In this document: positions 1 through 64,000 of the stretch, one piece after another
Numbering within the stretch: position 1 is the stretch's first letter
Layout of the letters: each line of letters opens with the position of its first letter
Sequence record: MW373745.1
DNA: 64,000 bases
Reading direction: 5' to 3' (one strand)
The notes under the pieces: generated by a model
Seen by the model: only the letters and a program-made list of their open reading frames with translations
Told to the model about the DNA's origin: nothing
The model's database searches: none
Made by a program: the position numbers and the translations under genes

Positions 1-11
1 ACTAAAAACTT

Positions 12-530
12 AAGCATTTTTTATACTTTTTAATATTAGTTTAAGCTTTGCTTTAAGTTTTAAGCATATACTAGGATATAATACTATAGTATATACTACT
101 AAAAACCTTAGCATTTTTTATACTTTTTAATATTGTTTTAAGTTTTAAATCTAAACTAAAAATTTTGGTTTTAAAAACTCGAAAAAACTTTTTTAAAAAG
201 CTTTATATTATAATATATCATATTAAAGAGTAAAAATTTTTTTTAAAAAAATTTCAAGGACTTGGAATCCCACATTAAAATTCAAAACAAAACTTAAAGC
301 AAAGCTTAAACTAATATTAAAAAGTATAAAAAATGCTTGGGTTTTTAATAGTATATAACAATGCTATATATCCTAGCATATGCTTAAAACTCTTAAACTA
401 ATATTAAAAAGTATAAAAAATGCTTGGGTTTTTAATAGTATATAACAATGCTATATATCCTAGCATATGCTTAAAACTTAAAGCAATATTAAAAAGTATA
501 AAAAATGCTTGGCTTTTTAATAGTATATAA
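12..530. repeat. AT-rich repeat array; core AATATTAAAAAGTATAAAAAATGCTT, with copies in both orientations
   Basis: Forward cores start at 313, 400 and 485; reverse-complement cores lie at 12-37 and about 109-134; 12-60 is a perfect 49-bp inverted copy of 290-338. Confidence 0.95.
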
Positions 531-590
531 CAATGACTACATTTCAGTTAAAATTCAGTTATATTTTAATATAATACCGTAAGTATAAAA

Positions 591-598
591 AATAAATA
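591..598 (+). promoter_or_regulatory. Representative late-promoter motif AATAAATA (T4 TATAAATA-like)
   Basis: Also at 3009, 3895, 16756, 24813, 38415, 43524, 48868, 51865, 52662 and 54122 (+), and 24801, 36600, 37525 and 38381 (-), mostly before structural genes. Confidence 0.7.
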
Positions 599-629
599 CT
601 TGAATATAATATAACAAGCAAGGAAATAT

Positions 630-1133
630 ATGACTAGTAATAGCTATTCGCAATCTAGTAATTATAAAATATTTTTACCTTTTCTAGGCGATGAATGGAT
701 ATATGCTCAAAATATAGCATTACCGGGGTTTAGTCTGAACCCAAGTCAAGCCAACTTCGGCGGTAAAACTATTTATGTTGGTGGTGACCACATAGACTAT
801 GACCCAGTAACTGTAGGTTTCCTTGTGGGAGAAGATTTCAAAATATATACAAAATTAATCAAATATATTTTCGATAGAGTTCACCCAAATAATGGTAATA
901 TCGAACCATTAAAAGAATTTACTTGTGGTGTGGAAATAACCGACAATAAAGGAGAATCGTTAGTCAGTATGACTATGTATGGTTGTAAAATCACAAACTT
1001 AGGTGCTTTACAACTAATATCGAATGCTGATGATGCTGAACAAACTTTTGATCTTACCTTTAATTTCGATAATTTCGAATTGATCGATTATTTTGAATCT
1101 ATTAAATTAAAAGAAGCTGTTATAAAATCATAA
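630..1133 (+). CDS. Tail completion/sheath stabiliser, T4 gp3-like (tail-tube fold)
   Basis: Motifs AQNIALPGFS, GDHIDYDPVTVGFLVGEDFKIY and final FDLTFNFDNF; upstream AATAAATA at 591. Confidence 0.7.
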   Translation: MTSNSYSQSSNYKIFLPFLGDEWIYAQNIALPGFSLNPSQANFGGKTIYVGGDHIDYDPVTVGFLVGEDFKIYTKLIKYIFDRVHPNNGNIEPLKEFTCGVEITDNKGESLVSMTMYGCKITNLGALQLISNADDAEQTFDLTFNFDNFELIDYFESIKLKEAVIKS

Positions 1134-1142
1134 AGGGTTCTA

Positions 1143-1562
1143 ATGGAACAAGTAATAGAAGCAGAAATCGTTGAGTTCGATTCTGAGAAAGCTAAAATTA
1201 ATAAAGCTCAATTAAATCCAGATGAAATAATTCAATTGGATTTAGTAGTAGACGATTATAATAAATTAAGACAAATTATTTTAGCTAATGTAGCACAATT
1301 AAAAGTTATGAGTGACAACCTAGTTCAAGAAATGGAAATTGAAGGATATAACCCAGACTTAGTAACTGCTTATAGTAAACTAATTGAAACTTCAAACAAG
1401 TCTTTAAAAATTCTAACGGATTCTTATAAAGGGATATCTGATATTTTAATTAATATTAATAAAATTAATGCATTGCATCCAAGTACAGAAGTTAAAGAAG
1501 ATTTTGAAGTTATTTCAACAGCAGATGTTATTAAAAGAATTCGAGATTCAAAACAGGATTAA
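1143..1562 (+). CDS. Probable terminase small subunit (gp16-like)
   Basis: Helical pattern DYNKLR...PDLVTAYSKLIETSNKSLKIL and C-terminal STADVIKRI resemble T4-family gp16; size fits. Confidence 0.55.
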   Translation: MEQVIEAEIVEFDSEKAKINKAQLNPDEIIQLDLVVDDYNKLRQIILANVAQLKVMSDNLVQEMEIEGYNPDLVTAYSKLIETSNKSLKILTDSYKGISDILININKINALHPSTEVKEDFEVISTADVIKRIRDSKQD

Positions 1563-1599
1563 ATATTGAAAACAAAGTATTTCAGATAGGACAAATCAA

Positions 1600-2955
1600 A
1601 TGCCTTTAAGTGTAAATGAATTTATTAAGAAACCAAAATATTTTAAACCTTTTCTTAAGAAATTAGAAACAAATGATTTTTTATTAGAAGGTGATCTTGG
1701 TGTTTTTAGTTTTGATTTAAAAGATCCTACAAATATTAGATTATTTGAATTAATTAAAAGTATGAATGTCGATGCTGTAGAACTTTTGATATATGACAAA
1801 GATACTAAAAAATATAAAAACTTTAAAGGTTCTATTAATGGAAAGAAAGGTGAAGCACCTTTTAGTAAAATTCATAAATCTAATGTATCTGGTATCACAT
1901 TAAAAGGTCAAAAAAGTGACAACAAAGACGACTTAGCAGAGTGTGGCGTTGTATACTATTTAGATATGTTTTTAAATACTAAATTAACCGATATTAAATT
2001 CTATAATGAAACTCAAGTTAAAAATACTAGGACTAAGACGCCATTAGATTCTGTTAAAACATTTTTATTTGAAAATCCAGATTGGGATAAAGCTTGTAAA
2101 GATGCATCTAAATGTATTCTAAATGAAATTATTTTAAAACAAAACCTTAGAAATTATGAATTTCACCACAAAACTGATGTTTTTAATGATCTTAAAAAGC
2201 AAGGTAAACAATTAACTAAATTAGCAGAGGATAAATGGAATCCTGGAGATTTCTTTTTGGTTAAACCTACATATAAAATCAAATCATACAAAACTTATCA
2301 AGAACTTAACAAAGAAATTAATGATTTTGATAATATAATACCTATAAGTCTTAAGAAATCTGCTAAAGAAGCTTTAGGTGGTTCCTATGCTTTGAATAAT
2401 TTATCAGGTAATTATGGTTTACCAAATTTTAAAAGTATTAAATATAAATCATTCGATAATAATTTTTTTAATTTTTTTAAAGAATGTATGGTTGAATTAA
2501 AGAAGCATAAAAATTCAGATATCATTAGAGTTAGAACTAATAACATTAACTTAGCTGACATTTATGATGAAATTGCCAGCAATGCTAAAGCTGCTAATTT
2601 TTTCGAAGGGTTTCCACCGAGTTTAGCATTTATATCTATGAGTTCAAAATATTTTAATGATATTATATTTGAAGTTGTTTGTAATTGTTTAAGTAGATCT
2701 CTATTAAGTTCTAATTTTTATAAAGTTTCAGGAAATCATTTAGAAGTATTTGATACATTGCCTTCAGATTTAAAAATCGAATACTGTGTTGTCTCCTGTG
2801 ATGGTAATGCTGATATCAAATGGAATATTAAAATAGACGGTAAATTATGGAAATTGCAATTAAGATCTAAAGGTTCTTTACCACAATTTATGTTGGTACC
2901 TCAACCGGTAAGTGCTTCAAGTCAAGACAAAAAAATTCAAGCTATTAATGTTTAA
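1600..2955 (+). CDS. Hypothetical protein, possible PD-(D/E)xK nuclease fold
   Basis: DKWNPGDFFL...IIPISLKK motif pair. Confidence 0.4.
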   Translation: MPLSVNEFIKKPKYFKPFLKKLETNDFLLEGDLGVFSFDLKDPTNIRLFELIKSMNVDAVELLIYDKDTKKYKNFKGSINGKKGEAPFSKIHKSNVSGITLKGQKSDNKDDLAECGVVYYLDMFLNTKLTDIKFYNETQVKNTRTKTPLDSVKTFLFENPDWDKACKDASKCILNEIILKQNLRNYEFHHKTDVFNDLKKQGKQLTKLAEDKWNPGDFFLVKPTYKIKSYKTYQELNKEINDFDNIIPISLKKSAKEALGGSYALNNLSGNYGLPNFKSIKYKSFDNNFFNFFKECMVELKKHKNSDIIRVRTNNINLADIYDEIASNAKAANFFEGFPPSLAFISMSSKYFNDIIFEVVCNCLSRSLLSSNFYKVSGNHLEVFDTLPSDLKIEYCVVSCDGNADIKWNIKIDGKLWKLQLRSKGSLPQFMLVPQPVSASSQDKKIQAINV

Positions 2956-3032
2956 AAATCTACACTCGAGTGTTAGATCTAGCACTATATTTAGTATCCA
3001 AATAAGTGAATAAATACATAAAAAGGATCATA

Positions 3033-3545
3033 ATGGCAAAATTAATCTTACAAAGAATACAAGAATGTACCAATGTTAGAAAACTAAGTAAAGAAAAAAT
3101 CGAAGGATCTACATTATCTGATTTAATATTATATGATGACAATGGTCAAATTCTTTGGAAAGGTGCTGCTTGTGAAAATGCCGGACCAAGCACAGAAGAA
3201 TCAGGAACTGATAAACGTATAACAGCAGGTTCTTATAAATTAGAATGGTGTGCTAGTTCTAAAAATGTTGGATTAGCTAAAAAATACCCACAATGGTATA
3301 ATAAAGATCGATCAACCATAGCAATTTGGGTTAAAAGACCAAACGATGCTAATTTTAACAATAGATTAATCAGAATACATATTGGAAATTACCCACAAGA
3401 TACAGAAGGTTGTATTTTACCTGGTAAAACCAGAGGTGCTGGCATTGTTTCTAGTTCAGCAGATGCTTGCAACGAACTCTATACTAAAATAAAAGAAATT
3501 GGAATTAAAACTGTAGATTTTATTATTAAAGAAATTGAAGCTTAA
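3033..3545 (+). CDS. DUF5675 / L,D-peptidase-like protein, candidate cell-wall hydrolase
   Basis: ITAGSYKL...IRIHIGNYPQDTEGCILPG; ATG at 3033 follows AAGGA, preferred over the GTG at 3006. Confidence 0.6.
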   Translation: MAKLILQRIQECTNVRKLSKEKIEGSTLSDLILYDDNGQILWKGAACENAGPSTEESGTDKRITAGSYKLEWCASSKNVGLAKKYPQWYNKDRSTIAIWVKRPNDANFNNRLIRIHIGNYPQDTEGCILPGKTRGAGIVSSSADACNELYTKIKEIGIKTVDFIIKEIEA

Positions 3546-3553
3546 GGATTAAA

Positions 3554-3895
3554 ATGAGGGGGTTAGTTTATAAATCACCACTTAAAGTTGATTTAGATTT
3601 AGCAGAATCTTATAAAGGTAATATATTCTTATATAACGAACCAATAAAAAATGATCCAGAATATAGCATACAAGATTCTATTAATTTGGTATCTAAACCA
3701 GATCCCGCAACTTTTAGTGAATCAATATCTTTAGATGATACTAACCACTTCAATATTGATTTCAATTTTAACGAAACAGCGATATTAAGAGAATCTGTCT
3801 TTGATATAACTTCTGAGACTATTGATTCTGATTTTAGTAGAGATCCAGAGCCTGTAGATCCTGGATTTAACTCTGATTCAAAACCAAGTGTATAA
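3554..3895 (+). CDS. Hypothetical acidic protein
   Basis: ORF with AAGGA RBS, within a late operon. Confidence 0.5.
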   Translation: MRGLVYKSPLKVDLDLAESYKGNIFLYNEPIKNDPEYSIQDSINLVSKPDPATFSESISLDDTNHFNIDFNFNETAILRESVFDITSETIDSDFSRDPEPVDPGFNSDSKPSV

Positions 3896-3923
3896 ATAAA
3901 TACAAAAAAAACAAGGATTTTAA

Positions 3924-4670
3924 ATGTCAGATAAGTTAAAATTACTTTATGAATATCACGATGCTAATGTACTTATCGAAGAATCAGTTAACGACAAAAA
4001 AGAAAAAGTTAAAAAATATAAAATTGCTGGTATTTTTTCAACAATAGGTGAAAAAAACCGTAACGGTAGAATTTACCCAAAAGAACTCTGGGAAAGTAAT
4101 GTTAAAAAATACCAAGACGTTATAAAAAGCGGTTCTATTAATAGACTTTGTGAGTGGGAACATCCTGAAAGAGGTACAGTTGATCCTATGGAAGCAGTTG
4201 CTGCCATCAATAAACTTGAAATCAACGGCAAGTATGTTATGGGTGAAGCTACATTGTTAGATAATCCAAGAGCTAACCAATTAAAATCCTTAATAGATAA
4301 TGGTATTAAATTGTCTGTATCTAGTAGAGGTTCTGGCAGAGTTAAAAATGGTATTGTCGAATCATTTGATTTAATTACATATGATTTAGTATCTGCACCA
4401 AGCGATTATAATGCTACTATGGAAGGAACATCTATATATGAATCACAAAAAGAATTTGTAATGGTGGATGGTAAATTAGTAGAATCTAAAGATTCTGACA
4501 GTGCTAAAGATTCTGACAGCGATAGCAAAGCTGATACTAAAGATTCGAAAGATTCTGATTCAAACGATTCTAAAGATAATACTGAAGATTCGAAACTAAA
4601 AGAATCTATTCTTAAAGAACATTTCTTAGAGTTTATTGAAATACTTAAGAACAAAAATAAAAACAAATAA
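3924..4670 (+). CDS. Prohead core protease (gp21) with acidic D/S/K tail
   Basis: KNRNGRIYP, EWEHP, VSSRGSG and DLVSAPS motifs. Confidence 0.92.
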   Translation: MSDKLKLLYEYHDANVLIEESVNDKKEKVKKYKIAGIFSTIGEKNRNGRIYPKELWESNVKKYQDVIKSGSINRLCEWEHPERGTVDPMEAVAAINKLEINGKYVMGEATLLDNPRANQLKSLIDNGIKLSVSSRGSGRVKNGIVESFDLITYDLVSAPSDYNATMEGTSIYESQKEFVMVDGKLVESKDSDSAKDSDSDSKADTKDSKDSDSNDSKDNTEDSKLKESILKEHFLEFIEILKNKNKNK

Positions 4671-4690
4671 TCTATAACAGGAGTTAAAAA

Positions 4691-4897
4691 ATGTATGACG
4701 ATATTGTAAAGAATGTAATTCAAAATAAAGGGCTGGCTCAAGCAAGTAATGATTTCAGAGCTATTCTAATTGATAAGTTCGACTATATGCCAGAAATTAG
4801 ATCAAGACTAGCTTCTATTGAAAAATATAGGGATATGAGAGCTTCACAATTTTCTGCAAATAATGCATATAACCCAGATCGAGATTCGATTTCTTAA
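4691..4897 (+). CDS. Small hypothetical protein, possibly a prohead core accessory
   Basis: ORF with AGGAG RBS directly after gp21. Confidence 0.4.
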   Translation: MYDDIVKNVIQNKGLAQASNDFRAILIDKFDYMPEIRSRLASIEKYRDMRASQFSANNAYNPDRDSIS

Positions 4898-5040
4898 ACA
4901 TTTAAAATCCAAATTTTACTCGAGAGCTAACATTTTAAAATACTAAAATATTAGCTCTTCAGCTTCAAATTTCAAACCATAATCAGTTAATTTTAATATA
5001 TAATATAATATAATAAAACAAAATCATAAAAAGATTTATA

Positions 5041-5544
5041 ATGTTAAGCAAAGAAGAAATAAAATATTTTCAAACACATAAAAATGAAATAACAGACGAA
5101 CTCTTAGAAACAATTAGAGCTCAAGGAAAACTAGGAAAAGCACAAGCCTTAGAAATCTTAGATTTACCTAAAGACTCTGATAACTATTACTTAGATGCGT
5201 ATAATACGAGAATTAGTTATAATGGGTCTCGTGGTCTTAAAAAAGCTTACACAAAATTAAACTTAAGTCCGATACATATCAGCGAGCTTGAAAAATGTGC
5301 GAATGATCCACTTTATTTCTTAAGAAATTATGTGCGAATGACTACACCAAAAGGTTTTGATTTCGTAGATTCTAGGCCATACCAGGATGAATTTATACAA
5401 TTGCTGAGCGACGATTCTATCGAAAACGTGATATCAATGCAGCCTCGTCAATGCATTGAAGCAAATACTAAAATAAATGTAAATGGTAATGAAACTACTA
5501 TTATTGAATTATTTGAGGAGTGTAAGCGTGGTAGTGAATCGTAA
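5041..5544 (+). CDS. terL: Terminase large subunit N-terminal fragment fused to 30-aa split-intein IntN
   Basis: ELEKCANDPLYF...RPYQ...QPRQ followed by CIEANTKINV (intein block A, Cys1 at 5452). Confidence 0.9.
   Translation: MLSKEEIKYFQTHKNEITDELLETIRAQGKLGKAQALEILDLPKDSDNYYLDAYNTRISYNGSRGLKKAYTKLNLSPIHISELEKCANDPLYFLRNYVRMTTPKGFDFVDSRPYQDEFIQLLSDDSIENVISMQPRQCIEANTKINVNGNETTIIELFEECKRGSES
5452..5541 (+). other. Split intein N-fragment (IntN, 30 aa)
   Basis: Starts with Cys right after the half Walker A PRQ; ORF stops 30 codons later. Confidence 0.85.
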
Positions 5545-6679
5545 AAAATTTAATTGCACCTATGTTTGTAAAATAGAACGCGCTTATATAATAAATTATA
5601 CAGGTACTATACTCAAACATAATACACAATCAATTTTAATTCCATACGAAGATTTAAGTAAGTTACAAACAAAAATAAACACTAAAGTAACTCCAGAAAA
5701 TATATTAAAATCTCTAGGGCTTAGTGGTGTGAAATTAACACGGAATCAACAAAATAACTTAATGGAGATATACCACACAAGACGTATAAATCGCGAATTT
5801 TTACCTATTAATTTATTAAAAATTTTAATGACTCGTGATGTCACGAACATATTAAAAAGAATAAGACTTTTAAACAACATAAATGGTAGTGGTACGCTTG
5901 CATATTTAATATTACAATTTGGTTTGACTGAAGGTATTTACCGTTATAATAACTCGTTGTTTAAGGTTAATAACCCTGGGTTTAATCACCAAGGTTTGTA
6001 TTCAGCAAATTCTAAGAATTTTATTAAGTATAAGGGATTAACTGAAACTGAAATTGAAAATAAAATTAATGATGTACGTGTGAAATCTCACCAAACGAAA
6101 CAAAAACACCCCGAAAATGAAAATGCGCGTTATGAATATTATGTCAAATTATATGGGGATAATGATATAGCAAAACAAAAGTATTACGAACGCTGTAACA
6201 CAAGGTCTTTAAATATGTTTATATATAGATATGGCGTTGAAGAAGGTACTAAAAGGTTTAATAACACAGTTCAAAAATGGTTAACAACCCTAAATAATAA
6301 GTCTACAGAAGAAAAGATTAGAATAAACAGAGCCAAAGCTTCTAATATTGATTCTAAATATAAACCAGGTGGTGAACTACATAATACTAAGGGCTTATGT
6401 TATTATGTCAAATTTTTTGATAATAATATTACATTTTATAAAATAGGTATTACTAAAAGATCTGTAGATGGTAGATTTGGTAAGTTTTTTATTAAAGGTA
6501 TGCAATATATAATTATAGACATATACGAAGATTTAATATATGAATGCTTTAAAAAAGAACAAAATATTTTAAAATCATTTGATAGCAATAGAATTAATAT
6601 AATAAGAAATAACAGATTATTTACTACCGAAGCGTTCGATATAGATGTATTGAAAGGTGATAAAATTGAAAATTATTGA
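5528..6679 (+). CDS. Free-standing homing endonuclease, GIY-YIG/T5orf172-like, between the terL halves
   Basis: C-terminal CYYVKF...YKIGIT...RF...KKEQNIL; repeated (Y/F)GxxEGxxR(Y/F) motifs; GTG at 5528 with GAGGAG at 5515-5520 (ORF track start 5483). Confidence 0.7.
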   Translation: MVVNRKKFNCTYVCKIERAYIINYTGTILKHNTQSILIPYEDLSKLQTKINTKVTPENILKSLGLSGVKLTRNQQNNLMEIYHTRRINREFLPINLLKILMTRDVTNILKRIRLLNNINGSGTLAYLILQFGLTEGIYRYNNSLFKVNNPGFNHQGLYSANSKNFIKYKGLTETEIENKINDVRVKSHQTKQKHPENENARYEYYVKLYGDNDIAKQKYYERCNTRSLNMFIYRYGVEEGTKRFNNTVQKWLTTLNNKSTEEKIRINRAKASNIDSKYKPGGELHNTKGLCYYVKFFDNNITFYKIGITKRSVDGRFGKFFIKGMQYIIIDIYEDLIYECFKKEQNILKSFDSNRINIIRNNRLFTTEAFDIDVLKGDKIENY

Positions 6680-6998
6680 AAGTTATGAATGTAAAGACAA
6701 ATATGTAGAAACGCCTATAGGTAAAGTCAAAATTCTCGAAGTCCATAAAACTATTAAATACAATATTTTTGAGATAGAAACCGAAAATGGATTCAAGTTA
6801 CAAGCATCTGAATTACACGTATTAATAGACGAAAATGATAACGAATTATATGTTAGAGATTGTTTAAATAAGGTAATTAAAACAAAATCAGGACCTTCTA
6901 AAATAATATCTAAAACATTTATAAAATATGATCATTGTTATGATTTAACTTTAGAGCATTATCACCTTTATTACACCAATGGTGTTTTAAGTCATAAT
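6657..6998 (+). other. Split intein C-fragment (IntC, about 114 aa)
   Basis: Block B-like ASELH; block F/G YDLT...SHN; +1 residue Ser at 6999. Confidence 0.85.
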
Positions 6999-8387
6999 TC
7001 ATCTAAATCAACTACAACAAGTGTAAAACTTGCGCATTTATACTGTTTTAAGAAAGATATCAACATAGGCATAGTTGCTTACAGTGGTAACTCGGCACGA
7101 GAGTTCTTAGACAAAACAAAGAAAATGTTGATAGGCTTACCAATATGGATGCAGCCCGGAACAGTTACTTGGAATAAAGGTTCAATAGAATGTGAAAATA
7201 ATATAAAGATTTTAACGGACGTACCAAGTTCGGACGCATTCCGTGGAACGTCCACAAATATAATCGTTGTAGATGAATGTGCATATTTAGATCCTGCGGG
7301 CTGGATAGATTTCACTGACGGTGTTTTACCATCACAAGCCGGCTTAGCTTTCAAAAAATTAGTCATTTTATCTACACCTAAAGGTAAGAATCATTTTTAC
7401 GATATTTGGCAGGGTGCTGGTGACACTTTAGAAACTTCTATTAATGGATTTGTAAGACATAGGGTAGATTGGAGATTAGTACCAAGGTTTAAATCTGACG
7501 GTACTAAGTATGATCCTGAAGAATTCAAGCAACAACAAATTAAAACCGGTGGTTTAGTTGTTTGGAATTCTGCATACGAATGCAAATTTGAAGGTTCTGC
7601 GATGACATTGATACCTAGTGAAATATTAGATACTTATAAACCACAAGAACCAATAGAAGTTGATAATATTAAGGATTCTAAAATACTAATATACGAAGAA
7701 CCAATACCCGGACATAAATACGTTATGGGTGTTGATACTGCTAAAGAAGGTGCTGATTTTACAGGAGTCCAAATATTTGATACTACAGATTTAAATTTCA
7801 GACAAGTAGCATCAGCAAAACTTAAAATAGATTATATGTTATTACCAGAGTTACTCAATGAGTATGGTTTAAGGTTCAATCAAGCTTTAATAATTGTAGA
7901 AAATAATGAAGGCTCTGGTCAAGTGGTTGCTGATATTCTCAAAAGAGATTATGAATATGAAAACTTATATTATGACGTCAATAAACAAAAACAAAGATTA
8001 AAATATCCTGGGTTCAGAACTACAAAATTATCAAGGGATGTTATTTTACAAACTGTATCAACGTTAGCACAAGCTAATAAATTATTATTAGTGGACAAAG
8101 AAACTATTAAGGAGTTTGGGGTATTTACATTAAATGATAATGGTAAGTACCAAGCAGCTGTGGGATATCACGATGATTTAGTAATGTCTTGTTGTTTATG
8201 TTTTGGTATTTTTACAAATGTTAAGAACTTTGAAGATATGAAAGAAATTGTAGATTCTTTAAAAAGTTCCGAAGGAAAAAGTTTTGAGTATCTAACATTT
8301 GGAGCTTTTGCAGATGGTCTAGGTACAGAGCCAGATTCTAATACTGATAATAAGGATTTGAATCTCAGTAATTTGGAATATTATTAA
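6657..8387 (+). CDS. terL: Split-intein IntC fused to the terminase large subunit C-terminal part (ATPase + nuclease)
   Basis: YDLTL...YYTNGVLSHN|S, then SKSTT completing Walker A; IIVVDE Walker B; GVDTA and HDDLV nuclease motifs. Confidence 0.92.
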   Translation: MIKLKIIESYECKDKYVETPIGKVKILEVHKTIKYNIFEIETENGFKLQASELHVLIDENDNELYVRDCLNKVIKTKSGPSKIISKTFIKYDHCYDLTLEHYHLYYTNGVLSHNSSKSTTTSVKLAHLYCFKKDINIGIVAYSGNSAREFLDKTKKMLIGLPIWMQPGTVTWNKGSIECENNIKILTDVPSSDAFRGTSTNIIVVDECAYLDPAGWIDFTDGVLPSQAGLAFKKLVILSTPKGKNHFYDIWQGAGDTLETSINGFVRHRVDWRLVPRFKSDGTKYDPEEFKQQQIKTGGLVVWNSAYECKFEGSAMTLIPSEILDTYKPQEPIEVDNIKDSKILIYEEPIPGHKYVMGVDTAKEGADFTGVQIFDTTDLNFRQVASAKLKIDYMLLPELLNEYGLRFNQALIIVENNEGSGQVVADILKRDYEYENLYYDVNKQKQRLKYPGFRTTKLSRDVILQTVSTLAQANKLLLVDKETIKEFGVFTLNDNGKYQAAVGYHDDLVMSCCLCFGIFTNVKNFEDMKEIVDSLKSSEGKSFEYLTFGAFADGLGTEPDSNTDNKDLNLSNLEYY

Positions 8388-8402
8388 AATTTTGGATTCT
8401 AA

Positions 8403-9143
8403 ATGAAAGAATATATTAAATACAACGATAGAAAATTTACTTTAACAGCTTACAAAGTTAAAACTGAAAGAGATTTATTATTAACTGCAAGCTCAGATGA
8501 TACTGTATGCAGTAAAGATCTAAATGATTTAAACTTAGACATTTACTTAAGAATCTTAGAACCTTATATAGATTCTAATATAAACATTTATGATTTATAT
8601 CCGGAAGAAAAATTATTTTTACTTTATAGATTAAGAGCAACTTCAGTTTCTGACCAATTATCTTTAAATACTAGGTGTGATTGTGGTTGTACTTTTAAAT
8701 CTAACATAGATTTAGGAAAAATTGGAGATCTCCATAGTATTGATACAAATACATACCCAGATTTGAAAGACGTTTATAGCCCAAATTTAACCGACATATA
8801 CAGTGATTCTTACTTAGAATCTAATATTGTGGATTGTGATTCTGAATTAGATATGTATTTAGAAGCTAATACTACTAAATTTAACTTTATTAAAGTTGTT
8901 AAATGTTATAATTGTAAGAAAGATCTTGAAATTGATTTAACAAACCCAGAAATATATAAAAATATATTTTCAGAGAATCCTATAGGTGAGTTCTACAAAA
9001 GTTTGACAAGATTATCATTTCTAGGTAAGTTTACCATAGATGGTATTTTAAATGATTTATATCCATTTGAAAGAGAAATCTTTATAAGTTTAATAAATGA
9101 TGAAGTAGAAGAACAAAATAAAGCACTTAAAAAACAATCTTAG
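8403..9143 (+). CDS. Baseplate hub protein, gp26-like with a gp51-like C-terminus
   Basis: LFLLYRLRATSV...CDCG; C-terminal LYPFEREIFISLI. Confidence 0.6.
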   Translation: MKEYIKYNDRKFTLTAYKVKTERDLLLTASSDDTVCSKDLNDLNLDIYLRILEPYIDSNINIYDLYPEEKLFLLYRLRATSVSDQLSLNTRCDCGCTFKSNIDLGKIGDLHSIDTNTYPDLKDVYSPNLTDIYSDSYLESNIVDCDSELDMYLEANTTKFNFIKVVKCYNCKKDLEIDLTNPEIYKNIFSENPIGEFYKSLTRLSFLGKFTIDGILNDLYPFEREIFISLINDEVEEQNKALKKQS

Positions 9144-9163
9144 TCTTTAAGTGCTTGTGTGAG

Positions 9164-9595
9164 TTACTTTGTATGGTTTTTATCTAATCTACTCTTAATA
9201 CTTTCATTGATTTCAACAGTTATTTCAGATTTTAAGTCATTCTTGACTTCTGACTTAACTTCAGATTTTACATCATCCTTAATATCATCCTTAATATCAT
9301 TCTTAATATTTTCAGCAAGTTTAGCTAAATCTTTATTTTTTTGTTTTTCTTTGAGCTGATCAATAATAACTTCTGGTTTTTTAGAACAACCAATTAAACT
9401 ACCATTAAGATCTTGTTGTGGTGTTACATAATTTCCCGTCGATAAGTATAAAACACCGTCTACACAAACTTGATTAATTCTGGAATCCGAAGTTCCACGA
9501 ACTTCTTTGCCTGTTTTATCGCTGGAATAATCAGATCCACACCCTATTATAAACAAAGCTAACAAAGCTATAACGAAACATTTTAGATTCTTCAT
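9164..9595 (-). CDS. Lipoprotein with KDDI/KSEV repeat tail
   Basis: Signal peptide plus lipobox IIG-C; 12-bp repeats. Confidence 0.65.
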   Translation of the reverse strand: MKNLKCFVIALLALFIIGCGSDYSSDKTGKEVRGTSDSRINQVCVDGVLYLSTGNYVTPQQDLNGSLIGCSKKPEVIIDQLKEKQKNKDLAKLAENIKNDIKDDIKDDVKSEVKSEVKNDLKSEITVEINESIKSRLDKNHTK

Positions 9596-9665
9596 AGACC
9601 CTCTTTTAATATTATTTATGATTTTATGATTTTTGATTTAAAACTTTAGTTTTGAATTAAGAATG

Positions 9666-9689
9666 TTTTAAGATATTTTATAATATAAT
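9666..9689 (+). promoter_or_regulatory. Representative TTTAAG-N11-TATAAT promoter
   Basis: Same 11-nt spacer with TATAAT at 9684, 9953, 17450, 18937, 19259, 30132, 31033, 42124, 49957, 60989, 62121 and 63517; variants at 570 and 14556. Confidence 0.8.
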
Positions 9690-9707
9690 TACTCAAAGGA
9701 GATTGAA

Positions 9708-9896
9708 ATGAAAGAATTTTTTTATAATTTAATAGCACAAATCAAAGGGCTTAAAATTCATAAAAATGAAAAAGATACTTGGTATTTAAAATGGGATTTA
9801 CACACCGGGTATTATATTGAAGGTTTAAATACTAAACGTAGATTATATTGTAGTGGTTATTCTGATAGTTTAAACAAATTAAAATATTTGTATTGA
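9708..9896 (+). CDS. Small hypothetical protein
   Basis: Own promoter motif (9666-9689) and AAGGAG RBS. Confidence 0.55.
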   Translation: MKEFFYNLIAQIKGLKIHKNEKDTWYLKWDLHTGYYIEGLNTKRRLYCSGYSDSLNKLKYLY

Positions 9897-9975
9897 AGCT
9901 TTGTATTAGTGTGAATAATAAAACGTTAAGATACTTTTAAGATATTTTACAATATAATATCATAAAGGAGATATA

Positions 9976-11487
9976 ATGATTAAGAAACTGACTGATAGAG
10001 AACATATTCTAAAAAGACCTAGTATGTATATAGGTGCTATAGATTCTACAAATACAGAAGATTTTATTATAGAATCAGGTAAAATTAAATACACTACTTT
10101 GAATTATGTACCCGGTTTAATTAAAATAATCAATGAGATTATCGATAATTCAGTAGATGCTGCAATTAGATCTAAATTTAAATCTGGCTTAAATATCAGT
10201 GTTAAAATATCTAATGATACTGTTAGCATTGAAGATGATGGAACTGGTATACCAGTAATAAAATCAGGTGACCACTATATGCCAGAACTAGCTTGGAATC
10301 ACGCTAAAGCAGGTTCTAACTTCGATGATGATGCTAATCGTGTAACAATAGGTACCAACGGAGTTGGAAGTTATTGTACAAATGTTTGGAGTATTAATTT
10401 TAAAGGTATTACAGACGATGGTAAAAATAGATATATTTTTAAATCTAAAAACAATGCTGAAACTTATAGTGAAAATATAGAAGCTTCTAAAAAATCAGGA
10501 ACTTTAGTAGAATTTAAACCAGATTTAGAAAGATTTAATCTTAAAGAAATCGATGAAACTCATAAGAATATAATCTATCAAAGATTATTAAACTTAGCTA
10601 TTTGTTACCCAGAAATTAATTTTAAATTTAATTCTAAGAAAATAGATTTTAAATCTTTTAAGAATTATTTAAATATGTTTAGTTCAGATTTTGAACTATA
10701 TGAAAATCAAAATATTAAAATTGGTATCATCCCAAATGAATTGGATGACTTTAAACAATTTAGTTTTGTTAATGGTTTAAAAATACCAGACGGTGGTGTT
10801 CACATAGATACTATTATGAATAACGTAGTTCAGGGTATAAGAGACAAATTAGTCAAAAAATATAAAAGTATTAAACCTGGCGATATTAAAAATAAATTAA
10901 TGATTGTTTGTTTTATTAATGGAATGCCAAATCTTAAATTTAATTCACAATCTAAAGAAAAAATTACAAACTCAGTAAAAGAATTTAATGAATTCTCTAA
11001 CATAGATTATGGATTCATCAATAAAATTCTTAAAAATAAATCTATTATAGATCCTATTATAGACATATATAAAGTTAAAGAAGCTTTAAATGCAGATAAA
11101 GCTCTTAAGAGTGTAGAAAAATCTAAGAAGTTAAAATCTGAAAAATATTTTAGAGCAACAAAAAGTCAAAAATATCTTTGTATTTGTGAAGGTTTTTCCG
11201 CTTATGGTGGTATATCACAAGTTCTTGGAAATGAACATACGAGCTTCTATGTTCTTAAAGGTAAACCATTAAATTCTTGGGATGTCACTAATCAAAAATT
11301 TGCAGCCAATCGCGAATTATCTGAATTATATCAAATACTTTCTGAGAACGCAGAATTTGAAGATCTACAAGATGGTAAATTCTATGAAGTCACAATAGAT
11401 GGTAAAACATATATTATGAATGAAAATGATACAATTGAAATTAATAATATTAAATATAATTTTGAAGATCTACAAAAAGGATTGTAA
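9976..11487 (+). CDS. DNA topoisomerase II large subunit (gp39: GHKL ATPase plus N-half of TOPRIM)
   Basis: HILKRPSMYIG, EIIDNSVD, GTNGVGS, ICEGFSA and LKGKPLN; the TOPRIM DxD half is absent. Confidence 0.92.
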   Translation: MIKKLTDREHILKRPSMYIGAIDSTNTEDFIIESGKIKYTTLNYVPGLIKIINEIIDNSVDAAIRSKFKSGLNISVKISNDTVSIEDDGTGIPVIKSGDHYMPELAWNHAKAGSNFDDDANRVTIGTNGVGSYCTNVWSINFKGITDDGKNRYIFKSKNNAETYSENIEASKKSGTLVEFKPDLERFNLKEIDETHKNIIYQRLLNLAICYPEINFKFNSKKIDFKSFKNYLNMFSSDFELYENQNIKIGIIPNELDDFKQFSFVNGLKIPDGGVHIDTIMNNVVQGIRDKLVKKYKSIKPGDIKNKLMIVCFINGMPNLKFNSQSKEKITNSVKEFNEFSNIDYGFINKILKNKSIIDPIIDIYKVKEALNADKALKSVEKSKKLKSEKYFRATKSQKYLCICEGFSAYGGISQVLGNEHTSFYVLKGKPLNSWDVTNQKFAANRELSELYQILSENAEFEDLQDGKFYEVTIDGKTYIMNENDTIEINNIKYNFEDLQKGL

Positions 11488-12020
11488 TGAGACCAGTTAG
11501 AATAGCAATTTCAGGAGCTCAATGTTCTGGTAAAACTACATTAATTAATTTAATGAAGAAACATAGTTATTTTAAGAATTTTGATTTCATAGAATCATTT
11601 TCTAATAAAATAGCTAAAACAAACAAGAAACACTCAGAAAATACAAACTTAGCAACACAGTTGCAAATGTTGTATTATAGTGTTAATGCTTTAAAAAATA
11701 TAAATGCACCCACTGTGCACGATAGGTGTATTTTGGATGTTATAGTATATACAGGTATTAACAAAGACATCGATTTAAAATTATTCACAGATTCTTTAAT
11801 AAAATATTATAAACAGTTCGATTTTATTTTTGTTTTAGATTCTGAAAATATACCATTAGAATCAAATGGTGTTAGATCAATAGATCCTGAATTTAGATCT
11901 AAAATAAACAATATTTTTAAGAAAGTAGACTTAGAAAACGTCATTCACTTAGATTCTAAATTAGACCCAGATTCTAGGATATTAAAAATAATCGAAGCTA
12001 TAAAATCTAAAACTAATTAA
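11487..12020 (+). CDS. P-loop nucleotide kinase (AAA_28/NadR-like)
   Basis: IAISGAQCSGKTT, HDRCILD and NGVRS motifs. Confidence 0.7.
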   Translation: MRPVRIAISGAQCSGKTTLINLMKKHSYFKNFDFIESFSNKIAKTNKKHSENTNLATQLQMLYYSVNALKNINAPTVHDRCILDVIVYTGINKDIDLKLFTDSLIKYYKQFDFIFVLDSENIPLESNGVRSIDPEFRSKINNIFKKVDLENVIHLDSKLDPDSRILKIIEAIKSKTN

Positions 12021-12031
12021 TAGGAGAAATA

Positions 12032-12490
12032 ATGGATTTGAATCTTTATATACATAAAACAAATGAAGATGCCGTAATACCAGAAATTGCTTATAATGGA
12101 ACTTCAGCAGCATTTGATATTACTTGCACCGAAACAACTGAAATTAAACCAGGAGAATCAAAAGTTGTTCCAAATGGATTAAGAATTTCAATTGATGAAA
12201 AAGATCCTTTTTATATGACCGTTCATTTAAGAAGTTCTTTAGGTTTTAAAAAAGATCTAATTCCACATATTGGTATTATTGACGCTGGATATACTGGAGA
12301 TTTTGGAGTTAAAATTAATAATATTGGTAAAGAAACTATAGTTATTGAAAAAGGTTCAAGATATGCGCAAGTTTTAATTCATAGAAAATATAGTTTTAAG
12401 TTCGTCGAACTTAATAATTCTGAATTCAAGGATTTTGAAGCTAAGCAAGAAAGAGGGTCTAAAGGATTTGGATCGAGTGGTAAATCTTAA
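12032..12490 (+). CDS. dut: Trimeric dUTPase
   Basis: AAFDI, RSSLG, GIIDAGYTG, AQV and RGSKGFGSSG motifs. Confidence 0.92.
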   Translation: MDLNLYIHKTNEDAVIPEIAYNGTSAAFDITCTETTEIKPGESKVVPNGLRISIDEKDPFYMTVHLRSSLGFKKDLIPHIGIIDAGYTGDFGVKINNIGKETIVIEKGSRYAQVLIHRKYSFKFVELNNSEFKDFEAKQERGSKGFGSSGKS

Positions 12491-12530
12491 AAGATTTGCA
12501 CATTTTAATAATTCTTAATAAGGATTTAAG

Positions 12531-12774
12531 TATGAATACAATAAAATTTTATCATAGACAAAAGGAATATGTAGTTCAATCTCAAAATATTAATCAACAT
12601 ACATTTAATAAGAACTATAATAAAGTTCTAGCATTATTAAATGAAAATGAAATTAAATCTATTAATGAATGTGAATTAATACCAGCGGGTAAAACTGATA
12701 TTTTAAAATTATCTACAATGGGTAGTGATGGGTTAATACAAGAGTTTGAATTAAGATTAGAAAACGTTTACTAA
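12531..12774 (+). CDS. Hypothetical protein
   Basis: ATG after AAGGA; ORF track start 12496. Confidence 0.45.
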
Positions 12775-12786
12775 TAGGAGATATAG

Positions 12787-13863
12787 GTGTTAGACTTTGT
12801 AGATATTAAGTATTTTAAGTTAGCAGTTCCTGGAACTTATAAAGAAAGTTCTTTGGATATTGCTGTTAAATGTCCAATTTGCGGAGACTCAAAATATAAA
12901 AAATCTGTTAAAAGACTACACCTATATGAAAAACAAGGAGTTACTTTAGTTCATTGTTTTAATGGTGATTGTGAATTAAATACTCAAATGAGTTTAAGTA
13001 ATTTCTTAAAGATTTATAAACCAGAATTATTATTGCCGTATAAATCAGAGAATTTTAAATTTAAAATTAATTCAATTGATTCTAGTACCAAATCTAACAT
13101 AGAAAGTAATAATGAAATAGAGACTATGAAGTCTTGTTTTGATTCTAGTGCTAGCAATACTAGCGATTCTAATGAATCTAGCAATACAAGTATTGAAAAC
13201 ATTGCTAGCTCTACTAGCATTGAAAGCTCCAACAATGGGTTCAAATATATTAACTTAACTTCAGTGTTAGACACTAATACAAGTAAACAAATAGAGTTTT
13301 TAAAATCTCGTGGGTTTAACGATGATACTATTAACTTTTTAGATTTCTATAATGGAACTAAATCTTTTAATTTAAATGGTGTTTATTATGGAATCAAAGA
13401 CTATCTTGTAATTCCATTTTCTAAAGACTCTAATTATTATGGGTTCTATGCAAGATCTTTAACTGAAAAAAGATTTATTAATTTTACATTGAATCAAAAT
13501 TATGGAGTTTGGAATCTATTTAATGTTGATTTAAATAAACCAGTTTTTATATTTGAAGCTATTCTCGATGCTTTGTCTTTTAGACAAATATACAGAACTA
13601 ATCAAATAATAGCTTTAAATACTTCCACAATAGCAAAGAATGTTTTAGATTTAATAAAGTGCCCTTTCTTTTGTTTAGATAACGACAAAGTTGGAATTGA
13701 AAAAATGATAAAATATAATTCGATACCAAATAGTCATTTTATATGTTATCCAAATGATTTAACACAAAAAGATTTTAATGAAATGCTTCAAAATAATATT
13801 AAAATAGAACTTGTTTTTAAGAAAGGCTTCGGTGCTTTATTACATTTAAAATCTTTATTATGA
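12787..13863 (+). CDS. DNA primase (gp61-like) with a Ser-rich insert
   Basis: CPICGDS...HCFNGDC zinc finger; TOPRIM FEAILD and LDND. Confidence 0.85.
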   Translation: MLDFVDIKYFKLAVPGTYKESSLDIAVKCPICGDSKYKKSVKRLHLYEKQGVTLVHCFNGDCELNTQMSLSNFLKIYKPELLLPYKSENFKFKINSIDSSTKSNIESNNEIETMKSCFDSSASNTSDSNESSNTSIENIASSTSIESSNNGFKYINLTSVLDTNTSKQIEFLKSRGFNDDTINFLDFYNGTKSFNLNGVYYGIKDYLVIPFSKDSNYYGFYARSLTEKRFINFTLNQNYGVWNLFNVDLNKPVFIFEAILDALSFRQIYRTNQIIALNTSTIAKNVLDLIKCPFFCLDNDKVGIEKMIKYNSIPNSHFICYPNDLTQKDFNEMLQNNIKIELVFKKGFGALLHLKSLL

Positions 13864-14408
13864 TTTTAATTATAAATAAAAAGGATAATAAAATGGTAAA
13901 AAGACAAAAGAGTATCGAAAATATAGTACTTAATTTTCCATCCAAAAATTGTGTATTAAAGGAAGTTCCGTCAAAAGGTGAGAAAAATAATGAGATTTTC
14001 TTTGATAATATTTTAAATAAAAATGAAATAGACACACTTTTCAGTCCAAAAGTTTTAGGGAGTTTTGAATTAATTGGCAACGGTGGTGGAAATTTTGTTT
14101 ATGCTGAACTTATGCCTTTAAATGCAATTTATAAAGAAAAAATACAAAATTTAAATGATGAAAAAGAATTAGATAATATTTATCAAGAGTTAAAAACTAA
14201 AGCTTTTTTAGATTATAGAGTAGATATAAATAAAATTTTAAAAGATAAAGAATTTGAAAATTTAGACTTAGAAAGCAAAAAAGAAATTTTAAAACTTGTT
14301 TTAGATTCTAATATGGATTATGTTTTGTATGGTGATATAAAAGATGAAGATTATGTCATATCTGAAGAAATAATAAAACTTAATAAAATATTTTATGAGG
14401 TGTGCTAA
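13860..14408 (+). pseudogene. Internally deleted N6-adenine DNA methyltransferase (type III Mod-like) remnant
   Basis: N-terminal EIFFDNIL..NEIDTLFSPKVL joined directly to the C-terminal GGGNFVYAEL...LDSNMDYV...LNKIFY; no DPPY or FxGSG motif. Confidence 0.6.
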
Positions 14409-14585
14409 ACATTCTTAAGATATAAAATCTGTAAAAATTTGTATCATTTCATAGATTTGGGTCGTATTTAAATTTAATAATCCACTATGGTGTAAGTTTA
14501 TATTAATGTTATAATTTTAAATTAAATTTTAATTTTGTATCAAGCTAAAATATATTATAATTAAGAAAATATTAAAAGGAGTTCA

Positions 14586-15500
14586 ATGACAGTAGATTTA
14601 AAACACGATATTTGGGTAGAAAAATATCGTCCTCAAAAAATTGATGACTTAATTTTACCAAATGTTTATTTAGATAAATTTAGAAAATATATTGAAAAAC
14701 CGTCAAACATTTTATTAAGTTCAGTAAACCCAGGAACAGGAAAAACAAGCACAGCACAAGCCATTATAAAAGAAGGTAATTTTGAATCTTTATATATTAA
14801 CGCTTCATTAGAATCTGGTATTGATACTATGAGAAGTAAAATATTACAATTTGCTAGTACTGAAAGCTTTGATGGAAAACCTAAAATTGTTTTAGCAGAT
14901 GAATTTGACTACTTTGGCCAAAATGGTCAAGCAGCTGCAAGAGCACTTATTGAAGAAGTTGCTGCTAATTGTAGATTCATATTAACTTGTAATTATGTTT
15001 CTAATATAATGCCTCCTATAGTTAACAGATTTGAAGTATTTGATTTTGATGTTGTTCACGCTTCTAATAAACAAGAACTTGTTCAAAAAGCTTTTAATTT
15101 ACTAAAAGAAATCTTAGATAATGAAAAAGTTTCTTATACAAATGAGGATCTTGTTAATATTATTAAGAACTATTATCCAAGTATAAGAGGTATGATTGCT
15201 TGTTTACAAAAATGTAATTTCAATAATAAATTAGTTCTTGACATTCAAAAAGATTCTGATTTTGAAGGTTTAATTAACTTAATTAGATCTCGCGATTTCG
15301 ATAATTTAATGAAAGTAGTTTATGGTTTAACAAACCCAGATGCTTTTTATGAATATGCATTTAAAAAATTAGATATTCAAAATAATAATAAACCACAAGC
15401 TATCATAATACTAGCTAAATATCAATACCAAAGTGCTTTCTCAAGAGATAGAAACTTAAATTTAGCTGCTTGTATTATGGAATTAGCACCATTATTGTAA
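14586..15500 (+). CDS. Clamp loader large subunit (gp44, AAA+)
   Basis: WVEKYRP, PGTGKT, LADEFD and CRFILTCN motifs. Confidence 0.93.
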   Translation: MTVDLKHDIWVEKYRPQKIDDLILPNVYLDKFRKYIEKPSNILLSSVNPGTGKTSTAQAIIKEGNFESLYINASLESGIDTMRSKILQFASTESFDGKPKIVLADEFDYFGQNGQAAARALIEEVAANCRFILTCNYVSNIMPPIVNRFEVFDFDVVHASNKQELVQKAFNLLKEILDNEKVSYTNEDLVNIIKNYYPSIRGMIACLQKCNFNNKLVLDIQKDSDFEGLINLIRSRDFDNLMKVVYGLTNPDAFYEYAFKKLDIQNNNKPQAIIILAKYQYQSAFSRDRNLNLAACIMELAPLL

Positions 15501-15509
15501 GGATTATAT

Positions 15510-16568
15510 ATGATTTTATATGATTTAAGTTCTTTGATTCACAGAGCTTTACATACTAGTATTAAGCAAATGAATCCACATAAAAAAGACGGTAAATATA
15601 TTACTGAAGAATTCATAAGTGGGACTATTTTTAGAATTATAGAAGAATTATTAGAAAATTATAGACTTTATAGAGGTAAATATAATACTATGGTTATTTG
15701 TATAGATGATCATAGTGTTCCATATTGGAGAAAATCTTTATATCCAGATTATAAAGCTCAAAGAAAAACTCAAAGAGAAGAATCTGAAGTTAATTTTAAA
15801 GAAGTTTATAAACATATTAATATACTAATTAGAATTCTAAATGATTATACACCATTTAAAGCTATTGGTGTCCCAGGAGCTGAAGCTGATGATATCATTG
15901 GTGTATTAACTAGGAAGTTCTGCAAAGCAGAATCTATTTTAATTCTAAGTCCCGATAAAGACTTTAAACAATTGCATAAATTAGGCGATATAAAACAATA
16001 TTCAGCAATAACTAATAAATGGATCATTAATGATGATCCAGAAGGTTGGGAAAGAATACATTGTTGTTTAGGTGATGCTGCTGATAATGTACCACGTGTT
16101 GTGGATTTTTCGGAATTTACACCTGAGTTTAAAGCTTATTATCAAGGAACCGAATTAGATTTCTATAAGTTAGATGAAAACTTAAAACTAGGTATTATTA
16201 ATAATTTTAATGAAATTTATCCTGATGTTGAAGTTTATAAAAAACAAAGATTTGGTGAAGCTGCTTTAAATAAAAAGATTAAAGAGTTTGGTTCTTTAGA
16301 CGCCTTCTTAGATTCTAACGAAATATATAGACTTAATTATAATCGTAATTATAAGTTAGTTATGGATAGTGAAATACCTATTGATATTGAATTAGAAATC
16401 TTAAAGAAATATACAGAATCTAGTACAGATTTTAATATGGAAAATCTTAATAAGTATTTTTCATTTTATAATATAACTACTTGTAGTCAATGGTTTAGTC
16501 AATTATGGAATGAAATGAGTAAACCTATAGAAATGACACCTTGGAATGTGGATTTTAGTAAGATCTAA
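15510..16568 (+). CDS. rnh: RNase H / 5'-3' exonuclease (T4 rnh-like)
   Basis: YWRKSLYPDYKAQR, EADDIIG, SPDKDFKQL and GDAADNVP motifs. Confidence 0.9.
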   Translation: MILYDLSSLIHRALHTSIKQMNPHKKDGKYITEEFISGTIFRIIEELLENYRLYRGKYNTMVICIDDHSVPYWRKSLYPDYKAQRKTQREESEVNFKEVYKHINILIRILNDYTPFKAIGVPGAEADDIIGVLTRKFCKAESILILSPDKDFKQLHKLGDIKQYSAITNKWIINDDPEGWERIHCCLGDAADNVPRVVDFSEFTPEFKAYYQGTELDFYKLDENLKLGIINNFNEIYPDVEVYKKQRFGEAALNKKIKEFGSLDAFLDSNEIYRLNYNRNYKLVMDSEIPIDIELEILKKYTESSTDFNMENLNKYFSFYNITTCSQWFSQLWNEMSKPIEMTPWNVDFSKI

Positions 16569-16781
16569 AATCCCTTCATATCTTAACAAAAACAGGGTTT
16601 AAATCAATTTTAAATTAAAGGAGTGTTATGATATTCTTAACTGGAGGAAATGGTCATTTAGCCAGTTTATTGGGTGCCCTAGCAGCACAAAAGATATAGA
16701 TTTAAACCCAGAGAAGTTAGCTTTGCATTTGTTATAAATTATATTATAGATCGGAAATAAATATCCAAAAAAGGCTCAGCA

Positions 16782-17414
16782 GTGAACGTAAGATTACGTA
16801 TTATTAATAATCAGCAAGTACCAGAATTACCAAGTTTCACAGATTCTAAAGAAGATAACTTAACTACAGATGTTAAATTAGATGTCTTAACACACCAAGA
16901 AGTAGATAGAAACTTTGCTAATATTATTACGTGGTTAAAAACTGTTAGTGATAAAATAATTGAGCAATCTACAGTTCTAAAACAATTAGATCCCGAAAAT
17001 ATGGAGAAACTTTTAAAAGCTGCTGAACAAATACAAACCATTACTGATGATATTAAAAGCTTAGAAACTAAATACAACCAAGTTAATAATGATTTAACAA
17101 ATTATAAAACTTCAAATGATTTAGCTTTATCTAAGAAATTAGATTCTATAAAAACTATAAATGGAACTGATATCACAGGTTCAGGAAATGCTGAAATTAA
17201 TATAACAAGAACTCAATTCACAAATCACTTAACTAATATTGGCATTAATGAAATTGGCAGTATAGCTATATTAGATTCAAAAACAACTTTAGTTTTTAAT
17301 AATTTATATGCAGGATCTGGTTTATCTACAGACACTTATGCATATATGCAAGGTACTTGGAAATGTACTGGTAAAATAAGCGATACTAAAGGCTTATTCA
17401 TCAGAGTATCGTAA
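16782..17414 (+). CDS. Hypothetical virion protein, fibre-associated
   Basis: LTHQEVDRNF N-terminal motif, coiled coil and GTWKCTG tail; AATAAATA at 16756. Confidence 0.4.
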   Translation: MNVRLRIINNQQVPELPSFTDSKEDNLTTDVKLDVLTHQEVDRNFANIITWLKTVSDKIIEQSTVLKQLDPENMEKLLKAAEQIQTITDDIKSLETKYNQVNNDLTNYKTSNDLALSKKLDSIKTINGTDITGSGNAEINITRTQFTNHLTNIGINEIGSIAILDSKTTLVFNNLYAGSGLSTDTYAYMQGTWKCTGKISDTKGLFIRVS

Positions 17415-17473
17415 TCAAAAACTTAAGCAGATTTTAAGCATTTATATAATATAATAACAAATAAGGAGATTTA

Positions 17474-18151
17474 ATGGTATTAGAATATAACCCTATCAAA
17501 TTAGGTAATAGATCTATTAAAGTTCGTAATTGGAAAGTTAAAGATAGAGAACTCTATAAAAGTAAATTAAAAAATACTAGTTCCACAGAAGACGAACTTA
17601 AAGCAAGATATGAATGTTTTGTTACAAATGTTTTAGAAAACCCGACAGCTTTAAATAACGACGAATTAGAATATTTGTTTTTATTGTTAAGAATTATAAA
17701 TCTTGGTGATGATTTAAATTACAGTTGGTGGTGCAGAAGTTGTGAAAAAACTACTGATTCTAAAATTAAATTAAGCAAACTATTTACAACAAAATCAGGT
17801 AAAATCCAAGATATTGATATTGGTGATATCAAAATTGAACTACAAGATGTTCAAAATATCGAACTCTATAATAACAAATTAAGAACTTCAGATTCACCAA
17901 GCACAGATGATTTGATTTTCCATATTAAATCTATCAATGGGGATAACACAAAAGGCTTCCAAGATATTAAGGACTACTTCAATGAGTTAGATATTAATAT
18001 AATGGATAAGATTTCTGAAGCATTTGAAAAAATGATATTTAAAATTGAATCTAGGGAACATACAGTAACTTGTTCACGTTGTGGTGCTAGTTCAACTTTT
18101 AATTTCGATGTAATACCAGATATTATACCCCCAAAATGGTTAAAACGTTAA
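17474..18151 (+). CDS. Second gp26-like baseplate hub protein
   Basis: RNWKVKD...YLFLLLRIINLG...CRSC...CSRCG. Confidence 0.6.
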   Translation: MVLEYNPIKLGNRSIKVRNWKVKDRELYKSKLKNTSSTEDELKARYECFVTNVLENPTALNNDELEYLFLLLRIINLGDDLNYSWWCRSCEKTTDSKIKLSKLFTTKSGKIQDIDIGDIKIELQDVQNIELYNNKLRTSDSPSTDDLIFHIKSINGDNTKGFQDIKDYFNELDINIMDKISEAFEKMIFKIESREHTVTCSRCGASSTFNFDVIPDIIPPKWLKR

Positions 18152-18165
18152 GAAAGGATTAAATT

Positions 18166-18858
18166 ATGAGTATGTATATAACATATATAGATCAAGGTGC
18201 TTATAATATGATTGTTTCCGCGCAAAGAGACAATGCTTTTTTGTTACCGGGGTCTAGCACATTAGAAGTTTTTGATAGTAAATTATTTACAGCAGTTTTG
18301 GAAGCATTAGCAGATAAAAAAACTTGTAAATTCTATAAAGATATTGATGTGTTAACTTTAGAAAACTTGGAAATTGACGAGAGTGCTAACTTAGTTAAGA
18401 ATTCATATATTTTCCAATTAACTTCTGCAATTAGTCAGATTTTTACGAGAATACCACAATATACTTATTTTAGATTCCAATATCTTAATAATATATTTGC
18501 TTCACAAGGTTATTTTATAACTGATGATAATCGTGAAGAGATGTATATTAAAATTCTTGAAACTGATAATGATAAATTAATCGCTAGTCTTGAAGAATAT
18601 CTTAAGATTGTGAATCAATTAAATCAATATGAAAAAATGTATCAAGAATTCTTAAATGGTTTAGATGAAATGGAAATGACAGATGATGAAGCAACTTTAG
18701 ATCAAATCTTACAAGAAGCTTTAAATTATTTTACGAACGCTCAAAAGAATTTCGTAACTATGGATTATAAAGGATGGTTTTCAACAATTAAAGCAGATTA
18801 TGAAAATCGTCAAAATTCAGCTCAGCCTTCAAATCAGACTACAGACACTCAAAAATAA
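18166..18858 (+). CDS. Hypothetical protein
   Basis: Long ORF with RBS. Confidence 0.55.
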   Translation: MSMYITYIDQGAYNMIVSAQRDNAFLLPGSSTLEVFDSKLFTAVLEALADKKTCKFYKDIDVLTLENLEIDESANLVKNSYIFQLTSAISQIFTRIPQYTYFRFQYLNNIFASQGYFITDDNREEMYIKILETDNDKLIASLEEYLKIVNQLNQYEKMYQEFLNGLDEMEMTDDEATLDQILQEALNYFTNAQKNFVTMDYKGWFSTIKADYENRQNSAQPSNQTTDTQK

Positions 18859-18961
18859 AGATCTAAGATAACTTAGATCTTTCTCACTTTAACATTTAAA
18901 TTTCTAAATTCAAAAAAACTTTAAGTTATTTTATTATATAATAAAACAAAAGGAGATATAA

Positions 18962-19180
18962 ATGAATAACCAAAATGCAGAAGTTTTAATGAAAGATATT
19001 TTAGAAGCTGAAGCTAATATCAGTAAGTTTTTAGATTCTTGGACTTTAACAGTTTTTGAACACCAGGTATTAGTAAGATTTTTAACTAATGAGTTTATCG
19101 GTGCTAACTTTAATGATCCTGAAACTCTAAATCATTTAGGAAATAGAGCTAGGTTTTATATTGAAGAATTCATTAAATAA
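18962..19180 (+). CDS. Hypothetical protein
   Basis: Promoter motif plus AAGGAG RBS. Confidence 0.55.
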   Translation: MNNQNAEVLMKDILEAEANISKFLDSWTLTVFEHQVLVRFLTNEFIGANFNDPETLNHLGNRARFYIEEFIK

Positions 19181-19281
19181 TAAGCTATATTTAACACTTT
19201 AGTGTTAATTTAAATATAAAACTAAAACAATTTCAAAAAACTTTAAGTTGTTATATTATATAATATGAAAAAGGAGATTAA

Positions 19282-20076
19282 ATGATTTTCAAAACAAGAA
19301 CTAAAAAAGTTCCATTCTATGAATTTTTTGGTGACACCATTCAAGGTGAAGGGCCAAGATTAAAATCTGCAGTATTTGTTAGAGTTGCTGGTTGTAATAA
19401 TACTTGTAAAGGTTTTGGATGCTCTGCAGTAGCTCCAGATGGTTCGGTAGTAACAGGTTGTGATACTATTCGTGCAGTATCTCCAAAATTTAAATCACAA
19501 TGGAAATACTTTGATAATTTCAAAGATTTAACATCAATTATTGACCCATTAGTCACATTTAAAAACTCTGAAATTAAACATACCAAAGATATTATTTTAA
19601 CTGGCGGTGAACCTTTATTATATTGGGATACTAATGTTATTCAAGATTTCTTAGCTTATTATATTTCAAGAAAACATCAAATAACAATAGAGACTAATGC
19701 AAGTTTGGATATTGAGTTCTTTAAAGAATACCAAAAAGAAATTATGTTCAGTATGTCAGTTAAATTAAGTTGTTCAGGAGAACCTAAAAAGAAAAGAATT
19801 AATATAAAAACAATCAGTAAGATTCTTGAAAATTGTCCTAAATCTTATCTTAAATTTGTAGTTAATCCAGAAACTTGGGATACGGACTACACTGAAATAA
19901 AAGAAATACTTTATGATTTACCTATATATACTGAAGTATATCTAATGCCTATGGGTGAAACTCGTGAATTACAGATTAAGAATACACCATTTGTGTTTGA
20001 AAAATGTGCTGAGCACGGATTTAGTTTTAGTCCAAGAGCACATATTTTAGCTTTTGATACTAAGGAGGGTATATAA
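19282..20076 (+). CDS. queE: 7-carboxy-7-deazaguanine synthase (radical SAM)
   Basis: TIQGEG, FVRVAGCNNTC...CDT, LTGGEP, IETN and RAH motifs. Confidence 0.88.
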   Translation: MIFKTRTKKVPFYEFFGDTIQGEGPRLKSAVFVRVAGCNNTCKGFGCSAVAPDGSVVTGCDTIRAVSPKFKSQWKYFDNFKDLTSIIDPLVTFKNSEIKHTKDIILTGGEPLLYWDTNVIQDFLAYYISRKHQITIETNASLDIEFFKEYQKEIMFSMSVKLSCSGEPKKKRINIKTISKILENCPKSYLKFVVNPETWDTDYTEIKEILYDLPIYTEVYLMPMGETRELQIKNTPFVFEKCAEHGFSFSPRAHILAFDTKEGI

Positions 20077-20336
20077 TGTTAAGTAATTATGCACAATATA
20101 ATATATTAGAAACAACTGGTTTAATTATTATTAAATTTTTGTTATTATTAGTTGAATTAGGCTTCTATGTGTCGGCTTTATTTTTAGCAGTTCTTAGCAT
20201 TATCAGTGTGTTTAAAATACCAGGAGTATTTTATAAGTTATTCGTTTTTATTGTTTTAGGTTTAGCAGCGTTTGCTTGTTTAAGTTTAGGCTATACTATA
20301 GGTTTAACTAATATTGAATTTATATTTAAGATTTAA
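20076..20336 (+). CDS. Small membrane protein
   Basis: Two long hydrophobic segments. Confidence 0.55.
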   Translation: MLSNYAQYNILETTGLIIIKFLLLLVELGFYVSALFLAVLSIISVFKIPGVFYKLFVFIVLGLAAFACLSLGYTIGLTNIEFIFKI

Positions 20337-20345
20337 GGAGTTAAT

Positions 20346-21116
20346 ATGAACTTAATAATTGGTTTTGGTGTAGTCGGACAAAGCTTAGGAAATTATTTTG
20401 ATTCTAAAGGCATTGAATATAATATAATAGATCCAAGATTTAATGATAAAGATCTTAATGAAATTGGTTTAAATTGTTATAGCAAGATTTTTATATGCAT
20501 TAATGTGTTAAATGATAATATTGATTCAAATCAAGACACAAAAACATTATACGAAATTTTAAATACCATAGAATCAAAAGATTTTAGTGGTTTAGTTGTT
20601 ATTAGATCAACATTGTTGCCTAGTAATGTAGATTTTATAGAATCTGAATACAATTTAAAATTTGTAACCTGGCCAGAATTTCTAACAGAAGTTGAATCAT
20701 TGAAACGAGCAAAATATCACGTGATAGGCGCTAATAATATTATGTATGCTAAAGAAATTGCTGAATTAATAGATACGCCTTATGATTTTTGTAGTCTTAG
20801 AGAAGCAATGGAAGTTAAATACGCTAGAAATGCTTTAGGTGCTTTAAAGGTATTATTCTTTCACGAATTAAATGAAGCTGGGTTCAATGTTAGAAAAATA
20901 GAATTATTATTAAATGAGTTCGAAGATTTTGATTCTCAAGGATTAATGGCTAAGTTATGTGTAGATGGTAAAAAAGGTTTTGGTGGTAAATGTTTTCCTA
21001 AAGATGTCCAAGCACTGACGTTTGAGTCTAATAAACAATCTAAACAAGCTGGAGATTTCTTTAGAAATATTTTAGAAGCTAATAATCGACTTAGATATTG
21101 TTATAAAAAATCATAA
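20346..21116 (+). CDS. UDP-glucose/GDP-mannose dehydrogenase family protein (lacks the C-terminal UDP-binding domain)
   Basis: IIGFGVVG, IRSTL, PEFL, KYARN and GFGGKCFPKD motifs. Confidence 0.85.
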   Translation: MNLIIGFGVVGQSLGNYFDSKGIEYNIIDPRFNDKDLNEIGLNCYSKIFICINVLNDNIDSNQDTKTLYEILNTIESKDFSGLVVIRSTLLPSNVDFIESEYNLKFVTWPEFLTEVESLKRAKYHVIGANNIMYAKEIAELIDTPYDFCSLREAMEVKYARNALGALKVLFFHELNEAGFNVRKIELLLNEFEDFDSQGLMAKLCVDGKKGFGGKCFPKDVQALTFESNKQSKQAGDFFRNILEANNRLRYCYKKS

Positions 21117-21140
21117 ATATATTAAATTTAAAGGTGTTAA

Positions 21141-21482
21141 ATGAATATGAATGTACAAAATCCAAAATTTTCTTTTACTGAAGATCAAACAAAACAAGTT
21201 CTTATGACAGCCTATCATCTAAGTCAAGCTTCAGAATATATTCAAGAAACCAATGGTATGATGTCTTTAATGTTTAATTCTATGGCTATTGAATTATTAG
21301 ATCAAGCTGGATTATCCCAAGCATTTTTAGATGAATTAGGATATACTAAAACAACTGAGCCTAAGATTCAACTTAATAAGAAAGAACAAGCAGAAGTAGA
21401 CTCTTTATTTGATGAGATTTTAAATGGATCTAAATCTACACCAAATGTAGAAACTGAAGTTAAAGATTCAAAAGGAATATAA
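21141..21482 (+). CDS. Hypothetical protein
   Basis: ORF in operon. Confidence 0.5.
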   Translation: MNMNVQNPKFSFTEDQTKQVLMTAYHLSQASEYIQETNGMMSLMFNSMAIELLDQAGLSQAFLDELGYTKTTEPKIQLNKKEQAEVDSLFDEILNGSKSTPNVETEVKDSKGI

Positions 21483-22420
21483 TGGTTCAACAAGAATTAA
21501 GAAAAATAATTTTTATATTATTTGATGAACGTTTGCTTTCACAAGTTGTAGAAATGTTCGAAAAATACGAATATATCATAGAAAATAACCCAGAGGGTAT
21601 AGAAACAAGAACTGCGTATTTAATTTCGAAAATATATACAACTGATGATAAATCTAAAGTTTTAGATTATTTAAAACAATTGGGTGAATTAGAAGCTACT
21701 GATATTTTTCCAGATATCAAAATGCTCCAATGTAAATTAGCTATGAATTGTTATGAAAACAATTTAATTGAATATAGTAAATTAATAGCAACATTTGATA
21801 AAAATGATTTGGATTACGCACAAGCAAATAACCCAGTAGTTTACAACACACCAGCGTTGTACAGAGTTTCTATCAATGGTAAAGATTTTGATGATAATAT
21901 TAATAATATCAATAAATGTCTGACTTATTTAGGTGATAAGGTTGTATTTAGACAAACAATTGATAAAGTAGATAGACCAAGTTATAAAAATTATCTTAAG
22001 ATTAGACATTCTTTAGAACTTGGTGATTATGATTATGGGTTTGATGCTGTTAAAGCATTACAAGAATTATTTTATCAAGAAGGTTTAGATGCTAAAATAA
22101 ACTCTGTTAATTATAAAGAACTTTTAAGTGATTATATTATAATAATGGATTTTATGAGTGCTTTCCAATTACTTGGGTATAAGTTTACCGATAAACCAGA
22201 ATATAACAAATTAAAGCAAATGTTTAAAGATATTATTATAGAATTAAGTGTAGATTCTTTATTAATTTTAGAAACTTCTCAAGAAAATGTTCTCAAAATT
22301 ATTGCAGAAACTAAAAAACGTCTTATAAATGATGTAAAATATGATGCTAGTGAAGTTGATGCTTATTTGGGTCCAATTTTACAAAGGATTAAAGACAGTG
22401 GTAAAAGATTTAATAGATAA
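21482..22420 (+). CDS. Hypothetical protein
   Basis: Long ORF, translationally coupled. Confidence 0.55.
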   Translation: MVQQELRKIIFILFDERLLSQVVEMFEKYEYIIENNPEGIETRTAYLISKIYTTDDKSKVLDYLKQLGELEATDIFPDIKMLQCKLAMNCYENNLIEYSKLIATFDKNDLDYAQANNPVVYNTPALYRVSINGKDFDDNINNINKCLTYLGDKVVFRQTIDKVDRPSYKNYLKIRHSLELGDYDYGFDAVKALQELFYQEGLDAKINSVNYKELLSDYIIIMDFMSAFQLLGYKFTDKPEYNKLKQMFKDIIIELSVDSLLILETSQENVLKIIAETKKRLINDVKYDASEVDAYLGPILQRIKDSGKRFNR

Positions 22421-22622
22421 AAATCAAGCCGAAGTTCAGTTAAAAATACAAGATTTGCAAGACATCAGAGTGGGTATAAAATATGCTTTGCGTTGTGCTA
22501 AAAAGATTAGTTTAAATTCTGAATCTAACTCAAGTTTAGATTCGGATTTAAGCCAAGAAGAACTAAACTTTTTAGCTTGTTTAACTTGCTTACCTAAGAC
22601 CAAAACTAAAAACAAAGGTTAA
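22398..22622 (+). CDS. Small protein (74 aa) immediately upstream of the radical SAM gene
   Basis: GTG at 22398 after AAGGA; ends 1 nt before the next ATG. Confidence 0.5.
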   Translation: MVKDLIDKNQAEVQLKIQDLQDIRVGIKYALRCAKKISLNSESNSSLDSDLSQEELNFLACLTCLPKTKTKNKG

Positions 22623-22623
22623 A

Positions 22624-23727
22624 ATGGCAGGTAAACTAATAGTAGAATTTAGCTTAGATACTAAATGTAACTTAGCTTGTAAATATTGTTATAGTGCGCA
22701 TACGCCACCAAACCCTATGTCTATAGACACAGCTATGAAATTCTTTGATAGAATTAATTATATGTTAGATTATTATGATAAAGATAGCTATCATATTTCA
22801 TACTTTGGTGGGGAACCTTTATTAAACTGGGAAGTGATTGAAGCAACTTTACCAAAATTCCAAGAAGATCCAAGATGTACCAGCTATGTTGTGATAACTA
22901 ATGGTGCATTATTAGACCCTAAAAAAGTTCAGTTCTTAAAGGCTCATAATTGTGGAATTTCACTGAGTTTTGATGGTCTATGGCAAAATACTAATCGACC
23001 AGTGGCTGAAGGTACTTTTGAAGGAACTTTAGATTATTTTAAGCAAAATAAAGCATTAATTCATAGCATTACAGATACCTGTAAAGTTATGATACAACCC
23101 AAGAACTTCACAACAATGACTGAAAATTTTGAGTTTTTTGTTAACGATTATGAATTCTTAAGACCCGATTTTTGTTTAGTTCGTGATAACATTTATACTA
23201 AAAGTCAAATAGAAACATTTGCTATAGAAGTTGAAAGATTAGCACATAAAGTACTTGAATATCAACATAAAGGAATACCAGCAAGTGTAGGATTATTTGA
23301 TTTATATGCTTTAGATATTTTAGCAGGTGCTAGATTTGGTAAAAGAGACCACGGTTGTTTCGTAGGAAATAACGGTTGTTTATATGCGGTAGATGGTAAA
23401 TTCTGGCCTTGCGAGCGATACAGATCAACTAATAAAATGGTTCTATATAGTCCAGAATCTGGATTAAATCTAAAGAATCTTAAGTTTATGTCTAAATACG
23501 CTGACCCAAGAAAATTCAAGAAATGTATGAAGTGCGAAATTCGTGAGTATTGTAATGTTGGGTGTACACACCAAGAAATGCGAGAAGCTAAATTCGAAGG
23601 TAGAGAACCAATAGATTCTGTATGTCATTTATTTAAACATTCTTTTAAGTGGGCTATGTTTGTTTTTAAGAACTCTACTAAAGAATACAAAGATTATCTA
23701 TATAGAAGACTTGAAGTTGGATCTTGA
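22624..23727 (+). CDS. Radical SAM/SPASM-domain protein
   Basis: CNLACKYC, FGGEPLL and SFDG; SPASM cysteines CFVG, CERY, CMKC, CNVGC and VC. Confidence 0.9.
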   Translation: MAGKLIVEFSLDTKCNLACKYCYSAHTPPNPMSIDTAMKFFDRINYMLDYYDKDSYHISYFGGEPLLNWEVIEATLPKFQEDPRCTSYVVITNGALLDPKKVQFLKAHNCGISLSFDGLWQNTNRPVAEGTFEGTLDYFKQNKALIHSITDTCKVMIQPKNFTTMTENFEFFVNDYEFLRPDFCLVRDNIYTKSQIETFAIEVERLAHKVLEYQHKGIPASVGLFDLYALDILAGARFGKRDHGCFVGNNGCLYAVDGKFWPCERYRSTNKMVLYSPESGLNLKNLKFMSKYADPRKFKKCMKCEIREYCNVGCTHQEMREAKFEGREPIDSVCHLFKHSFKWAMFVFKNSTKEYKDYLYRRLEVGS

Positions 23728-23809
23728 TACCTTTAGTATATCTAACACTCGAGTGTTATTTTTAAAAGCCTTTAATCAAAATTTAAACAAAATTAGGATA
23801 TAATTAATT

Positions 23810-24142
23810 ATGGCAAATATATTCGAACAATTTACAAACTGTCTCAAAGACAAAGATTATAATGAGAGTTTAGGTTTTAATAGCTTTATGTTTTGTAGAT
23901 TTTTAGGGTCAAGCCCTAGCACTTTACAATTAGCTAATGATATTAATATATTATATAAAAGCTTACCAGATGAAGCACAATATAATTTAGTGAGATACAC
24001 AAAAAATAAACCAAAATTTATAAGATTTGCGAAAGCGTTAGCTGAATCAGAATCTATCAAAGAAATACAATTAAAATATAAGGTAAATAAAGAAGTAGCT
24101 AAATTATATGCAAGTATTTTAGATTCTATGTGTAAATCTTAA
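23810..24142 (+). CDS. Clamp loader small subunit (gp62-like)
   Basis: FNSFMFCRFL...ANDIN...AQY...KFIRFAK. Confidence 0.7.
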   Translation: MANIFEQFTNCLKDKDYNESLGFNSFMFCRFLGSSPSTLQLANDINILYKSLPDEAQYNLVRYTKNKPKFIRFAKALAESESIKEIQLKYKVNKEVAKLYASILDSMCKS

Positions 24143-24169
24143 TCAAAGGAGCTATATTAGCTCCAATAA

Positions 24170-24775
24170 TTAAAACATTACACTCCATTGAATTCTGAAT
24201 GCAACTGTTGATTCTTTTACTTTACCTTTAAAGGTTCTCATAGCAATTAAATTTGTACCACTATACAAACCAGCTTCAGTATAAACTACACCATCATTAG
24301 CACAGTTAAAAGCATCTTGCGCAATATTAATAGTATAAGTTACTACAGGCTCTGCTTGCTCAATACCAGTAACTGTAATATCTACTGTAGAGTTATTATT
24401 AGCACCATCCTGAACGTTTGTAGCAGCAGTGTTAACCATATTACCACTTGGTGTAAAAATTACTTGGTTCCAAGTTCTATTAATATCACCTTGTTCTTGA
24501 CCACTGAAAATATCAGTAACAGACGCAGTAAATCCAGTAGTTTCATCCTTTGGTGTTAAAATATCAGAACCTTGGTGTCCTTTGGTACCCATAACAAATC
24601 TATTAATAGCATTGCTTTCATTGATACCAGCAATCAATTTAGCAAATTCAGCTCTTGCTACATTTGTAATAAGATTTTTCTGTTCGAATTTATCTATAAT
24701 ATTACCATTAGCATCTAAACTTTCAATACAAAAATAACCTCTGGCAGGTGTTTTTTGAACTTCTTTAAAATTCAT
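24170..24775 (-). CDS. Baseplate/tail-fibre attachment (collar-like) protein
   Basis: KNLITNVAR...YTEAGLY...AMRTF pattern; late motif at 24801. Confidence 0.5.
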   Translation of the reverse strand: MNFKEVQKTPARGYFCIESLDANGNIIDKFEQKNLITNVARAEFAKLIAGINESNAINRFVMGTKGHQGSDILTPKDETTGFTASVTDIFSGQEQGDINRTWNQVIFTPSGNMVNTAATNVQDGANNNSTVDITVTGIEQAEPVVTYTINIAQDAFNCANDGVVYTEAGLYSGTNLIAMRTFKGKVKESTVAFRIQWSVMF

Positions 24776-24838
24776 ATTAGACCTTTATGATTTTTTGATA
24801 TATTTATTTAGTAATAAATAAAACAAAAAGTGAATACA

Positions 24839-26350
24839 ATGCAAAAAGATCAAATTGATATATCTATATTAAATGCAAACAAATATTTAACTAGCCAAGC
24901 AAGAAAAGAAGCTTTTATCTATGATAAAGTTAAAGTAGAAGAAAAATATGATGGTATTAAAGTAACTATAGTTCATATAGATAAAACTGGTGATTATAAA
25001 CAAGATTTTATTGTTTCATACAAATCCAATATTATATATCCTGATGAGTTTGAATACGCAGCCAAATCCAAAATAAGACCTGAAAGCATTAATAATTCAC
25101 AATTTACATTTATTTTCGATATTCTTAAAAAATGTGATTCAAAGAGTTTACCTTTAAATTATGAATTCTTTGTAGAATTCTTGATGAAAAAACCTACATT
25201 ACAACATAAGTATAAGAAGATGGGCGCAATTTTATTAGCTTATAGCCCTTGTACTTATGAAGTCAAATTTGGGAGATTATTCACAAAACCAAAAGGTTTC
25301 TATACAGATTCAAGAGAAACTTATGCTAAGAAATTAGGATTTGATTACCCAAGAACTATATTTGAAGGTAATTTCGCTAATTTCGAACGTGGTATCAAAT
25401 CACAAGAACTCAATGATATTTTTAGAACTTATAAAAATATTCTTAAAATAGAAAACATAGATTTATATATACAACAAATATCTGAAATGTTTCTTAAAAT
25501 GGAATCTAAGTATGGTGGTAAACCTGAAGGTTATGTTTTAACTTATCCTGGATTCTTATTAAAAATTCAACAACCTTATCAAGTGGATCCTAAAGCAAGA
25601 GCAGAAACACGTTCACAATATCAAGGAGATCCTGATACTGAAAATGCTTATTGGGCTAACGTTAGATTAGCAGCTTTAAATATTATTGGAGCTAGTAATA
25701 TTAAAGGTTCTTTAAATGAAATACTTCAAAGGTATGGAGAAGCTCTTAAGAAATATAAGTTGAATTTTACACATCCTAAAAAGACACAATTTCAAATAAA
25801 AGATGATATTCAAGGTAATATCAAAATGATCGTTATTAAAAGACTTAAAGGAAATAATAACTTTTTATTCTTAGGCAAGTTTAGAATTTTAACTAAAGCT
25901 CATTATAATATTATTAAAAATGGATTAAAAAAATACGATAATGGTGTAGTCTGTTTGGTAACTTCAAAAGATACTAAAGAATTTGAAGATCTTAGATTAG
26001 AAATGTTAAAATCTTGTTTTCCTGAAATTGAAATTATACAACATAGTACAGGAAATATTATTAGTATTATGAATAAATCTAAAATGAATATAAATGCTGT
26101 TTTATGTGGTAGTGATAGATATAATGACTATGTAAACCAATTAAGAGCTAACCCAGATATTCAAGTTGTCGAAACGCCTAGAGATACTGGCGCTATTTCT
26201 GCAACTGCAGTAATTGAGAATCTAAATTCAGAAATTTTCTTTAAAAGAAATACACCAAGTGAAATACATTCTATGTATAATAAAATATTAAAAAGATTTA
26301 AAAGCTTAGGTTTAGTATCAGATTTGTCTAAAGAACCAGAAAATAAATAA
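24839..26350 (+). CDS. Ligase-like nucleotidyltransferase domain fused to a cytidyltransferase-like domain
   Basis: EEKYDG (motif I), VEF, PEGYV and LKIQ; C-terminal GKFRILTKAH, GSDR and ISAT. Confidence 0.6.
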   Translation: MQKDQIDISILNANKYLTSQARKEAFIYDKVKVEEKYDGIKVTIVHIDKTGDYKQDFIVSYKSNIIYPDEFEYAAKSKIRPESINNSQFTFIFDILKKCDSKSLPLNYEFFVEFLMKKPTLQHKYKKMGAILLAYSPCTYEVKFGRLFTKPKGFYTDSRETYAKKLGFDYPRTIFEGNFANFERGIKSQELNDIFRTYKNILKIENIDLYIQQISEMFLKMESKYGGKPEGYVLTYPGFLLKIQQPYQVDPKARAETRSQYQGDPDTENAYWANVRLAALNIIGASNIKGSLNEILQRYGEALKKYKLNFTHPKKTQFQIKDDIQGNIKMIVIKRLKGNNNFLFLGKFRILTKAHYNIIKNGLKKYDNGVVCLVTSKDTKEFEDLRLEMLKSCFPEIEIIQHSTGNIISIMNKSKMNINAVLCGSDRYNDYVNQLRANPDIQVVETPRDTGAISATAVIENLNSEIFFKRNTPSEIHSMYNKILKRFKSLGLVSDLSKEPENK

Positions 26351-26375
26351 CAAAAAATGACGGGCAAGGTTTAAA

Positions 26376-27563
26376 ATGACTGAGTTAAGATTAAATGTAG
26401 ATTCTAAAGATATCATAGAAGCGGGAGATTATAAATCTACCCAAAGAGGTATGTTAACATTTTCTAAAAATGCCGTGTATTTAGGTGATGGTAACAAAGC
26501 TAATAAAATTATAGATGCAGAAAGCTTAAAAACCGAAATAGAAAAAGTTCAAAATAATGTAAATAACACTATAACTCAGCAAATACAAAATGTAAATAAC
26601 ACTATAACTCAAGTTCAAAACACACCTGCAGTTCAATTTTTAAACATATGTGATAATGCGACTGATTTAGCCACGTTAAAATCAAGTGTTACATTAAAAA
26701 ATGTTTTTGATAATTGGGTAAGACATTCTATTATGAATTCTGCTAGTGGTCCTAAATTAGATGATGATGCTGGTCAAGCAGAAGCTGCTAAATGGTCTTA
26801 CATAGAAGCAGAAGATGCTATAGCAAGTAATATAAATTCAAGTTATTATAATATGTTTTTAAGTAATGGCGTCAAAGATACTTATAGTGTGCAAATATCA
26901 GCTGTGGGCCAAGATAATGATGATGATGTTTTAAGTATTGTTGTAGCAGCTAAAATGATCAATGGTAAATTATATACATTAAGCGCAGTGAGATCTTTAC
27001 AATTAAACGCTTTACCAGGTGGTACTTCGTGGGGTTTATTTTTTAATTATTGTGGCAACAATGAAGAACCTTATACAACTTATAGGTTATTAGCTTCTAA
27101 AGGCAATATTACAGATAATTATCCTAAAACAATTTGGCGAGCAGGTAAACATTTATTAAAAGTGGCTAGAACTAAAAATAGAGTACAATGTTGGACTTCA
27201 GATCTAAACCAAGCATTGGATGACAACTCATTAATTGATTATACATTACCAACAACAAAACCTAGTGTTTTATCCGATAATGAATTTAATATATTGAAAG
27301 AATTATTAAATTCACCTTGTCAAATGGGTTTTGGTAATTGGTCTCAAAATATTAAATTTTATTTTGATTCACAATCAGGTGTGTATGATGATACTATAAT
27401 AGATATATCAAACAATCAAAAATGGACATATAATAGTTCTAATAAAACTTGGGTGTCATCTACGTTAGATAACTCAACAATACCAGAAAATGTTTTAATT
27501 AGTTCTAAGAAAACTAAAAAATTGTTTTATAATAATGGTATTGAAATATCAAGTTTAAACTAG
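26376..27563 (+). CDS. Putative fibre/receptor-binding protein with a lectin-like domain
   Basis: Short repeat and coiled-coil N-terminus; DNDDDVLSIVV...YTLSAVR motif. Confidence 0.4.
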   Translation: MTELRLNVDSKDIIEAGDYKSTQRGMLTFSKNAVYLGDGNKANKIIDAESLKTEIEKVQNNVNNTITQQIQNVNNTITQVQNTPAVQFLNICDNATDLATLKSSVTLKNVFDNWVRHSIMNSASGPKLDDDAGQAEAAKWSYIEAEDAIASNINSSYYNMFLSNGVKDTYSVQISAVGQDNDDDVLSIVVAAKMINGKLYTLSAVRSLQLNALPGGTSWGLFFNYCGNNEEPYTTYRLLASKGNITDNYPKTIWRAGKHLLKVARTKNRVQCWTSDLNQALDDNSLIDYTLPTTKPSVLSDNEFNILKELLNSPCQMGFGNWSQNIKFYFDSQSGVYDDTIIDISNNQKWTYNSSNKTWVSSTLDNSTIPENVLISSKKTKKLFYNNGIEISSLN

Positions 27564-27573
27564 GATTTAACAC

Positions 27574-27777
27574 TTGTCAAACCATTTAATTAAAACTTTC
27601 TTAAATATGGCTATAGCTATATCAGTGGGTATAATTTGTTTTTTAATTGATTTTTATATGCATCATACATTATCCTGGAAAATGTTCTTAATATTTTGTA
27701 TAATAACTATATATTATGATATTAAATTAATTCGTGATGTTGTTAATGAACCGTCAAATACTAATATAAAAACATAA
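27574..27777 (+). CDS. Small membrane protein
   Basis: Two hydrophobic segments. Confidence 0.45.
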   Translation: MSNHLIKTFLNMAIAISVGIICFLIDFYMHHTLSWKMFLIFCIITIYYDIKLIRDVVNEPSNTNIKT

Positions 27778-27793
27778 AATATAAAGACTAAAA

Positions 27794-28324
27794 ATGCAAG
27801 ATTTAAAACCTCGAGAACTAAAAACTTATGAAATAGAAGAACTTATAGTTCTAAATACAAAAACTGCAAAAGAACTCAGAGATTCTATGGTAGAATCAAA
27901 CCCAATTTGTCCTTTATGCGGTTCTAAGATCTTCAATCCTGTACTTGATCACAAACATAGTAAAAAACAAGAAAATTTAGGTGTGCAAGGCGCTGGCTTA
28001 GTCAGAAATGTTATTTGCAGTACTTGTAATATTTTCTTAGGTAAAATGGAAAATAATTATAAAAGATATAGAATTCAAAACTTGGCTGATTTTTTAAGAA
28101 ATGCTGCAAATTATTTGGAAACTGATACAACACCGTATGTATACCCAAGTGAAGCAAAAAAATTAAAAGAAATTTTTCCGAAGTCTTTATATAATAAACT
28201 GATTAAAGCAATTCATTTAGAAACTAAAAAAGATATTAATTATATTAAAAAGAAAATTAAGTATACAAAATATCTTAGTCAAAAAACAAAAGATTTATTA
28301 ATATCTTATAATTTGTATTCTTAA
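27794..28324 (+). CDS. Recombination endonuclease VII (gp49-like)
   Basis: CPLCG...VLDHKH...VRNVICSTCNIFLG. Confidence 0.85.
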   Translation: MQDLKPRELKTYEIEELIVLNTKTAKELRDSMVESNPICPLCGSKIFNPVLDHKHSKKQENLGVQGAGLVRNVICSTCNIFLGKMENNYKRYRIQNLADFLRNAANYLETDTTPYVYPSEAKKLKEIFPKSLYNKLIKAIHLETKKDINYIKKKIKYTKYLSQKTKDLLISYNLYS

Positions 28325-28387
28325 AGTTTAAAGTATAACTAAAGTTTAAAAGTTTAGTACATAAATATTAAAAAAAAAAGGTTAATA

Positions 28388-30091
28388 ATGGGGTTATTAG
28401 AAAGTATAAAAAATAGTATTATAGGTGAAAAAATAGATAGACCATTCTTAGAACAACCTATTAATAAAATAGATACTACAGTTCCATTCGGTAGAGTAAT
28501 AAACACTTTATCTGATGATGAACCTTTAAGATTCCAAACCTTTTTTGATAATGTAAATGACATAACTTATGTTGATAATCTACAAAAAGCATCAGAACAA
28601 GCTCAAAAAATTGATATCTACAGACAAACTGCTAAGATTGCTGAATGTTGGAGTGGTTTAACAGAAATTGTAGACGAAGTCGCATATTGTAGAGATTTCA
28701 AAGATCCTATTAAATTAGAAGTTGATACTTCGAATAAGAAAATAGACATAGCAATATCTAATGCTTTTGAAAAAATAATGAAATTATTTGGAACCCAAAA
28801 ATATCTACATTCTTTTATCAGACAATCTTATATAGACGGCCAAATGAATATATTAATTAAATACCACGATGATAAGAAAAAAGGTATAAAAGAATTATAT
28901 TATTTAGATCCTAGATATCTTTGGTATGATTTAACAGATTCTAAATACAAATACATAGATATAAATTCTTCAGTAGCTCTTAAAAATAATTTCTTAGGAA
29001 ATCAAAGATATATCAATATCAATGGTAAAGCTCCAGTTCGAATAGATCAAGCGGCTTTAGAATACGATATAGAGGAAATAGTTCATCAAAATTTTGGTTT
29101 ATTTTCAGATTCTGGTATTTGTTTAAGTGAATTAGAAGCTTCCGTTAAAACAGCTAATCAATTAAAAACACTTGAAGATTTGTTAATACCTTTAAGATTT
29201 TCAAGATCAATTTCAAGACGTGTATTTAATATAGATTTAAGTGAATTACCGAATTCTAAAGCAGAAGCTTATATGAGGGATTTGACTAATAAGTTCAAAT
29301 ATAAAAAACAATACAACCCAGAAACTGGTGAAGTAACTAATAACCAACATATTGTCACTATGGTCGAAGATTATTGGATTGGTAATAAAGCTGGTGCTAA
29401 AGGTATGCAAGTAGATATCTTGGATGAAACTGGTAATTTAGGAGAACTTGGTGATATTATGTTTTTTTACAAGTTATTATATAGATCTATGGGAATACCA
29501 GTTAATAGAATCTACTTAGATGACCAATCACAACAACCATTATTTGATTTGCAAGCAGATGCTATCACAAACGAGGACATCAAATTCTTCCAAAAAATAA
29601 CTAGGATTCGCCAAGTATACACGGAATTCTTTATGCAAATTCTAAAAAGAGAATTAATTTGTACTAAAGTTTGTACTGAAAAACAATTTCAAGAACTTAA
29701 AGATTCTATTAATATATACTTTAGCGAAGAAAATCAATTTATTGAAAGAATGAATCTAACATTGTTTATGAAACGTATAGATGCATTCTCAACAGCTAAA
29801 GATTTTGGAGGAACAGTTTTACCTGTAGATACATTATATAAAGAAATTTTTAGATTTAATGATGTTGAAATCAAAAAGAATCTTAAAGCTATTCAAAAAG
29901 AATCTAAAAATCCATTGTATAAACAATTTTACAGAGATTTTGAAAGTGGGGATGAATTCAGTTCAGATTCAGATTCTGATTCTGGTGATGAACCTAAATA
30001 CAACGATTCTAATAACAATGCTAATAATACAGATACCGAAGAAGAATATGATAAAACCGGTTTATCTATTAAAAAAGACTCACTGATTTAA
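28388..30091 (+). CDS. Portal protein (gp20)
   Basis: SYIDGQ, LKTLEDLL..R, RRVFNID, MVEDYW and NLGELGDIMFF motifs. Confidence 0.92.
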   Translation: MGLLESIKNSIIGEKIDRPFLEQPINKIDTTVPFGRVINTLSDDEPLRFQTFFDNVNDITYVDNLQKASEQAQKIDIYRQTAKIAECWSGLTEIVDEVAYCRDFKDPIKLEVDTSNKKIDIAISNAFEKIMKLFGTQKYLHSFIRQSYIDGQMNILIKYHDDKKKGIKELYYLDPRYLWYDLTDSKYKYIDINSSVALKNNFLGNQRYININGKAPVRIDQAALEYDIEEIVHQNFGLFSDSGICLSELEASVKTANQLKTLEDLLIPLRFSRSISRRVFNIDLSELPNSKAEAYMRDLTNKFKYKKQYNPETGEVTNNQHIVTMVEDYWIGNKAGAKGMQVDILDETGNLGELGDIMFFYKLLYRSMGIPVNRIYLDDQSQQPLFDLQADAITNEDIKFFQKITRIRQVYTEFFMQILKRELICTKVCTEKQFQELKDSINIYFSEENQFIERMNLTLFMKRIDAFSTAKDFGGTVLPVDTLYKEIFRFNDVEIKKNLKAIQKESKNPLYKQFYRDFESGDEFSSDSDSDSGDEPKYNDSNNNANNTDTEEEYDKTGLSIKKDSLI

Positions 30092-30165
30092 AACTTTAGT
30101 TACATTCAGAAACTTTTAAGTTATTTTATATTATAATTATTTCATTAAAAGATAAAGGAGCCATA

Positions 30166-30459
30166 ATGAATAAAATAGCTAAAGACCCTAACAACTATGC
30201 ACACAATGTTATGAACGATTTAATAGATCGCGTTAGAAATGAAAAATTAATATTTACATTCAACGGTAAAAAATATTTTTTAGATCATGTAGATTCTTAT
30301 CAACACGGTGAAGATTTTGGTCTATTCTTTAGAGGGTTGGATTCAGAATCAGATCGATGTTGTATGGAAGTACTTGGTTGTGAACTTTTTATATTCAATA
30401 AGAAAGATTATATAAATTTAGATTCATTTGAAGTTTATGAAGGCTGGCTATCATTTTAG
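30166..30459 (+). CDS. Hypothetical protein
   Basis: Promoter motif plus AAGGAG RBS. Confidence 0.55.
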   Translation: MNKIAKDPNNYAHNVMNDLIDRVRNEKLIFTFNGKKYFLDHVDSYQHGEDFGLFFRGLDSESDRCCMEVLGCELFIFNKKDYINLDSFEVYEGWLSF

Positions 30460-30489
30460 GTTTTAAATTATAATATTAAAGGAGTTTAA

Positions 30490-31005
30490 ATGAAATTAAT
30501 AGATGGTTATTATGTAGATTCTAACAACAATAAATGGGATGCTGAATTATATTCTGAGGACCAAGCTAAAAAAGCTTCAGAATCTTTAGTAAATTGTAAA
30601 GACTGTGTTAATTGTTTTAACTGCGAAGATTGTTATGATTGTGAAGACTGTGAAAAATGTAGCGAGTGCATAGATTGCAAAAACTGCGAAGATTGCTTTG
30701 GTTGCGAAGACTGTGTCAGATGTAATGGTTGTGCTGAATGTTATGAATGTTTTGTTTGTGAAGGTTGTAAGAACTGCACAAAATGTTGTGACTGCGAAGG
30801 TTGTGATTGTTGTTACAATTGTGTCAGGTGTAAAAAATGTGGAGATTGTGAAGACTGCAAAAAATGCAAAAAATGTGAAAGTTGTGATTATTGCTATAAT
30901 TGTGTAGAATGTGTTGATTGCTATACTTGTGAAGATTGCAAAAATTGTAAAAACTGTGTTAATTGTGTAGAATGTTGTGGATTCTTAGAACGAGAAAATG
31001 CATAA
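30490..31005 (+). CDS. Cysteine-rich (Cxx)n repeat protein
   Basis: 43 consecutive Cxx triplets; AAGGAG RBS. Confidence 0.8.
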   Translation: MKLIDGYYVDSNNNKWDAELYSEDQAKKASESLVNCKDCVNCFNCEDCYDCEDCEKCSECIDCKNCEDCFGCEDCVRCNGCAECYECFVCEGCKNCTKCCDCEGCDCCYNCVRCKKCGDCEDCKKCKKCESCDYCYNCVECVDCYTCEDCKNCKNCVNCVECCGFLERENA

Positions 31006-31056
31006 TTAATAATTTTTTAAGTTCAATTATATTATAATATATCAAAAGGAGATAAA

Positions 31057-32346
31057 ATGCAAATTATAACAGATTTTTTAAATGAATTAAATGCTTCAAA
31101 TAGTTCTAATTATAAATTAGAAGTTCTTAAAAAATATAACAATGAAATCATTAAAGAATTTCTTTCATTGGTTTATGATAAAGTCAAATATTCTTACGGA
31201 ATTAAAAAAGTACCAGAATTTCAAAATAATAATGAAACCATAGATTTCAATACAATTAAAAATACGTTCATAGCGTTGCATAATCGCGATTTTACAGGGA
31301 ATAAGGCGATTAGTGTTGTTCAGTCATTACTTAACAATAAAACACCAGAAATAACCAGGATTATTACTTATATTTTGGATAGAGATATTCATTCAGGTAT
31401 TTCAACTAAACAAATCAACAAAGTTCATAAAAAACTTATAACAGAATTTCCATATATGAGATGTTCATTAATGGATAAATTTAAGAATATTAGATTTCCA
31501 GCAATGATTCAAATAAAAGCGGATGGAACTTATAGAACTTTTATTAAAAAAGGTGATAGTGCCCAAGCATTTTCAAGATCTGGTGAAAGTTATGATCACC
31601 CTAAAGTATATTCAGCATTATTGAATCTGCCAGATGGTGCTTATATTGGTGAATTAATTTGTAATGAAGTTGAAGGTACTAATTCAACTGAAATCAGATA
31701 TAAATCTAATGGTTTACTTAATAGTTTAACACCACCTGAAAATGTAACTTTTTATATGTGGGATTATTTGACTTTAGAAGAATTTGAAAATGGAAATAGT
31801 AAAACACCATATAAAGAAAGATTTGAGTTTGTTTGGAGATTAACTGAATCTTTAGAATCTGATACATTAACTGTTGTTAGAACCAGAGTTATTGACAATA
31901 TAGAAGCTGCTAATGAGTATTTAAATACTTGGTTAAAAGAAGGTGAAGAAGGTGCTATCTTAAAAAATTGTGACGCTGTATTTAAGAATGGTACTAGTAC
32001 AGAACAAATAAAATTAAAACCAGAAATAGAAGTTGAAGTTCGTTGTATTGATTTTACAGAAGGTAATGGTAAGTTTAAGGATACTTTTGGTGCTATTGTT
32101 TTTAAAACAGATGATGAATTAATTCAAGGTAAAGTTTCTGGGATTAGTGATACTGAAAGAGCTGAAATATTTAAAAATAGTTCTAAGTATTTAAATAAAG
32201 TTTTTACAGTTAAAGCAACAGCATTGACAAAATCTGAAGATTCTGAAATATATGCTTTAATGCATCCAAGATTTAATGGATTTAGAGAAGATAAAGATTA
32301 TACAGATACTTTAGATAGAGTCAAAAATATGGGATTAAAATTTTAA
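31057..32346 (+). CDS. lig: ATP-dependent DNA ligase (gp30)
   Basis: QIKADG, GELI, EEGAILK and IKLK motifs; OB-fold with HPRF. Confidence 0.92.
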   Translation: MQIITDFLNELNASNSSNYKLEVLKKYNNEIIKEFLSLVYDKVKYSYGIKKVPEFQNNNETIDFNTIKNTFIALHNRDFTGNKAISVVQSLLNNKTPEITRIITYILDRDIHSGISTKQINKVHKKLITEFPYMRCSLMDKFKNIRFPAMIQIKADGTYRTFIKKGDSAQAFSRSGESYDHPKVYSALLNLPDGAYIGELICNEVEGTNSTEIRYKSNGLLNSLTPPENVTFYMWDYLTLEEFENGNSKTPYKERFEFVWRLTESLESDTLTVVRTRVIDNIEAANEYLNTWLKEGEEGAILKNCDAVFKNGTSTEQIKLKPEIEVEVRCIDFTEGNGKFKDTFGAIVFKTDDELIQGKVSGISDTERAEIFKNSSKYLNKVFTVKATALTKSEDSEIYALMHPRFNGFREDKDYTDTLDRVKNMGLKF

Positions 32347-32362
32347 GAAATCAATTTAGAAT

Positions 32363-33916
32363 TCAACTAGGCAATTCACTAGCTGCTTGAATTCTAAATA
32401 CAACTTCTTCAATTAAATACTTAGGTTTATAATAAACATCTACATAAATGTTATTATCCTGAGTAGGATTATTAGAAATATCACAAACTATTTTAAAATC
32501 TTCTATATTATTATCTGCAACATAACTTCTACAAATTTCTTTTATTTTTGAAGTTAAATCATTTCTTGTATATTCATCATTATTTTCAAATACATAATAT
32601 AATGCAGCATTTTCACATTCTCGAACTAAATTGAAATATATTATTCTATTTGTTAATTTAGATCCTTTTAAGGTATTTTCACTTAAAGCGTATATACCGG
32701 AATATCCTTTTTTAACAATATTAATATTTAAATCATATAAATCTTTTATTTGTGATTCTGTTAAATATATATCCAAATCTATTGTATTTAAGAAACTATA
32801 AATTGTTTTACAGTGAGATACTGATAATTCTTGTGAATTAATTAATCTGGTTCTTAAACCAACAATATCGCCTATACAATTAACATATATATTTTGATTA
32901 TTAAATGGATTTAATTGTAATTTAGAACCATAGTAAACAACAGCATTGTTTGAAATTTGTAATTGTTTAATATATTCTTCAGGTTTGATACCTCTGGGTA
33001 TGCCTACGAAAGCGCAACAATCACCACGAGTATCTGCTAAATTGATAGCAGAATTTGGACTTTGTGTATTAGCGATTATAAAATCAAACACATAATCATT
33101 AGATTCACCGACACTTTTATATGTTTCATCTATTTGGGCTGCACTTGGTAAACTTGCGTACCCGTTACTTAATTTAAGACTATTAGAACCATAAAAAACT
33201 GTTTTATCTGAGTTAGGTTCATTTCCATCAGCTAAGCGATTTAAGCCATCCACATAGTGGATATTACCATCATATAACTTGTATTTTTTAGGATCGAAAA
33301 CAATGAATATATAATTAGAATTTTCATTAATAGTATCTACCATATCCTCAGCTTCTTTTAAGATATATTTTTCCATTAATGTATCTTTTAAGAACACACA
33401 AATACAATATTGATTTGAACTCATTGAATTTTGAATATCTTTTGCTAAATAATTGCTGTGTATTAGCATATTATTAAGAACTTCATATTGTGTAAAAATA
33501 CAAACTGTTAAATCATTTCCCCACTCTCCTGGGTTTCTAGCAAGGATTCTCAAGAAATTATTTTCAGAAATTATACGTTTACTTCTAAAATCATCTAAGT
33601 TATCTATTCTGACGTCAAAGTCATTAAATGGATAGCTAATACTAGCATTAACTGAATTTTCACCAATAGATCTCGAAATAACTATTTCATTATTATCATA
33701 TAAAAAATAATTATAAATTTGAAACCAGTCATTTATATTATTTTTGTTTGGTTTACCAAATTTTGTTTTAAAATCTAATATAGAATAAACGGATGTTAAA
33801 GTATCTGGTGAACCTTTATCGAAATATCCAGCATAGAATACTCTTCTTGGTTGTGAATAATTTGATGTTGAACTGGTATCACTATCAATAAATCTAACAC
33901 TTGGGACTGGCATCAT
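32363..33916 (-). CDS. Tail sheath-like paralog (gp18 family)
   Basis: ARNPGEWGND, RGDCCAFVG, NINIV and YVDVYYKPKYLIEEV motifs. Confidence 0.75.
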   Translation of the reverse strand: MMPVPSVRFIDSDTSSTSNYSQPRRVFYAGYFDKGSPDTLTSVYSILDFKTKFGKPNKNNINDWFQIYNYFLYDNNEIVISRSIGENSVNASISYPFNDFDVRIDNLDDFRSKRIISENNFLRILARNPGEWGNDLTVCIFTQYEVLNNMLIHSNYLAKDIQNSMSSNQYCICVFLKDTLMEKYILKEAEDMVDTINENSNYIFIVFDPKKYKLYDGNIHYVDGLNRLADGNEPNSDKTVFYGSNSLKLSNGYASLPSAAQIDETYKSVGESNDYVFDFIIANTQSPNSAINLADTRGDCCAFVGIPRGIKPEEYIKQLQISNNAVVYYGSKLQLNPFNNQNIYVNCIGDIVGLRTRLINSQELSVSHCKTIYSFLNTIDLDIYLTESQIKDLYDLNINIVKKGYSGIYALSENTLKGSKLTNRIIYFNLVRECENAALYYVFENNDEYTRNDLTSKIKEICRSYVADNNIEDFKIVCDISNNPTQDNNIYVDVYYKPKYLIEEVVFRIQAASELPS

Positions 33917-33945
33917 AATCCTTCATATAAAAATATATGATTTTT

Positions 33946-33973
33946 AAATTCTTATAGAAATCTACAAGAATTT
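33946..33973 (-). other. Hairpin just 3' of tnpB, candidate right-end/omegaRNA element
   Basis: Minus-strand AAAUUCUUGUAG-AUUU-CUAUAAGAAUUU, a 12-bp stem with one G-U pair. Confidence 0.5.
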
Positions 33974-33982
33974 AATCAAATA

Positions 33983-35227
33983 TTACAAAGTAATATTCAT
34001 TTTTTGTATCTTGAGAAGTCTATTCTTCTCAAAGATATGGGATAACCATAAATCCCCACATATTTTGGCTATATTGACAGCTGAATTTATATCTCTATCA
34101 ACTTTGAAACCTGGACTTAATTCTACCTCTCTAATACTAAGATTCGAGTCTAGTTCTCTTTTTCCTGTAAGACAGTTAGTCTGAGAAGTATATGCTTCAT
34201 TCACAAGTAAAAAGTTCAACCCTTTATTCTCTGCTTTATACTTTAAGAAACCCTTAAATCTACTCAATAGTCCTTCATTTTGAGTTGATTTGTTTAAACT
34301 TGTTTTATAGTCTTTCTTTAATTTTTTAGTCTTGATATCTCCACAAATGATGTTATCTATACCATTAAGAATGCAGAGATCTACCATAGTTTTTGAGGTC
34401 TTATGGAGATAGTCTTTTCTTTTATTAGTTAGTTTTGCTTGCTTTCTTCTGATTGTTTTGTTAAGTTTCTTATATGCTCTTGAACCTTTCTTCTTCTTAT
34501 CTCTTTTAGACTTAAGTTCATTTATAGCTCTTTCTAAACCTTTAAATCTCTTAGTTTGTATCTTCAGACAATCAATCTTATTTGAGTAGCAAGATGCTGT
34601 ACTGCTTATTCCTAGATCTATAGAAAGAAAATTTTGATTTAGTGCTTTTTCTTGTTTTTTCTCTGAGAAAACAAAAATACAATCTATTCTCTTATTCTCA
34701 TCAATCTTGATGACTATCTGTTTTAAAGTCTCATAGTTGATAAGTTCTATATCATAGTAAGGGCATTTACTTAAATCTAATTCAAATCCTATTGAAGTAA
34801 AGTTTATTTTCTTACCTTCTAGTTTAAATCCCCCGCCTGGACAATATTTCTTTACAAGAGTTACCTCTCCTGTTTCAGAATTAACAACCTCTACAATCTT
34901 AGAAGAAAGATTTATATCCATAATGATAGGACTATATTCTCTATATAATTTTGGAAATCTAACAGTTTTATCTGTTTTCTTTTTTGCTAGATAAGATTTT
35001 ACAGCATTTATAACCTCTCTAGAGGTATTCTGTATATGTTTTGAATGCAAGCCTGTTGTTTTAGACCTACCTTTTGTGATTTTAGATAAATCTTTAAAAT
35101 TTAAATTTTCTTTGAGCGTATCAAGACATACGTTATAGACAGCAGAAAGGGATTTAGAATATTGAAATATTTCTGATTTTTCTGCATCAGATATAAAACT
35201 ATCAATTCTTATCTTTCTAGATAACAT
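33983..35227 (-). mobile_element. tnpB: IS200/IS605-type TnpB (RNA-guided nuclease); no adjacent TnpA
   Basis: SIDLG (RuvC-I), KKGSR...RKDYLHKTS, NEAYTSQT and DRDINSAVNI (RuvC-III). Confidence 0.88.
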
Positions 35228-35372
35228 TCTAAACTCCTTTCTTTTATTTATAATTTTTTATAATTATTTATATTTCTTCTTTTGCTAAAATGAATGTAAC
35301 TACTAAAAGTAGTATTAATAAATCTACTATTATTAATTGTTCATATTCTTGGCCATTATGTATTAACATATT

Positions 35373-36575
35373 TTATACTTTAGTGTTTACTAAGCCAACT
35401 AGTTCAGATTCTTTAGATTCTAAAGCTATGCCTATAAAATATTTTTCTTCTTTTTTGCTTGGGTTTACACAGGCATAACCGTCATACTCAGCATATAATT
35501 CGTCGCCGGCTTTTACAGAACCTTTAACAATTACTGGTGTTTGACCCTTTAAAGCTATTAACACACCTTTACAATCTTTATTAAGAATAAACCCTGGTTT
35601 ATCTGAAACTACACCTAAAGGTCTATTATGTTTATAGATGTCGAAATATTCAATTTCTGAATTTTCATTAATACCCAGAACAGCACCAACTTCAAACTCT
35701 TTATCGGTTTCGTAGACCTCAGCTAAGTCAGCGTATTTTGCTTTTAAAGCAGTTCCTATAAAATCTTGAGCGTACATAGCTTTAAATTGTTGTGTTGTTG
35801 AGCCAATTGTAGATATTAAGTTTAATCCTGGTAATAATCCAGCTTCTGTGGTTAACCAAGCTTCTTTTTTACTTTTACGAGTTTGTAATTGTTTAGATTT
35901 AGAATCAACAAATACATAATCCGTTAACAAATCATCTATATTAGTAATGCTTTGTTTTACTTCATCTATTAAATTATCTACATATTTTTTAGTTGTTACG
36001 TGAGCGGGTTCAGATACTTCTAAATCTATTTTATTATCTTGTTTAATATAGATACCTGCGAGATAACCATCTAAGAAATCTTTAAATTGTTCTAAAGCCC
36101 ATTTAAGATACTTTAAGTTAATAACATCGTAATCGTCGTTGATGGGCCAATCTTTATCATTATCAGTTTTAGTAGGATAATTATCTACATCTAACCAAGG
36201 GTATAATTCATTTAAAGTAACTTTTTTCCACATATCAGGATTAGTATCTGGATAATACCCTTGATTTTCGATATCACTAGGCAATGCTAAATAATATGAA
36301 TTTTTAATGGTTTCTACATCTGGATTATCTTCTGTTATATAAGAAACTATTTCACCTGCTTCATAAATTATGCTAGCATCCCATCTGATAGATTCTTTTG
36401 AAGTTAATATTTTAAATTGGCCGATTAATTGATTAACCTCTCTTTTGAGTTTATTAACCGACTTGTTTAGTGCGTCTGCACTAGCTCTTTGGTTATCCAT
36501 AATATTGAATTCTTGAACGAACTCTCTAAAACTAGTTAAGTTAAAATTATAGCCTTGGTATCTAAAATCAGACAT
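35373..36575 (-). CDS. Tail-fibre-related protein with a C-terminal intramolecular chaperone-like domain
   Basis: YADLAEVYE...LGVVSDKPGFILN...IALKGQTPV...GIALE. Confidence 0.6.
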   Translation of the reverse strand: MSDFRYQGYNFNLTSFREFVQEFNIMDNQRASADALNKSVNKLKREVNQLIGQFKILTSKESIRWDASIIYEAGEIVSYITEDNPDVETIKNSYYLALPSDIENQGYYPDTNPDMWKKVTLNELYPWLDVDNYPTKTDNDKDWPINDDYDVINLKYLKWALEQFKDFLDGYLAGIYIKQDNKIDLEVSEPAHVTTKKYVDNLIDEVKQSITNIDDLLTDYVFVDSKSKQLQTRKSKKEAWLTTEAGLLPGLNLISTIGSTTQQFKAMYAQDFIGTALKAKYADLAEVYETDKEFEVGAVLGINENSEIEYFDIYKHNRPLGVVSDKPGFILNKDCKGVLIALKGQTPVIVKGSVKAGDELYAEYDGYACVNPSKKEEKYFIGIALESKESELVGLVNTKV

Positions 36576-36638
36576 TAAATCTCCTGCTTATATTTTTAGT
36601 ATTTATTTTTGATCAGAGGCTTAAATAATTTAAATAGA

Positions 36639-37001
36639 TTAATTAGTATTTAAGGTTATTGTATAAGTTTCAAAGCTTGAAGTTTCTACTCCTGTAAAAT
36701 TATAATTAATACTTAATATAACCCTGTTGAATTCTGGTTGTGAATAAATGTCTACACTTTGAACTTTGATTCTAGGTTCGTAAACTTTTAGACATCTTGT
36801 AATTTCGGTTTGCATACTATTAATAGTAATATGGTCAATCATTTCAAACAAATAAGCATATAAATTGCAACCAAATTCTGGTTTACCAGCTAAGGAACCT
36901 TTTCTAGTAGTTAATATATTAAAAATACTTTGTTCTATAGCTCGTTTATCTATAACTACAGCATTCAAAGAATCATTATGAAAATCTTTATAAGTTGTCA
37001 T
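36639..37001 (-). CDS. Baseplate wedge protein gp25
   Basis: SIFNILTTRKG...PEFG...YEPRI. Confidence 0.88.
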   Translation of the reverse strand: MTTYKDFHNDSLNAVVIDKRAIEQSIFNILTTRKGSLAGKPEFGCNLYAYLFEMIDHITINSMQTEITRCLKVYEPRIKVQSVDIYSQPEFNRVILSINYNFTGVETSSFETYTITLNTN

Positions 37002-37076
37002 TTATATACCTATTATATTATTTTAAGGTATAAGCCGATTTAATATCGACTTATTTTTACCTTAATTTTCACTATG

Positions 37077-37493
37077 TTAATCTTCAGACTCAGTTACTTC
37101 AACACTTAATTTAACAACTTTTTCAGAACCACCCTTAGCTGTAGCTTTTACAGTAATTTCAGAAGTTCCTTTAGTTGCAGCAGTTATAGTGAATTTACCT
37201 GAACCTTTTTTAACTGTAGCATTGGCATTGTTAGACTCAACTGTGAAATCACTAGCATTTGTAGTTACATTAATATCTTTAGTCTGACCCTTCTCAATAG
37301 TTTGTTTATCAGCTGGATTTAAAGATAAAGTAGTTTCTACTGACGGTGATTCTGGATCACTTTCTTCATTATCAGCCAAGTTTGCTTCAGTTCTTTCAGC
37401 TATAATAGCTTTAACCTCCGCCTGTGATTTTTCATAGATTGAACCATTTATGTCAACTTTAACTGGATCTGCAGTAATATGTTCTAATGCCAT
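37077..37493 (-). CDS. Ig-like (Big_2-type) virion decoration protein
   Basis: C-terminal beta-rich domain similar to the Ig repeats in 54257-55639. Confidence 0.6.
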   Translation of the reverse strand: MALEHITADPVKVDINGSIYEKSQAEVKAIIAERTEANLADNEESDPESPSVETTLSLNPADKQTIEKGQTKDINVTTNASDFTVESNNANATVKKGSGKFTITAATKGTSEITVKATAKGGSEKVVKLSVEVTESED

Positions 37494-37592
37494 AAAATAC
37501 CTTTCATAATTATTAATTATTAAATATTTATTTTACATTCTAATGTTATATGTTTTAAAACTAACATTAAGTATATTTAAAATATTTGAATG

Positions 37593-37922
37593 TCACAATT
37601 TAGAATCTTTATCTTTGGGAGATATGTTATCTAATAATCTATCAATTATACTTTGTATTTTTTCATACCCAGCAAATGCTATAAAAATCGATACACCTAT
37701 TCTACTCGAATAAGTTAAATCAAAATTATCAGTTATTAAAAAAGAAGATAACGCTAAAATACCAGAGGTTGAAGAGGTTTTTATAAAAAGTTTGAATCTC
37801 GTTAAAAAATTGGTTTTAGATTTAGCAGCTTTATCTATATGCAAGAATTGTACAGCACCTATAACAGCACCTATAAGTAGTATAGGAAGGGAGCTAAACA
37901 GCGCATCATAAATATTCAACAT
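37593..37922 (-). CDS. Putative holin
   Basis: 109 aa, three hydrophobic segments, charged C-terminus. Confidence 0.5.
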   Translation of the reverse strand: MLNIYDALFSSLPILLIGAVIGAVQFLHIDKAAKSKTNFLTRFKLFIKTSSTSGILALSSFLITDNFDLTYSSRIGVSIFIAFAGYEKIQSIIDRLLDNISPKDKDSKL

Positions 37923-37981
37923 TTTACTCCCTTTAAAAAATTTATGTTATTTATTAACATAAAATATTGATAAGCAATGGG

Positions 37982-38194
37982 TTAATCAATATAATTAAAA
38001 AAACTAGCTATTGCATATATTAATGAAAATGTAATGACACCCCATATGGTTCTATTACATATTTTCCAAACAGTTCTTAATGAAATGGTATAATGTTCAC
38101 CACCAGAACAATGATATCTACCTATTAAAAACCATCTGAAAACAAACCAATAATATTTTAGTTTCTTTTTTAAATCTTCTGATTGACCACTCAT
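37982..38194 (-). CDS. Small membrane protein
   Basis: Hydrophobic segments; directly upstream of the holin-like gene. Confidence 0.5.
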   Translation of the reverse strand: MSGQSEDLKKKLKYYWFVFRWFLIGRYHCSGGEHYTISLRTVWKICNRTIWGVITFSLIYAIASFFNYID

Positions 38195-38202
38195 TTTAAA
38201 CC

Positions 38203-38355
38203 TTATTTATTGTCATATTTTTCTTTTAATTCATCGTATTCTTTTTTAAGAGCTTCATAAAGAGCTTCAGCTTTTTTAGAGCCGTTGACGCGAATACAAT
38301 AACCTACAGCAAGACCGACAACGAATATAGCAACGTAAATAGCAATACTTAACAT
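38203..38355 (-). CDS. 50-aa membrane-anchored coiled-coil protein, not in the ORF track
   Basis: Hand translation MLSIAIYVAIFVVGLAVGYCIRVNGSKKAEALYEALKKEYDELKEKYDNK; AAGGA RBS; late motif at 38381. Confidence 0.7.
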   Translation of the reverse strand: MLSIAIYVAIFVVGLAVGYCIRVNGSKKAEALYEALKKEYDELKEKYDNK

Positions 38356-38443
38356 TGATAATCCTTTAATAATTTTTTATTATTTATTAAACAAAAAATT
38401 GGCCGTAAAAATCAAATAAATATTACAAAAATCAGGATTTCAA

Positions 38444-41400
38444 ATGGCTATTATAAAAGAAACATTACCTTTTACATATGATGAAATATATCAAGATATA
38501 GCTAAAAGATTAATTGAAAAAGGCTGGGATGGAGGAGCTTATGAAGGTTCTAATGGAGCAATCTTAGCATCTGTTTTATCTTATATCGTAAGTTCTTTGA
38601 ACTTCAATACAGCAGTAAATGTTAATGAGAATGTTTTAACTTTGGCGACCAAACGTAAAAATGTTATACAAGATGCTAGGGTTTTGTCTTATGAACCTTC
38701 TCATAAAAAATCTACAATACTCGAAATAACATTAAGTTTTACCAGAACTGGTTATTTTAAAATACCAAAATACAGCACATTTATCATAAATGGTTTTACT
38801 TACAATTATTTAGGCGATGATTTAGAATTCAATATAGATAAAATAGGAGCTACAACTACAATACAAGTAAAAGAAGGTACATTAATTAAAAACGAAGAAT
38901 ATCCTGATATTTTAACTTATAAAATAGATGAAAAATTTGAATACATAGATATACCTTGGAATGATGTAGAAGATGATGGTGTGGAATGTTATGTTACTTA
39001 TTATGATACTTTTGGAAATTTATCGGATAATGCAACTTTTGTAAAATCTTCTTTTAATTTAATTGATATTAAGGATAGTACCAATAATAAGTTCTTTAGA
39101 AAAGATGATGTGGATACTGGCAATGCTAGGATATATTTTCAACTAGGGACTGCTGGTACTAAGTTGCCTTCTAATACGAGAGTTTATATTAATGTTTTAA
39201 GAACTTCTGGAATAGACGCATATTATGAGAGATGTGATTCAGCTTCCGTTAACGGTGATCTTGGCTCTTTTTGTAAAATATTGACTTCTGGTAAAGATGT
39301 ACCTGTATTAGTTTCCCAAGCTCAGGATGAAGAAAGTATAGAGTCTATTAAAACAAATGCACCAATGTTTTATAATAGTGCTTCAAGAACAGTAACTATA
39401 CACGATTATAATTCAGTTATAAAAACACACTCTAGTGTTAAAAATGTAGTGACTTGGGGAGGCGAAGATGAATATCCAGTTGCTCCAGGTAATTTGTATT
39501 TTTCAGCTGAACCCCGAAGAAAAGAACCAGAATTTACAATCTTTAAAAAAGTTCAACAAAGTGATGGAACATATACTTACAAAAAAGAAAACTCTACTTT
39601 AGCAAACGGTGAATTATTGAATACTACTGAAATGAGTACCAATCAATACTACATAAAAGAATCTTATAATGATCCTGACACATTATATTTAAATGATGGT
39701 GAAGTTGTTTCTGCAGAAAAAGATGCTAACGGTTATAAAAACCCAGGTATTTTTGACTTAGTAGATACATATAATTTACCAGCACTTAAGAATAATCTTA
39801 AAAATCCAACATATGTTAATATAGATTTACAAGTTCTTATTAAACAATATCCATTTGGTACTCCAAAATCAGATATTCGTAAAAAAATCTATGCAAAGAT
39901 TCGTGAAAAAATGGCAGAAATTGAAAAATTTGAAGGTGAATTTATCCATTCTAACTTAGTTAGGCATTTAGACAATGAATTGGGTCTGGGTAATGGTATA
40001 GAAGTAAATCCATATTTTAGTTTATTACTAAGTGAAGAAAACTGTGTAAAACAATTTAAAGAAAATAAAGACTTTAGTAAAGTAAATTGTTTTTATGCTA
40101 AATCATATGACAAATTATCTAAGAATTTAGTTCTTAGTGTTTATTTTAGTTTATTGGCTAGTGTGGGTGATAAATTAGAAGTTTATTTTAATAAAGAAAG
40201 TTTGCCGTTTATTTTAGACAATACAGATCATTATACTTATGAATTAACGGATACTGATATCAACCAATCTTACAAATCTTTTTATTTTAAGGATGTGGGA
40301 TTTGATGAAGAATCATTAAATGTTAGAATAATATCATACGATGGATTGACCACCTATGGGGGAAACGACATTAATTTATACAACTTAAAAAATAAAACCG
40401 TATTTTTTAATGTTAATATAGGTAATGAATTATCAGTTATTAAAATAGCATTGCCAAGATTTGTTAGTGTAGGTGATAGTTTTAAAGTTTACGGTTTATA
40501 TGGTTCTCGCAAAGCAGAACAATTAATATATGATTTCTATATTACTGAAGAGATACTTTCACAAGGCTATCTACAATGTGATGATTTACAAAGGGGTAAA
40601 TATGCAGGTCTTGTAGGAGCAAGTGATTATAAAGTTGTTTATACTTGTAATAGAGAATCTTTAAAACCAAGTGATAGTGAAGAACCTGATAGCAATGGGT
40701 TAAAATCTAATCAACTATTAGGAACTGCCAGTGGTTCTTGGGAATCTGCAGTTAACCAAACTGAAAGTCAAGATAATGTTTTTGGTGATATAGAAACTTC
40801 TAATTTATATTATAACTGGTATGAAGATTCTGACGGTCAAATAGATATTAGAGTTTGGATACCAAGCTCAGTAAAAGCCAATGATACATTATTAATAGAT
40901 TATGCTCAAAAAACTACAAGTATTGTTATAACAGACGCTATGATAGCTCAAAGGCAGTTTGATACAAAAATAGATGGTATATTATTAGATGTTACAAAAA
41001 TTTCATTTGGTAGTGCTGATGGTTCTATCGGTATATATCCTACTTACGTAGAAAGACAAAATGAATTAACACCTGTAGAAGATGATAGAATTCAATTTGT
41101 TGCTAAACAGTTTGAAAATATAACAGAATATGCGCCCACAACCACATTTGATAGAGAAGTTCAATTAAAATCTAATGAAAAAATTACATTTTATGTTAAT
41201 TATAATAATAAATTCGACGTCAGGAATTTAATTGCAAATCACGATGATGCATTAGATTCATATACAGTCAGTATACCGGAAGGTTCTCCATTAAAATACG
41301 AAGCGCCATACGTAGTATTAAATAATTATAGAAAAACAGGAACTTTTAATTTTAATTTAGACGTTCAAGTAAAACGTGGTGATTTATTATATCAAAATCA

Positions 41401-42088
41401 AATAGTATATGTTAAAGAAGCTGCGGTAGATTTATCAGTGGATGAAGGCCCAGGAGGAGCTTATGTATATTTAGATTTACCAATTGAAGGTATATATGAT
41501 ACCAAGGGTCAAATAATACCAGAAAATATACCCACAATAGAATGGGCTTTATTTGCTAAAGCTAATCCTGCAGAAGGTGAGGATAATGAACCTATTTGTT
41601 TTGAGGAAATACAAGAACCTAGCAAAACACATAAAGTTATCCCAGCAAATTTAACAAATTATGTGGCGGAACAAAAAATAGTTGCTAACTATGTTATAGA
41701 TGAAGAATCTGTTAAGACTATGTTACCATTTTATACAACAGTTGAAGAATATATTAATTTGGATCTATCTAAAGTTGCTTATATAAGAATACCTATTAAA
41801 TTAATGAATAGAAGTGCTGCTACGCCAGAAGAAGGTGAACAAATTGTAGGTTCTTATACAATATTTAATTCAAGGATACCTTATATTAGAGTTAAATTCC
41901 AAACAAAAATTTTTCAACCTGGATATAATTATGAATTTATGTTAAATTATCCATCACATAATTTTAAATTAATAAGAAATTCAATATTTAGACTTAGATC
42001 TGTAGTTTTTGATGATTTATTGGATTATCAAGAAGTTAGAGATAGTTTAAGAGCTGGTGATATTGATATGAGCACTATGAGTGTTTAA
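38444..42088 (+). CDS. Baseplate wedge protein gp6-like, extended
   Basis: YEGSN...LSY...NENVLTLATKRKNV...SYEP; ESIESIKTNAP...RTVTIHDY; WGGED. Confidence 0.85.
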   Translation: MAIIKETLPFTYDEIYQDIAKRLIEKGWDGGAYEGSNGAILASVLSYIVSSLNFNTAVNVNENVLTLATKRKNVIQDARVLSYEPSHKKSTILEITLSFTRTGYFKIPKYSTFIINGFTYNYLGDDLEFNIDKIGATTTIQVKEGTLIKNEEYPDILTYKIDEKFEYIDIPWNDVEDDGVECYVTYYDTFGNLSDNATFVKSSFNLIDIKDSTNNKFFRKDDVDTGNARIYFQLGTAGTKLPSNTRVYINVLRTSGIDAYYERCDSASVNGDLGSFCKILTSGKDVPVLVSQAQDEESIESIKTNAPMFYNSASRTVTIHDYNSVIKTHSSVKNVVTWGGEDEYPVAPGNLYFSAEPRRKEPEFTIFKKVQQSDGTYTYKKENSTLANGELLNTTEMSTNQYYIKESYNDPDTLYLNDGEVVSAEKDANGYKNPGIFDLVDTYNLPALKNNLKNPTYVNIDLQVLIKQYPFGTPKSDIRKKIYAKIREKMAEIEKFEGEFIHSNLVRHLDNELGLGNGIEVNPYFSLLLSEENCVKQFKENKDFSKVNCFYAKSYDKLSKNLVLSVYFSLLASVGDKLEVYFNKESLPFILDNTDHYTYELTDTDINQSYKSFYFKDVGFDEESLNVRIISYDGLTTYGGNDINLYNLKNKTVFFNVNIGNELSVIKIALPRFVSVGDSFKVYGLYGSRKAEQLIYDFYITEEILSQGYLQCDDLQRGKYAGLVGASDYKVVYTCNRESLKPSDSEEPDSNGLKSNQLLGTASGSWESAVNQTESQDNVFGDIETSNLYYNWYEDSDGQIDIRVWIPSSVKANDTLLIDYAQKTTSIVITDAMIAQRQFDTKIDGILLDVTKISFGSADGSIGIYPTYVERQNELTPVEDDRIQFVAKQFENITEYAPTTTFDREVQLKSNEKITFYVNYNNKFDVRNLIANHDDALDSYTVSIPEGSPLKYEAPYVVLNNYRKTGTFNFNLDVQVKRGDLLYQNQIVYVKEAAVDLSVDEGPGGAYVYLDLPIEGIYDTKGQIIPENIPTIEWALFAKANPAEGEDNEPICFEEIQEPSKTHKVIPANLTNYVAEQKIVANYVIDEESVKTMLPFYTTVEEYINLDLSKVAYIRIPIKLMNRSAATPEEGEQIVGSYTIFNSRIPYIRVKFQTKIFQPGYNYEFMLNYPSHNFKLIRNSIFRLRSVVFDDLLDYQEVRDSLRAGDIDMSTMSV

Positions 42089-42153
42089 TTATCTAATTAA
42101 ATATATTTTAAGTTATTTTATGATATAATTATGCAAATTAAAATAACGAGGCT

Positions 42154-42825
42154 ATGATGAAATTTTCAGATTTTTTAGAAGAGCAAGCAATTGCTAAATC
42201 AGGTGATTATGATTTTGGTAACTTGGATTACATAGGCGCTGGAGGTTTGATATCAAAGAAAGTTGTGAAAGTTCTCCATAAGTTCAATTTTGATATAAAT
42301 GGTGATAATACAGAATTATTCATTATTGAATGTAATGCTAACCATCCTAAACAAAAATATTATTGTGTAGCTAAAGAAGAAATAGATAAAAGATTTGAAC
42401 CTTATACAACAAGATTTAAGATATTAGCTGCTATACTTTTGGAATATACAACAAAATACAGAGGTTTAGGTTATGGTCCTCTTAGAATAGTTAAAGGTGT
42501 CGAAACTTTAAGATCATACAGAGGTGGTGGGATAGGTAAAAAATTATATACTATTTTAGTGGATGATTTTAAATGGGTATTGATGGGTGATTCTGAACAA
42601 TATGAAGGTGCAAGAAACTTATGGACTTTCTTGTCTAAATCACCTGGGTTTAACGTTGATATAGTTGAGTTAGCAACAGGTAAAATTATTGCTAAAAATG
42701 TTAAATTAAAAGATGCTTTAGATCCAAGAATTTGGACCGATGAAGATTTATTTTTAACAGGAACTAAAGAAGAAAGAATACGTGGTAGATTTAATAGATT
42801 GGTATTAACTAAAGTTACAAATTAA
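42154..42825 (+). CDS. GNAT-like protein 1 with putative capsid-targeting N-terminus
   Basis: VETLRSYRGGGIGKKLY acetyl-CoA motif A; GDSEQYEGARNLW. Confidence 0.6.
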   Translation: MMKFSDFLEEQAIAKSGDYDFGNLDYIGAGGLISKKVVKVLHKFNFDINGDNTELFIIECNANHPKQKYYCVAKEEIDKRFEPYTTRFKILAAILLEYTTKYRGLGYGPLRIVKGVETLRSYRGGGIGKKLYTILVDDFKWVLMGDSEQYEGARNLWTFLSKSPGFNVDIVELATGKIIAKNVKLKDALDPRIWTDEDLFLTGTKEERIRGRFNRLVLTKVTN

Positions 42826-42835
42826 AGGAGCTAAA

Positions 42836-43501
42836 TTGAAGTTTTCAGATTTTTTAGAAGAGCAAGCAATTGCTAAATCAGGTGATTATGATTTTGGGAA
42901 TTTAAACTATATTAATAAGTATGGTCTGACTTCGATAGAATATACATTTGATAAATCACCTTTTGTATATAAAGTTTATTATAATGGTAAAGAATATTTT
43001 TTTTATCGTAGAGAATCTTACCATATTTTAGCTACTAAAGTACCTGAAGATTACCCGACTAAAGATAACCCTAATGGTACCAAAGATAGATTTAGTCCTA
43101 TAGCTATGATTAGATTATTGCCTACAGATAAAATTAAAAGAATGGATTATAAAAATGTTTATACAGTTAGTGCTGTAGAAGTTGATAGAGACCATAGAGG
43201 TATCAGATTAGGCAAATTATTATATTATCTAGCAACTACCGTTCTTAAATATACTTTATTAGGTGATTCTGAACAATATGAAAATGCTAGGAGAATATAT
43301 TATTCTTTTAGTAATAACCCAGGATTTACAGTGGATATAATTAAATTAGATCAAGGTATCTTAGCAAAGAATGTAAATCTAAATGATCACAACGATGAAA
43401 GAGTTTGGAGTACAACACCCGATAAAGTAGGAACTTTACATAGAGTGGTTCTTAAAAGTGTTCATATGGAATCTAAGGTAGAAGTCAAAAAATTAAAATA
43501 A
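42836..43501 (+). CDS. GNAT-like protein 2 (paralog) with identical N-terminus
   Basis: VEVDRDHRGIRLGKLLY; GDSEQYENARRIY; 56 bp identical to copy 1. Confidence 0.6.
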   Translation: MKFSDFLEEQAIAKSGDYDFGNLNYINKYGLTSIEYTFDKSPFVYKVYYNGKEYFFYRRESYHILATKVPEDYPTKDNPNGTKDRFSPIAMIRLLPTDKIKRMDYKNVYTVSAVEVDRDHRGIRLGKLLYYLATTVLKYTLLGDSEQYENARRIYYSFSNNPGFTVDIIKLDQGILAKNVNLNDHNDERVWSTTPDKVGTLHRVVLKSVHMESKVEVKKLK

Positions 43502-43558
43502 TTTAATTTAAGACTAAGAACCAAATAAATATACTAAAAGCATAATTAAAGGTTTGCT

Positions 43559-46500
43559 GTGTTTAAAAGTATAGCTAAAAACTTAGTACCAGAAAATTAC
43601 AAATCTAATAAATTTATTATGGACGTCCTTGACGTTTTTGTAGATTATATCTATGATAATTCAAGCCTAGCGATTGACATCAATAATTTATATAATTCTA
43701 AAAATGAAGTTCTATATGAAGAAATTATTAAAACATATGCTGCAAACTTTTATAAGACTATAACCGATGGTTCAAAAAATCATAAACTTGCAGAAGCTGT
43801 TAGAAAAGCGCACAAAAAATATGGTTTTGATTTTAGTGAAACGCAATTAGATATAAATGTAATACACTTATTATCACAAGAACAATTAGAATTATTTAAA
43901 AACTTTCAACAATCTAAAGGAACTTTAAGATCTATTGAGTTTATATATCGTATTATAGAACAATTAAATATTGAAAGTTTTGTATTAGAAACCGACGGTC
44001 AATTAACAATAGAGCCCGGTGAAAATATATTTGAATACCGCGTTTACGGATCTATGTTACCAGAAATATTCGAAGCATTTGTTAAGCCTTTAGCACATCC
44101 AGTAGGTTGGACTTACTTATTTACAAGAACTTACGTTCTTAAATTCGAAGATTATTTCTTATGCAAAGAAGTTTACGATGTAAATGTTTTTAGAGTAACT
44201 TGTGAAGATTCTGATTGTGAAGATAATTTTAAAACAAATACCGGATATCTTTTTGAAACTGACATTAATAATAATATAATATATGAAAATAATAAACCAA
44301 AAATGTATAAAGCTGATGGAAATCCAGTATTTAATGTTACAAGATTTGGTGTCAATTACCCAGAATTAACATTAGAATCTGAATTAAAATTAGTTAAAGA
44401 TCCTACTATTAGAACTATTGAAAAATCCAGCATAAAAGGTAATGACAAATTAATTGTATATTTTGAATCTGGTGAAAGATTAGAACAAAATTCAAACCCT
44501 AAGAATTTAATATTATATTATTATAAAGGTATTAATTCATTAAATCAAGAAATTAAAAAAGATTATACTGATTTCTTAAGCAAATGTGCTTTGGAACTTA
44601 ATTATGTTAGAAGAGTTGTAACCACAGTTAAAGACAAATATCAATTTCAAGTAGATTTTGGTTTAGCTAGCACTACTGGTAAATTTGCAGCTATTGGCGC
44701 TGGTAATATGTATCTAGGTTCAGATACTTGGGTTCTTGGTAAAAATAGAATCAATGCAAATACACCAGTAACTTATGGAACTAGAGTTCGTAATAAAGTT
44801 TTACAAACTTCTGACTTTAAAGCATTATATAAGAAAAATGATAATTCTATTAGACAGGTATTTGATAAAGTTTATTCTGGTTTTGATGATCACGTAAAAT
44901 CAAGTACTTGTAATTTTATTTTAGAATCTGACAATTTATATCATTATAGATTATATAATCCAAATGCAATATTTTTTGAATTAATTAATACTTACGGGTA
45001 TAGAGTTCGCGCTAAAATAAAATATAACGAAGATTCATTAGAAGTTATAGCTGAAGATGAACTTAAAAATACACAATTATTATATATAGATAAAACATTA
45101 TTCAGTAAATACAATTCACAAGTTTACAAAGATTTTAAAGAATCTATGAATAAGCCTTTAGGTCAATATTATACAGTCCTTAAAAAAGGTGTTAATTACT
45201 TGAATATTGTAGATTCTAATGGTTATATAGTTAAAGGTAATTATAGGCTTGTAGATTCTGAATATAGGCTTTATTTAAATATAAAAGATCCTGTAACTAT
45301 TCAATTTATTGATGATACTTATGAATACGATTCAAGACCATTTCAAATTATTGATGCCGAATTAAGTTATAATAAAGATTCTAAATTATATGAATATACT
45401 ACACCAGAAAAAGAATACTATTTTGTCAGCGTAGCTAATCGTATTAGCAATGTAGATTTGGACATTATGTATATTGCTGGTTTACAAAAAGGTTTTAAAA
45501 TAACTTCAAGCACTGCTCAAAAAATAAGAGTATATGTTATAGATAATACTTCTAAAAGATTTCCGATAACTATACTGAGTGCAACTAATGAAACTATACA
45601 AGCAAAAGAAAATAGTATATTCTTAGGTTTAATCAATGCTGATAACCAATACGTTGAAGGACAAATAGTTTACGATTCTGAAGGTAAATTAGCAACATTA
45701 GATTGTAATGCAAAAACAAATAATTTAAGTTTATTATACTTAGATTATTCTGCAAGTATTAAAAATCCAATAACTATTAAATCTACAACATTTGATATTG
45801 CTGGAAATTTTTCAGAAGTTAATGATAAAAGAGGTAAATTCCTTTATAATTTTAGAATCGAAAATATTATGATTGTTAATATATTCGATAAAAATAATCA
45901 AAGAATACAATTAGACTATGATATTGAAAATACTGGGGTATCTTTTTATACTGATACAAATGAAGCTATTACAATACAATACTTTGATAATATAGATGAA
46001 GGTATACCAAGAACATATACAATAGATGCTGAATTTAAATTAGATACTAGTTACATTAATTATAACGCAAAAATATTTAAATATAAAGATATATTATTAA
46101 ATATGGATACTAGTACAAACAAATATGTTTATAAGCACAACGAAATGAAAACTTATCCTTTAGTTGTTATGGATACTGATGGAAATGTTTTAGACGTTGA
46201 AATAGGTATTTTAACTACTGGATTTAAAATATCTTATTCTGAAGGTATAAAAGTAAGAATATATTATTTAGATGATACTAAAAATAGGGCTGATGTTACT
46301 TATAATAAAGCTGGAGACCCGGACTCCACAAAATTATTATATGCTGTTAAAAATGGTGTCATAGTTAAACAAGATATCAATACAGTGTCTACTGAAGATT
46401 TTTATTCATTTTCAAGATTAAAAACTCTTAAAATTAAGAAAGCTGATTTAAAAGCTGTGGAAAGTAACGACCCAGATTCAAAACTAGGTAAATATAAATT

Positions 46501-47719
46501 TATTAAAAATATTGAATATGGTTTGCCAGTTATGGCCGGTTTTAACAATGATTTAAAATTCAAAGTTAATGAAGATTCTATAACAATTTACACAGCAACT
46601 AAAAAAGATATTAATATTAGATACGCAGAAAAAGTTAACGAAGAAAGTTTCTTATATACTTATAGTATAAGAAAAGATGATGATTTATTTATAGATGCGC
46701 AAAAAGATTCTATAAAATATTTAATAGATTATCAATATGATTATTTAAATAATAGAATTATTTTTACAAAAGAAGACGATGATATTGTCAAATTGTTTTT
46801 CTTAAAGAATAAACACAATAAGAAAACAATACTTAGTATTAATAACGCAAACTTTGAGGATGTTGATTTTCCAATTAAAATTTATTTAAATGACGACTTT
46901 GTTGAGTTTGAAAATAAGGAATCTATGCAATTAGATGTTAATCCATTAGATCTTAAATTCAATCAAGATATTAAAAATAGAAATTCAACAATTAGAGCTA
47001 TTAATAAAGATCTTGAAGTATTGGAACAAATAGATTTTAATTTGGCACCACAATATACCTTTAAAGCACTTGGTGATTATCTCTATGAGATAGATTTTAA
47101 TAAGATTAAATTCAAAGAAAATAAACTTAATGAAGAATCCTTGTGGTATAGAGAAAGTTCAGTTTATCATAATCATTATGTAGGATATTTTGCAGCTAAT
47201 AATGTTCAGCCAACTCAGGTATTTACTGGTACGTCGAACAAATTAGATTATGAACTCAGAGAAACAAACCCTTGGGGATTAACAGCCATAGATACATTTG
47301 AATTAACAGGAACTGCTACAAATGATGGATTTGATGTTAATTTTGAATTTATTGATTCTTGGCCAAAAATCACAGAAGTCTATAAAAATGATTATACAGG
47401 ATTCTATCAAAATAAATGGGGTTGGCAATCGGGATATGTTGACGTTTATAAAACTACTAGGGATCTTGAAAGATTTAATGAAAAATACGAAAGATTAGAA
47501 CACGCCAGCGTATACCAAATGGATGATTATATTGTTATAGGATCTAATGATATAACAAAAGATTATATGTTTAAATGGTATCCAACTAGTAAGTCAAATG
47601 ATTTTAGTGATAGTTTCTTAAGAAATGGTCAAGTCTCTGAACCAGTGGCACCTAATAAAATATATACTGGAAAATATGATAGAGAACCCGACAATATAAT
47701 TAATAAAACAAATACTTGA
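43559..47719 (+). CDS. Baseplate wedge protein gp7-like, extended
   Basis: SKGTLRSIEFIYR...VKPLAHPVGW; located after gp6. Confidence 0.65.
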   Translation: MFKSIAKNLVPENYKSNKFIMDVLDVFVDYIYDNSSLAIDINNLYNSKNEVLYEEIIKTYAANFYKTITDGSKNHKLAEAVRKAHKKYGFDFSETQLDINVIHLLSQEQLELFKNFQQSKGTLRSIEFIYRIIEQLNIESFVLETDGQLTIEPGENIFEYRVYGSMLPEIFEAFVKPLAHPVGWTYLFTRTYVLKFEDYFLCKEVYDVNVFRVTCEDSDCEDNFKTNTGYLFETDINNNIIYENNKPKMYKADGNPVFNVTRFGVNYPELTLESELKLVKDPTIRTIEKSSIKGNDKLIVYFESGERLEQNSNPKNLILYYYKGINSLNQEIKKDYTDFLSKCALELNYVRRVVTTVKDKYQFQVDFGLASTTGKFAAIGAGNMYLGSDTWVLGKNRINANTPVTYGTRVRNKVLQTSDFKALYKKNDNSIRQVFDKVYSGFDDHVKSSTCNFILESDNLYHYRLYNPNAIFFELINTYGYRVRAKIKYNEDSLEVIAEDELKNTQLLYIDKTLFSKYNSQVYKDFKESMNKPLGQYYTVLKKGVNYLNIVDSNGYIVKGNYRLVDSEYRLYLNIKDPVTIQFIDDTYEYDSRPFQIIDAELSYNKDSKLYEYTTPEKEYYFVSVANRISNVDLDIMYIAGLQKGFKITSSTAQKIRVYVIDNTSKRFPITILSATNETIQAKENSIFLGLINADNQYVEGQIVYDSEGKLATLDCNAKTNNLSLLYLDYSASIKNPITIKSTTFDIAGNFSEVNDKRGKFLYNFRIENIMIVNIFDKNNQRIQLDYDIENTGVSFYTDTNEAITIQYFDNIDEGIPRTYTIDAEFKLDTSYINYNAKIFKYKDILLNMDTSTNKYVYKHNEMKTYPLVVMDTDGNVLDVEIGILTTGFKISYSEGIKVRIYYLDDTKNRADVTYNKAGDPDSTKLLYAVKNGVIVKQDINTVSTEDFYSFSRLKTLKIKKADLKAVESNDPDSKLGKYKFIKNIEYGLPVMAGFNNDLKFKVNEDSITIYTATKKDINIRYAEKVNEESFLYTYSIRKDDDLFIDAQKDSIKYLIDYQYDYLNNRIIFTKEDDDIVKLFFLKNKHNKKTILSINNANFEDVDFPIKIYLNDDFVEFENKESMQLDVNPLDLKFNQDIKNRNSTIRAINKDLEVLEQIDFNLAPQYTFKALGDYLYEIDFNKIKFKENKLNEESLWYRESSVYHNHYVGYFAANNVQPTQVFTGTSNKLDYELRETNPWGLTAIDTFELTGTATNDGFDVNFEFIDSWPKITEVYKNDYTGFYQNKWGWQSGYVDVYKTTRDLERFNEKYERLEHASVYQMDDYIVIGSNDITKDYMFKWYPTSKSNDFSDSFLRNGQVSEPVAPNKIYTGKYDREPDNIINKTNT

Positions 47720-47734
47720 TTATAAAGGATTTAG

Positions 47735-48493
47735 ATGGCTGATATTATTCAAAATAAAATGAATCAAGTGATGGGTGATTTAGCTCGCCCCACTAAGTTT
47801 AAATGTCAAATATTTCCACCTAAAGAAATTAAGTGTGAATTAAGTATTTTAAATGAAGGAGCTTCTGCAACATCCAGTACTTCTGAAATAGGACAATATT
47901 TAGACTATTTTTGTCACGCTACAAGTTTTCCGGGATTGACTGTAGAAACAATAGATTTTAAATATAGAGGTAGAACCCTACCAGTCAAATCAGTACAAAC
48001 TTATCAACAAAAATGGACAGCAACTTTTTATAATGATGAAAAACACGCAGTTAGAAAGTTATTTTTAGATTGGATGACTTATGATCAAGCTCACCAATTT
48101 GAGGATAAAACTAAAGGTAATTTTGAAGGTATATTACCAAGCATTTCTATATATCAATTAGATTTTGAAATGTCTAAAGATTGTGTTGTGTATACTATGA
48201 TGAATGTATTTCCAACAAATGTAGGAGAAATTTCAGTTCAATACGACGGGTTAAATCAAATTGAAACTTTTACAGTTGAGTTTGCATATACTCATTTTGA
48301 AATTAATACAATTTCTAGGGAAGGGTTAACTAGTTCTGAAGTCACGAGTTTGATCAAGAATACTATACAGAATACTATTAATAGTGTTACCAATACTTTA
48401 AAGGATGCTGTTTTTGGCGCTTTGGACGACCTAGTTTCACCTGTATTGGATTCTGTTTCAGATTCATTTGAAAATTTTATAAGTACAAAATAA
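47735..48493 (+). CDS. Tail tube family protein (gp54/gp19-like)
   Basis: DLARPTKF, FPG..., W.ATFYND and FPTNVGE...FTVEFAY motifs. Confidence 0.75.
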   Translation: MADIIQNKMNQVMGDLARPTKFKCQIFPPKEIKCELSILNEGASATSSTSEIGQYLDYFCHATSFPGLTVETIDFKYRGRTLPVKSVQTYQQKWTATFYNDEKHAVRKLFLDWMTYDQAHQFEDKTKGNFEGILPSISIYQLDFEMSKDCVVYTMMNVFPTNVGEISVQYDGLNQIETFTVEFAYTHFEINTISREGLTSSEVTSLIKNTIQNTINSVTNTLKDAVFGALDDLVSPVLDSVSDSFENFISTK

Positions 48494-48595
48494 GGTTTTT
48501 TATTATATAATATATTTTTGATCTTTTTAAATTGTGTTGTTACGAACTTTTTTTGAGTTTTTACAGTTTATACTATAGTATTAAATCTAAAACTT

Positions 48596-48695
48596 NNNNN
48601 NNNNNNNNNNNNNNNNNNNNNNNNNNNNNNNNNNNNNNNNNNNNNNNNNNNNNNNNNNNNNNNNNNNNNNNNNNNNNNNNNNNNNNNNNNNNNNN
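48596..48695. other. Assembly gap (100 N) within a repeat region
   Basis: Run of N. Confidence 0.99.
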
Positions 48696-48805
48696 AAAGC
48701 AATATTAAAAAGTATAAAAAATGCTTGAGTTTTTACAGTTTATACTATAGTATTAAAGCTTAAAGCAATATTAAAAAGTATAAAAAATGCTTGGGTTTTT
48801 TTTAA
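48696..48805 (+). repeat. Repeat array, same core as 12-530
   Basis: Cores at 48701 and 48777. Confidence 0.9.
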
Positions 48806-48882
48806 TTTTCACCATAATATATGTAATTTAAGTTTACTTTAAGTTTAAATATGCAAGACTAAAGCTTAATAAATACTTAAAA

Positions 48883-49308
48883 ATGAAGTTCAAACAAGGC
48901 ATTTATATACCAAAAAACCCAGAGAAATATATACATAGTTATACAAAAATGAATGAACACACTGAATATCCTGTTTATAGGAGTTCTTGGGAGCTTAGTT
49001 TCTTCAAATTTTGTGATTATTCACCCTCTATTACTAAATGGTCTTCTGAGCCAGTCGGTATAAAGTACTTTAATCCCGTCAAAAAACGACAATCCACATA
49101 TTATCCCGATGCTATGATTATTCGTAACGATATAACATTTTTAATAGAGATTAAGCCTAAATCTCAATTACCAGGTTCTAACTCAAAATCCAGTTATGAT
49201 AAACTTTCAGCGGCAGTTAACGAAGCCAAGTATAATGCCGCAAAATCTTATTGTGAAGCAAACAATATGCAATTCATAATCTTAAGTGATTCTTTCTTTA
49301 AATCTTGA
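48883..49308 (+). CDS. Head completion protein gp4 (TnsA-like endonuclease fold)
   Basis: PKNPEKY, YRSSWE, WSSEP, YYPD and IEIKP motifs. Confidence 0.9.
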   Translation: MKFKQGIYIPKNPEKYIHSYTKMNEHTEYPVYRSSWELSFFKFCDYSPSITKWSSEPVGIKYFNPVKKRQSTYYPDAMIIRNDITFLIEIKPKSQLPGSNSKSSYDKLSAAVNEAKYNAAKSYCEANNMQFIILSDSFFKS

Positions 49309-49489
49309 TTTTAAAGTTTTAAGCTTTTTTTGGTTTTAAAACTTAAGTTTAGTATTCAAAAATTTTTGACCTTTTTAATATAATATATTATAATATATTA
49401 TAATATAAAAACTTTTTTCAAAAATTTTAGTAGTTTTACAGTTGTTTAGAATTTGTTTTAAAATCTAAACTAAAGTTTCAGTTTAAAAC

Positions 49490-49775
49490 TTAAAGCAATA
49501 TTAAAAAGTATAAAAAATGCTTGGCTTTTTAGTAGTATATACTATAGTATAATGCTTAAAGCTTAAAGCAATATTAAAAAGTATAAAAAATGCTTGGCTT
49601 TTTAGTAGTATATACTATAGTATATGCTTAAAGCTTAAAGCTTAAAGCAATATTAAAAAGTATAAAAAATGCTTGGCTTTTTAGTAGTATATACTATAGT
49701 ATAATGCTTAAATCTTAAACTAATATTAAAAAGTATAAAAAATGCTTGGCTTTTTAGTAGTATATACTATAGTAT
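49490..49775 (+). repeat. Tandem repeat array (73-79 bp units)
   Basis: Cores at 49497, 49570, 49649 and 49722; each unit holds palindrome TAGTATATACTA and a variable number of CTTAAAG. Confidence 0.95.
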
Positions 49776-49875
49776 NNNNNNNNNNNNNNNNNNNNNNNNN
49801 NNNNNNNNNNNNNNNNNNNNNNNNNNNNNNNNNNNNNNNNNNNNNNNNNNNNNNNNNNNNNNNNNNNNNNNNNNN
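49776..49875. other. Assembly gap (100 N)
   Basis: Run of N. Confidence 0.99.
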
Positions 49876-49983
49876 CTTTTTGTTAGATCAACACAGAAGA
49901 CTGCAAATATTTAAACCATTCTAATAAATTTAAGAATTTTTTAAGCTTATATATTATATAATATACCAATTGAAAGGAAAATA

Positions 49984-50643
49984 ATGAAACTGACTTACAA
50001 ACACAAATTGTATACCAAACATCAAGATATTATTAACACATATCTGCGTTTAAAAGTAGAGTTTAATTTATTCAAGCTGGATTACAAACGACTTAGATAT
50101 TCAAGTTTATTCACACAAAATACAAGACTTAAAACTCAAAAACAAATAGAAGAGCTTGAAACGAAACTAACCAAAAAAGGTCTCAATACACAAAAATTAC
50201 GCAAGTTATACACTAAAATTGTTAACAAAAAACCTTTCAATGATTTTGAACAAATCATCATTAATAATTTTGTAGAAAATGGCAAAAAAGCACCACAATT
50301 ATTCAAACACGAACGTAAATTCGATAATAGATTTACAAGCCTACTATTAGAACGTAAAAAACGTCGCGCTAAAGCAGCTAAAGAAGTATACACAAGAAGA
50401 CCATTATCTCCAGAAAAACAAAAAGCTCAGCAATTAGTTCCATATATTTTTCAATTCATTAAACTCAGAACTATGGAAAAATTTGGATATAATGAAGATT
50501 TAGCAGTTGAAATAACTGGCAGAATTTTTGGACCTGGGTGTGAAGAAGCTCTTGATATGTATTTAAAAGAATTCAGAGATTTGTATGGTAATACAGACCA
50601 AGCTTTAGAGCATTTCAAAAAAGCTGAACTATTAGCTAATTAA
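49984..50643 (+). CDS. Hypothetical basic protein
   Basis: Promoter motif plus AAGGA RBS. Confidence 0.55.
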   Translation: MKLTYKHKLYTKHQDIINTYLRLKVEFNLFKLDYKRLRYSSLFTQNTRLKTQKQIEELETKLTKKGLNTQKLRKLYTKIVNKKPFNDFEQIIINNFVENGKKAPQLFKHERKFDNRFTSLLLERKKRRAKAAKEVYTRRPLSPEKQKAQQLVPYIFQFIKLRTMEKFGYNEDLAVEITGRIFGPGCEEALDMYLKEFRDLYGNTDQALEHFKKAELLAN

Positions 50644-50709
50644 AAATATATTTAATTTATATTTAATATTTAAATTTAAAACTAAAGTTTAAAATCTAAA
50701 GGTGGTAAA

Positions 50710-51477
50710 ATGAGTGAAACTCGTATGAAACACGATTATACTAACGAACTTGAACTAAAATCGCTAGCTATTCGTGAAAAAAACTTCAAATTAAATCTAG
50801 GCTCTGAAGATCCTGATGGTTCTATAAATGAAGACTTAGACATTAAGATAAAAGAATATATTAAAACAAAAGATCCAGATCTTAAAGACTATATTATTAG
50901 TATATCCGAGGGTGTAAAAATATCACCAAAATCTCACGAATATTTTGGTAACATTGTTATTCTAATGATTAAAAAAATATTAACTAAACCTAATTTTTCC
51001 GGGTATACTTGGCAAGATGATTTTTATAGTGATGCTTGCTATCGTGTATTTAAATATATTCATAACTTCGATCATACATTAAAATCTAAAATTACAAACC
51101 AATCAGTATCTTGTTTTAGTTATATTTCACAAATAATTCATAATAGTATTTTAGCTATTATCAATGAGAAAAACAAAAAAGATAAAGAACTTGAAAACTT
51201 AGCTTGTATGTATAATTCTGAATATGATATACATAATGAATCTAGGAATGCTTCAACTATAGATATTGTTAATGAATTATATGTAGATTACACAATACCC
51301 AATTTTAATTTAAAAATGATTGAAAATATTTTAGATACCACTGAAATCAAATACAAAAATATTAATATTAGATACAATGAAGGTTTTATATCATTTGATG
51401 ATTACGCTGAACTTAAAAACGTTCTAAGTAATTATAAACATTTTAATGTAAATCTAACTAAAGGTGATTCAAAATGA
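50710..51477 (+). CDS. Late-transcription sigma factor (gp55)
   Basis: KPNFSGYTW.DD..SDA...YIHNFD...FSYISQI. Confidence 0.88.
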   Translation: MSETRMKHDYTNELELKSLAIREKNFKLNLGSEDPDGSINEDLDIKIKEYIKTKDPDLKDYIISISEGVKISPKSHEYFGNIVILMIKKILTKPNFSGYTWQDDFYSDACYRVFKYIHNFDHTLKSKITNQSVSCFSYISQIIHNSILAIINEKNKKDKELENLACMYNSEYDIHNESRNASTIDIVNELYVDYTIPNFNLKMIENILDTTEIKYKNINIRYNEGFISFDDYAELKNVLSNYKHFNVNLTKGDSK

Positions 51478-51728
51478 ATATTAGCCAAGATTTAATAGCA
51501 AAGGAAATTAAAACATTAAATAAATTCTACAAGTTTTTAAGAGAGCATAAAAATGAATGTGTTATGGAAATAATGCAAGATTTTTGTGATTTAAATGATA
51601 TCCCTTTAGAAGAACTTGGTTTTTTGATATCAGAGGATGCATACTTAAAAGATTATATAGAAGCAAATCTTATTAAATATAAATTCTATAAAAGTCCTAA
51701 AAAAACTGTTTTTAGTGATGATTTTTAA
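51474..51728 (+). CDS. Late-transcription coactivator (gp33-like)
   Basis: IMQDFCDLNDIPLEEL...LKDYIEA; adjacent to gp55. Confidence 0.6.
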   Translation: MNISQDLIAKEIKTLNKFYKFLREHKNECVMEIMQDFCDLNDIPLEELGFLISEDAYLKDYIEANLIKYKFYKSPKKTVFSDDF

Positions 51729-51899
51729 TTTTATGTATATAAGCAATATCATAAATTACACGAAGTGTTAAAATTGATATTTGCTTCGATTCTGCCAATA
51801 CTAAATACTACTAACACTACTAACACTACAAAAAATAAGCTTAAAACAAAATTAAACCGATTTTAATAAATATAAAAAAATTCAAAGAAAGGTACCTAA

Positions 51900-52625
51900 A
51901 TGTTAGACAAAGTTTTAAGCAACGATAGCTTTAAAGATGTTCTAACAGAATCAGTTAAATCAGAAATTGAATCTGTGTTTAATGAAGCTGTTGAAATTAA
52001 AGCTGTTGAAATAGCTAATGAACAAATCGAACTCGAAAAAATCAAGTTAGTAGAAGAGTTCAAAGAAGCTAAAAAAGAACTTGAATCTAAAATTACTGAA
52101 AATATAGATTCATTCATTAATGAAGAACTTTATAAATTTAAAGACGAAGTTCTTGAAAAATTAGACGCTGTTGTTGAGAATGAAAAGGCTGCTACTCTAG
52201 TAAGTATATTTGATAACTTAGTAGATGTTGCTGGATCAAACATACTCGAAAATTATGCAAACAAAGATTCTGAATTAAGTGATCAATTTGATAAATTAGT
52301 TGTTGAAAATAGAGAACTTAAAGCTGAACTTGCGATTCTTCAAGAATCTAAAAAAATTGATGAATTAGCTGCTAATTTAAATCTTGTAGAAAGTGAAAAA
52401 TTTAAAAAATTAGCTAGCTTGGTAGAACGAGGTGAAGGTTTTGAATCTAAATTAGAAGCGTTATTTGAAGCTTGTAAAAAAACAAACGAAGATGATTCTG
52501 ATGATTCTGATGATTCTGATGATTCAAAGGATTCAAAGGATTCAAAGGATTCAAAGGATTCAAAGGATATCAAAGAAAGTTTTAAAAACAAAGCAGGCGC
52601 TGACATTAACTGGGCTAACTACTAA
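51900..52625 (+). CDS. Prohead scaffold protein (gp22)
   Basis: Acidic coiled coil, FNEAV motif, directly upstream of gp23. Confidence 0.8.
   Translation: MLDKVLSNDSFKDVLTESVKSEIESVFNEAVEIKAVEIANEQIELEKIKLVEEFKEAKKELESKITENIDSFINEELYKFKDEVLEKLDAVVENEKAATLVSIFDNLVDVAGSNILENYANKDSELSDQFDKLVVENRELKAELAILQESKKIDELAANLNLVESEKFKKLASLVERGEGFESKLEALFEACKKTNEDDSDDSDDSDDSKDSKDSKDSKDSKDIKESFKNKAGADINWANY
52491..52568 (+). repeat. In-frame 9-bp tandem repeats (GATGATTCT, then AAGGATTCA)
   Basis: Encode DDS/KDS repeats. Confidence 0.9.
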
Positions 52626-52695
52626 GTTCAACTAACAAGCTCAGTTAAAATTCAGTTAAAAAATAAATATATAAAAAATTAAAAGGTTAAAAACA

Positions 52696-54030
52696 ATGGA
52701 TAAAAATGTAAGTCTTAATGAAAAAGTAGAGTCTTATATTAAAGATTCAAAATACGCTGCTTTAAATGAAAGTGAAGCTGTATTGATGAGTACATTGCTC
52801 AGCAACACTGCTTTAGCATCTCAAGGTGCACTTGTAGGTGAAAGTGTTATCTCTAGTGATATCGCTCAATTTACACCAATCTTAATGCCAATTGTAAGAA
52901 GGGTTTACCCAGCATTAGTTGCTAATCAACTTTTAGGTATTCAACCTTTAACAATGCCTACAGGTTACATTTATGCATTAGTCAATAGATATACAGGTAA
53001 TAAAAAAGACGGTGCTATATCTCCAGTTTCTAAAGCTCAAATTCTTGTGTTTGAAGCTAATGTGACTAAAGGTGATACTGTTACAGGTACAACTTCAAGT
53101 GCGACAGGTAAAATTATACACGTTGAAAAAGATGGTAAAACTGCTTTAGTTCAGTTAACTAGCGATAAAAAATTCCAAAACGAAGCTGCTAATAAAGGAA
53201 CTAAAATCGTTAACGTTTATTCTAACGAAGCTACTTTCCATAAAATCTTAGAAACTTATTCAGGACCATATAGTACAGCTGACGGTGAAAAACTTGCTGA
53301 AGATATGAACACTGTAGGTTTTGGAATTGAAAAAGATACTGTTGAGGCAAAAACAAGAAAACTTAAAGCTGAATATACTTTAGAAATGTATGAAGATTTA
53401 AAAAATCAACACGGTGTGCTTGCAGATGGACATTTAGCTAATCTTATTGCTGCTGAAATGCAAACTGAAATAGATCGTGAGATTATCAATTTCGTAAACA
53501 ATACAGCTACCGTTGTCGCTGATACTTTAAGTCCAGGTGCTGAACACAAAGAAGCTGGTAGATGGGAAATTGAAAGATATAGATGTAATGCTATCAAAAT
53601 AGATTTAGAAGCAAGAAACATCGGGTTAATGACAAGACGCGGTTCAGGTAATACATTGCTTGTATCTCCAAAAGTTGCTACTATGTTAGATCAAATCGGT
53701 ACATTTAAATTTGCTTCTAGTTCAAGCAATATAGCTACTGATGTATTTACTGGTGATGTAGGGACTTATGATGGTAGATATAATGTAATTGTTGATCAAT
53801 ATGCTAAATCTGATTATATCACTGTTCTTTATAAGGGTACAACCGCTCAAGATAGTCTCGGATTCTTCTGTCCATATGTACCATTAAGCTTCCAAAAAGT
53901 AATGAATCAAGAATCAGGACAACCAGGTATGATTGCAAGAACAAGATATGGCTTAGCTACTAATCCACTTGAACCAGAAAATTACGCAAGAACATTCGGT
54001 GTAGATTTAACAGGAACTATTTTAGCTTAA
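52696..54030 (+). CDS. Major capsid protein (gp23)
   Basis: VRRVYP.L.A...GIQPL..P.G, AKTRKLKAEYT.E..DLK..HG, EIDREI, FFCPYVPL and TRYG motifs. Confidence 0.96.
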   Translation: MDKNVSLNEKVESYIKDSKYAALNESEAVLMSTLLSNTALASQGALVGESVISSDIAQFTPILMPIVRRVYPALVANQLLGIQPLTMPTGYIYALVNRYTGNKKDGAISPVSKAQILVFEANVTKGDTVTGTTSSATGKIIHVEKDGKTALVQLTSDKKFQNEAANKGTKIVNVYSNEATFHKILETYSGPYSTADGEKLAEDMNTVGFGIEKDTVEAKTRKLKAEYTLEMYEDLKNQHGVLADGHLANLIAAEMQTEIDREIINFVNNTATVVADTLSPGAEHKEAGRWEIERYRCNAIKIDLEARNIGLMTRRGSGNTLLVSPKVATMLDQIGTFKFASSSSNIATDVFTGDVGTYDGRYNVIVDQYAKSDYITVLYKGTTAQDSLGFFCPYVPLSFQKVMNQESGQPGMIARTRYGLATNPLEPENYARTFGVDLTGTILA

Positions 54031-54043
54031 TTGCTTCAATAAT

Positions 54044-54070
54044 TTGGGGATGTTAAATCCCCAATCTAAT
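54044..54070 (+). terminator. Rho-independent terminator after gp23
   Basis: TTGGGGAT-GTTAA-ATCCCCAA stem followed by a T-rich tail. Confidence 0.75.
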
Positions 54071-54256
54071 TTTTAATACATAAACTGAAAAAACTCTTAA
54101 AATTCAATTTTTAAATCCTTAAATAAATAATAAGATTCCAATATACTTTAGTCGTTTTAGCCTAAAGGCATCGAAATTGGTTTAAGAGCTCAACAACGAA
54201 GCTTGATGCAGTTCGAGAGACTTTTTGTAATATCAAATCATATTAAAAGGATTAAA

Positions 54257-55639
54257 ATGGCAAATTTACTTAGCCCTGGTATCCAGGTTTCTGAAGTAGA
54301 TCAATCTCAAATTACGCCTGTTGAAGGTGACTCTGCTGCCGTTTTTGGTGGTGATTTTGAGAAAGGACCAGTTGGTGTACATACTTTAATCTCAAGTGTT
54401 CAAGAACTCAGAGATAATTACGGTATGCCTAATACAAAGAATTATAATGATTATTATCAAGTTCAAAATTTCTTAGCTTACAGTGGTGCAATTTATGTTT
54501 CTCGTGCAGCAGACATCAATGGTACACCCACACAATTAGATGGCTTACAATTTGAAGAAAATGCATATAAAACAAATGTTAACGCTAGTAAAATCGAAGG
54601 TGTTAAAGTTATCGAAGCTGACTCTGTAGACGTTAAATTCGAAAAAACTGATAAATTCGAAGTTGGACAAGTTCTTAAATTCAACGATTCTAATAAAGAA
54701 TATAAAATTAAATATGTTAGAAATGAAGTTAAGCAAATACCAAATCCAGATTATCAACCATTAACTCAATTAGTAGTGGACCCAAGTCAAGTAAGTGCTT
54801 ATGTTGATGAAGTTGTTAGCTACGTAATAACAACCGATGCAGAATCTTATACTGTAGAAACAGATAGACCTGATGTGGTTCTTGTTAACAAATCTAATAA
54901 ATCTTTGACTGCATTAAAAGTAGGGACTGCTATTGTAACTTTTAAAGCTACCAAAGAAGGTTCGAGAACTAATTCATTTGAATTAAAATTCGACGTTCAA
55001 GAAAAAGAACAAACAAAATTGATTGTTTCTCCAGAACAATTAAATATAATTCAAGGCGAGCAAGGTGTGTTAAATATCGACACTGATGCTAGTGATTATA
55101 CAATTGTTTCTAAAAACTTAGGTATTGCAAGTATTGAAAGTGATAAGAAAACTGTAAATGGTGTAAGAGTGGGTTCCACTACAATTGAAATCACAGCTCA
55201 AGCTCAAGGAAAAACTGAAGTTACTAAAACTATAACCGTAACCGTTACTGAAGCAGTTGACTTACCAGAAATTACTGGAGTATCTTTTAGCCCAGAATCA
55301 GTTACAGCTAAAATTAATCAAGGTGTTCAAACAGTAACTGCTACATTACCAGAATCTGCTACACTTAAAGCTACTATACAAGATAGTGAAGTTGCAACTT
55401 TGGAAGTTAGTGACAATATTTTAAAAATTACTCCAGTAGCTGCGGGAAACACTACAGTTAATGTAACAGTTTCAAAAGAAGGTCATAAAGATTTTTCAAG
55501 TCAAATATCAGTAACAATTGAAGATTTGCCTGAAATTTCCGACATAATTATCAACAAAGAATCTCTCAGTTTTGATAAAGCCGAAGATGCAGATCCAAGT
55601 GGTAGAGCTAACCAAAAATCTAAAGCTAAGAAAGGATAA
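54257..55639 (+). CDS. Tail sheath N-terminal part fused to three Ig-like domains
   Basis: MANLLSPGIQVSEVD, FEKGPV and FLAYSG.IYVSRA, then three Big_2-like repeats; stops at TAA TAA. Confidence 0.85.
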   Translation: MANLLSPGIQVSEVDQSQITPVEGDSAAVFGGDFEKGPVGVHTLISSVQELRDNYGMPNTKNYNDYYQVQNFLAYSGAIYVSRAADINGTPTQLDGLQFEENAYKTNVNASKIEGVKVIEADSVDVKFEKTDKFEVGQVLKFNDSNKEYKIKYVRNEVKQIPNPDYQPLTQLVVDPSQVSAYVDEVVSYVITTDAESYTVETDRPDVVLVNKSNKSLTALKVGTAIVTFKATKEGSRTNSFELKFDVQEKEQTKLIVSPEQLNIIQGEQGVLNIDTDASDYTIVSKNLGIASIESDKKTVNGVRVGSTTIEITAQAQGKTEVTKTITVTVTEAVDLPEITGVSFSPESVTAKINQGVQTVTATLPESATLKATIQDSEVATLEVSDNILKITPVAAGNTTVNVTVSKEGHKDFSSQISVTIEDLPEISDIIINKESLSFDKAEDADPSGRANQKSKAKKG

Positions 55640-55642
55640 TAA

Positions 55643-56956
55643 ATGGCAGATATCTACGATATACCAGAGTTTATAACTCAAGAAGTAACTATTGTTACTT
55701 TAGACAAAGAACCAGGTGAACTAAATGCAGACACTTCAGTATACTTAATGGAAGGTGAATCTCAACCAGATTCTAATTATATTTTAAGTCTTAGAGGTGC
55801 TAACACTGAATTAAAACGCGGAGATATTATAGCATTTTCTGATGTTTTAACTGATCCAAGATTCAGAATCTTAGCAATCTCTGACAGTATAGTCAATGGT
55901 GAAGCTTTCACAAATATTACTTATGAAGGAACTGAGGATTCTGAAGCTATTGTTGAAGCAACTAAAGGTTTTCCAGTTTATTTAGTTAAGGCTACTAAAT
56001 CGTCTTGTGTTGAAGTTCCTGTAGAAGGTTCTGAAACCAAATACGATGCGTCAGAATATGAACTTTATGATCATACCATTAGTAACTTCAATACATTTGA
56101 TGAAGATAAATTATCTAAACCATTTGTTTATAAAGATGCAAAATTAAAAATATTTGCTAAAACACCGGGAGAGTGGGGCAATAAAATTGATGTCGCAATC
56201 GCACACCCTGATGATTTCAACAAAGGAAAATATATCACTGATGGTATACCATTAGATTCTCAATTTGATTATATTCCTTATGGTGATCAATTTGCTGTTA
56301 TTGTTATCTACGCAAACGAAATTCAAGAATCATTTATTGTAAGCTTAGGCTTAACTGATAAAAATGAGAAAAATGAATTTACTTATATAGAAACAATGAT
56401 TAATGGCAAGTCAAGCTATATCTTAGTTTCTGTAAATGAAGCAGTTCAAGGTAAACCAAAAACTTGTTTAGGTGAAGATTTACTTAAACTTGAAAATGGT
56501 ATGGATTCAGCTCCAGGTATTGGCGATATTATAGACGCTTATACAATTTTTGACAACAAAGAAGAAATCGATGTTGATATCTTAATTTGTAACGAAACTT
56601 ATCCAAAAGCAGCTACTGATATTGCGATTACTCGTGGTGACTGTATAGCATTTATGGGTGCACCAAAAAGTTGTTCAGTGGGTTATAAATCTACAATTGC
56701 TAATCAAAAAACACTTGATTTTAGAAAATCTTTAAATATAGATTCTAAATATGTAACTTTGTGTAGCAATTACAAATATCAATACTGTGCTGAGCTTGGT
56801 GGTTACAGATGGCTGAACTTAGCTGCAGATATTGCAGGTCTTAAAGCTCAAACAAATTATAATCAAGCTAACTGGTATGCAGCTGCTGGTCTTAACAGAG
56901 GTCTCATTAAAAACTGCGAGGCGTTGGCATATAGCCCAACTGGTGCGATGCGTGAT
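55643..56956 (+). CDS. Tail sheath second part, exon 1
   Basis: TPGEWGN, RGDCIAF and WYAAAGLNRG motifs; ends ...AMRD at the 5' splice site. Confidence 0.88.
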
Positions 56957-57073
56957 AGCAACAAAATGCTTTTAATATAATAAAAGTATGTATGTCACCG
57001 GTTACGGAAACGTAACTTGAAAAAAGCCTTTAATTGCTGGAAGGCTAAGTTGTAATATTTCCAAAGGAATAAA

Positions 57074-57946
57074 ATGCAAAAATTAACTTTAAATGAGGAA
57101 AGGTCGGAGCTTCCTCATTTGATCATATTTGTAGAAACACCTAAATTAAAATGTTCTACTAAATTAAATTTAAATTATTCTTATGATATATCTATTAGAT
57201 ATAAATTATTAAAAGAAATTAAAAAATTTAAAGAAAAATATCCAAACTGTGAAAATTTTACTCGTAATAGTAAATTTATCAAAGAATTAAAAGAAGAAAT
57301 ATATAAAAATACTGAATTCTTAGACGATTATAACGCTTGCATATTAGAACGAGTTTATTATATAATAGAAGATTTAAAGCCTATTGATTTAGTTTGTCCT
57401 ACTTGCGGAAATAAGAAAAGATTTAGAAATCTCAGAGAAGGGTTTTCTAATGGATGTTCAAGCAGACACGCGAACTCAACGATGTCCAATGTATTAGCAA
57501 AATCACAGAGTGAAAAAGTTAAAGAAACTTTTAAAAATAAATCACCAGAAGAAAAACAGCAAGCTATAAACAAAGCCAAAGAAACCAAGCGTAAAAAATA
57601 TACACACGAAGATCTAAGCAATATAGCTAAGAAAGCATATCAGGAACATAAAGAAGTCTTTAAATTAGCTATTATTAAAAGAAATGAAACTTATAAGAAT
57701 AATCCAGAAATTATTAAAAATGCCGCTATCAAAGCTGCAAAAACTATGAAAAATAAAAAGATTGAATATAACGGTGAAATTATAGATCATTATCAATTTG
57801 TACATTTAAAAAAATTAGAAAAAGATGAAAATGGTTTAAATTTCTATGATAGGATGCAAATACAAAATCTCGAAAAAGATGAAAATGGTTTAAATTTCTA
57901 TGATAGACACAGAATTAAAAATGCAAGAAAGTGGTGTTTGGCCTAA
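57074..57946 (+). CDS. Intron-encoded homing endonuclease, N-terminal (zinc finger plus repeat) part
   Basis: CPTCG...GCS; basic repeats; 35-bp direct repeat at 57818 and 57872. Confidence 0.65.
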   Translation: MQKLTLNEERSELPHLIIFVETPKLKCSTKLNLNYSYDISIRYKLLKEIKKFKEKYPNCENFTRNSKFIKELKEEIYKNTEFLDDYNACILERVYYIIEDLKPIDLVCPTCGNKKRFRNLREGFSNGCSSRHANSTMSNVLAKSQSEKVKETFKNKSPEEKQQAINKAKETKRKKYTHEDLSNIAKKAYQEHKEVFKLAIIKRNETYKNNPEIIKNAAIKAAKTMKNKKIEYNGEIIDHYQFVHLKKLEKDENGLNFYDRMQIQNLEKDENGLNFYDRHRIKNARKWCLA

Positions 57947-58241
57947 ACCCGAAGATTTACCTGATTTCGAGTACTATAGACGCGTTGTTTGGCGATATAC
58001 TAATAAAAACGATTTAAAAACTTTAGAAAATTATGATAAAAGAGGAACTCTGAAAAACAATGGGTATCATTTAGATCATATATACTCTATAAAAATGGGA
58101 TTTATCAATAATATACCCGCTTATTTAATAGGTAACATATCAAATTTAAGATTTATACCAGCAGTTGAAAATATAAGTAAAAATAGAAGGTGCGATATCG
58201 AAATAGATGATATCTATAATTATATAATACAAAATAAATAA
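57900..58241 (+). CDS. Intron-encoded HNH nuclease domain in the +1 frame
   Basis: YHLDHIYS...NLRFI...ENISK. Confidence 0.75.
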   Translation: MIDTELKMQESGVWPKPEDLPDFEYYRRVVWRYTNKNDLKTLENYDKRGTLKNNGYHLDHIYSIKMGFINNIPAYLIGNISNLRFIPAVENISKNRRCDIEIDDIYNYIIQNK

Positions 58242-58589
58242 ATTGAATTTGTTTAAAAGATTCAATTTTATGTAGAACAAATAAATAAATTGAATCTATT
58301 TAAAAAAGATTCTACTTTGCATTTTGTGATTAAAACTCCGAAACTTTTAATCACTTTACAATATGCTAATCAGCAGCGAAGCTCTTTTTTAAAAGAGAAC
58401 GTTCAACGACTATCGAAAGGGTCTTATAGACACCAAGTAGAGTAGAATTCAAGCGAATTCGAAATGGGGCGCTCTAAGTCATTATGATATGAGCAAGATA
58501 TAGTCTGATCTTTAACGAAAGTTAAAGCAGTTCGTTGTTTACCATTACTTCGAACGGACATCGCGTAGCGAACGATGTTGAACACAATG

Positions 58590-59012
58590 ATACTTTACAA
58601 GAATGGTATAAATCCAGTAGTTATGTTTCCAAACACTGGTGCAGTTCTTTGGGGTCAAAAAACATTACAAACTAAAGCTTCAAGCTTCGATCGTGTAAAC
58701 GTTGTTAGCTTGTTTAACCATTTGGAAAGATCTTTAGGGCGTATGTCGAAGTATAGTCTATTTGAGTTCAATGATAGTTTTACAAGAAATTACCTTGTAA
58801 GTATTATCAAACCTTTCTTGGCGCAAGTAAAAGCTGGCCGCGGGATCCAAGACTACCTTGTGATATGTGACGCATCAAACAATCCAGCAAGTGTAGTTGC
58901 AGCGAACCAACTCGTCATAGACGTATATATTAAGCCGACTTATGTTGCAGAGTTCATTCATCTCAGATTCACGAATGTCGGTTCAAACGACTTCAGCATT
59001 GTTGTAAGCTAA
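58590..59012 (+). CDS. Tail sheath, exon 2 (C-terminal domain)
   Basis: LYKNGINPV, LWGQKT, RVNV..LF and IKPTYVAEFI motifs. Confidence 0.92.
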   Translation: MLYKNGINPVVMFPNTGAVLWGQKTLQTKASSFDRVNVVSLFNHLERSLGRMSKYSLFEFNDSFTRNYLVSIIKPFLAQVKAGRGIQDYLVICDASNNPASVVAANQLVIDVYIKPTYVAEFIHLRFTNVGSNDFSIVVS

Positions 59013-59038
59013 ACCCAAGGTTCAATTTACAAAAGATT

Positions 59039-59058
59039 CAAGGATTTTACGATCCTTG
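59039..59058. terminator. Hairpin between convergent genes
   Basis: CAAGGAT-N6-ATCCTTG. Confidence 0.45.
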
Positions 59059-60879
59059 GATCCACTGAAACTTCATATTTCCACAATCGTATATTATTCT
59101 ATAACCATTTAGCATCATATTAGCACTTTCTGAAAGACTAGGATCGAAAATCTCTAACTTTTCTTTTAGCTTATGTTTTTGAAATTGATGTCTAGCCAGC
59201 AATTTTAAATCTTTGAAATAAAAATAATTAGGCTCAGTATTCTCTACGAACTTAAAACCTAAGGTTTTATATATTGACCCTTTACTAAATCTTCTATTAG
59301 CATAACTTACTATACTTTTTGGTTTATAATTGTCTAAGAAATACTTAAATAATTTAGAAGCTCCTCCTATAACCGAACAATATTTTAAAGTGCATAATCT
59401 TATTAATTCATATTCATAGTTTTTATTAAATCTAGGCTTACCAAATGTCATAACTTCTACTAATTCGTTATTATAAAATAAACCTAAATTAATTTTTGAA
59501 ACTGTCGATTTCTGTAAATGATTCTCATTTAAAAAGTCAACTACTTCATTATAACTTAATTCTTTTATAATACATTTTCTAGCATAAATTTTTTTATTTA
59601 AACCTAGTTTGTTATTAATCATAGAAAACCATATATCTAAATCATCAGATTCAAAAATATGAAATAATTGTATCTCCAAAGCTTCACACATTTCTGTCTT
59701 TTTTAAATGATATTTTTTATCATAATCAGGTGTATTAAACATTCTATGTTTATGTAAACCTCTACTGTGAAAAAATAAACCATCGTATTCAATTGCTAAG
59801 TTATAATCAGGCAAAAATATATCTAATTCACCCTTTATAATATTTTTAACATTGTATTTTTTTATATCAGTTTTAATAAAATCAAATATTTTTTGTTGTG
59901 TTTTAGCTATACTAGTAACATTAGGTTCTTCTACGTTAAATTTTTTCTTATATTTTAGAACACCTGTCGGGCTTAAGTTATAAAAATTTGAACAGGCGTC
60001 TGCATCAAATCTTTCATTTTTTATGAAAGTCTTAAAATAATCCTCGTGCAGTAAATCATTATTTTTTAAATGTCTTTGAGTTGGGCTAGCGACTCCATAA
60101 AGTTCCAAATTTGTTTGTTTTCGCTTTTCGTTTATTTCTATGATTTCTTCCTCAGATTTTGAATTCCAAGATTCTATAATTAAATCTTTATTACCACACT
60201 CATAACCATAACGTTCCAAATTAGTTTGTTTTCTTTGATCAGCGATTCTTTGTATTTCTTCATCGGATTTAGAATCCCAGGTTTTACGAACGGATTCTTT
60301 AAATTCCTTTGTTTGAGAATTACAGATAACTCCAAACTTTTTTAGATTTGTTTCAATTGTTTTATTTTTAACAACTTCACTTTGTGTCGCATATTCAGTA
60401 TTATATTTACTTAAATTGGTTTCTTTTCTTTTATTGTTTATTTCGGTATAATCTGTATTGGCTTTGGTGTTTCTAATTTTATCATTTACTTCTGGTATCT
60501 GTGATACGTTTTCTACATTGTATTTTTCTTTTATTGTTTCTTTATGTTTATCTATATTATTGTAGTTAGCATCACCATATCTTTCTAATTTTGTAGATTT
60601 GATTTTAGCTATGCGTATTTTGTTAAAATCTGGTGATTTTAGACATTCTTTACAATATTGTGTCCTTGTCTTAGTTCCACAAATTACACAAAAATTAGGA
60701 TTGTTTTGTAAATCCTTGTAGTCTTTGTATATTGAATGAAATTCCCCATTATATTTAGGGTCTTTTAATAGAATATCAATAATTTGTTTTCTATAAAGTG
60801 GATACTGTTTTAATTCAATGAGTATTTCTTTGAAAGTTTTGTTTAGATCTATCGTTATATTTTTATAAGTTACTTTCAT
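59047..60879 (-). CDS. Free-standing Hef-like homing endonuclease (Vsr/PD-(D/E)xK type)
   Basis: KxTNLxxYG repeats; ELDIFLPDYNLAIEYDGLFFH; GGASKLFKYF...SYANRR...YDCG. Confidence 0.8.
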   Translation of the reverse strand: MKVTYKNITIDLNKTFKEILIELKQYPLYRKQIIDILLKDPKYNGEFHSIYKDYKDLQNNPNFCVICGTKTRTQYCKECLKSPDFNKIRIAKIKSTKLERYGDANYNNIDKHKETIKEKYNVENVSQIPEVNDKIRNTKANTDYTEINNKRKETNLSKYNTEYATQSEVVKNKTIETNLKKFGVICNSQTKEFKESVRKTWDSKSDEEIQRIADQRKQTNLERYGYECGNKDLIIESWNSKSEEEIIEINEKRKQTNLELYGVASPTQRHLKNNDLLHEDYFKTFIKNERFDADACSNFYNLSPTGVLKYKKKFNVEEPNVTSIAKTQQKIFDFIKTDIKKYNVKNIIKGELDIFLPDYNLAIEYDGLFFHSRGLHKHRMFNTPDYDKKYHLKKTEMCEALEIQLFHIFESDDLDIWFSMINNKLGLNKKIYARKCIIKELSYNEVVDFLNENHLQKSTVSKINLGLFYNNELVEVMTFGKPRFNKNYEYELIRLCTLKYCSVIGGASKLFKYFLDNYKPKSIVSYANRRFSKGSIYKTLGFKFVENTEPNYFYFKDLKLLARHQFQKHKLKEKLEIFDPSLSESANMMLNGYRIIYDCGNMKFQWIQGS

Positions 60880-61012
60880 TTAAATCCTATTTTTAAATAA
60901 TATTATTATATAATATTAAAACTTAAAAATATATTAAAATTTTTAGATATATTTTAAAATATTAAGTAAGTTTTAAGCTTTAATATATTATAATTACAAA
61001 AAGGAGATAACA

Positions 61013-62035
61013 ATGTTGAACTTAAAAGATTTAAATCACAAATATATTGATGCTTTATATCGATGTTTGAATGGCACTGAAAATACACCAAACAAATACC
61101 ACTTAGAACCGAACGTTGGTATACACACCGAAATGGTTATGGCCAAAGTCAACGAATTATATAAAGATGATCCTGATTATAAAGTATTAATATTAGGAGC
61201 AGCTTTACACGATATTGGTAAAATAATAACTAGAACACCATCTAAAAATAACCCAGAAAAAATACATTTTTTAAATCACGAAAATGCTGGTGTGTTCTTT
61301 GCATTAGATGTTTTACACGATTTGGATTTAAATCTAACCAAACAAGAAATAATAGATATAATTAAAATAGTAGCCCATCACGACATTTATAAATTCGATT
61401 TAGAAACACTTAAAAAACGTTATGTTTATAGAGATTTAAAATTATTATCCAAGTTTTCAGTTGCTGATGCTTTAGGTAGAATCACTGAAGTTCCAAAAGA
61501 ACTTCCCGATTTAAATATTGAAGCTTATGATAGATCTAATGTTGCCAATGAACCAGTTTTAGAAGTATTAGTAGGATTACCAGGTTCTGGTAAATCAACT
61601 TATGTTTATATGAATGATAAAGCAGCTATATCAAGAGACGATATTTTAATGAGATACGGTTTTAAAAAATACAATCAAGTTGAATATTCAGATATTTGGA
61701 GAAACTTAACAGATTCTGATCAAAAAGAAATCGATTCTTTATTTAATGATAAGTTTTTAAGAGCACTTCAAAAGAATCAAAATATTTTAATAGATAAAAC
61801 GAATACTTCGATTAAATCGAGGCGTAGATTATTTGCTACTTCGAGCTTGGTTAGAAATTATCATAAGAAAGCAGTAGTATTTTTAACACCATATACAATG
61901 ATATTAAATAGACTTGAAAAAAGAAATGCTACAGGTAAAATAATTAATAAAAGTGTTGTGGATGCTATGATGAAATCTTTTGTAATACCTACTTATGAAG
62001 AGTTCGATTCAATAGAGTTTAGACTTTGGTTCTAA
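61013..62035 (+). CDS. HD-domain phosphohydrolase fused to polynucleotide kinase
   Basis: HTEMV, LHDIGK, HH and AD motifs; VGLPGSGKST, ISRD and IDKTN. Confidence 0.82.
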   Translation: MLNLKDLNHKYIDALYRCLNGTENTPNKYHLEPNVGIHTEMVMAKVNELYKDDPDYKVLILGAALHDIGKIITRTPSKNNPEKIHFLNHENAGVFFALDVLHDLDLNLTKQEIIDIIKIVAHHDIYKFDLETLKKRYVYRDLKLLSKFSVADALGRITEVPKELPDLNIEAYDRSNVANEPVLEVLVGLPGSGKSTYVYMNDKAAISRDDILMRYGFKKYNQVEYSDIWRNLTDSDQKEIDSLFNDKFLRALQKNQNILIDKTNTSIKSRRRLFATSSLVRNYHKKAVVFLTPYTMILNRLEKRNATGKIINKSVVDAMMKSFVIPTYEEFDSIEFRLWF

Positions 62036-62143
62036 ACTTAAAAGCTTAAATTTTAAAATAATTTAAACTAGAGTTTTAGTTTTTAACATAAGATTCATAG
62101 AACTTTAAGTTCAATTATAATATAATAAACAAAAAGGAGTTAT

Positions 62144-62920
62144 ATGCTTGTTTCTCACGAAGTTCCGTTAAGTCTTTTAGAAAAATCAAGAACGTTTAAT
62201 GATTATGATTATGCTTTAGTTCATTTATTTGAAATCTACCCAGAATACAAACAATTTTACATAGATTCATTAAAAAAGCGTAGAACAGTTTATTTAGATA
62301 ATTCTTTATTTGAATTAGGAACATTATACGATCACGATAAGTTTGCTAAAGAAGCAAATGAATTAGGTTCTATCAATCCTAGTAATTTCTATTATATAGT
62401 CCCTGATGCTTTAGGCAATGCTAGTGCAACAATACAATCTTTTAGAGACTTTTCTAAGTTTAGTATACCTGGTAAGAAAATAGGCGTTGTTCAAGGTAAT
62501 ACTTTAGAAGAATTAACAGATTGCTTTAAGTTTATGAAAGAAAATGCAGATATGGTAGCTATTTGTTTTTCAGGAGACTACTTCTATGAATACGAAGGTG
62601 ATACTAAAGAAGCTAAATTAACACAAGCAAGGATAGATTTTATAAAACATTTAGATAAATTAAATCTATTAAAAGATTCTAAAATACATTTATTGGGTTG
62701 TCAAGTTCCTCAAGAATTTAAAAATTATAAGAACATTCCAGAGATTGTATCTTTAGATACTTCTAACCCAATTGTTCACGGTATATATAATGTAAGATAT
62801 TCTAAAGATGGTTTAAGAACTAAAATAAGTACTAAATTAGTAGATCTTATAGATTATAAAGGTTCCGCCAATACTATTTTATTAAATATTATGGATTTTA
62901 GAACTATTAATGGCCTTTGA
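62144..62920 (+). CDS. TGT/DpdA-like TIM-barrel protein (candidate 7-deazaguanine transglycosylase)
   Basis: LDNSLFE, VPDALG, GVVQG, IHLLG and SLDTS motifs. Confidence 0.6.
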   Translation: MLVSHEVPLSLLEKSRTFNDYDYALVHLFEIYPEYKQFYIDSLKKRRTVYLDNSLFELGTLYDHDKFAKEANELGSINPSNFYYIVPDALGNASATIQSFRDFSKFSIPGKKIGVVQGNTLEELTDCFKFMKENADMVAICFSGDYFYEYEGDTKEAKLTQARIDFIKHLDKLNLLKDSKIHLLGCQVPQEFKNYKNIPEIVSLDTSNPIVHGIYNVRYSKDGLRTKISTKLVDLIDYKGSANTILLNIMDFRTINGL

Positions 62921-62961
62921 TATGGTTTAAATAGCCAAAATTAGGTTTTAAAGGGGTTTAA

Positions 62962-63504
62962 ATGAAAATAGGATTTACAGGAGTTTCAGGTTCTGGAAAG
63001 ACGACTATAGCCAAATTATTAAAAGAACGATATAATTTGGATATTATTCCAGGGCCTGGAAGAAAATTAAAAGAATTGGGTTTTAATATAAATGAAGATG
63101 GTGATATGGAAACTCAAAAAGCAGCTTTGCAAATTCATATAGAAGATCTTAACAAAGATGGTATATACGAAAGAACAATATTAGATGCTGTAGTTTATAC
63201 TAAGTATTTAGTAGAGATTAAAAAATCAATACCTGATGTATTTTTAGATTTAGCTGAAATAGTTTCTATTGAATTAATGAAAAAATATGATATAGTTTTT
63301 TATATTAAACCAGAATTTGATTTAGTTCCGGATGGTGTCAGATCTACTGATTTAGAATTTAGAAATATTTGTAGTAATTACTACGATTACTATATAGATA
63401 CCTACGGTATTAATGTAGTTAATTTAAGTGGTTCTGTAGACGAAAGATTTAAAGCAGCTGTCAAAATTATCGACAAAAGATTTGAAAATTTAAGGAACTT
63501 TTAA
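62962..63504 (+). CDS. P-loop nucleotide kinase (AAA_28-like), paralog of 11487-12020
   Basis: IGFTGVSGSGKTT, ERTILD and DGVRS motifs. Confidence 0.72.
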   Translation: MKIGFTGVSGSGKTTIAKLLKERYNLDIIPGPGRKLKELGFNINEDGDMETQKAALQIHIEDLNKDGIYERTILDAVVYTKYLVEIKKSIPDVFLDLAEIVSIELMKKYDIVFYIKPEFDLVPDGVRSTDLEFRNICSNYYDYYIDTYGINVVNLSGSVDERFKAAVKIIDKRFENLRNF

Positions 63505-63522
63505 GGATACTTAGTATATAAT
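63499..63522 (+). promoter_or_regulatory. TTTAAG-N11-TATAAT promoter not followed by an ORF
   Basis: TTTTAAG GATACTTAGTA TATAAT. Confidence 0.65.
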
Positions 63523-63529
63523 TATAAAT

Positions 63530-64000
63530 ATAAATAAATTAGATCTTTTAAATATCATTGTTAAACAGATTTAGAATATAACCAAAATTGTGAGCATTTC
63601 GGATTTCCTGACAGAGAAAATCATCATAGTGTGCTCCTTTTTCTTTAGATTGCAATGTAACTTAATTGAAAGATTAAAAAATTTAAAAAGTTTAAAAATC
63701 TGAACAGAGAGATGCTCACAATTTTGGTTATATTTTAGTTTTAAATTCTAAACTTAGAATGTTAGAACTATAAAGACTTTTATGTGCAGAACATCATACA
63801 TACTTCTTATTTAATCGGGAATTTGTTAGTATAAACTTAGCACACCGGAAGTCTTTATAGTTCTAATCAATGTTCAGAATAGTCTCTACCTTGCTAAGAC
63901 ATATGTCGATAAGCGAACTGTGGATACTTCTATAATATTTTTATGAAGGACTGGGAGGTAGAACACTACCACAAACTCAAGACATTCTTTAGAACTCGTA
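63530..64000 (+). ncRNA. Candidate structured non-coding RNA (may extend past the window)
   Basis: 29-bp stem 63572-63600/63709-63737 (2 G-U); 18-bp perfect stem 63762-63779/63849-63866; further helices to the window end; upstream promoter. Confidence 0.55.

Follow-up and report, generated by a model that had tools for sequence, protein, structure and literature searches.

How can a terminase gene that is broken within its Walker A motif, and continued in another reading frame, provide a phage with a working terminase? The question is raised by the 64,000-nucleotide stretch of record MW373745.1 analysed here (the window), which over the 4.6 kb compared is base-for-base identical to Campylobacter phage CJLB-13 and likewise to F379 (Firehammervirus). 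Its terL consists of two ORFs in different frames (5041-5544 and 6666-8387, both on the + strand), the halves being separated by about 1.12 kb; the preliminary description of this DNA had placed some 1.1 kb between them, which stands, but had overlooked the complete endonuclease gene (5528-6679) that occupies the gap. F379 was isolated on C. jejuni RM1221 and is a member of a working phage collection (PMC7692668, PMC8713573), so a working TerL must be made. Very probably, terL is a fractured gene, in which a mini-intein in the Walker A motif has been split by a free-standing endonuclease gene and trans-splicing restores a TerL of 599 residues. The locus comprises:

5041..5451, + strand: TerL N-extein, 137 aa, ending in QPRQ, the first half of the Walker A P-loop (ORF list, PHROG, collinearity)
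5452..5544, + strand: IntN, 30 residues from Cys1, and stop TAA (sequence, alignment with unbroken alleles)
5515..6672, + strand: endonuclease cassette, 1158 nt (DNA alignment with CP220 and WX1)
5515..5520, + strand: Shine-Dalgarno-like GAGGAG (sequence, ribosome-binding site annotated in F379)
5528..6679, + strand: putative free-standing homing endonuclease gene, 383 aa (Pfam, model, dN/dS, homologues)
6653..6658, + strand: Shine-Dalgarno-like AAGGTG (sequence, ribosome-binding site annotated in F379)
6666..6998, + strand: IntC, 111 aa, with TTG start and His-Asn end (alignments, profiles, model, dN/dS)
6999..8387, + strand: TerL C-extein, 462 aa and stop, from Ser+1 (Pfam, PHROG, gp17 alignment)

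The first ORF reads ...SMQPRQ and then C-I-E-A-N-T... (Cys1 codon, 5452-5454), and the second reads ...YYTNGVLSHN, with its His-Asn codons at 6993-6998, and then SSKSTT from 6999 (Ser+1 codon, 6999-7001). Direct reading thus bears out what had been described: an N-part ending in QPRQ-CIEANT, with 30 residues and a stop (coding residues 5452-5541, TAA at 5542-5544), a C-part in another frame running through YYTNGVLSHN-SSKSTT, and a joined junction that gives the Walker A motif QPRQSSKSTT. The resemblance at the junction is not due to chance, since the terL of the intein-free relative CC_R7 reads QPRQSSKSTT without interruption and alignment of its product to T4 gp17 (PDB 3ezk) places this stretch over SRQLGKTT, the Walker A motif; the insertion point lies between RQ and SSKS, equivalent to the position between RQ and LGKT in gp17. 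The N-extein matches the PHROG terminase large subunit (E 1.7e-45) and is collinear with CC_R7 TerL and T4 gp17, and the C-extein, which starts with SSKSTT as the second half of Walker A and carries Walker B (IIVVDE) and the nuclease domain, matches Pfam Terminase_6N (E 8.3e-11) as well as PHROG terminase families. Together the 137 and 462 residues of the two exteins make 599, the length of CC_R7 TerL.

Between the exteins lie the two halves of an intein. The ORF of the second half is open, stop to stop, from 6654 and offers GTG 6657 and TTG 6666 as possible starts, of which TTG 6666 is the most likely; this TTG is conserved in five lineages, and AAGGTG, annotated as a ribosome-binding site in the F379 record (6653..6658), sits 7 nt upstream of it, with a purine-rich equivalent in all five. 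IntC is exactly 111 aa long in every split lineage, and its identity across lineages (62-71%) parallels that of the exteins (63-70%). It has the motifs S-E-L-H (block B), C-Y-D-L-T-L with the block F Asp, and N-G-x-L-S-H-N (block G); the four lineages aligned show no variation in the block B His, the block F Asp, the terminal His-Asn or Ser+1, contig L009 has Ala in place of the block B Ser, and Cys1 and Ser+1 are invariant in the split alleles. In profile matches these blocks line up with their counterparts in the gp41-1, VidaL and CatC inteins; a sequence match in the PDB needed a four-sequence profile, IntC alone or the unbroken CP220 intein giving marginal matches there, and the 30-aa IntN as a query gave chance matches. 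The structure model of IntC (mean pLDDT 72.7) is all-beta and is predicted to have the intein (Hint) fold: its 39 best PDB matches consist of inteins and intein-like (Hint) domains, among them the atypically split Cat (6dsl) and VidaL (6vgv), with TM of about 0.45-0.5, as expected for a domain that lacks its first 30 residues. With dN/dS of 0.04-0.06, IntC is under strong purifying selection.

IntN is fast-evolving, its dN/dS reaching 0.8 in one pair, a value drawn from a small number of sites, part of which lie in the endonuclease ORF as well. The inserted cassette supplies the codons of its last nine residues (EECKRGSES), and a tail of the form F-E-(E/V)-(C/I)-K is common to all split alleles and absent from the unbroken ones. 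IntN ends just past the stretch I-I-E-L-F-E-E-C-K, which as a sequence pattern resembles the usual helix 1; this pattern, and the point at which the CatC alignment starts, would place the split after helix 1.

As in other fractured genes, the intein halves are separated by a free-standing endonuclease ORF. Its GTG start was chosen by homology to M-V-x-N-R in relatives, and GAGGAG lies 7 nt upstream, where the F379 annotators mark a ribosome-binding site. The N-terminal three quarters of the protein are helical and the nuclease domain is C-terminal (about residues 265-383). Pfam T5orf172 matches at 18 bits, just under the cut-off of 20, and the best family member gives E 3.4e-4; the C-terminal domain as modelled (pLDDT 70-91) matches T5orf172/GIY-YIG AlphaFold clusters (E 2e-6 to 1e-3). 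The rest of the model, about three quarters, is of low confidence, and because of this a PDB fold search with the whole model gave no significant match. Y292/Y293, Y304-K-I-G307, R316 and E368 are invariant among homologues; this Tyr, Y-x-I-G, Arg and Glu are candidate catalytic residues. The gene is under purifying selection (dN/dS about 0.09-0.10) and is found at 50-92% identity in contigs L009, L011/L012, L015 and L017/L018. In a set of 5.8 billion proteins, homologues form just four sequence clusters, each located inside terL, and wherever the gene is found it sits between the terL halves; no PHROG family matched, a scan of IMG/VR with the endonuclease alignment returned no relatives, and the window holds no second copy.

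The order of N-part, endonuclease and C-part is found in the GenBank isolates F379 and CJLB-13, and in metagenome contigs from at least seven independent sequencing runs; the contigs just named make up four further lineages with this order. The endonuclease gene shares 17 nt with the IntN ORF and 14 nt with the IntC ORF, and the two terL ORFs, in their original order and orientation, have separate signals, a stop at 5542-5544 and the TTG at 6666 with its ribosome-binding site. No terminator-like sites were found between the ORFs, and promoter-like sites at the locus occur at chance frequency.

From this anatomy, homology, conservation and selection we infer the following course. A mini-intein residing in the Walker A P-loop, between RQ and SSKS, would have been split past its first helix, at the "S2" atypical site, by a T5orf172/GIY-YIG homing endonuclease gene. 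Most likely, one transcript carries all three overlapping ORFs, which are translated separately to give TerL-N with IntN (167 aa), the endonuclease (383 aa), and IntC with TerL-C (573 aa), the last presumably from the TTG with its own ribosome-binding site. IntN, with its 30 residues, would dock on the 111-residue IntC and complete the Hint fold, and class-1 trans-splicing, by formation of the Cys1 thioester, attack by Ser+1 and Asn cyclisation, would free a TerL of 599 residues whose P-loop is whole; packaging of DNA would then be reliant on trans-splicing. The endonuclease probably serves its own spread only, cutting intein copies that lack it, for example those of the CP21/CP220 type, whose repair would copy the cassette in.

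Could the 1.16-kb insert instead be a self-splicing group I or II intron with an endonuclease ORF, leaving the intein to splice in cis? Group I introns occur in T4-like phages. The F379 record labels the ORF a "putative intron-associated endonuclease", the paper on the sister phage IBB_35 describes an intron and an intein in terL (PMC3322345), and by arithmetic the frame is kept if 5515-6671 is removed. Set against this, a scan of 5300-6900 with Rfam 15, at E up to 10, returned no intron family, and the endonuclease ORF takes up 1145 of the 1158 cassette nucleotides (5528-6672), so that no non-coding space is left to hold a ribozyme core; on these grounds the group I/II intron was rejected. 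Further, five lineages whose synonymous divergence is saturated have kept the IntN stop and the IntC TTG with its ribosome-binding site; an intron would not require this, and we regard the intron explanation as highly improbable. A non-covalent assembly, in which the intein halves hold the two TerL fragments together, or a two-piece enzyme, in either case with no peptide bond between the fragments, has a precedent in NrdA of phage Aeh1, where an endonuclease insertion gave a two-piece enzyme without splicing (cited in PMC2677866). Here, however, the P-loop itself is interrupted midway, by 141 intein residues, so that an unspliced complex could hardly bind ATP, and residues required for splicing only (Cys1, block B His, block F Asp, His-Asn and Ser+1) have stayed invariant at 62-71% IntC identity, under the strong purifying selection on IntC noted above; such an assembly is very unlikely.

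A simple breakage of terL, as a pseudogene or an assembly error, with the working terminase coming from elsewhere, would fit the terL sequences of CJLB-12 and CJLB-14, which are frame-broken and have the look of an assembly problem. These two are chimeric-looking; we treated them as unreliable assemblies and left them out of all inferences. The possibility that the split was an artefact of one continuous frame had been raised in the preliminary description, and it is answered by recurrence of the split in F379, in CJLB-13 and in contigs of several runs, the layout being identical in two independent isolates and in contigs of the seven or more independent runs. Purifying selection acts on all three ORFs, the window contains no second terL-like or intein-like ORF, and the F379 terminase annotations beneath the match span these two pieces only, all of which makes a merely broken terL extremely improbable. 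The reading as a fractured gene with trans-splicing is the one followed below.

The same intein is found unbroken in CP220, CP21, WX1 and IBB_35. These alleles have a 16-residue loop exactly at the position of the cassette, and DNA alignment with CP220 and WX1 shows the cassette taking the place of a loop-coding stretch of 46-48 nt (INQESNKRLYFNSSKF) in the unbroken mini-inteins. As a remnant of the cassette the loop found no support: in DNA, local alignment reached a score of 14 at best, the mean of shuffled sequences being 14.7, and in protein, comparison with endonuclease N-termini and IntN tails gave nothing above shuffles. The unbroken CP21 allele is identical to the flanks of the window at 324 of 324 nt of the IntC core and 62 of 63 nt of the IntN core. 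This flank identity suggests that the cultured Firehammervirus phages may hold a currently active cycle of three states (no intein, intein, intein with endonuclease); were this so, homing of the cassette into an intein, or its loss from one, could be watched.

The Walker A intein is not the only one to be found in both forms. An intein before Walker B is unbroken in contig L011 and split in CP21 and IBB_35, and the Walker B intein (intein 3 of CP21) is unbroken in CP21 and split in IBB_35, so that three different inteins of one TerL family are split at the same position by three unrelated endonucleases; no sequence kinship is detectable between the endonuclease of the window and the T5orf172 endonuclease that splits intein 2 of CP21. 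It is conceivable, though we hold this tentatively, that the loop following helix 1 in the mini-inteins of phage TerL is a recurrent landing site and the natural origin of atypical split inteins.

The type of arrangement is already known, and the locus is a well-supported new example of it from a cultured phage. Atypical (S2-type) split inteins have an IntN of about 15-37 aa and an IntC of over 100 aa (PMC13014065, PMC11766414); the pairing of a short IntN with a long IntC that had been recognised in this DNA agrees with the measured 30 and 111 aa, and TerL inteins are, as had also been claimed, a known source of the class, the literature naming AceL-TerL, GOS-TerL and the "Terminase" locus of Dassa 2009. 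The atypically split TerL intein of the window fits the kind represented by AceL-TerL and GOS-TerL and is, judged by its sequence, predicted to be functional. GIY-YIG genes are present in half of the fractured loci (Dassa 2009, PMC2677866). GOS-TerL, or the GOS "Terminase" (PMC2677866; Bachmann & Mootz 2015), is fractured at an unusual point, which leaves it, like the intein of the window, a long C-terminal part (122 or 115 aa) with all motifs but N1 and a short IntN (37 aa); its split is at S2, after helix alpha-1, as is probable in the window. It differs in having Ser1/Cys+1 where the intein of the window has Cys1/Ser+1, and is known from ocean metagenome reads only, whereas the locus of the window belongs to cultured phages with unbroken and intein-free sister alleles.

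AceL-TerL and Cat-TerL (Thiel et al. 2014; Stevens et al. 2018, PDB 6dsl) likewise have a phage TerL as host, with an IntN of 25-30 aa and an IntC of about 104 aa against 30 and 111 in the window, and are split past helix alpha-1, as the intein of the window probably is. Their block G (LYYTNG-x-x-SH-N) is alike, and CatC aligns to the IntC of the window from about residue 10 to the end, residue 15 of CatC corresponding to residue 10 of IntC. In this form of the alignment that had been proposed, the similarity is remote: the Cat consensus, built from AceL-TerL and GOS-TerL, matches marginally (E = 0.06, about 23% identity). The +1 residue is Cys in AceL and Cat and Ser here, and the temperature optimum of AceL-TerL is 8 C. 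C. jejuni grows at 37-42 C, and the intein of the window should thus be active at body temperature.

The mycobacteriophage TerL inteins (Kelley et al. 2016, PMC5050341) sit in the Walker A P-loop and in Walker B, as do the intein of the window and intein 3 of CP21, but are contiguous and belong to other terminase families (TerL1; TerL6 at the C-motif). The classic P-loop intein site lies between Lys and Thr; that of the window is three residues earlier, between Q and SSKS. As modelled, the C-terminal domain of the endonuclease would share with T5orf172/GIY-YIG nucleases their fold and the pattern of Y-x(10)-YKIG, Arg and Glu. As with the Seg proteins and I-TevI, free-standing GIY-YIG homing endonucleases from T4-like phages, its gene is wedged in an essential phage gene and has its own ribosome-binding site. 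The nuclease domain is at the C-terminal end; in I-TevI-type enzymes it is N-terminal.

Natural atypically split inteins with an IntN short enough to be synthesised are few, the literature naming AceL-TerL, GOS-TerL, VidaL and PolB16, and are valued for protein semisynthesis. With its 30-residue IntN and Cys1/Ser+1 pair, the intein of the window may add to these a body-temperature-active member orthogonal to the existing set. The phages can be grown and crossed, and have unbroken and intein-free sister alleles; the system allows study of how split inteins arise from invasion by an endonuclease, whether intein-only alleles are targets for homing of the endonuclease, and whether trans-splicing limits terminase activity and hence packaging. 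The two "putative large terminase" entries of F379, and the ORF that its annotators named "putative intron-associated endonuclease", can be re-described, as can the annotations CP21_125/126/127.

On the + strand, positions 5041-8387 hold three overlapping ORFs in three different frames, which divide the large terminase gene terL as follows.

ORF 1, 5041-5544, + strand: 167 aa, of which the N-terminal 137 residues are a T4 gp17-type large terminase (PHROG E 1.7e-45)
ORF 2, 5528-6679, + strand: an endonuclease of 383 aa, occupying the space between ORF 1 and ORF 3
ORF 3, stop-to-stop 6654-8387, + strand: about 111 residues up to ...YYTNGVLSHN, then SSKSTT and the remaining terminase (Pfam Terminase_6N)

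The terminase part of ORF 1 stops at QPRQ, and is followed by 30 residues starting from a Cys and then by a stop codon. The preliminary description had read this end, and the ...YYTNGVLSHN-SSKSTT of the C-terminal part in another frame, accurately, but left ORF 2 between the two halves unmentioned. Homology to relatives places the start codons at GTG 5528 (endonuclease) and TTG 6666 (IntC, the C-terminal intein piece); the annotation of phage F379 has 5534 and 6666. F379 (MT932329, Firehammervirus; isolation host C. jejuni RM1221) is 100% identical to the window over the 4.6 kb compared, as is CJLB-13 (MW373745), at the same coordinates.

The position of the interruption could be read from phage CC_R7 (PQ092953; DNA about 91% identical), which has an uninterrupted TerL of 599 aa, reading ...SMQPRQSSKSTTTSV... 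and as long as the two exteins of the window combined (137 + 462 residues). Its junction stretch aligns with ...SRQLGKTT..., the Walker A motif of T4 gp17 (PDB 3ezk, E 2e-65), and because this alignment puts the stretch on Walker A, the element lies between RQ and SSKS (RQ and LGKT in T4). The intein-free TerL and the gp17 alignment thus agree that the junction proposed earlier, within Walker A, is real.

Judged by sequence and predicted structure, the intervening element is an intein. Its first residue is Cys, its last two are His-Asn and the next residue is Ser; the long piece contains block B (S-E-L-H), block F (C-Y-D-L-T-L) and block G, and in alignment the catalytic His, Asp, His-Asn and Ser+1 are unchanged across four divergent lineages. 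A profile of the long piece matched the PDB inteins gp41-1 (E 0.0012), VidaL (0.0024) and CatC (0.06), and its AlphaFold model (pLDDT 72.7) is all-beta, the best 39 PDB matches being inteins or intein-like (Hint) domains, including 6dsl (Cat, with an atypical split site) and 6vgv (VidaL). The short piece, IntN, has a net charge of -3.

Such arrangements were defined as "fractured genes" by Dassa et al. [quoted passage not shown] The Lake Gatun locus later became GOS-TerL (37/115 aa, Ser1/Cys+1); together with AceL-TerL (25/104 aa, Cys1/Cys+1) and the consensus Cat (30/104 aa) it is split past helix alpha-1, at the S2 site (PMC13014065; PMC11766414). The window intein (30/111 aa) shares the short IntN, the long IntC and the host protein with all three, and its earlier assignment to the known class of atypical TerL split inteins is supported; it is Cys1/Ser+1, however, and the proposed alignment with known members gave only marginal sequence similarity to Cat (CatC E 0.06). 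Mycobacteriophage TerL inteins at the P-loop and Walker B are known, and are unbroken (PMC5050341), and a typically split PolB intein of CP21 has lately been mined as a tool (PMC12707363). Our literature search found no paper on the terL split intein of the Campylobacter phages studied here, which is a new example rather than a new kind of system; its interest is moderate: it may serve as a tool for ligating proteins, and it lends itself to work on the dynamics of inteins and endonucleases.

Several relatives carry the intein unbroken: CP220, CPt10/CP20, CP21, WX1 and IBB_35 have a continuous mini-intein of 145-147 aa within a single terL ORF. In the DNA alignment a stretch of 46-48 nt codes in these alleles for a loop, (I/V/N)-(N/S)-QESNKRLYFNSSKF, and its counterpart in the window is a cassette of 1158 nt (5515-6672); comparison of DNA and protein found no similarity between the two. 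The flanks in the window are almost identical to those of the unbroken CP21 allele, agreeing at 62 of 63 nt in the IntN core and at all 324 nt in the IntC core, which shows that cassette and loop were exchanged very recently as a discrete module. Two further records have a frame-broken terL: CJLB-12 (about 540-580 of its locus) has a 9-nt stub where loop or cassette belongs, and in CJLB-14 (about 480-560) QPRQSSKS jumps to mid-intein sequence. These "complete genome" records, of 157-160 kb versus 175-183 kb in relatives, resemble assemblies in which mixed alleles have been collapsed or joined into chimeras.

The split layout is found in two GenBank isolates (F379 and CJLB-13), and a search with ORF 2 recovered it from metagenome contigs of independent sequencing runs, with endonucleases 92% (L017/L018) or about 50% (L009/L010, L011-L014, L015/L016) identical to that of the window; the split across frames in the preliminary description is therefore not mis-sequencing. 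The order is always short N-part, endonuclease, long C-part, and every split allele has an IntC of exactly 111 aa. IntC (62-71% identity to the window) and the exteins (63-70%) have matching divergence, whereas the endonuclease has diverged more (about 50%). Every C-part starts (M)KIIE(S/T)Y, from a conserved TTG that lies 6-8 nt past a purine-rich ribosome-binding site; every endonuclease starts M-V-x-N-R, and has a separate ribosome-binding site within the IntN tail. All split alleles have F-E-(E/V)-(C/I)-K in that tail, a motif absent from the unbroken ones.

Selection was estimated as dN/dS (Nei-Gojobori) for the window versus L017 and for L011 versus L015, giving respectively 0.06 and 0.04 for IntC, 0.09 and 0.10 for the endonuclease, and 0.02 and 0.05 for the C-extein. 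With synonymous divergence of about 1 or more between L011 and L015, these low values indicate long-term maintenance of intein and endonuclease as functional proteins. For IntN the rate is higher, but it offers few sites, which partly overlap the endonuclease ORF. An assembly error or a pseudogene is excluded by the many independent occurrences and by purifying selection.

The Pfam T5orf172 match of the endonuclease lies near threshold (18 bits, where the cut-off is 20) and within the last 80 residues, the best relative having E 3.4e-4. Its model is poor across the helical N-terminal three quarters and confident for residues of about 285-383 (pLDDT 70-91), and this C-terminal domain matched AlphaFold clusters of T5orf172, GIY-YIG nuclease and MUG113 (E down to 2e-6). 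The invariant residues Y292/Y293, Y304-K-I-G, R316 and E368 fit the GIY-YIG pattern and are putative catalytic residues. The family is tiny, with only four clusters among 5.8 billion proteins, all within terL, and no relatives were found in IMG/VR. Weak relatives of the central helical part occur in Vibrio phage vB_VmeM-32 and Caulobacter phage Cr30. In Cr30, a T4-like phage, a hypothetical protein of 340 aa (2707-3729 of its locus, between terS and terL) is 33% identical to endonuclease residues 144-277; a relative of the presumed DNA-binding part thus again adjoins terL, outside any intein.

Because no terminator-like site was found between the three ORFs and their ends overlap by 17 nt (ORF 1/ORF 2) and 14 nt (ORF 2/ORF 3), we infer a single transcript with coupled but separate translation. 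IntN would then fold onto IntC, completing the Hint domain, and class-1 trans-splicing would link QPRQ with SSKSTT and restore the P-loop. Since the ATPase could not bind nucleotide unspliced, packaging would depend on trans-splicing; that F379 is a propagated phage (PMC7692668; PMC8713573) argues that the predicted arrangement works. The endonuclease would be expected to cut endonuclease-less intein alleles, repair then spreading the cassette.

The F379 annotation and the paper on IBB_35 (PMC3322345) suggest instead that the insert is a group I intron. This is unsupported: an Rfam search of 5300-6900 up to E 10 matched no intron family, the insert is filled by the endonuclease ORF, and an intron would have no use for the stop, start and ribosome-binding signals that are conserved here. 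That TerL acts as an unspliced two-piece enzyme is unlikely, as the break falls within the P-loop and residues required for splicing alone are invariant. The evidence supports a functional-looking, atypically split TerL intein in a fractured gene.

Two additional inteins were found in the terL of CP21 and IBB_35 (coordinates of the respective loci).

Second intein, CP21: IntN 2056-2160, endonuclease CP21_126 2132-3397, IntC 3394-3705; atypically split
Second intein, IBB_35: about 960-2560; same split layout as CP21
Third intein, CP21: 3730-4128; unbroken
Third intein, IBB_35: about 2590-4000; split after about 29 residues by an ORF annotated MobE

The second lies just before Walker B (FRGxS-C...HN-CNIIVVDE), with an IntN of about 35 aa and an IntC of 104 aa, and is split by a different T5orf172 endonuclease (CP21_126, Pfam 42 bits); it is unbroken in metagenome contig L011, and its pieces are annotated in GenBank as separate terminase or hypothetical genes. 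The third, a mini-intein of 133 aa, directly follows the Walker B Glu (VVDE-C...SN-CAYL); in IBB_35 the MobE ORF is fused in frame to its IntN part, MobE being an HNH-family endonuclease and the interruption having been interpreted as an intron (PMC3322345). Since three inteins of one TerL family have each been broken at the same place in their structure, every one by another endonuclease, these few loci suggest that the loop after the first intein helix may be the usual entry point producing "atypical" split inteins. At the second insertion point, intein-free alleles (CC_R7, CJLB-14, and contigs L009 and L015) have Cys, the residue the second intein requires at +1 (FRGY(S/T)-C-NI...), and the window has Thr (7266-7274, FRGTS-T-NIIVV), possibly a trace of an intein that once occupied the site or was lost from it.

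Some neighbouring features were also observed. The 143-nt gap upstream of terL contains, after two TCGAGA copies 41 nt apart, an inverted repeat (4921-4959) whose 9-bp stem (GAGAGCTAA ... TTAGCTCTT) encloses an A/T-rich loop of about 20 nt. It may form a hairpin that acts in regulation or processing; Dassa et al. (2009; PMC2677866) reported hairpins preceding the endonuclease genes of fractured loci. The T4 late-promoter octamer TATAAATA is strongly depleted, with 8 copies in the whole window versus 28 expected from shuffles, all of which were higher. One copy (3891-3898) shortly precedes the prohead protease/scaffold gene at 3924, consistent with a genuine signal that is kept out of other positions. 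The gp21-like product of that gene (ORF 3924-4670) has an Asp/Ser/Lys-rich repetitive C-terminal tail (4480-4640) with a tandem repeat at 4527-4595, of period 24, and a lipoprotein ORF on the minus strand (9164-9400) contains repeated KSEVK/DIKDD units.

What the first reader, a model, noticed from the sequence alone, without database searches (positions are those of the whole stretch)
42154..43501. Tandem GNAT-like proteins sharing a T4-type capsid-targeting leader: candidate injected acetyltransferases
Seen: both begin MKFSDFLEEQAIAKSGDYDFGNL, with 56 identical bp (42163-42218 = 42842-42897), then diverge while keeping acetyl-CoA motif A (RGxGIG-like) and GDSEQYE. Established: T4 internal proteins use a roughly 10-aa capsid-targeting sequence (MKTYQEFIAE) that gp21 removes after an (I/L)xE site; FLEE fits this pattern. 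Inference: these enzymes are packaged in the head and injected to acetylate host targets (anti-defence or host takeover), with a shared leader kept identical while the catalytic bodies diversify.
Basis: partly seen in the sequence, partly recalled or inferred. Interest (0 to 1): 0.72.

Follow-up and report, generated by a model that had tools for sequence, protein, structure and literature searches.

The report
Head-targeted GNAT-like phage proteins
Two neighbouring genes of a Campylobacter phage encode diverged acetyltransferase-like proteins that carry the same short N-terminal tag that phage T4 uses to load proteins into its head, so they are very probably cargo enzymes delivered with the DNA, and they belong to a large undescribed family of such cargo.

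Summary
The window is Campylobacter phage CJLB-13 (Firehammervirus). Genes A (42157-42825) and B (42836-43501) are tandem paralogs, 40% identical. Their first 23 residues are identical and 56 nt match exactly.

- Fold: AlphaFold models (pLDDT 89.8 and 77.7) give a GNAT core, and every top PDB match is a GNAT acetyltransferase. Sequence similarity stays below Pfam's threshold. B has a degenerate acetyl-CoA motif.
- Virion: published mass spectrometry of purified phage IBB_35 virions found both orthologs.
- Leader: T4 ipII and ipIII, fetched here, show the same picture, a shared leader ending in (L/I)xE and about 47 identical nt. A and B have aromatic residues at 3 and 6, Leu at 7 and Glu at 9, the spacing of the T4 targeting and processing positions. 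The ordered fold starts right after Glu9.
- Family: a profile search finds 410 related clusters. The Glu is kept in 91% of them. In uncultured T4-like contigs, members sit beside the prohead protease or in arrays of unrelated genes that share that phage's own version of the leader.
- Head machinery: the window encodes a gp21-type protease, a T4-type scaffold and the major capsid protein.

Not shown: removal of the leader, head rather than tail location, injection, and catalysis. This is a new family within a known kind.

The parts
42157..42825 (+). Gene A: 222-aa GNAT-like protein (an in-frame ATG at 42154 gives 223 aa). GAGG at 42148-42151 favours the 42157 start.
   Evidence: phrog_15502; model m4704285c319f, pLDDT 89.8; GNAT hits; ortholog is IBB_35 gene 2-4, found in virions
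42157..42183 (+). Leader of A, codons 1-9 (MKFSDFLEE): predicted capsid-targeting propeptide. Predicted prohead-protease cut after Glu9 (L7-x-E9).
   Evidence: pLDDT below 50 only for residues 1-9; Glu kept in 91% of family columns; P3 is L/I/V in 91%; same spacing as T4 ipII/ipIII
42520..42537 (+). Motif A of gene A (RGGGIG), the acetyl-CoA pyrophosphate-binding loop between strand 4 and helix 3
42836..43501 (+). Gene B: 221-aa paralog with a TTG start and AAGGAG at 42825-42830. It departs more from the family pattern.
   Evidence: model m7d93a4059346; ortholog is IBB_35 gene 2-3, found in virions at 20.4% coverage
42836..42862 (+). Leader of B, codons 1-9, the same peptide as in A
43196..43213 (+). 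Degenerate motif A of gene B (RGIRLG: Arg where 77% of relatives have Gly)
42163..42218 (+). First copy of the 56-nt exact repeat (leader plus the first residues of the mature domain)
42842..42897 (+). Second copy of the 56-nt exact repeat
3924..4670 (+). gp21-type prohead core serine protease, the enzyme predicted to remove the leader
   Evidence: Pfam PF03420 Peptidase_S77, E 9.4e-21; tblastn with T4 gp21; IBB_35 ortholog found in virions
51900..52625 (+). T4-type capsid assembly scaffolding protein (gp22-like), the core to which a targeting leader would bind
   Evidence: Pfam PF25623 T4_CASP, E 1.1e-13
52696..54030 (+). Major capsid protein (gp23-like). Its N-terminal extension holds two LNE sites ahead of the Gp23 domain.
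   Evidence: Pfam PF07068, E 1.7e-104; N-terminus read
28388..30091 (+). Portal protein (gp20-like)
   Evidence: phrog_213; tblastn with T4 gp20
38444..42088 (+). Upstream neighbour: gp6-like baseplate wedge protein. No terminator-like site separates it from A.
43559..47719 (+). Downstream neighbour: 1386-aa virion protein of unknown role (split into genes 2-2 and 2-1 in IBB_35, both found in virions)

Best explanation
A and B are internal head proteins of a T4-like Campylobacter phage. Each is made late as a precursor. Its first nine residues form a capsid-targeting propeptide that binds the scaffolding core of the prohead. The gp21-type prohead protease (window 3924-4670) then cuts after Glu9 of the L-x-E site. 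The roughly 24-kDa GNAT-fold body stays inside the head with the DNA and enters the cell with it. There A, and possibly B, transfers an acyl group from acyl-CoA to a host target at the start of infection, by analogy with the injected ADP-ribosyltransferase Alt of T4. B has a weakened cofactor motif and may be a partner or a non-catalytic binder. The nucleotide identity of the two 5' ends is kept by selection on the leader and by occasional gene conversion between the tandem copies, as in T4 ipII and ipIII.

Shown: paralogy, the shared leader, the GNAT-like fold, presence in virions, presence of the protease and scaffold, and variation of the leader with the phage that carries it in relatives. 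Inferred: cleavage, head location, injection, catalysis and the target.
For: Virion: IBB_35 genes 2-4 and 2-3, the orthologs of A and B, are among 38 proteins found by ESI-MS/MS in purified virions (PMC3322345 Table S2; numbering checked).

Leader compared with T4: ipII and ipIII read from NC_000866.4 have an identical 10-residue leader ending in I-x-E, and ipI has a 19-residue one. In IPIII, residues 4 and 7 carry targeting and residues 8 and 10 carry processing (PMC9026906). A and B have F3, F6, L7 and E9, the same spacing with one residue fewer.

Nucleotide parallel: T4 ipII and ipIII share about 47 identical nt over the ribosome-binding site and leader, then diverge. SPN3US gp53 and gp54 are 34% identical with 15 identical N-terminal residues (PMC5694885).

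Structure: with a 144-sequence alignment, only residues 1-9 fall below pLDDT 50.

Family: 410 clusters at E<=1e-3. The Glu column is 91% Glu. P3 is L 56%, I 27%, V 8%, and P2 is variable.

Context in relatives: in L013 the member lies next to the Peptidase_S77 gene in the head module, and eight neighbours of unrelated size start with the same kind of leader. In L019, 10 of the 13 consecutive genes read there, two family members among them, start with one local leader version. L014, L020 and L004 show the same.

Pattern counts: 44 of 128 family representatives match the leader pattern, against 1 of 141 T4 ORFs outside the ip genes.

Head machinery: protease, scaffold and capsid genes are in the window.

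GNAT: all 50 top PDB matches are GNATs (HAT1, RimI and others; best E 7e-4, probability 1.00 for the best of them). The profile hits arylalkylamine N-acetyltransferase at E 0.0023. Twelve of 144 relatives hit PF00583.
Against: - No peptide-level data show that the leader is removed. The IBB_35 authors saw general agreement between predicted and observed masses, though a 1-kDa loss would not show.
- The genes lie between a gp6-like wedge gene and a large virion protein. A third paralog in IBB_35 follows gp5/gp5.4-like genes. That context fits a baseplate role.
- The residue after the Glu is Gln here and mostly Met or Gln in the family. The three T4 ip leaders have Ala there.
- One relative lies in a bacterial MAG contig and keeps a leader-like N-terminus. 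A P1-like phage homolog lacks it.
- Other CJLB-13 ORFs with a similar N-terminus are few, and only one of them maps to a virion protein.
- Pfam GNAT scores are below threshold (12.1 and 14.7 bits against 20.7). TM-scores to GNATs are only 0.3-0.45.
Confidence: 0.7

Rival explanations
1. A and B are baseplate or tail-associated virion proteins, structural or acting on the cell surface. They are co-expressed and assembled with gp6 and the 1386-aa protein. The shared N-terminus is an assembly or docking peptide for the baseplate, not a head-targeting signal.
For: Gene order is gp6-like, A, B, 1386-aa protein, tube-like protein, with no terminator between them. All of these are virion proteins in IBB_35. 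The third paralog follows gp5/gp5.4-like genes.
Against: There is no similarity to any baseplate family. Relatives in other T4-like phages sit beside the prohead protease or in arrays of leader-bearing genes, not in baseplate clusters. The leader varies with each phage's own version and ends in the protease motif. T4 alt, a head-packaged enzyme, also lies next to baseplate genes (PMC5512222).
Confidence: 0.15
2. The 56-nt identity is only the trace of a recent gene conversion between tandem paralogs, or a constraint on the mRNA (translation start region). It carries no protein-targeting function.
For: Synonymous sites are identical too, and similarity extends into the ribosome-binding region. 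One substitution is shared by A and B of phage CC_R7 alone, which suggests conversion.
Against: The same peptide pattern is kept across 410 clusters with different codons, with an invariant Glu, an aliphatic P3 and a free P2. Unrelated neighbouring genes in relatives share the leader. Conversion explains how identity is kept, not why the leader exists.
Confidence: 0.07
3. They are packaged proteins but not enzymes. The GNAT fold serves as a binding scaffold that inhibits a host defence protein, as the T4 internal proteins Ip1-3 inhibit GmrSD-type nucleases.
For: The T4 internal proteins with known targets, Ip1-3, are non-enzymatic inhibitors (PMC12373910). B has lost the canonical motif A and departs from several columns kept in 77-94% of the family. 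Similarity to active GNATs is weak.
Against: Motif A is intact in A and in most relatives (G 77%). A block at strand 5 and helix 4 (D, Q, Y, G, A, R, W at 84-99%) is conserved the way an active site is. Alt shows that enzymes are packaged this way.
Confidence: 0.25

Closest known systems
T4 internal proteins IPI, IPII, IPIII (capsid-targeting sequence cargo)
   Same: Short N-terminal leader with aromatic residues at the targeting positions and an (L/I)xE end. The leader is identical between two otherwise diverged genes, with identity at nucleotide level that stops abruptly. The phage encodes the gp21-type protease and the scaffold.
   Different: The T4 proteins are small, basic and non-enzymatic inhibitors of GmrSD nucleases. 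A and B are about 25-kDa GNAT-fold proteins. Their leader is one residue shorter, and the residue after the cut is Gln rather than Ala. There is no sequence similarity outside the leader.
T4 Alt (head-packaged, injected ADP-ribosyltransferase)
   Same: An enzyme carried in the head, made with an N-terminal propeptide that gp21 removes. Its gene lies beside baseplate genes.
   Different: Different fold and chemistry (ADP-ribosyl versus acyl transfer). It is 682 aa, has a 6-7-residue propeptide of another type, and is also processed at the C-terminus.
SPN3US gp53/gp54 (giant-phage head paralogs)
   Same: Paralogs only 34% identical that share an identical N-terminal 15 residues holding protease sites. 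The authors read this as similar to a targeting sequence.
   Different: Long propeptides (about 125 residues), an AxE motif, a different phage lineage and an unrelated fold.
RimI-like GNAT domains of phage polyvalent proteins (Iyer et al. 2017)
   Same: GNAT domains predicted to be packaged and delivered with the DNA. RimI is among the best structural matches, and a polyvalent ART protein appears among the viral fold matches.
   Different: Those are domains of multidomain proteins or solo genes without a T4-type leader. Here the proteins are single-domain with a removable targeting leader. Sequence relationship was not demonstrated.

Membership tests
T4-type internal head proteins (capsid-targeting-sequence cargo) | N-terminal propeptide of about 10-19 residues with aromatic residues at the targeting positions and an (L/I)xE processing site at its end | tested here: met
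   A and B have F3, F6, L7, E9. T4 ipII/ipIII, read from NC_000866.4, have the same spacing at residues 4, 7, 8 and 10. Family-wide, P3 is L/I/V in 91% and P1 is Glu in 91%.
T4-type internal head proteins (capsid-targeting-sequence cargo) | The same leader is shared by unrelated proteins of the same phage | tested here: inconclusive
   Clear in relatives (L013, L014, L019, L020). In CJLB-13 only 5-6 further ORFs have a similar N-terminus: 5 of 226 real starts against 1 of 763 internal Met positions at score >=16. One of them is a known virion protein.
T4-type internal head proteins (capsid-targeting-sequence cargo) | The phage encodes a gp21-type prohead protease and a T4-type scaffolding core | tested here: met
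   PF03420, E 9.4e-21, at 3924-4670; PF25623 at 51900-52625; PF07068 at 52696-54030.
T4-type internal head proteins (capsid-targeting-sequence cargo) | The protein is present in the mature virion | tested here: met
   From the literature: IBB_35 genes 2-4 and 2-3 appear in the ESI-MS/MS virion list at 7.7% and 20.4% coverage. The B ortholog is 96.8% identical in protein, and the DNA of the region is 95.7% identical.
T4-type internal head proteins (capsid-targeting-sequence cargo) | The leader is removed in the virion; the protein is inside the head and is ejected with the DNA | not testable with these tools
   No peptide-level or fractionation data are available.
GNAT (acyl-CoA N-acyltransferase) superfamily | Core fold: strand 4, motif A loop, helix 3, strand 5, helix 4, strand 6 | tested here: met
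   Secondary-structure order in both models. All 50 best PDB matches of model A are GNATs, probability 0.80-1.00, E from 7e-4.
GNAT (acyl-CoA N-acyltransferase) superfamily | Motif A, Q/R-x-x-G-x-G/A | tested here: inconclusive
   Met in A (RGGGIG). Not met in B (RGIRLG). The Gly column is 77% Gly in the family.
GNAT (acyl-CoA N-acyltransferase) superfamily | Sequence match to a curated GNAT model above its threshold | tested here: not met
   PF00583 scores 12.1 and 14.7 bits against a cut-off of 20.7. Twelve of 144 relatives reach E<0.01, best 7.6e-5. The profile against PDB gives 4fd5 at E 0.0023.
GNAT (acyl-CoA N-acyltransferase) superfamily | Binds acyl-CoA and transfers the acyl group | not testable with these tools
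   Needs a solved structure with the cofactor, or biochemistry.
T4-type baseplate proteins | Homology to a known baseplate family | tested here: not met
   Pfam, PHROGs and fold searches give no baseplate match. Only the gene neighbours are baseplate genes.

The most novel reading that the evidence does not exclude
A large, undescribed family (at least 410 sequence clusters, almost all from uncultured T4-like phages) of GNAT-fold enzymes is loaded into phage heads by the capsid-targeting leader and injected with the DNA. It would be a second class of injected enzyme after Alt, one that acylates a host defence, translation or signalling component in the first seconds of infection. In Firehammerviruses a catalytic copy (A) would work with a degenerate copy (B).
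Probability: 0.35. Interest if true: 0.8.

Novelty: new member of a known kind. Interest (0 to 1): 0.62.

Why it matters
Internal head proteins are the first phage products to meet the host, yet only T4 Ip1-3 and Alt have known roles. This finding adds a whole protein family with an enzyme fold to that class. It shows that the T4 head-targeting leader works as a recognisable tag far outside the coliphages, in Campylobacter phages and many uncultured T4-like phages. That gives a simple sequence rule for listing injected cargo in metagenomic phage genomes.

At tblastn sensitivity, Firehammerviruses are the only cultured phages that carry full-length members of the family. They are being developed for Campylobacter biocontrol, so it is useful to know what they deliver into the cell. 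No paper in the searchable library links 'capsid targeting sequence' with 'acetyltransferase'.

Tried and rejected
- Third copy in the window: tblastn with A, B and the IBB_35 third paralog finds only A and B in the whole 210-kb CJLB-13 genome.
- The search for related loci with the broad alignment failed because no stretch was conserved enough.
- PADLOC gave no hit for A, B or the bacterial homolog. PHROGs gave one unrelated hit, a DprA-like protein, among the bacterial neighbours.
- Mapping other leader-like CJLB-13 ORFs to the virion list by gene length was ambiguous. By tblastn, the 169-aa ORF is IBB_35 gene 1-17, which is not in the virion list. The 265-aa ORF exists only in F379 and CJLB-13. 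The 199-aa ORF is gene 5-25, which is in the list.
- Promoter-like sites around the genes are no more frequent than chance, and there is no terminator.
- Fletcherviruses (NCTC12673 group) have no homolog at tblastn E<1e-3.
- A purely baseplate reading was considered and ranked lower (see rivals).
All T4 sequence used afterwards was read from NC_000866.4, fetched under an accession shown by papers.

Full report
Identity of the window. Megablast places the region in Campylobacter phage CJLB-13 (MW373745.1) at 100% identity, with window and record coordinates the same. It matches 14 other Firehammervirus (CP220-like, T4-related) records at 91-99.9%.

The observation. Two ORFs on the + strand lie between a gp6-like baseplate wedge gene (38444-42088) and a 1386-aa gene (43559-47719). 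A runs from 42157 to 42825; an extra in-frame ATG at 42154 is too close to the GAGG at 42148-42151. B runs from 42836 to 43501 and starts with TTG, preceded by AAGGAG. IBB_35 and CP220 have ATG at that position. A and B are 40% identical (E 2e-44). Residues 1-23 are identical, and 42163-42218 equals 42842-42897 exactly.

What the proteins are. Both belong to phrog_15502, of unknown function. Pfam gives only sub-threshold GNAT hits centred on motif A. An AlphaFold model of B from 18 sequences (pLDDT 77.7, pTM 0.80) and one of A from 144 sequences (pLDDT 89.8, pTM 0.85) both show the GNAT order: strand 4, motif A, helix 3, strand 5, helix 4, strand 6. Foldseek against the PDB returns GNAT acetyltransferases almost exclusively. 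For model A these include HAT1, RimI, NatD, streptothricin and spermidine acetyltransferases, with E from 7e-4 and probability 1.00 for the best matches. Model B gives weaker matches of the same kind. TM-scores are only 0.3-0.45, so this is a very divergent branch. A family profile hits arylalkylamine N-acetyltransferase 2 (4fd5) at E 0.0023, and 12 of 144 relatives hit PF00583 at E<0.01. A has a canonical motif A (RGGGIG). B has RGIRLG and departs from several columns that are 77-94% conserved in the family.

They are virion proteins. Carvalho et al. 2012 (PMC3322345) identified 38 proteins in purified IBB_35 virions by ESI-MS/MS. Gene 2-4 (669 bp, directly after gp6) and gene 2-3 (666 bp) are both on the list, at 7.7% and 20.4% coverage, together with gp6 and the two products of the downstream large gene. 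I checked the numbering against their Table S1 and the GenBank record. The B ortholog is 96.8% identical to the window's B.

The leader. I fetched T4 (NC_000866.4, an accession shown by papers) and read the N-termini of its head proteins. ipII and ipIII share a 10-residue leader that ends in I-x-E. ipI has a related 19-residue leader. Kuhn and Thomas (PMC9026906) summarise the genetics: the first 10 residues of IPIII suffice for packaging, residues 4 and 7 carry targeting, and residues 8 and 10 carry processing. A and B have Phe3, Phe6, Leu7 and Glu9, the same pattern with one residue fewer after Met-Lys. At nucleotide level, T4 ipII and ipIII are identical for about 47 nt across the ribosome-binding site and leader and then diverge abruptly. 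That is the picture seen in the window. A second precedent is SPN3US gp53/gp54, paralogs 34% identical with 15 identical N-terminal residues, which the authors read as similar to a targeting sequence (PMC5694885). In the deep-alignment model of A, residues 1-9 are the only segment below pLDDT 50, so the ordered domain begins just after the predicted cut.

The family. An exhaustive profile search found 410 cluster representatives at E<=1e-3 and 176 at E<=1e-10, mostly 200-230 aa. Anchored on the Glu, position P3 is Leu 56%, Ile 27% and Val 8%. P2 is variable. The following residues, (M/Q)(A/S/P)(I/V)A..G(D/N), are strongly conserved and belong to the fold. The leader before the Glu varies from 3 to about 24 residues. 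Some members have a leader almost identical to that of T4 ipII/ipIII (P0134 matches 8 of 10).

Genomic context of relatives. This is the strongest evidence.
- L013 is a 47-kb T4-like contig. The member lies directly downstream of the Peptidase_S77 prohead protease, inside the head module (tube, portal, scaffold, Gp23). Eight neighbouring genes of 61 to 295 residues, one with an SprT-like domain, begin with the same style of leader, with Glu at position 10 or 12.
- In L019, 10 of the 13 consecutive genes read there, two family members among them, begin with one local version that has Leu instead of Lys at position 2.
- In L014, two tandem family paralogs and four other genes share a 13-15-residue version.
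- L020 and L004 show the same.

The leader therefore follows the phage rather than the protein family, as expected of a portable targeting signal. A strict leader pattern matches 44 of 128 family representatives. It matches only the ip genes plus one other ORF among 144 ORFs in 51 kb of T4.

The phage has the machinery. The window encodes a gp21-type protease (3924-4670; PF03420, E 9.4e-21), a T4-type scaffolding protein (51900-52625), the Gp23 capsid protein (52696-54030) and the portal (28388-30091). The capsid protein has two LNE sites ahead of the Gp23 domain.

Maintenance of the identity. In seven Firehammervirus genomes all 14 copies encode the same 23 residues, and their nucleotides differ at 0-5 of 66 positions. 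The rest of the region differs by up to 9% between genomes, and A and B themselves share only 40% of their residues. One substitution is shared by A and B of CC_R7 alone, which suggests gene conversion. Selection on the leader and on the conserved N-terminal strand, together with conversion between tandem copies, is the simplest account.

Against the head reading. The genes sit in a baseplate cluster with no terminator between them. A third paralog, found in IBB_35 and possibly WX1, follows gp5/gp5.4-like genes and was not detected in virions. Gene position is weak evidence, however. The T4 ip genes are scattered, and T4 alt lies next to baseplate genes 54 and 48, an association Iyer et al. 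noted for the Alt family (PMC5512222). One relative lies in a bacterial MAG contig beside an MmeI-type restriction gene and keeps a leader-like N-terminus; its neighbours gave no informative hits. A P1-like phage homolog lacks the leader. No data show the cut itself.

Comparison with what is known. The mechanism proposed is that of T4 internal proteins and Alt. Membership in the class of leader-bearing head cargo is met on leader anatomy, protease and scaffold presence, and virion presence. It is untested on cleavage and ejection. Membership in the GNAT superfamily is met on fold, half met on motif A, and not met on curated sequence thresholds. Packaged GNAT domains have been predicted in polyvalent proteins. 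I found no paper linking the capsid-targeting sequence with an acetyltransferase. Among 50,697 cultured phage records, full-length family members appear only in Firehammerviruses; a few P1-like phages give a partial, remote match.

Verdict. It is a new member, in fact a new large family, of a known kind. Confidence is 0.7 for head-targeted cargo and lower for catalysis and for any particular target.

Declared slip. Once, I recalled a T4 leader from memory in my reasoning. All T4 letters used later came from the fetched record.

Noticed in passing
window 3891-3898 and whole window: The octamer TATAAATA (the T4 late-promoter type) is strongly depleted: 8 copies against 28 expected. One copy sits just upstream of the gp21-type protease gene.
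   Followed up: partly
MW373745.1 67413-67922, 88953-89750, 110566-111165, 117316-117720, 180256-180612 (outside the window; loci L008-L010): Five further ORFs of the same phage begin in the same style as A and B (aromatic at 3 and 6 or 7, and in four of the five L/I at 7), with an (L/I)xE site within 9-18 residues. The 199-aa one is IBB_35 gene 5-25, a virion protein next to the gp13 neck gene. The 169-aa one (gene 1-17) was not detected in virions.
   Followed up: partly
L002 3989-4495 (IBB_35 contig 1, gene 1-37): A third, distant paralog (34% identical) lies downstream of gp5/gp5.4-like genes. Its GenBank start is 23 codons too late and hides a 7-residue leader ending in L-F-E. It is absent from CJLB-13 and not on the virion list.
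   Followed up: partly
CP21 (HE815464.1) and CJLB-14 (MW074126.1), orthologs of window 42154-43501: The B ortholog is annotated as two CDSs in CP21 and matches in two pieces. In CJLB-14 the A/B region comes back in three pieces. The genes may be interrupted in those records, or the records may hold sequencing errors.
   Followed up: no
L005 and L006 10001-10651 (Delongbacteria MAG contigs): A family member with a leader-like N-terminus lies in a bacterial contig among unannotated genes, near an MmeI-type restriction-modification gene and a PDDEXK_2 gene. It is unclear why a head-targeting style N-terminus is kept there.
   Followed up: partly
P0108 (663 aa, on a 344-kb contig): A protein with three family-like stretches on a jumbo-sized contig, possibly a fused multi-copy form of the family.
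   Followed up: no
L007 4836-5432 (Escherichia phage RCS47; also SJ46 and 673R5): P1-like phages carry a remote, leaderless homolog after the BplB baseplate gene, next to an IS605-family transposase gene.
   Followed up: partly
window about 48500-50000: In the F379 annotation, two long repeat regions with 24-nt core units flank the Holliday-junction resolvase gene (window 48883-49308).
   Followed up: no
window 33983-35227 (- strand) and 27794-28324: A putative transposase gene (F379 annotation) lies between the tail sheath and baseplate genes, and an HNH endonuclease gene lies just upstream of the portal gene. Both are mobile-element style insertions in the structural region.
   Followed up: no
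L014 13845-14453: The uncultured phage contig that carries tandem family paralogs also encodes a protein with a GmrSD_N domain, the family that T4 internal proteins inhibit.
   Followed up: no

What the first reader, a model, noticed from the sequence alone, without database searches (positions are those of the whole stretch)
54257..56956. Tail sheath split into two polypeptides at an Ig-domain insertion
Seen: the gp18 N-terminus runs into three Big_2-like domains and ends TAA TAA ATG (55637-55645). The second ORF is in the same frame with its own AAGGA RBS and resumes sheath sequence (EVTIVTLDKEPG...TPGEWGN). Inference: Ig domains were inserted into an outer sheath loop and the chain was then broken, so the sheath would assemble from two complementing pieces displaying Ig arrays (possible mucus or glycan adhesion). 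The double stop plus RBS argues against a sequencing error.
Basis: partly seen in the sequence, partly recalled or inferred. Interest (0 to 1): 0.68.

Follow-up and report, generated by a model that had tools for sequence, protein, structure and literature searches.

The report
Phage tail sheath made of two chains
In this Campylobacter phage and a whole clade of relatives, the contractile tail-sheath subunit is encoded as two separately translated proteins that complete each other. The first ends in a free, length-variable string of Ig-like domains, so the layout resembles the two-chain sheath of bacterial type VI secretion systems.

Summary
The window is Campylobacter phage CJLB-13, a CP220-type Firehammervirus.

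**The two ORFs.** ORF 54257-55639 (460 aa) ends TAA TAA and is followed at once by ATG at 55643. It is in the same frame, with an AAAGGA ribosome-binding site 6 nt upstream.

**The pieces tile one T4 gp18:**
- N-part residues 3-90 match gp18 2-89.
- C-part exon 1 residues 170-438 match gp18 222-515.
- Exon 2 matches gp18 517-646.

**Unsplit relatives.** Relatives of 722-775 aa carry both halves in one chain. Only 16 residues, at the end of a predicted long beta-hairpin of the outer module, lie where the window has three Ig domains, a disordered tail, the stops and a new start.

**Conservation.** The stop, ribosome-binding site and start are present in all 10 related phage records examined. They are also present in diverged metagenomic lineages, with gaps of 1-15 nt in all three relative frames. 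On a tree the split forms are one clade (SH-aLRT 99) nested among unsplit forms.

**Virion evidence.** Published proteomics (CP220, IBB_35) found both products as separate proteins of the predicted sizes. The authors read them as "types of Gp18".

**Untested or not obtained.** The adhesion role of the Ig array is untested. The complex prediction could not be run. The second ORF is also interrupted by an intron-like element (56957-58589).

The parts
54257..55639 (+). N-part gene (460 aa plus first TAA): sheath N-terminal anchor, first half of the outer module, three Ig-like domains, disordered basic tail
   Evidence: ORF. Matches T4 gp18 2-89. 55% identical to residues 1-96 of the Vibrio phage pv27 sheath. 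AF2 model.
54257..54544 (+). Residues 1-96: N-terminal arm and first core segment of the sheath fold
   Evidence: phmmer against T4 gp18 and KP1 sheath. blastp against single-chain sheaths of pv27 and CP30A. Invariant S6, G8, G32, F34, G37, P38 and others.
54545..54727 (+). Residues 97-157: first half of the outer module, ending in the first strand of the long hairpin
   Evidence: Aligns to residues 1-155 of the unsplit relative P0206 together with the anchor (43% identity). Poorly predicted when folded alone (pLDDT 31-60), but confidently folded in the unsplit relative.
54767..55522 (+). Three tandem Ig-like (Big_2-type) domains: residues 171-250, 253-332 and 341-422
   Evidence: AF2 pLDDT about 85-93. 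Pfam Big_2 at residues 339-409, 33.3 bits against a cut-off of 22.8. Foldseek matches tandem Ig arrays.
55532..55636 (+). Residues 426-460: stub of a fourth Ig domain plus a disordered basic tail. Deletion scar relative to the 5-Ig form (P0001, CP21).
   Evidence: pLDDT below 50. P0001 (621 aa, 99% identical) and CP21 carry about 161 aa more at this point.
55631..55636 (+). Shine-Dalgarno AAAGGA for the C-part. It lies inside the last codons of the N-part, 6 nt before the ATG.
   Evidence: Conserved in all 10 related records. Similar GGA/GAGG motifs occur in diverged loci.
55637..55642 (+). TAA TAA double stop ending the N-part
   Evidence: Relatives have TAA CAA, CAA TAA, or a stop in another frame 13-57 nt upstream, but always at least one stop.
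55643..56956 (+). C-part exon 1 (438 codons): second hairpin strand, second half of the outer module, sheath core domains
   Evidence: Residues 13-438 match residues 172-594 of unsplit P0206 (51% identity). Residues 170-438 match T4 gp18 222-515. Exon end derived.
56957..58589 (+). Intron-like insertion with endonuclease-type ORFs (57074-57946 and 57900-58241). Absent from CP220, CPt10, IBB_35, WX1, CJLB-12 and CJLB-14.
   Evidence: Exon 1 ends in U and the insert ends in G. No Rfam match.
58590..59012 (+). C-part exon 2 (140 codons plus stop): sheath C-terminal domain
   Evidence: Pfam Phage_sheath_1C, 44.1 bits against a cut-off of 26.9. Matches T4 gp18 517-646, E 1e-26. Matches CP220 C-part 440-578.

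Best explanation
The main tail-sheath protomer of this phage is a heterodimer of two separately translated polypeptides.

**N-part (460 aa).** It supplies the N-terminal arm and first core segment of the gp18 fold, then the first half of an outer module. It leaves the sheath body along one strand of a long two-stranded ribbon and continues as three Ig-like domains with a free, disordered C-terminus.

**C-part (578 aa after removal of the intron-like insert).** It starts with the partner strand of that ribbon and supplies the rest of the outer module and all remaining core domains.

**Translation.** The C-part has its own ribosome-binding site, which lies inside the last codons of the N-part, 3 nt after the first stop. 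The two halves are therefore probably made in coupled, near-equal amounts (inferred).

**Consequence of the break.** The Ig string does not have to return to the sheath body. It can grow, shrink or change its tail without disturbing the contractile core (inferred). This fits the 256-742 aa range of N-parts seen.

**Likely role of the Ig strings.** They most likely act as accessory adhesion whiskers on every sheath subunit. Possible targets are host surface or flagellar glycans, or gut mucus. This is inferred and untested.

**Shown here:** the split, the complementarity, the site of the break, its single ancient origin, and its conservation.

**Shown by others:** both products are separate virion proteins.
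For: **1. Non-overlapping tiling of one sheath.**
- N-part 3-90 = T4 gp18 2-89.
- Exon 1 residues 170-438 = gp18 222-515.
- Exon 2 = gp18 517-646.
- Vibrio phage pv27 sheath residues 1-96, 194-507 and 508-646 match the three pieces at 55%, 41% and 70% identity.

**2. Unsplit relatives of 722-775 aa hold both halves.**
- Window N-part 1-157 = P0206 1-155, and C-part 13-438 = P0206 172-594.
- The AF2 model of P0206 (pLDDT 88, pTM 0.80) has consecutive long strands at 147-163 and 166-179, so the break maps to the far end of that hairpin.
- The model is a gp18-type sheath: VIA-align Z 33.8 against KP1 sheath and 31.5 against T4 gp18.

**3. Junction conserved.** It is present in 10 phage records. 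In lineages down to 44-61% identity the gaps are 1, 13, 14 and 15 nt, in all three relative frames.

**4. Single origin.** The 26 split C-parts form one clade (SH-aLRT 99) inside a grade of unsplit forms. One change of state is enough.

**5. Virion proteomics of orthologues.**
- CP220 shows separate SDS-PAGE bands for CPT_0052 (58.4 kDa) and CPT_0053 (64.2 kDa), matching the predicted masses (PMC2853527).
- In IBB_35, gene 1-7 had 30.9% and gene 1-8 had 11.8% peptide coverage (PMC3322345 Table S2).

**6. Variable Ig array.** It has a different C-terminal tail in different lineages. It varies by clean deletions between 99%-identical phages.
Against:
- The position of the hairpin relative to the tail surface rests on a predicted model of a relative and on sequence register, not on coordinates I could inspect.
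- A third, complete sheath-like protein (window 32372-33922, minus strand) is also in virions. Which protein forms the bulk of the sheath is therefore inferred from peptide coverage only.
- Splicing of the insert at 56957-58589 is assumed, not shown, and Rfam finds no group I intron there.
- Nothing tested here bears on what the Ig domains bind.
Confidence: 0.8

Rival explanations
1. The N-part is not part of the contractile lattice. The C-part, or the third sheath paralogue, forms the sheath, and the N-part is a decoration or fibre protein that merely kept a sheath-derived N-terminus.
For: - A complete compact sheath paralogue exists at window 32372-33922 and is found in virions.
- Deletion of two Ig domains and the tail is tolerated in CJLB-12 and CJLB-14.
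Against: - The C-part lacks the N-terminal arm and first core segment that every single-chain sheath has. Those residues are provided only by the N-part.
- The N-part anchor is as conserved as the C-part: 55% identical to pv27 over residues 1-96, with invariant residues.
- The tolerated deletions never touch residues 1-250.
- The two genes stay adjacent and coupled across the whole clade.
- The paralogue has the lowest peptide coverage, 3.5%.
Confidence: 0.1
2. The two ORFs are two alternative 'types of Gp18', each able to build a sheath. This is the reading in the CP220 paper.
For: Both are annotated as tail sheath and both are found in virions.
Against: They do not overlap in what they match. 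One covers gp18 2-89 only and the other covers 222-646 only. Neither is a whole sheath protein. Unsplit relatives join them in one chain.
Confidence: 0.03
3. A fused full-length protein is made by stop-codon read-through, frameshift or hopping. The split is only apparent.
For: In the window and in CP220 the two ORFs are in the same frame, 3 nt apart.
Against: - The window has a double stop.
- In relatives the N-part ends in other frames, 13, 14 or 57 nt upstream.
- The C-part has its own ribosome-binding site and ATG in every lineage.
- The SDS-PAGE bands match the separate masses.
Confidence: 0.03
4. The stop is a sequencing or assembly error in this record.
For: None found. The CJLB-13 record is unannotated and unusually long.
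Against: The same junction appears in 10 independent GenBank records and in many metagenome contigs.
Confidence: 0.01

Closest known systems
T4 gp18 and other single-chain contractile tail sheath proteins (for example Klebsiella phage KP1, Vibrio phage pv27, Fletchervirus CP30A)
   Same: The same core fold segments in the same order. There is significant sequence similarity over all core parts. The outer, variable module sits at the place of gp18 domain I, between gp18 residues about 90 and 221. The gp18 domain limits are from my own knowledge of Aksyuk et al. 2009.
   Different: Here the chain is cut in the outer module and made as two proteins. The first carries a free-ended Ig array. CP30A, from the sister genus, has a single 636-aa ORF.
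Type VI secretion sheath TssB/TssC (VipA/VipB)
   Same: The sheath protomer is built from two polypeptides. The small first chain gives the N-terminal part of the core fold and the large second chain gives the rest, with the chain ends in the outermost added domain. This comes from established knowledge of the VipA/VipB structures. [quoted passage not shown]
   Different: There is no sequence membership: no VipA or VipB Pfam hit. This is a virion tail that fires once, so there is no recycling domain or ClpV logic. The outer part is an Ig array. The origin is independent, from a T4-type single chain.
Ig-like decoration domains on phage virions (T4 Hoc, Ig insertions in sheath and tube proteins; Fraser et al. 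2006; 'type 3' multi-domain sheaths of Evseev et al. 2022)
   Same: Surface-exposed Ig-like domains added to a structural protein, proposed to give weak carbohydrate adhesion (PMC9230969).
   Different: In those cases the domains are part of one chain or of a separate decoration protein. Here they hang from one half of a split structural subunit and end free.
Unsplit two-module sheaths from metagenomes (P0206, P0210-P0217, P0219; 722-775 aa)
   Same: The nearest relatives outside the split clade. They have the same anchor, the same outer module and 48-57% identity to the C-part.
   Different: They are one chain, with a 16-residue hairpin end (or a 45-residue acidic linker in P0216) where the split forms have the Ig array, stop and restart.

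Membership tests
T4-type contractile tail sheath (gp18; Pfam Phage_sheath_1, Phage_sheath_domII, Phage_sheath_1C) | N-terminal arm and first core segment (gp18 residues 2-89) | tested here: met
   Present on the N-part only. phmmer E 6e-5 to 4e-4 against solved gp18-type chains. 55% identity to pv27 residues 1-96.
T4-type contractile tail sheath (gp18; Pfam Phage_sheath_1, Phage_sheath_domII, Phage_sheath_1C) | Core domains (gp18 222-515) | tested here: met
   C-part exon 1 residues 170-438, E 9e-26 to 7e-21. Pfam Phage_sheath_1 scores 28.8 bits, just under the 31.4 cut-off, for the exon alone. Uninterrupted orthologues carry PF04984 and PF17482.
T4-type contractile tail sheath (gp18; Pfam Phage_sheath_1, Phage_sheath_domII, Phage_sheath_1C) | C-terminal domain (gp18 517-646) | tested here: met
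   Exon 2: PF17482 at 44.1 bits against a cut-off of 26.9. E 1e-26 against T4 gp18.
T4-type contractile tail sheath (gp18; Pfam Phage_sheath_1, Phage_sheath_domII, Phage_sheath_1C) | One polypeptide per protomer | tested here: not met
   Two ORFs separated by stops and a restart, conserved across the clade.
T4-type contractile tail sheath (gp18; Pfam Phage_sheath_1, Phage_sheath_domII, Phage_sheath_1C) | Present in the virion tail | not testable with these tools
   Published for the orthologues: CP220 gel bands (PMC2853527) and IBB_35 MS coverage of 30.9% and 11.8% (PMC3322345).
T6SS sheath TssB/TssC | Protomer encoded as two adjacent genes, small N-terminal chain first, with the break in the outer domain | tested here: met
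   Gene order and site of the break. That the two chains assemble is inferred.
T6SS sheath TssB/TssC | Sequence membership in the VipA/VipB families | tested here: not met
   The Pfam scan at E <= 0.01 lists only Big_2, PEGA and phage sheath families. The tree places the split forms inside T4-type phage sheaths.
T6SS sheath TssB/TssC | Recycling by ClpV through an exposed helical domain | not tested
   No helical outer domain is predicted. The outer parts are all-beta.
Bacterial Ig-like domain group 2 (Big_2) | Pfam PF02368 above the gathering score | tested here: met
   Residues 339-409, 33.3 bits against 22.8. The other two domains are recognised by fold only.
Bacterial Ig-like domain group 2 (Big_2) | Tandem beta-sandwich fold | tested here: met
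   Three beta-sandwiches at pLDDT about 90. Foldseek best matches are tandem Ig arrays of S-layer proteins, cadherins and phage proteins.
Group I intron (for the insert at 56957-58589) | Exon 1 ends in U, the insert ends in G, and intron-less alleles exist at the same site | tested here: met
   CP220, CJLB-12 and CJLB-14 lack the insert. CC_R7 has a shorter one.
Group I intron (for the insert at 56957-58589) | Match to the Rfam group I covariance model | tested here: not met
   No such match at E <= 1 over 54000-59200.

The most novel reading that the evidence does not exclude
This would be the first phage tail whose contractile sheath protomer is an obligate heterodimer, arising independently of the T6SS TssB/TssC split. 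Cutting the chain at the end of an outer hairpin turned a constrained loop insertion into a free-ended, recombination-tunable Ig whisker on every sheath subunit. These motility-dependent (flagellotropic) Campylobacter phages would then use the whiskers to hold on to glycosylated flagella or to gut mucus.
Probability: 0.3. Interest if true: 0.78.

Novelty: new variant of a known kind. Interest (0 to 1): 0.62.

Why it matters
**A rule is broken.** Sheath proteins of phages, tailocins and extracellular injection systems are treated as single chains. The only textbook two-chain sheath is that of type VI secretion. A stable, ancient split in a T4-type phage sheath shows that the contractile fold tolerates a break at the same topological place in an independent lineage. 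Unsplit and split relatives sit side by side, which gives a natural fragment-complementation pair to study.

**Annotation and literature.** Genomes of Campylobacter phages are candidates for poultry biocontrol. They list two or three "tail sheath proteins", and the CP220 paper read them as alternative sheath types.

**Host interaction.** If the free Ig strings mediate adhesion, their rapid length changes between near-identical isolates would be a new variable to watch in host-range and gut-persistence studies.

Tried and rejected

There is therefore no verdict on binding.
- Read laying on four runs laid no contig over 54257-56640. It is uninformative for the junction. No RNA run held the stretch, so splicing and co-transcription are untested.
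- The genome search 'own': the assembly is not held. I used the CP21 record G001 instead.
- The IMG/VR scan found only CP220, CPt10, CP21 and one distant contig.

**Searches with negative or unspecific results**
- Rfam over 54000-59200 gave no credible hit and no group I intron.
- tblastn of the two module halves flanking the break against 50,697 phage records hit only the 11 Firehammervirus-type phages. The wider clade appeared only in the metagenome protein search.
- P0019 (449 aa) looked like a distant N-part. It is instead a sheath cut by an intron at another place, after the KYQYD motif. I rejected it as a second example of this split.
- Foldseek on the N-part model gave generic tandem-Ig matches with no hint of a ligand.
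- Paper searches for an explicit description of a split phage sheath found none in the held library. Subscription papers on these phages could not be searched.
- No intein or Hint family was found on either chain, so protein splicing is rejected.

**Handling of the interrupted gene.** Searches were run exon by exon, by reference. For the whole C-part I used the naturally uninterrupted CP220 orthologue (P0121).
Full report
**What the window is.** The stretch 54200-59100 is 100% identical to Campylobacter phage CJLB-13 and 99.9% identical to phage F379. It is 92-99% identical to CP21, CP220, CPt10, IBB_35, WX1, CP20 and CC_R7. All are CP220-type Campylobacter myoviruses of the genus Firehammervirus. 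The gene upstream is the gp23 major capsid protein (Pfam Gp23, E 1.7e-104).

**The observation.** ORF 54257-55639 encodes 460 aa. The longer TTG-started frame from 54203 is unlikely, because MANLLSPG aligns with the first residues of T4 gp18. The sequence at 55631-55645 reads AAAGGA TAA TAA ATG, and the next ORF starts at 55643 in the same frame.

**What the two ORFs are.** I compared each piece with solved structures.
- N-part residues 3-90 match T4 gp18 residues 2-89, and match the Klebsiella phage KP1 sheath up to residue 114.
- The second ORF matches gp18 222-515 with its residues 170-438.
- A third ORF, 58575-59012, matches gp18 517-646 with its residues 7-136.
- The single-chain sheath of Vibrio phage pv27 (648 aa) is tiled by the three pieces: 1-96 at 55% identity, 194-507 at 41% and 508-646 at 70%.
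- The 636-aa sheath of Fletchervirus CP30A, from the sister genus, is tiled in the same way.

The pieces do not overlap, and together they make exactly one sheath protein. Only the region at the position of gp18 domain I differs. That is the outermost domain, and its limits come from my own knowledge of the gp18 crystal structure paper. This region is replaced by N-part residues 91-460 plus C-part residues 1-169.

**The N-part model.** The AF2 model of the N-part shows the following.
- Three confident Ig-like beta-sandwiches at 171-250, 253-332 and 341-422.
- A disordered tail at 426-460.
- A poorly predicted stretch at 87-170.

Pfam Big_2 passes its cut-off for the third domain only. Foldseek matches tandem Ig arrays in general.

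**The second interruption.** The 445-aa ORF does not end where the sheath sequence does. Comparison with the uninterrupted CP220 gene places exon 1 at 55643-56956, an insert at 56957-58589, and exon 2 at 58590-59012. Exon 1 ends in U and the insert ends in G. The joined reading frame would give 578 codons, as in CP220.
- The insert carries two overlapping ORFs.
- It is absent from CP220, CPt10, IBB_35, WX1, CJLB-12 and CJLB-14, and it is shorter in CC_R7.
- Rfam finds no group I intron there.

This element is the subject of a separate note of the scan (s1-412016). I reached the same limits independently. I did not build the joined sequence. Searches were run exon by exon, and for the whole C-part I used the naturally uninterrupted CP220 protein (P0121).

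**Is the split real and conserved?** All 10 related phage records examined have a stop, the ribosome-binding site and the ATG at this junction.
- CP220, CPt10 and IBB_35 read GGA TAA CAA ATG.
- CP21 reads GGA CAA TAA ATG.
- In CC_R7 the N-part ends in another frame, 13 nt upstream.
- In CJLB-12 and CJLB-14 it ends earlier still.

In metagenome contigs carrying more distant relatives, the N-part gene is still followed by the C-part gene. In those contigs the N-part anchor is 44-75% identical and the C-part 61-80% identical. The gaps are 15, 14, 13, 13 and 1 nt, and all three relative frames occur. That excludes read-through or a fixed frameshift as the way a single protein could be made. It also excludes a sequencing error.

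All split C-parts begin near a shared short motif of the type Y-D-(I/V)-P-E-F. All N-parts carry a short N-P-(D/E)-(Y/F)-x-P motif just before the Ig array. Conserved residues therefore flank the break on both chains.

**Where exactly is the break?** The protein search with the CP220 C-part found two kinds of relatives.
- About 80 C-part-type proteins of 577-621 aa.
- A set of 722-775-aa proteins that cover 92-98% of the C-part and also start with the sheath N-terminus.

In one of the longer proteins (P0206, 738 aa), residues 1-155 align with window N-part 1-157 at 43% identity. Residues 172-594 align with window C-part 13-438 at 51% identity. Only 16 residues of P0206 lie where the window has 303 residues of linker, Ig domains and tail, two stops, and the first 12 residues of the C-part.

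The AF2 model of P0206 is confident (pLDDT 88, pTM 0.80). It has two long consecutive strands, 147-163 and 166-179, which form a long beta-hairpin. The model as a whole is a gp18-type sheath: Z 33.8 with rmsd 2.9 over 479 residues against KP1, and Z 31.5 against T4 gp18.

The break and the Ig array therefore sit at the far end of that hairpin in the outer module. In the split forms the two strands would belong to different chains. The N-part stretch 87-170 is badly predicted alone but well predicted in the unsplit chain. This weakly suggests that it needs the partner to fold. The alignments used differ in depth, so I give this little weight.

**History.** I built a maximum-likelihood tree on the 535 columns shared by all forms; the N-terminal columns dropped out by themselves.
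- The 26 split representatives form one clade (SH-aLRT 99).
- That clade is nested in a grade of unsplit two-module forms.
- These in turn are sister to ordinary 630-650-aa sheaths.

One change of state suffices. Branch lengths inside the split clade are large, so the split is old and has been kept.

I saw no split form without an Ig array. I also saw no unsplit form with one among candidates up to 1011 aa, so longer fusions were not examined. The order of insertion and breakage is therefore open. P0216 has a 45-residue acidic linker at the site, which shows that the spot accepts insertions.

**Published experimental evidence.**
- For CP220, tryptic-peptide sequencing of SDS-PAGE bands of virions identified CPT_0053 (64.2 kDa), CPT_0034 (59.2 kDa) and CPT_0052 (58.4 kDa). 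The legend states that the masses correspond to the translation products (PMC2853527). CPT_0052 and CPT_0053 are the N-part and C-part orthologues.
[quoted passage not shown] They wondered whether these are mixed within a virion.
- For IBB_35, virion MS gave 30.9% coverage for gene 1-7 (the N-part), 11.8% for gene 1-8 (the C-part) and 3.5% for gene 2-15 (the paralogue) (PMC3322345).

I found no paper in the held library that describes the two proteins as halves of one protomer. Subscription papers could not be searched.

**The Ig array is variable and partly dispensable.**
- N-part homologues range from 256 to 742 aa. They end in unrelated tails: basic, acidic, or Ser/Thr/Glu-rich.
- The window's N-part equals the 621-aa form P0001 (99% identity) minus 161 residues. 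CP21 has the extra 485 nt at window position 55580.
- CJLB-12 and CJLB-14 are 99.3-99.9% identical in the flanks but lack window 55022-55579, and they keep only one Ig domain.
- There are no long DNA repeats in the region that could cause assembly collapse.
- No deletion touches residues 1-250.
- In more distant lineages further Ig-like ORFs lie between the two sheath genes.

**Mechanism proposed.** Each protomer is a heterodimer.
- The N-part gives the N-terminal arm and first core segment. In other sheaths these are part of the inter-subunit mesh (established knowledge). It also gives half of the outer module.
- The C-part gives the rest.
- The ribosome-binding site lies inside the end of the first gene and the gap is only 3 nt. 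This suggests translational coupling and near-equal amounts (inferred).
- The break frees the Ig string from having to return to the body. That would explain why it can vary so widely (inferred).
- An adhesion role is plausible. Ig-like domains on virions are generally thought to bind carbohydrates weakly (PMC9230969). CP220-type phages also need host motility and are regarded as flagellotropic (PMC4293142). Nothing here tests this role.

**Comparison with what is known.** The protein is a T4-type sheath by every sequence and fold criterion except being one chain. It works like the T6SS TssB/TssC pair in being a two-chain protomer with the break in the outer domain. It is not a member of those families (no Pfam hit) and it arose inside phage sheaths.

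**Verdict.** I class it as a new variant of a known kind. The genes and their virion products are on record, but the reading as an obligate two-chain sheath, its exact break site, its single origin and its wide clade appear to be new.

**Limits.**
- No binding test could be run.
- No reads covered the junction.
- Splicing is not shown.
- The Ig function is not tested.

Noticed in passing
window 32372-33922 (-): A third, complete and compact sheath-like protein of about 517 aa. It has its own N-terminus and C-terminal domain and is 27% identical to the C-part. It is the orthologue of CPT_0034 and IBB_35 gene 2-15. It is found in virions at low coverage (3.5%). Its role is unknown; one possibility is a baseplate- or neck-proximal sheath ring, as in Afp/PVC systems.
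   Followed up: partly
window 56957-58589: Intron-like insert in the sheath C-part. Exon 1 ends in U and the insert ends in G. The insert is absent from six relatives and shorter in CC_R7. No Rfam group I match was found. It was already noted by the scan as s1-412016.
   Followed up: partly
window 57900-57946, around 57917: The endonuclease reading frame inside the insert is split into two overlapping ORFs (57074-57946 and 57900-58241). Contigs of two public runs lack one base at 57917, and CP21 is annotated with one 388-aa ORF there. The frameshift in this record may therefore be an error or a recent mutation.
   Followed up: partly
window 59047-60879 (-): A 610-aa Hef-like homing endonuclease gene lies directly downstream of the sheath gene on the other strand. 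It is annotated as such in F379, CP220 and IBB_35.
   Followed up: no
window 55022-55580; L010, L011, L006: Ig-array indels between near-identical phages. CJLB-12 and CJLB-14 lack 558 nt here and shift frame before the C-part. CP21 has 485 nt more at 55580. Position 55579/55580 is a recurrent end point.
   Followed up: yes
L025:2123-4487, L026:2237-4499, L027:1-3010: In distant split lineages the space between the two sheath genes holds extra Ig-like ORFs: 495 aa, 100 + 113 aa, and 329 + 258 + 195 aa. In L025 the anchor ORF (295 aa) and the Ig ORF overlap by 11 nt. This may be a further split or a frameshift.
   Followed up: partly
L014:5001-6350 (P0019): Another T4-like phage from a metagenome has its sheath gene cut after the KYQYD motif, with about 2 kb of small ORFs before the likely continuation. 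This is a different interruption site from either of those in the window.
   Followed up: no

What the first reader, a model, noticed from the sequence alone, without database searches (positions are those of the whole stretch)
56957..58589. Group I intron in a structural gene, with the endonuclease ORF in the P5 extension
Seen: P, Q, R and S elements; P1 (exon GUGAU with GUCAC at 56994-56998, U-G at the splice site); P10 (AAAGUAU at 56983-56989 with exon 2 AUACUUU); GAAA-capped P2 (57001-57016) and P9 hairpins; terminal G at 58589. Splicing restores RD-ILYKNGINPV. The ORFs lie between P and Q, closed by UUGUAA/UUACAA. Established: phage group I introns mostly occupy DNA-metabolism genes, with ORFs in L6, L8 or L9; a sheath host gene and a P5 ORF are less usual. 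The ORF track misses this, so the gene appears broken.
Basis: partly seen in the sequence, partly recalled or inferred. Interest (0 to 1): 0.68.

Follow-up and report, generated by a model that had tools for sequence, protein, structure and literature searches.

The report
Self-splicing intron in phage tail-sheath gene
The tail-sheath gene of this Campylobacter phage is interrupted by a genuine but unannotated group I intron; its homing-endonuclease gene sits in an unusual loop (P5a), whereas relatives carry the same endonuclease in other loops of the same intron.

Summary
Window 56957-58589 (1633 nt) is a T4-td/Twort-like (IA2-like) group I intron in the gp18-like tail sheath gene of Campylobacter phage CJLB-13 (also F379 and CP21).

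- **Boundaries.** Seven related phages lack exactly these 1633 nt. CJLB-14 reads CGTGAT|ATACTT uninterrupted.
- **Ribozyme.** The core matches Rfam RF00028 at 47 bits (E 2.5e-10, cut-off 50). All helices P1-P9.2 pair, and relatives support them by compensatory changes, including P1 (GUGAU/GUCAC here, GAGAU/GUCUC in relatives).
- **ORF position.** The ORF lies in the terminal loop of P5a (UUGUAA/UUACAA). That hairpin is 8-30 nt long in 75 metagenomic relatives.
- **Endonuclease.** It belongs to an unnamed family with an HNH-like D-H...N...N motif. It is intact in CP21, frameshifted here by one extra A (57917-57921), and largely deleted in CC_R7.

New here: the same endonuclease family interrupts sheath genes at the same codon in metagenomic phages, but lies in P6 (five contigs) or in the P1 loop (three contigs). 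P5a is therefore a derived position.

Splicing was not shown: no RNA run carried a spliced junction. No paper I could search describes this intron, and database records list the sheath pieces as separate genes. It is an ordinary kind of element in an unusual host gene and loop.

The parts
55643..56956 (+). Exon 1 of the gp18-like tail sheath gene (438 codons, ends ...AMRD)
   Evidence: phrog_23 tail sheath, E 1.9e-29, profile 132-334 ends at residue 438. Pfam Phage_sheath_1 match is weak. Contiguous with exon 2 in CP220 and CJLB-14.
56957..58589 (+). Group I intron, 1633 nt
   Evidence: Absent precisely from 7 related phages. RF00028 47 bits, E 2.5e-10. Exon 1 ends in U and the intron ends in G.
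56994..56998 (+). Internal guide sequence GUCAC, which forms P1 with exon GUGAU 56952-56956 (U.G at the splice site)
   Evidence: 5/5 pairs. Compensatory change in relatives: exon GAGAU with guide GUCUC in L010, L011, L012, L014, L091, L093.
56983..56993 (+). P10 strand, either AAAGUAU (56983-89, 7 bp with exon 2 AUACUUU) or GUAU (56990-93, 4 bp, adjacent to the guide)
   Evidence: Both pairings are complete. In relatives the P10 strand abuts the guide: L012 AAAAG/CUUUU, L010 UAAAC/GUUUA. The register is therefore undecided.
57000..57017 (+). P2 hairpin with GAAA loop
   Evidence: 7/7 pairs. Relatives have different stems with a GAAA or GUGA loop.
57026..57040 (+). P3 5' strand GCCUU (57026-30), J3/4 AAU, P4 5' strand UGCUGG (57035-40)
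   Evidence: CCUUUAAUUGCUGGAA is identical to the phiKZ-like intron L005, which scores 95 bits. P3 pairs with GGGGC 58466-70 and P4 with UCAGCA 58370-75. P3 covaries: CUCCUU/GGGGAG in L010, UCUAUC/GGUAGA in L012.
57043..57055 (+). P5 5' strand GGC, CUAAG half of a receptor-like motif, and P5a 5' strand UUGUAA (57050-55)
   Evidence: 75 metagenome contigs have GGCUAAG + hairpin + UAU + GCUAA. The hairpin's closing pair is canonical in 44 of 44 distinct versions, of three pair types. The minimum-energy fold of the natural deletion variant closes P5 and P5a, z -5.8.
57056..57073 (+). Small hairpin that holds the Shine-Dalgarno sequence AAGGA of the endonuclease gene
   Evidence: Fold. An equivalent but stronger hairpin, with a different stem, stands before the ORF in L010, L011 and L012.
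57074..57946 (+). Endonuclease ORF, N-terminal part (290 aa): Cys cluster and repeated helical / IDENGLNFYDR modules
   Evidence: ORF list. 96-97% identical to the intact 388-aa ORFs CP21_075 and P0001. The first two Cys of the cluster and a later Cys are invariant.
57917..57921 (+). A5 run. CP21 and a pig-gut relative have A4, so this is a +1 frameshift splitting the endonuclease gene
   Evidence: Alignment. Read laying reports '57917 left out 1' in X1. F379 is identical to the window.
57900..58241 (+). Endonuclease ORF, C-terminal part (113 aa): HNH-like nuclease domain, YHLDH...NL...N..K
   Evidence: Invariant D59, H60, N82, L83, N91 in 33 homologues. AlphaFold2 model pLDDT 86 with strand-strand-helix around these residues. 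phrog_5104, E 5e-16. Atlas lead to PF01844 at 0.90. No Pfam or PDB sequence hit.
57809..57922 (+). 54-nt tandem repeat, 2.1 copies, encoding the LEKDENGLNFYDR module
   Evidence: Copy number of this module varies among homologues.
58242..58355 (+). 3' untranslated part of the P5a insert: two copies of the ORF end plus hairpin, and a 10-bp hairpin at 58326-58354
   Evidence: Sequence. 10/10 pairs. CC_R7 has an A-to-G change that keeps a G.U pair. Fold.
58356..58375 (+). P5a 3' strand UUACAA (58356-61), UAUG half of the receptor-like motif, P5 3' strand GCU (58365-67), P4 3' strand UCAGCA (58370-75; Q element)
   Evidence: Q is found only downstream of the ORF.
58376..58402 (+). P6/P6a, a short hairpin with no ORF
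   Evidence: In L010, L011, L014, L091 and L092 the ORF sits here instead.
58401..58413 (+). R element GUUCAACGACUA with the P7 5' strand GACUAU (58408-13)
   Evidence: Rfam alignment. Pairs with AUAGUC 58500-05.
58419..58460 (+). P7.1 (58419-34) and P7.2 (58445-60) hairpins between P7 and the P3 3' strand
   Evidence: Pairing. Covariation with phiKZ-like, cr118_1, Vibrio, L010 and L011 introns.
58466..58494 (+). P3 3' strand GGGGC (58466-70) and P8 (58471-94)
58495..58527 (+). S element AAGAUAUAGUCU with the P7 3' strand, and P9 with a GAAA loop (58510-27)
   Evidence: P9 is a 7-bp covarying stem with a GAAA loop in 34 of 40 distinct relatives.
58530..58589 (+). P9.1 (58530-55), P9.2 (58558-78), conserved tail UGAACACAAUG and terminal G 58589
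   Evidence: Pairing. CC_R7 has a compensatory U-A to C-G change in P9.2. The tail UGAACACAA(C/U)G is shared with the phiKZ-like, L010 and L011 introns.
58590..59012 (+). Exon 2 of the sheath gene (ILYKNGINPV..., 140 codons plus stop)
   Evidence: phrog_23, E 8.4e-45, profile 336-461. Pfam Phage_sheath_1C, E 2.3e-11. tblastn hits more than 2600 phage sheath genes.

Best explanation
Window 56957-58589 is a mobile group I intron of the phage IA2 type, like the T4 td, Twort and phiKZ RNA-polymerase introns. It interrupts the gp18-like tail sheath gene between codons D438 and I439.

Proposed mechanism:
1. On the late sheath transcript, the guide GUCAC pairs with the exon end GUGAU (P1, U.G at the splice site).
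2. The core P3-P9 folds across the 1.3-kb insert, because P4, P5 and P5a close it off.
3. A GAAA loop on P9 probably docks on the CUAAG/UAUG motif in P5.
4. Guanosine attacks after U56956, and the freed exon then attacks after G58589. The exons join to give ...AMRD-ILYKNGINPV..., a 578-aa sheath protein like that of the intron-less phages.

The insert in the P5a terminal loop is a homing-endonuclease gene: an N-terminal Cys cluster, helical and IDENG repeats, and a C-terminal HNH-like nuclease. In its intact form (CP21) it presumably cuts intron-less sheath alleles during mixed infection, and the intron is copied in by repair. In this genome the gene is broken by one extra A, so the element here is a spliceable but probably immobile copy.

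Shown: boundaries, ribozyme anatomy, covariation, ORF position, ORF decay series. Inferred: splicing activity, the L9-P5 docking, endonuclease activity and target.
For: - **Exact absence in relatives.** Seven related phages lack the 1633 nt. CJLB-14 shows CGTGAT|ATACTT as one open 578-codon gene.
- **Profile continuity.** The sheath profile runs continuously across the junction.
- **Rfam.** RF00028 at 47 bits, E 2.5e-10, with perfect R and S elements. Sequence relatives score 78-97 bits.
- **Pairing and covariation.** All 18 helices pair fully. Covariation is seen in P1, P2, P3, P7.1, P7.2, P8, P9 and P9.2.
- **P5a.** The frame is supported by 44 distinct natural hairpins and by the fold of the CC_R7 variant.
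- **Selection on the ribozyme.** CC_R7 lost about 1 kb of the ORF but kept the whole ribozyme.
- **No independent start for exon 2.** In relatives, exon 2 has no conserved start codon.
- **Viability.** Four plaque-forming isolates carry the intron in a sheath gene.
- **Endonuclease family.** 32 homologues. All eight closest whose context I read lie in introns at this sheath site.
Against: - There is no RNA evidence. The public runs gave only unspliced or relative contigs.
- The Rfam score is 3 bits under the curated cut-off. Whole-window and whole-genome scans miss the element.
- P1 has only 5 exon pairs and P3 only 5 pairs, two of them G.U.
- The nuclease domain matches no Pfam, NCBIfam or PDB sequence, and a fold search could not be run.
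- The endonuclease is frameshifted here.
- Firehammervirus phages have three sheath-like genes, so it is not proven that this copy is essential.
Confidence: 0.88

Rival explanations
1. Gene in pieces. The insert is a homing-endonuclease cassette with a dead ribozyme remnant. The sheath protein is made as two polypeptides (445 aa and 145 aa) that assemble without RNA splicing, as happens for some split phage ribonucleotide reductase genes.
For: Exon 1 reads on to a stop 8 codons into the intron, and exon 2 has in-frame ATGs at 58575 and 58587. Database records annotate the pieces as separate genes. No spliced RNA was seen.
Against: Every catalytic element and helix is intact and kept by compensatory changes. 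CC_R7 deleted the ORF but not the ribozyme. No Shine-Dalgarno sequence precedes 58575 or 58587. Relatives L010, L011 and L012 have no start codon at the exon 2 boundary.
Confidence: 0.06
2. The ribozyme lies wholly downstream of the ORF, as in the local Rfam alignment: P3 = CUUUAC/GUAGAG, P4 = UGCU/AGCA, no P5. The ORF would then sit between P2 and P3, not in P5.
For: The Rfam alignment places model positions 1-253 on 58309-58527. A 6-bp CUUUAC/GUAGAG pairing exists.
Against: - That alignment has many non-canonical pairs in P1-P3.
- All relatives have P3-5' + AAUUGCUGG directly 5' of P5, and the window has this sequence at 57026-57040.
- GUAGAG is the conserved spacer between P7.1 and P7.2 in relatives.
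- The CC_R7 change U58364C would break that P4.
- The P5a frame is shared with 75 compact relatives.
Confidence: 0.03
3. The intron splices, but the split endonuclease is still active, either through ribosomal frameshifting in the A-run or as a two-piece enzyme. The element would then be fully mobile here.
For: The frameshift lies in a slippery A5 run. The second ORF overlaps the first by 47 nt and has its own ATG at 57900. Two records, F379 and CJLB-13, carry the same state.
Against: CP21 and a pig-gut relative have a plain intact ORF. CC_R7 shows that the gene decays in this lineage. No shift signal was identified. F379 and CJLB-13 are 100% identical across the sheath-gene region compared and may not be independent.
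Confidence: 0.1

Closest known systems
T4 td intron with I-TevI, and the Twort orf142 introns (phage subgroup IA2; from my own knowledge)
   Same: R element GUUCA.CGACUA and S element AAGAUAUAGUCU, P7.1/P7.2 hairpins, GNRA-capped P2 and P9, U.G in P1, terminal G. The endonuclease gene sits in a peripheral loop, and its ribosome-binding site lies in a hairpin.
   Different: The host gene is a tail sheath gene, not a nucleotide-metabolism gene. The ORF is in P5a rather than P6a (td, nrdB) or P9.1 (sunY). The endonuclease is HNH-like, not GIY-YIG.
Group I introns in the RNA polymerase genes of phiKZ-like Pseudomonas phages (L005:1418-1663, Rfam 95 bits)
   Same: Closest sequence relative among cultured phages. 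CCUUUAAUUGCUGGAA, AAUCAGCAGCGAAGC and GUUCAACGACUAUCGAAAGG are identical, as are the P7.1-P7.2 spacer GUAGAGUAG and the 3' tail UGAACACAA.G.
   Different: P5 there is a plain 5-bp hairpin without the CUAAG/UAUG motif, L9 is GUGA, and the host gene and endonuclease differ.
Metagenomic sheath-gene introns carrying the same endonuclease family (L010, L011, L014, L091, L092 in P6; L012, L013, L093 in P1)
   Same: Where both exon ends are on the contig (L010, L011, L012, L091), the insertion codon is the same..RD|xLYK (L014 shows the 5' side only). The sheath protein is 54% identical in L010. The endonuclease is homologous at 33-50% identity. A hairpin precedes the ORF, checked in L010, L011 and L012. 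The intron type is the same.
   Different: The ORF sits in a different loop. The Campylobacter-phage endonuclease is sister to the P6-borne ones of L010 and L011 (support 100/99).
Intron plus intein in the terminase gene of Campylobacter phage IBB_35 (PMC3322345)
   Same: Same phage genus, also a late or structural-function gene, also carrying an HNH-type endonuclease.
   Different: Different gene. IBB_35 lacks the sheath intron. That paper gives no RNA structure.
Intron in the major capsid gene of crAss-like phage cr118_1 (L004:1354-1651, Rfam 94.7 bits)
   Same: A structural host gene, the same intron subfamily, and an enlarged P5 of about 85 nt.
   Different: No ORF.

Membership tests
Group I intron (Rfam RF00028) | Conserved catalytic core P3-P9 with the R and S elements and the P7 guanosine site | tested here: met
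   Rfam alignment with GUUCAACGACUA and AAGAUAUAGUCU, E 2.5e-10. P3, P4, P6, P7, P8 and P9 all pair fully.
Group I intron (Rfam RF00028) | Score at or above Rfam's curated gathering cut-off (50 bits) | tested here: not met
   47 bits. The 1.3-kb ORF separates the P1-P4 5' strands from the rest, so the model cannot align them. Relatives without that insert score 78-97 bits. Whole-window scans find nothing.
Group I intron (Rfam RF00028) | P1 formed by the exon end and an internal guide, with U.G at the 5' splice site | tested here: met
   GUGAU/GUCAC, 5/5 pairs. Compensatory GAGAU/GUCUC in six relatives.
Group I intron (Rfam RF00028) | Terminal G, and P10 with the start of exon 2 | tested here: met
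   G58589. A 7-bp or a 4-bp P10 is possible. The 3' tail is conserved with relatives.
Group I intron (Rfam RF00028) | Precise removal restores the host reading frame | tested here: met
   Intron-less alleles and profile continuity.
Group I intron (Rfam RF00028) | Guanosine-dependent self-splicing | not testable with these tools
   RNA runs held only contigs, none spliced.
Subgroup IA2 (phage type) | P7.1 and P7.2 between P7 and the P3 3' strand, plus td/Twort-like R and S sequences | tested here: met
   Hairpins 58419-34 and 58445-60 with covariation. The definition of the subgroup is recalled from memory. No subgroup-specific model was run.
HNH (beta-beta-alpha-metal) homing endonuclease | Catalytic D/H-H ... 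N ... N/H motif on a strand-strand-helix fold | tested here: inconclusive
   Invariant D59, H60, N82, N91. The model has strands 56-60 and 83-87 followed by helix 88-94. hhalign pairs NLRFIPAVEN with NLEWISSKDN of an annotated HNH enzyme at low probability. Atlas gives a lead only. No Pfam or PDB sequence hit.
HNH (beta-beta-alpha-metal) homing endonuclease | Intact reading frame | tested here: not met
   Split into 290 aa and 113 aa by an extra A at 57917-57921. Intact in CP21 and in P0001.
HNH (beta-beta-alpha-metal) homing endonuclease | Cleaves the intron-less allele near the insertion site | not testable with these tools
   Indirect only. The family is tied to this sheath site in nine independent contexts.

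The most novel reading that the evidence does not exclude
One endonuclease lineage has changed loops while staying with one intron lineage at one homing site. It lies in P6 in most sheath introns, in P5a in the Campylobacter phages (sister to P6-borne copies), and in the P1 loop in another clade. The endonuclease cassette, together with its small upstream hairpin, would therefore be mobile within or between introns, independently of the ribozyme. This makes a natural series for asking how endonuclease genes invade introns and which loops tolerate them.
Probability: 0.55. Interest if true: 0.6.

Novelty: new member of a known kind. Interest (0 to 1): 0.45.

Why it matters
- **Annotation.** The sheath gene of CP21, F379, CJLB-13 and CC_R7 is listed as two to four separate genes plus hypothetical proteins. 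The CC_R7 paper counts five sheath genes. Default Rfam scans miss the intron because the ORF splits the core.
- **Biology.** The Firehammervirus genus shows the full life cycle of a homing element: empty site, intact endonuclease, frameshifted, deleted. This is relevant to the genetic stability of phages proposed for Campylobacter biocontrol.
- **Intron evolution.** The same endonuclease family in three different loops of homologous introns at one site is a compact natural data set on how endonuclease genes and ribozymes associate.

None of this changes what group I introns are known to do.

Tried and rejected
- **Rfam scans.** Whole-window Rfam at the gathering cut-off and at E 0.01 found nothing. 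RF00028 over the CP21 record also found nothing. This is a sensitivity limit, not evidence against the intron.
- **RNA runs.** Six runs were listed. All were contigs, with no exon-exon joint. The only joints came from other introns with a short P5a.
- **Endonuclease naming.** Pfam, NCBIfam, PDB by sequence and by profile, and hhalign against one HNH enzyme gave no usable match.
- **Short-P5a relative.** An exact-pattern search in viral contigs found none.
- **First P3 guess.** My first guess for the P3 3' strand (AAAGG..CUU at 58416-26) was dropped in favour of GGGGC 58466-70, by homology with relatives.
- **Rfam's local P3/P4.** Rejected; see the rival explanations.
- **Promoters.** The promoter scan is not above chance, so no promoter is claimed.
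- **Papers.** The 2012 CP21 genome announcement and the 2014 classification paper could not be read.
- **Exons.** They were searched one at a time by reference.
- **Not used.** Complex prediction and the large representative protein search.
Full report
**Identity of the window.** The region is 100% identical to Campylobacter phage CJLB-13 (MW373745.1, same coordinates) and to F379, and 98.8% identical to CP21. All are Firehammervirus (group II) T4-like myoviruses of C. jejuni and C. coli.

**Observation.**
- ORF 55643-56980 and ORF 58575-59012 are the two halves of a gp18-like tail sheath protein. The PHROG profile phrog_23 covers positions 132-334 in the first ORF, ending at residue 438 (D, codon 56954-56956). 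It resumes at position 336 at residue 7 of the second ORF. Pfam gives Phage_sheath_1C for the second ORF.
- I searched the exons one at a time by reference.
- In six related phages (CP220, CPt10, IBB_35, CP20, WX1, CJLB-14) the two flanks lie side by side. The match spans 1737 nt, which equals 1314 + 423. CJLB-12 also lacks the intron but spans 1736 nt.
- CJLB-14 reads ...GCGTGAT|ATACTTTAC... as one 578-codon gene.
- The only ambiguity from a shared A at both ends is settled by the group I rule. Exon 1 ends in U56956 and the intron ends in G58589.

**The ribozyme.**
- A 2-kb Rfam scan gives RF00028 at 58309-58527, 47 bits (cut-off 50), E 2.5e-10, with textbook R (GUUCAACGACUA) and S (AAGAUAUAGUCU) elements and a GAAA-capped P9.
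- Scans of the whole window, and of the CP21 record, miss it.
- blastn of the 3' part finds about 200 phage records with related introns. Several of these score 78-97 bits.
- These relatives show the layout: P3-5' strand, AAUUGCUGG, P5, AAUCAGCAGC, P6, R, P7.1, P7.2, P3-3' strand, P8, S, P9.
- In the window the first block (GCCUU-U-AAUUGCUGG, 57026-57040) is upstream of the ORF. AAUCAGCAGC (58368-77) is downstream.
- I checked by script that all helices pair fully: P1, P2, P3, P4, P5, P5a, P6/6a, P7, P7.1, P7.2, P8, P9, P9.1 and P9.2.
- Rfam's own local placement of P1-P4 downstream of the ORF is an artefact of forcing the whole model onto one piece. It has many non-canonical pairs, uses the conserved P7.1-P7.2 spacer GUAGAG as P3, and is broken by the CC_R7 change U58364C.

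**Covariation.**
- P1 is GUGAU/GUCAC here and GAGAU/GUCUC in six metagenomic sheath introns.
- P2, P3, P7.1, P7.2, P8 and P9 keep pairing with different sequences.
- Within the genus, CC_R7 has a U-A to C-G double change in P9.2.

**Where the ORF sits.**
- A pattern scan found 75 metagenome contigs with AAUUGCUGGAAGGCUAAG-N(8-30)-GCUAAUCAGCAGC.
- Their 44 distinct inserts are a variable hairpin followed by UAU (39 of 44).
- The closing pair is canonical in 44 of 44 (U-A 24, G-C 18, A-U 2) and the second pair in 43 of 44. At least 3 bp form in 73%, against 5.6% of shuffles.
- The window has the same frame: GGCUAAG | UUGUAA (57050-55) ... 1300 nt ... UUACAA (58356-61) | UAU GCUAA.
- The natural deletion variant of CC_R7 folds with P5, P5a and the 10-bp hairpin 58326-54 closed (z -5.8).
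- CUAAG/UAUG resembles the 11-nt GAAA-tetraloop receptor. That resemblance is from memory and was not tested. L9 is GAAA here and in 34 of 40 distinct relatives that have the motif. An L9-P5 docking contact proximal to the insert is therefore likely.

**The endonuclease.**
- CP21 has one intact 388-aa ORF. The window has an extra A in the run 57917-57921, which gives 290-aa and 113-aa ORFs. A pig-gut relative lacks the extra A. CC_R7 has lost about 1007 nt of the ORF but none of the ribozyme.
- The protein has only 32 detectable homologues, none of them named.
- Conserved features are an N-terminal Cys cluster, helical repeats, IDENGLNFYDR repeats (the 54-nt tandem repeat) and a C-terminal YHLDH...NL...N..K domain.
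- The C-terminal domain's model (pLDDT 86) has a strand-strand-helix arrangement around the invariant D, H, N and N. In other proteins this domain is fused to various DNA-binding modules such as DUF7487, HTH and zinc fingers.
- I call it HNH-like.

**Relatives of the whole element.** The eight closest endonuclease homologues whose context I read all lie in introns of sheath genes. Where both exon ends are on the contig, the insertion is at the same codon (..RD|xLYK). The ORF position differs:

| ORF position | Contigs |
|---|---|
| P6 | L010, L011, L014, L091, L092 |
| P1 loop | L012, L013, L093 |
| P5a | Campylobacter phages only |

- A bovine-gut contig has the window's P5/P5a sequence closed by a 6-nt loop, with a roughly 620-nt insert in P6.
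- In a protein tree the Campylobacter endonuclease is sister to the P6-borne L010 and L011 copies (support 100/99). The P1-borne copies form their own clade, and the other P6 copies are unresolved at the base. The tree is unrooted and has long outgroup branches.
- P5a is therefore a derived position.
- A small hairpin holding the Shine-Dalgarno sequence precedes the ORF in all four contexts folded. It is weak in the window.

**What is not shown.** Splicing itself is not shown. Public runs gave contigs only, either unspliced or from relatives. The case rests on:
- the intact, selected ribozyme;
- the lack of an independent start for exon 2 in relatives;
- the viability of four isolates that carry the intron.

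**Literature.**
- The IBB_35 paper reports an intron and an intein in the terminase gene, not in the sheath gene (PMC3322345).
- The CP21 genome paper mentions neither introns nor the sheath gene (PMC4546147).
- The CC_R7 paper counts five sheath genes (PMC12398825).
- The F379 paper does not mention introns.
- Searches for group I introns in tail sheath genes, or for ORFs in P5, returned nothing specific.
- Two older Campylobacter-phage papers could not be read.

**Verdict.** This is a new, unannotated member of a known kind. Its host gene and ORF loop are unusual, and the same endonuclease family occupies three different loops in related introns.

Noticed in passing
L008:1605-1625 (Campylobacter phage CJLB-12, MW074125.1): This intron-less sheath allele has a scrambled junction exactly at the intron insertion site. 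GAT|ATACTTT is replaced by GAT-TTCTAT, one base shorter, so the gene is frameshifted and annotated as two CDS. It could be a repair scar after endonuclease cutting, a resistant site, or an assembly error.
   Followed up: partly
window 54203-55639 and 55643-56956: An N-terminal sheath-like protein with Ig-like (Big_2) domains (phrog_20545) is followed, in the same frame, by the intron-bearing sheath gene after one stop codon and one further codon. The arrangement is conserved in CP220. Another first-stage note covers it.
   Followed up: no
window 59047-60879 (-): A free-standing 610-aa homing endonuclease of the Hef type lies just downstream of the sheath gene (phrog_3339, E 7e-149; DUF7487; a C-terminal match to the Mom family). 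It shares only the N-terminal Cys-plus-repeat module with the intron endonuclease (E 0.004). Metagenomic relatives L010 and L011 also have a DUF7487-type gene downstream of the sheath gene.
   Followed up: partly
L094:1501-1608 (CP220, NC_027997.1 155913-156020); also CJLB-12, CJLB-14, IBB_35: A 36-42 codon fragment, 78-89% identical to the N-terminus of the intron endonuclease, lies beside the third sheath paralogue in phages that lack the sheath intron. It is probably a remnant of another copy.
   Followed up: partly
L014 (ERZ1742225 contig) and L053:8312-13232: These metagenomic sheath genes carry two group I introns each. In L053 the endonuclease homologue at the first site is on the opposite strand, and a second intron with a 1.7-kb P6 insert splits exon 2.
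   Followed up: partly
L091:3001-4047: This endonuclease homologue, in a sheath intron, translates to the database protein only with TAG read as Q. The contig is therefore probably from a stop-codon-recoded phage.
   Followed up: no
window 58232-58316: The last codons of the endonuclease ORF, together with the following AUUGAAU...AUUCAAU hairpin, occur twice in tandem (about 58232-58270 and 58280-58316). This may be a footprint of how the cassette was inserted.
   Followed up: no
window 57026-57031 with 58416-58420: The P3 5' strand CCUUU is also complementary to AAAGG directly after P7. This second complementarity is kept in the phiKZ-like, L010 and L011 introns. It may be an alternative pairing during folding.
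   Followed up: no
L003:2501-3839 (CP21): In the CP21 record, sheath exon 1 is itself annotated as two overlapping CDS (CP21_077 and CP21_076). This points to a further frameshift or sequencing error there.
   Followed up: no
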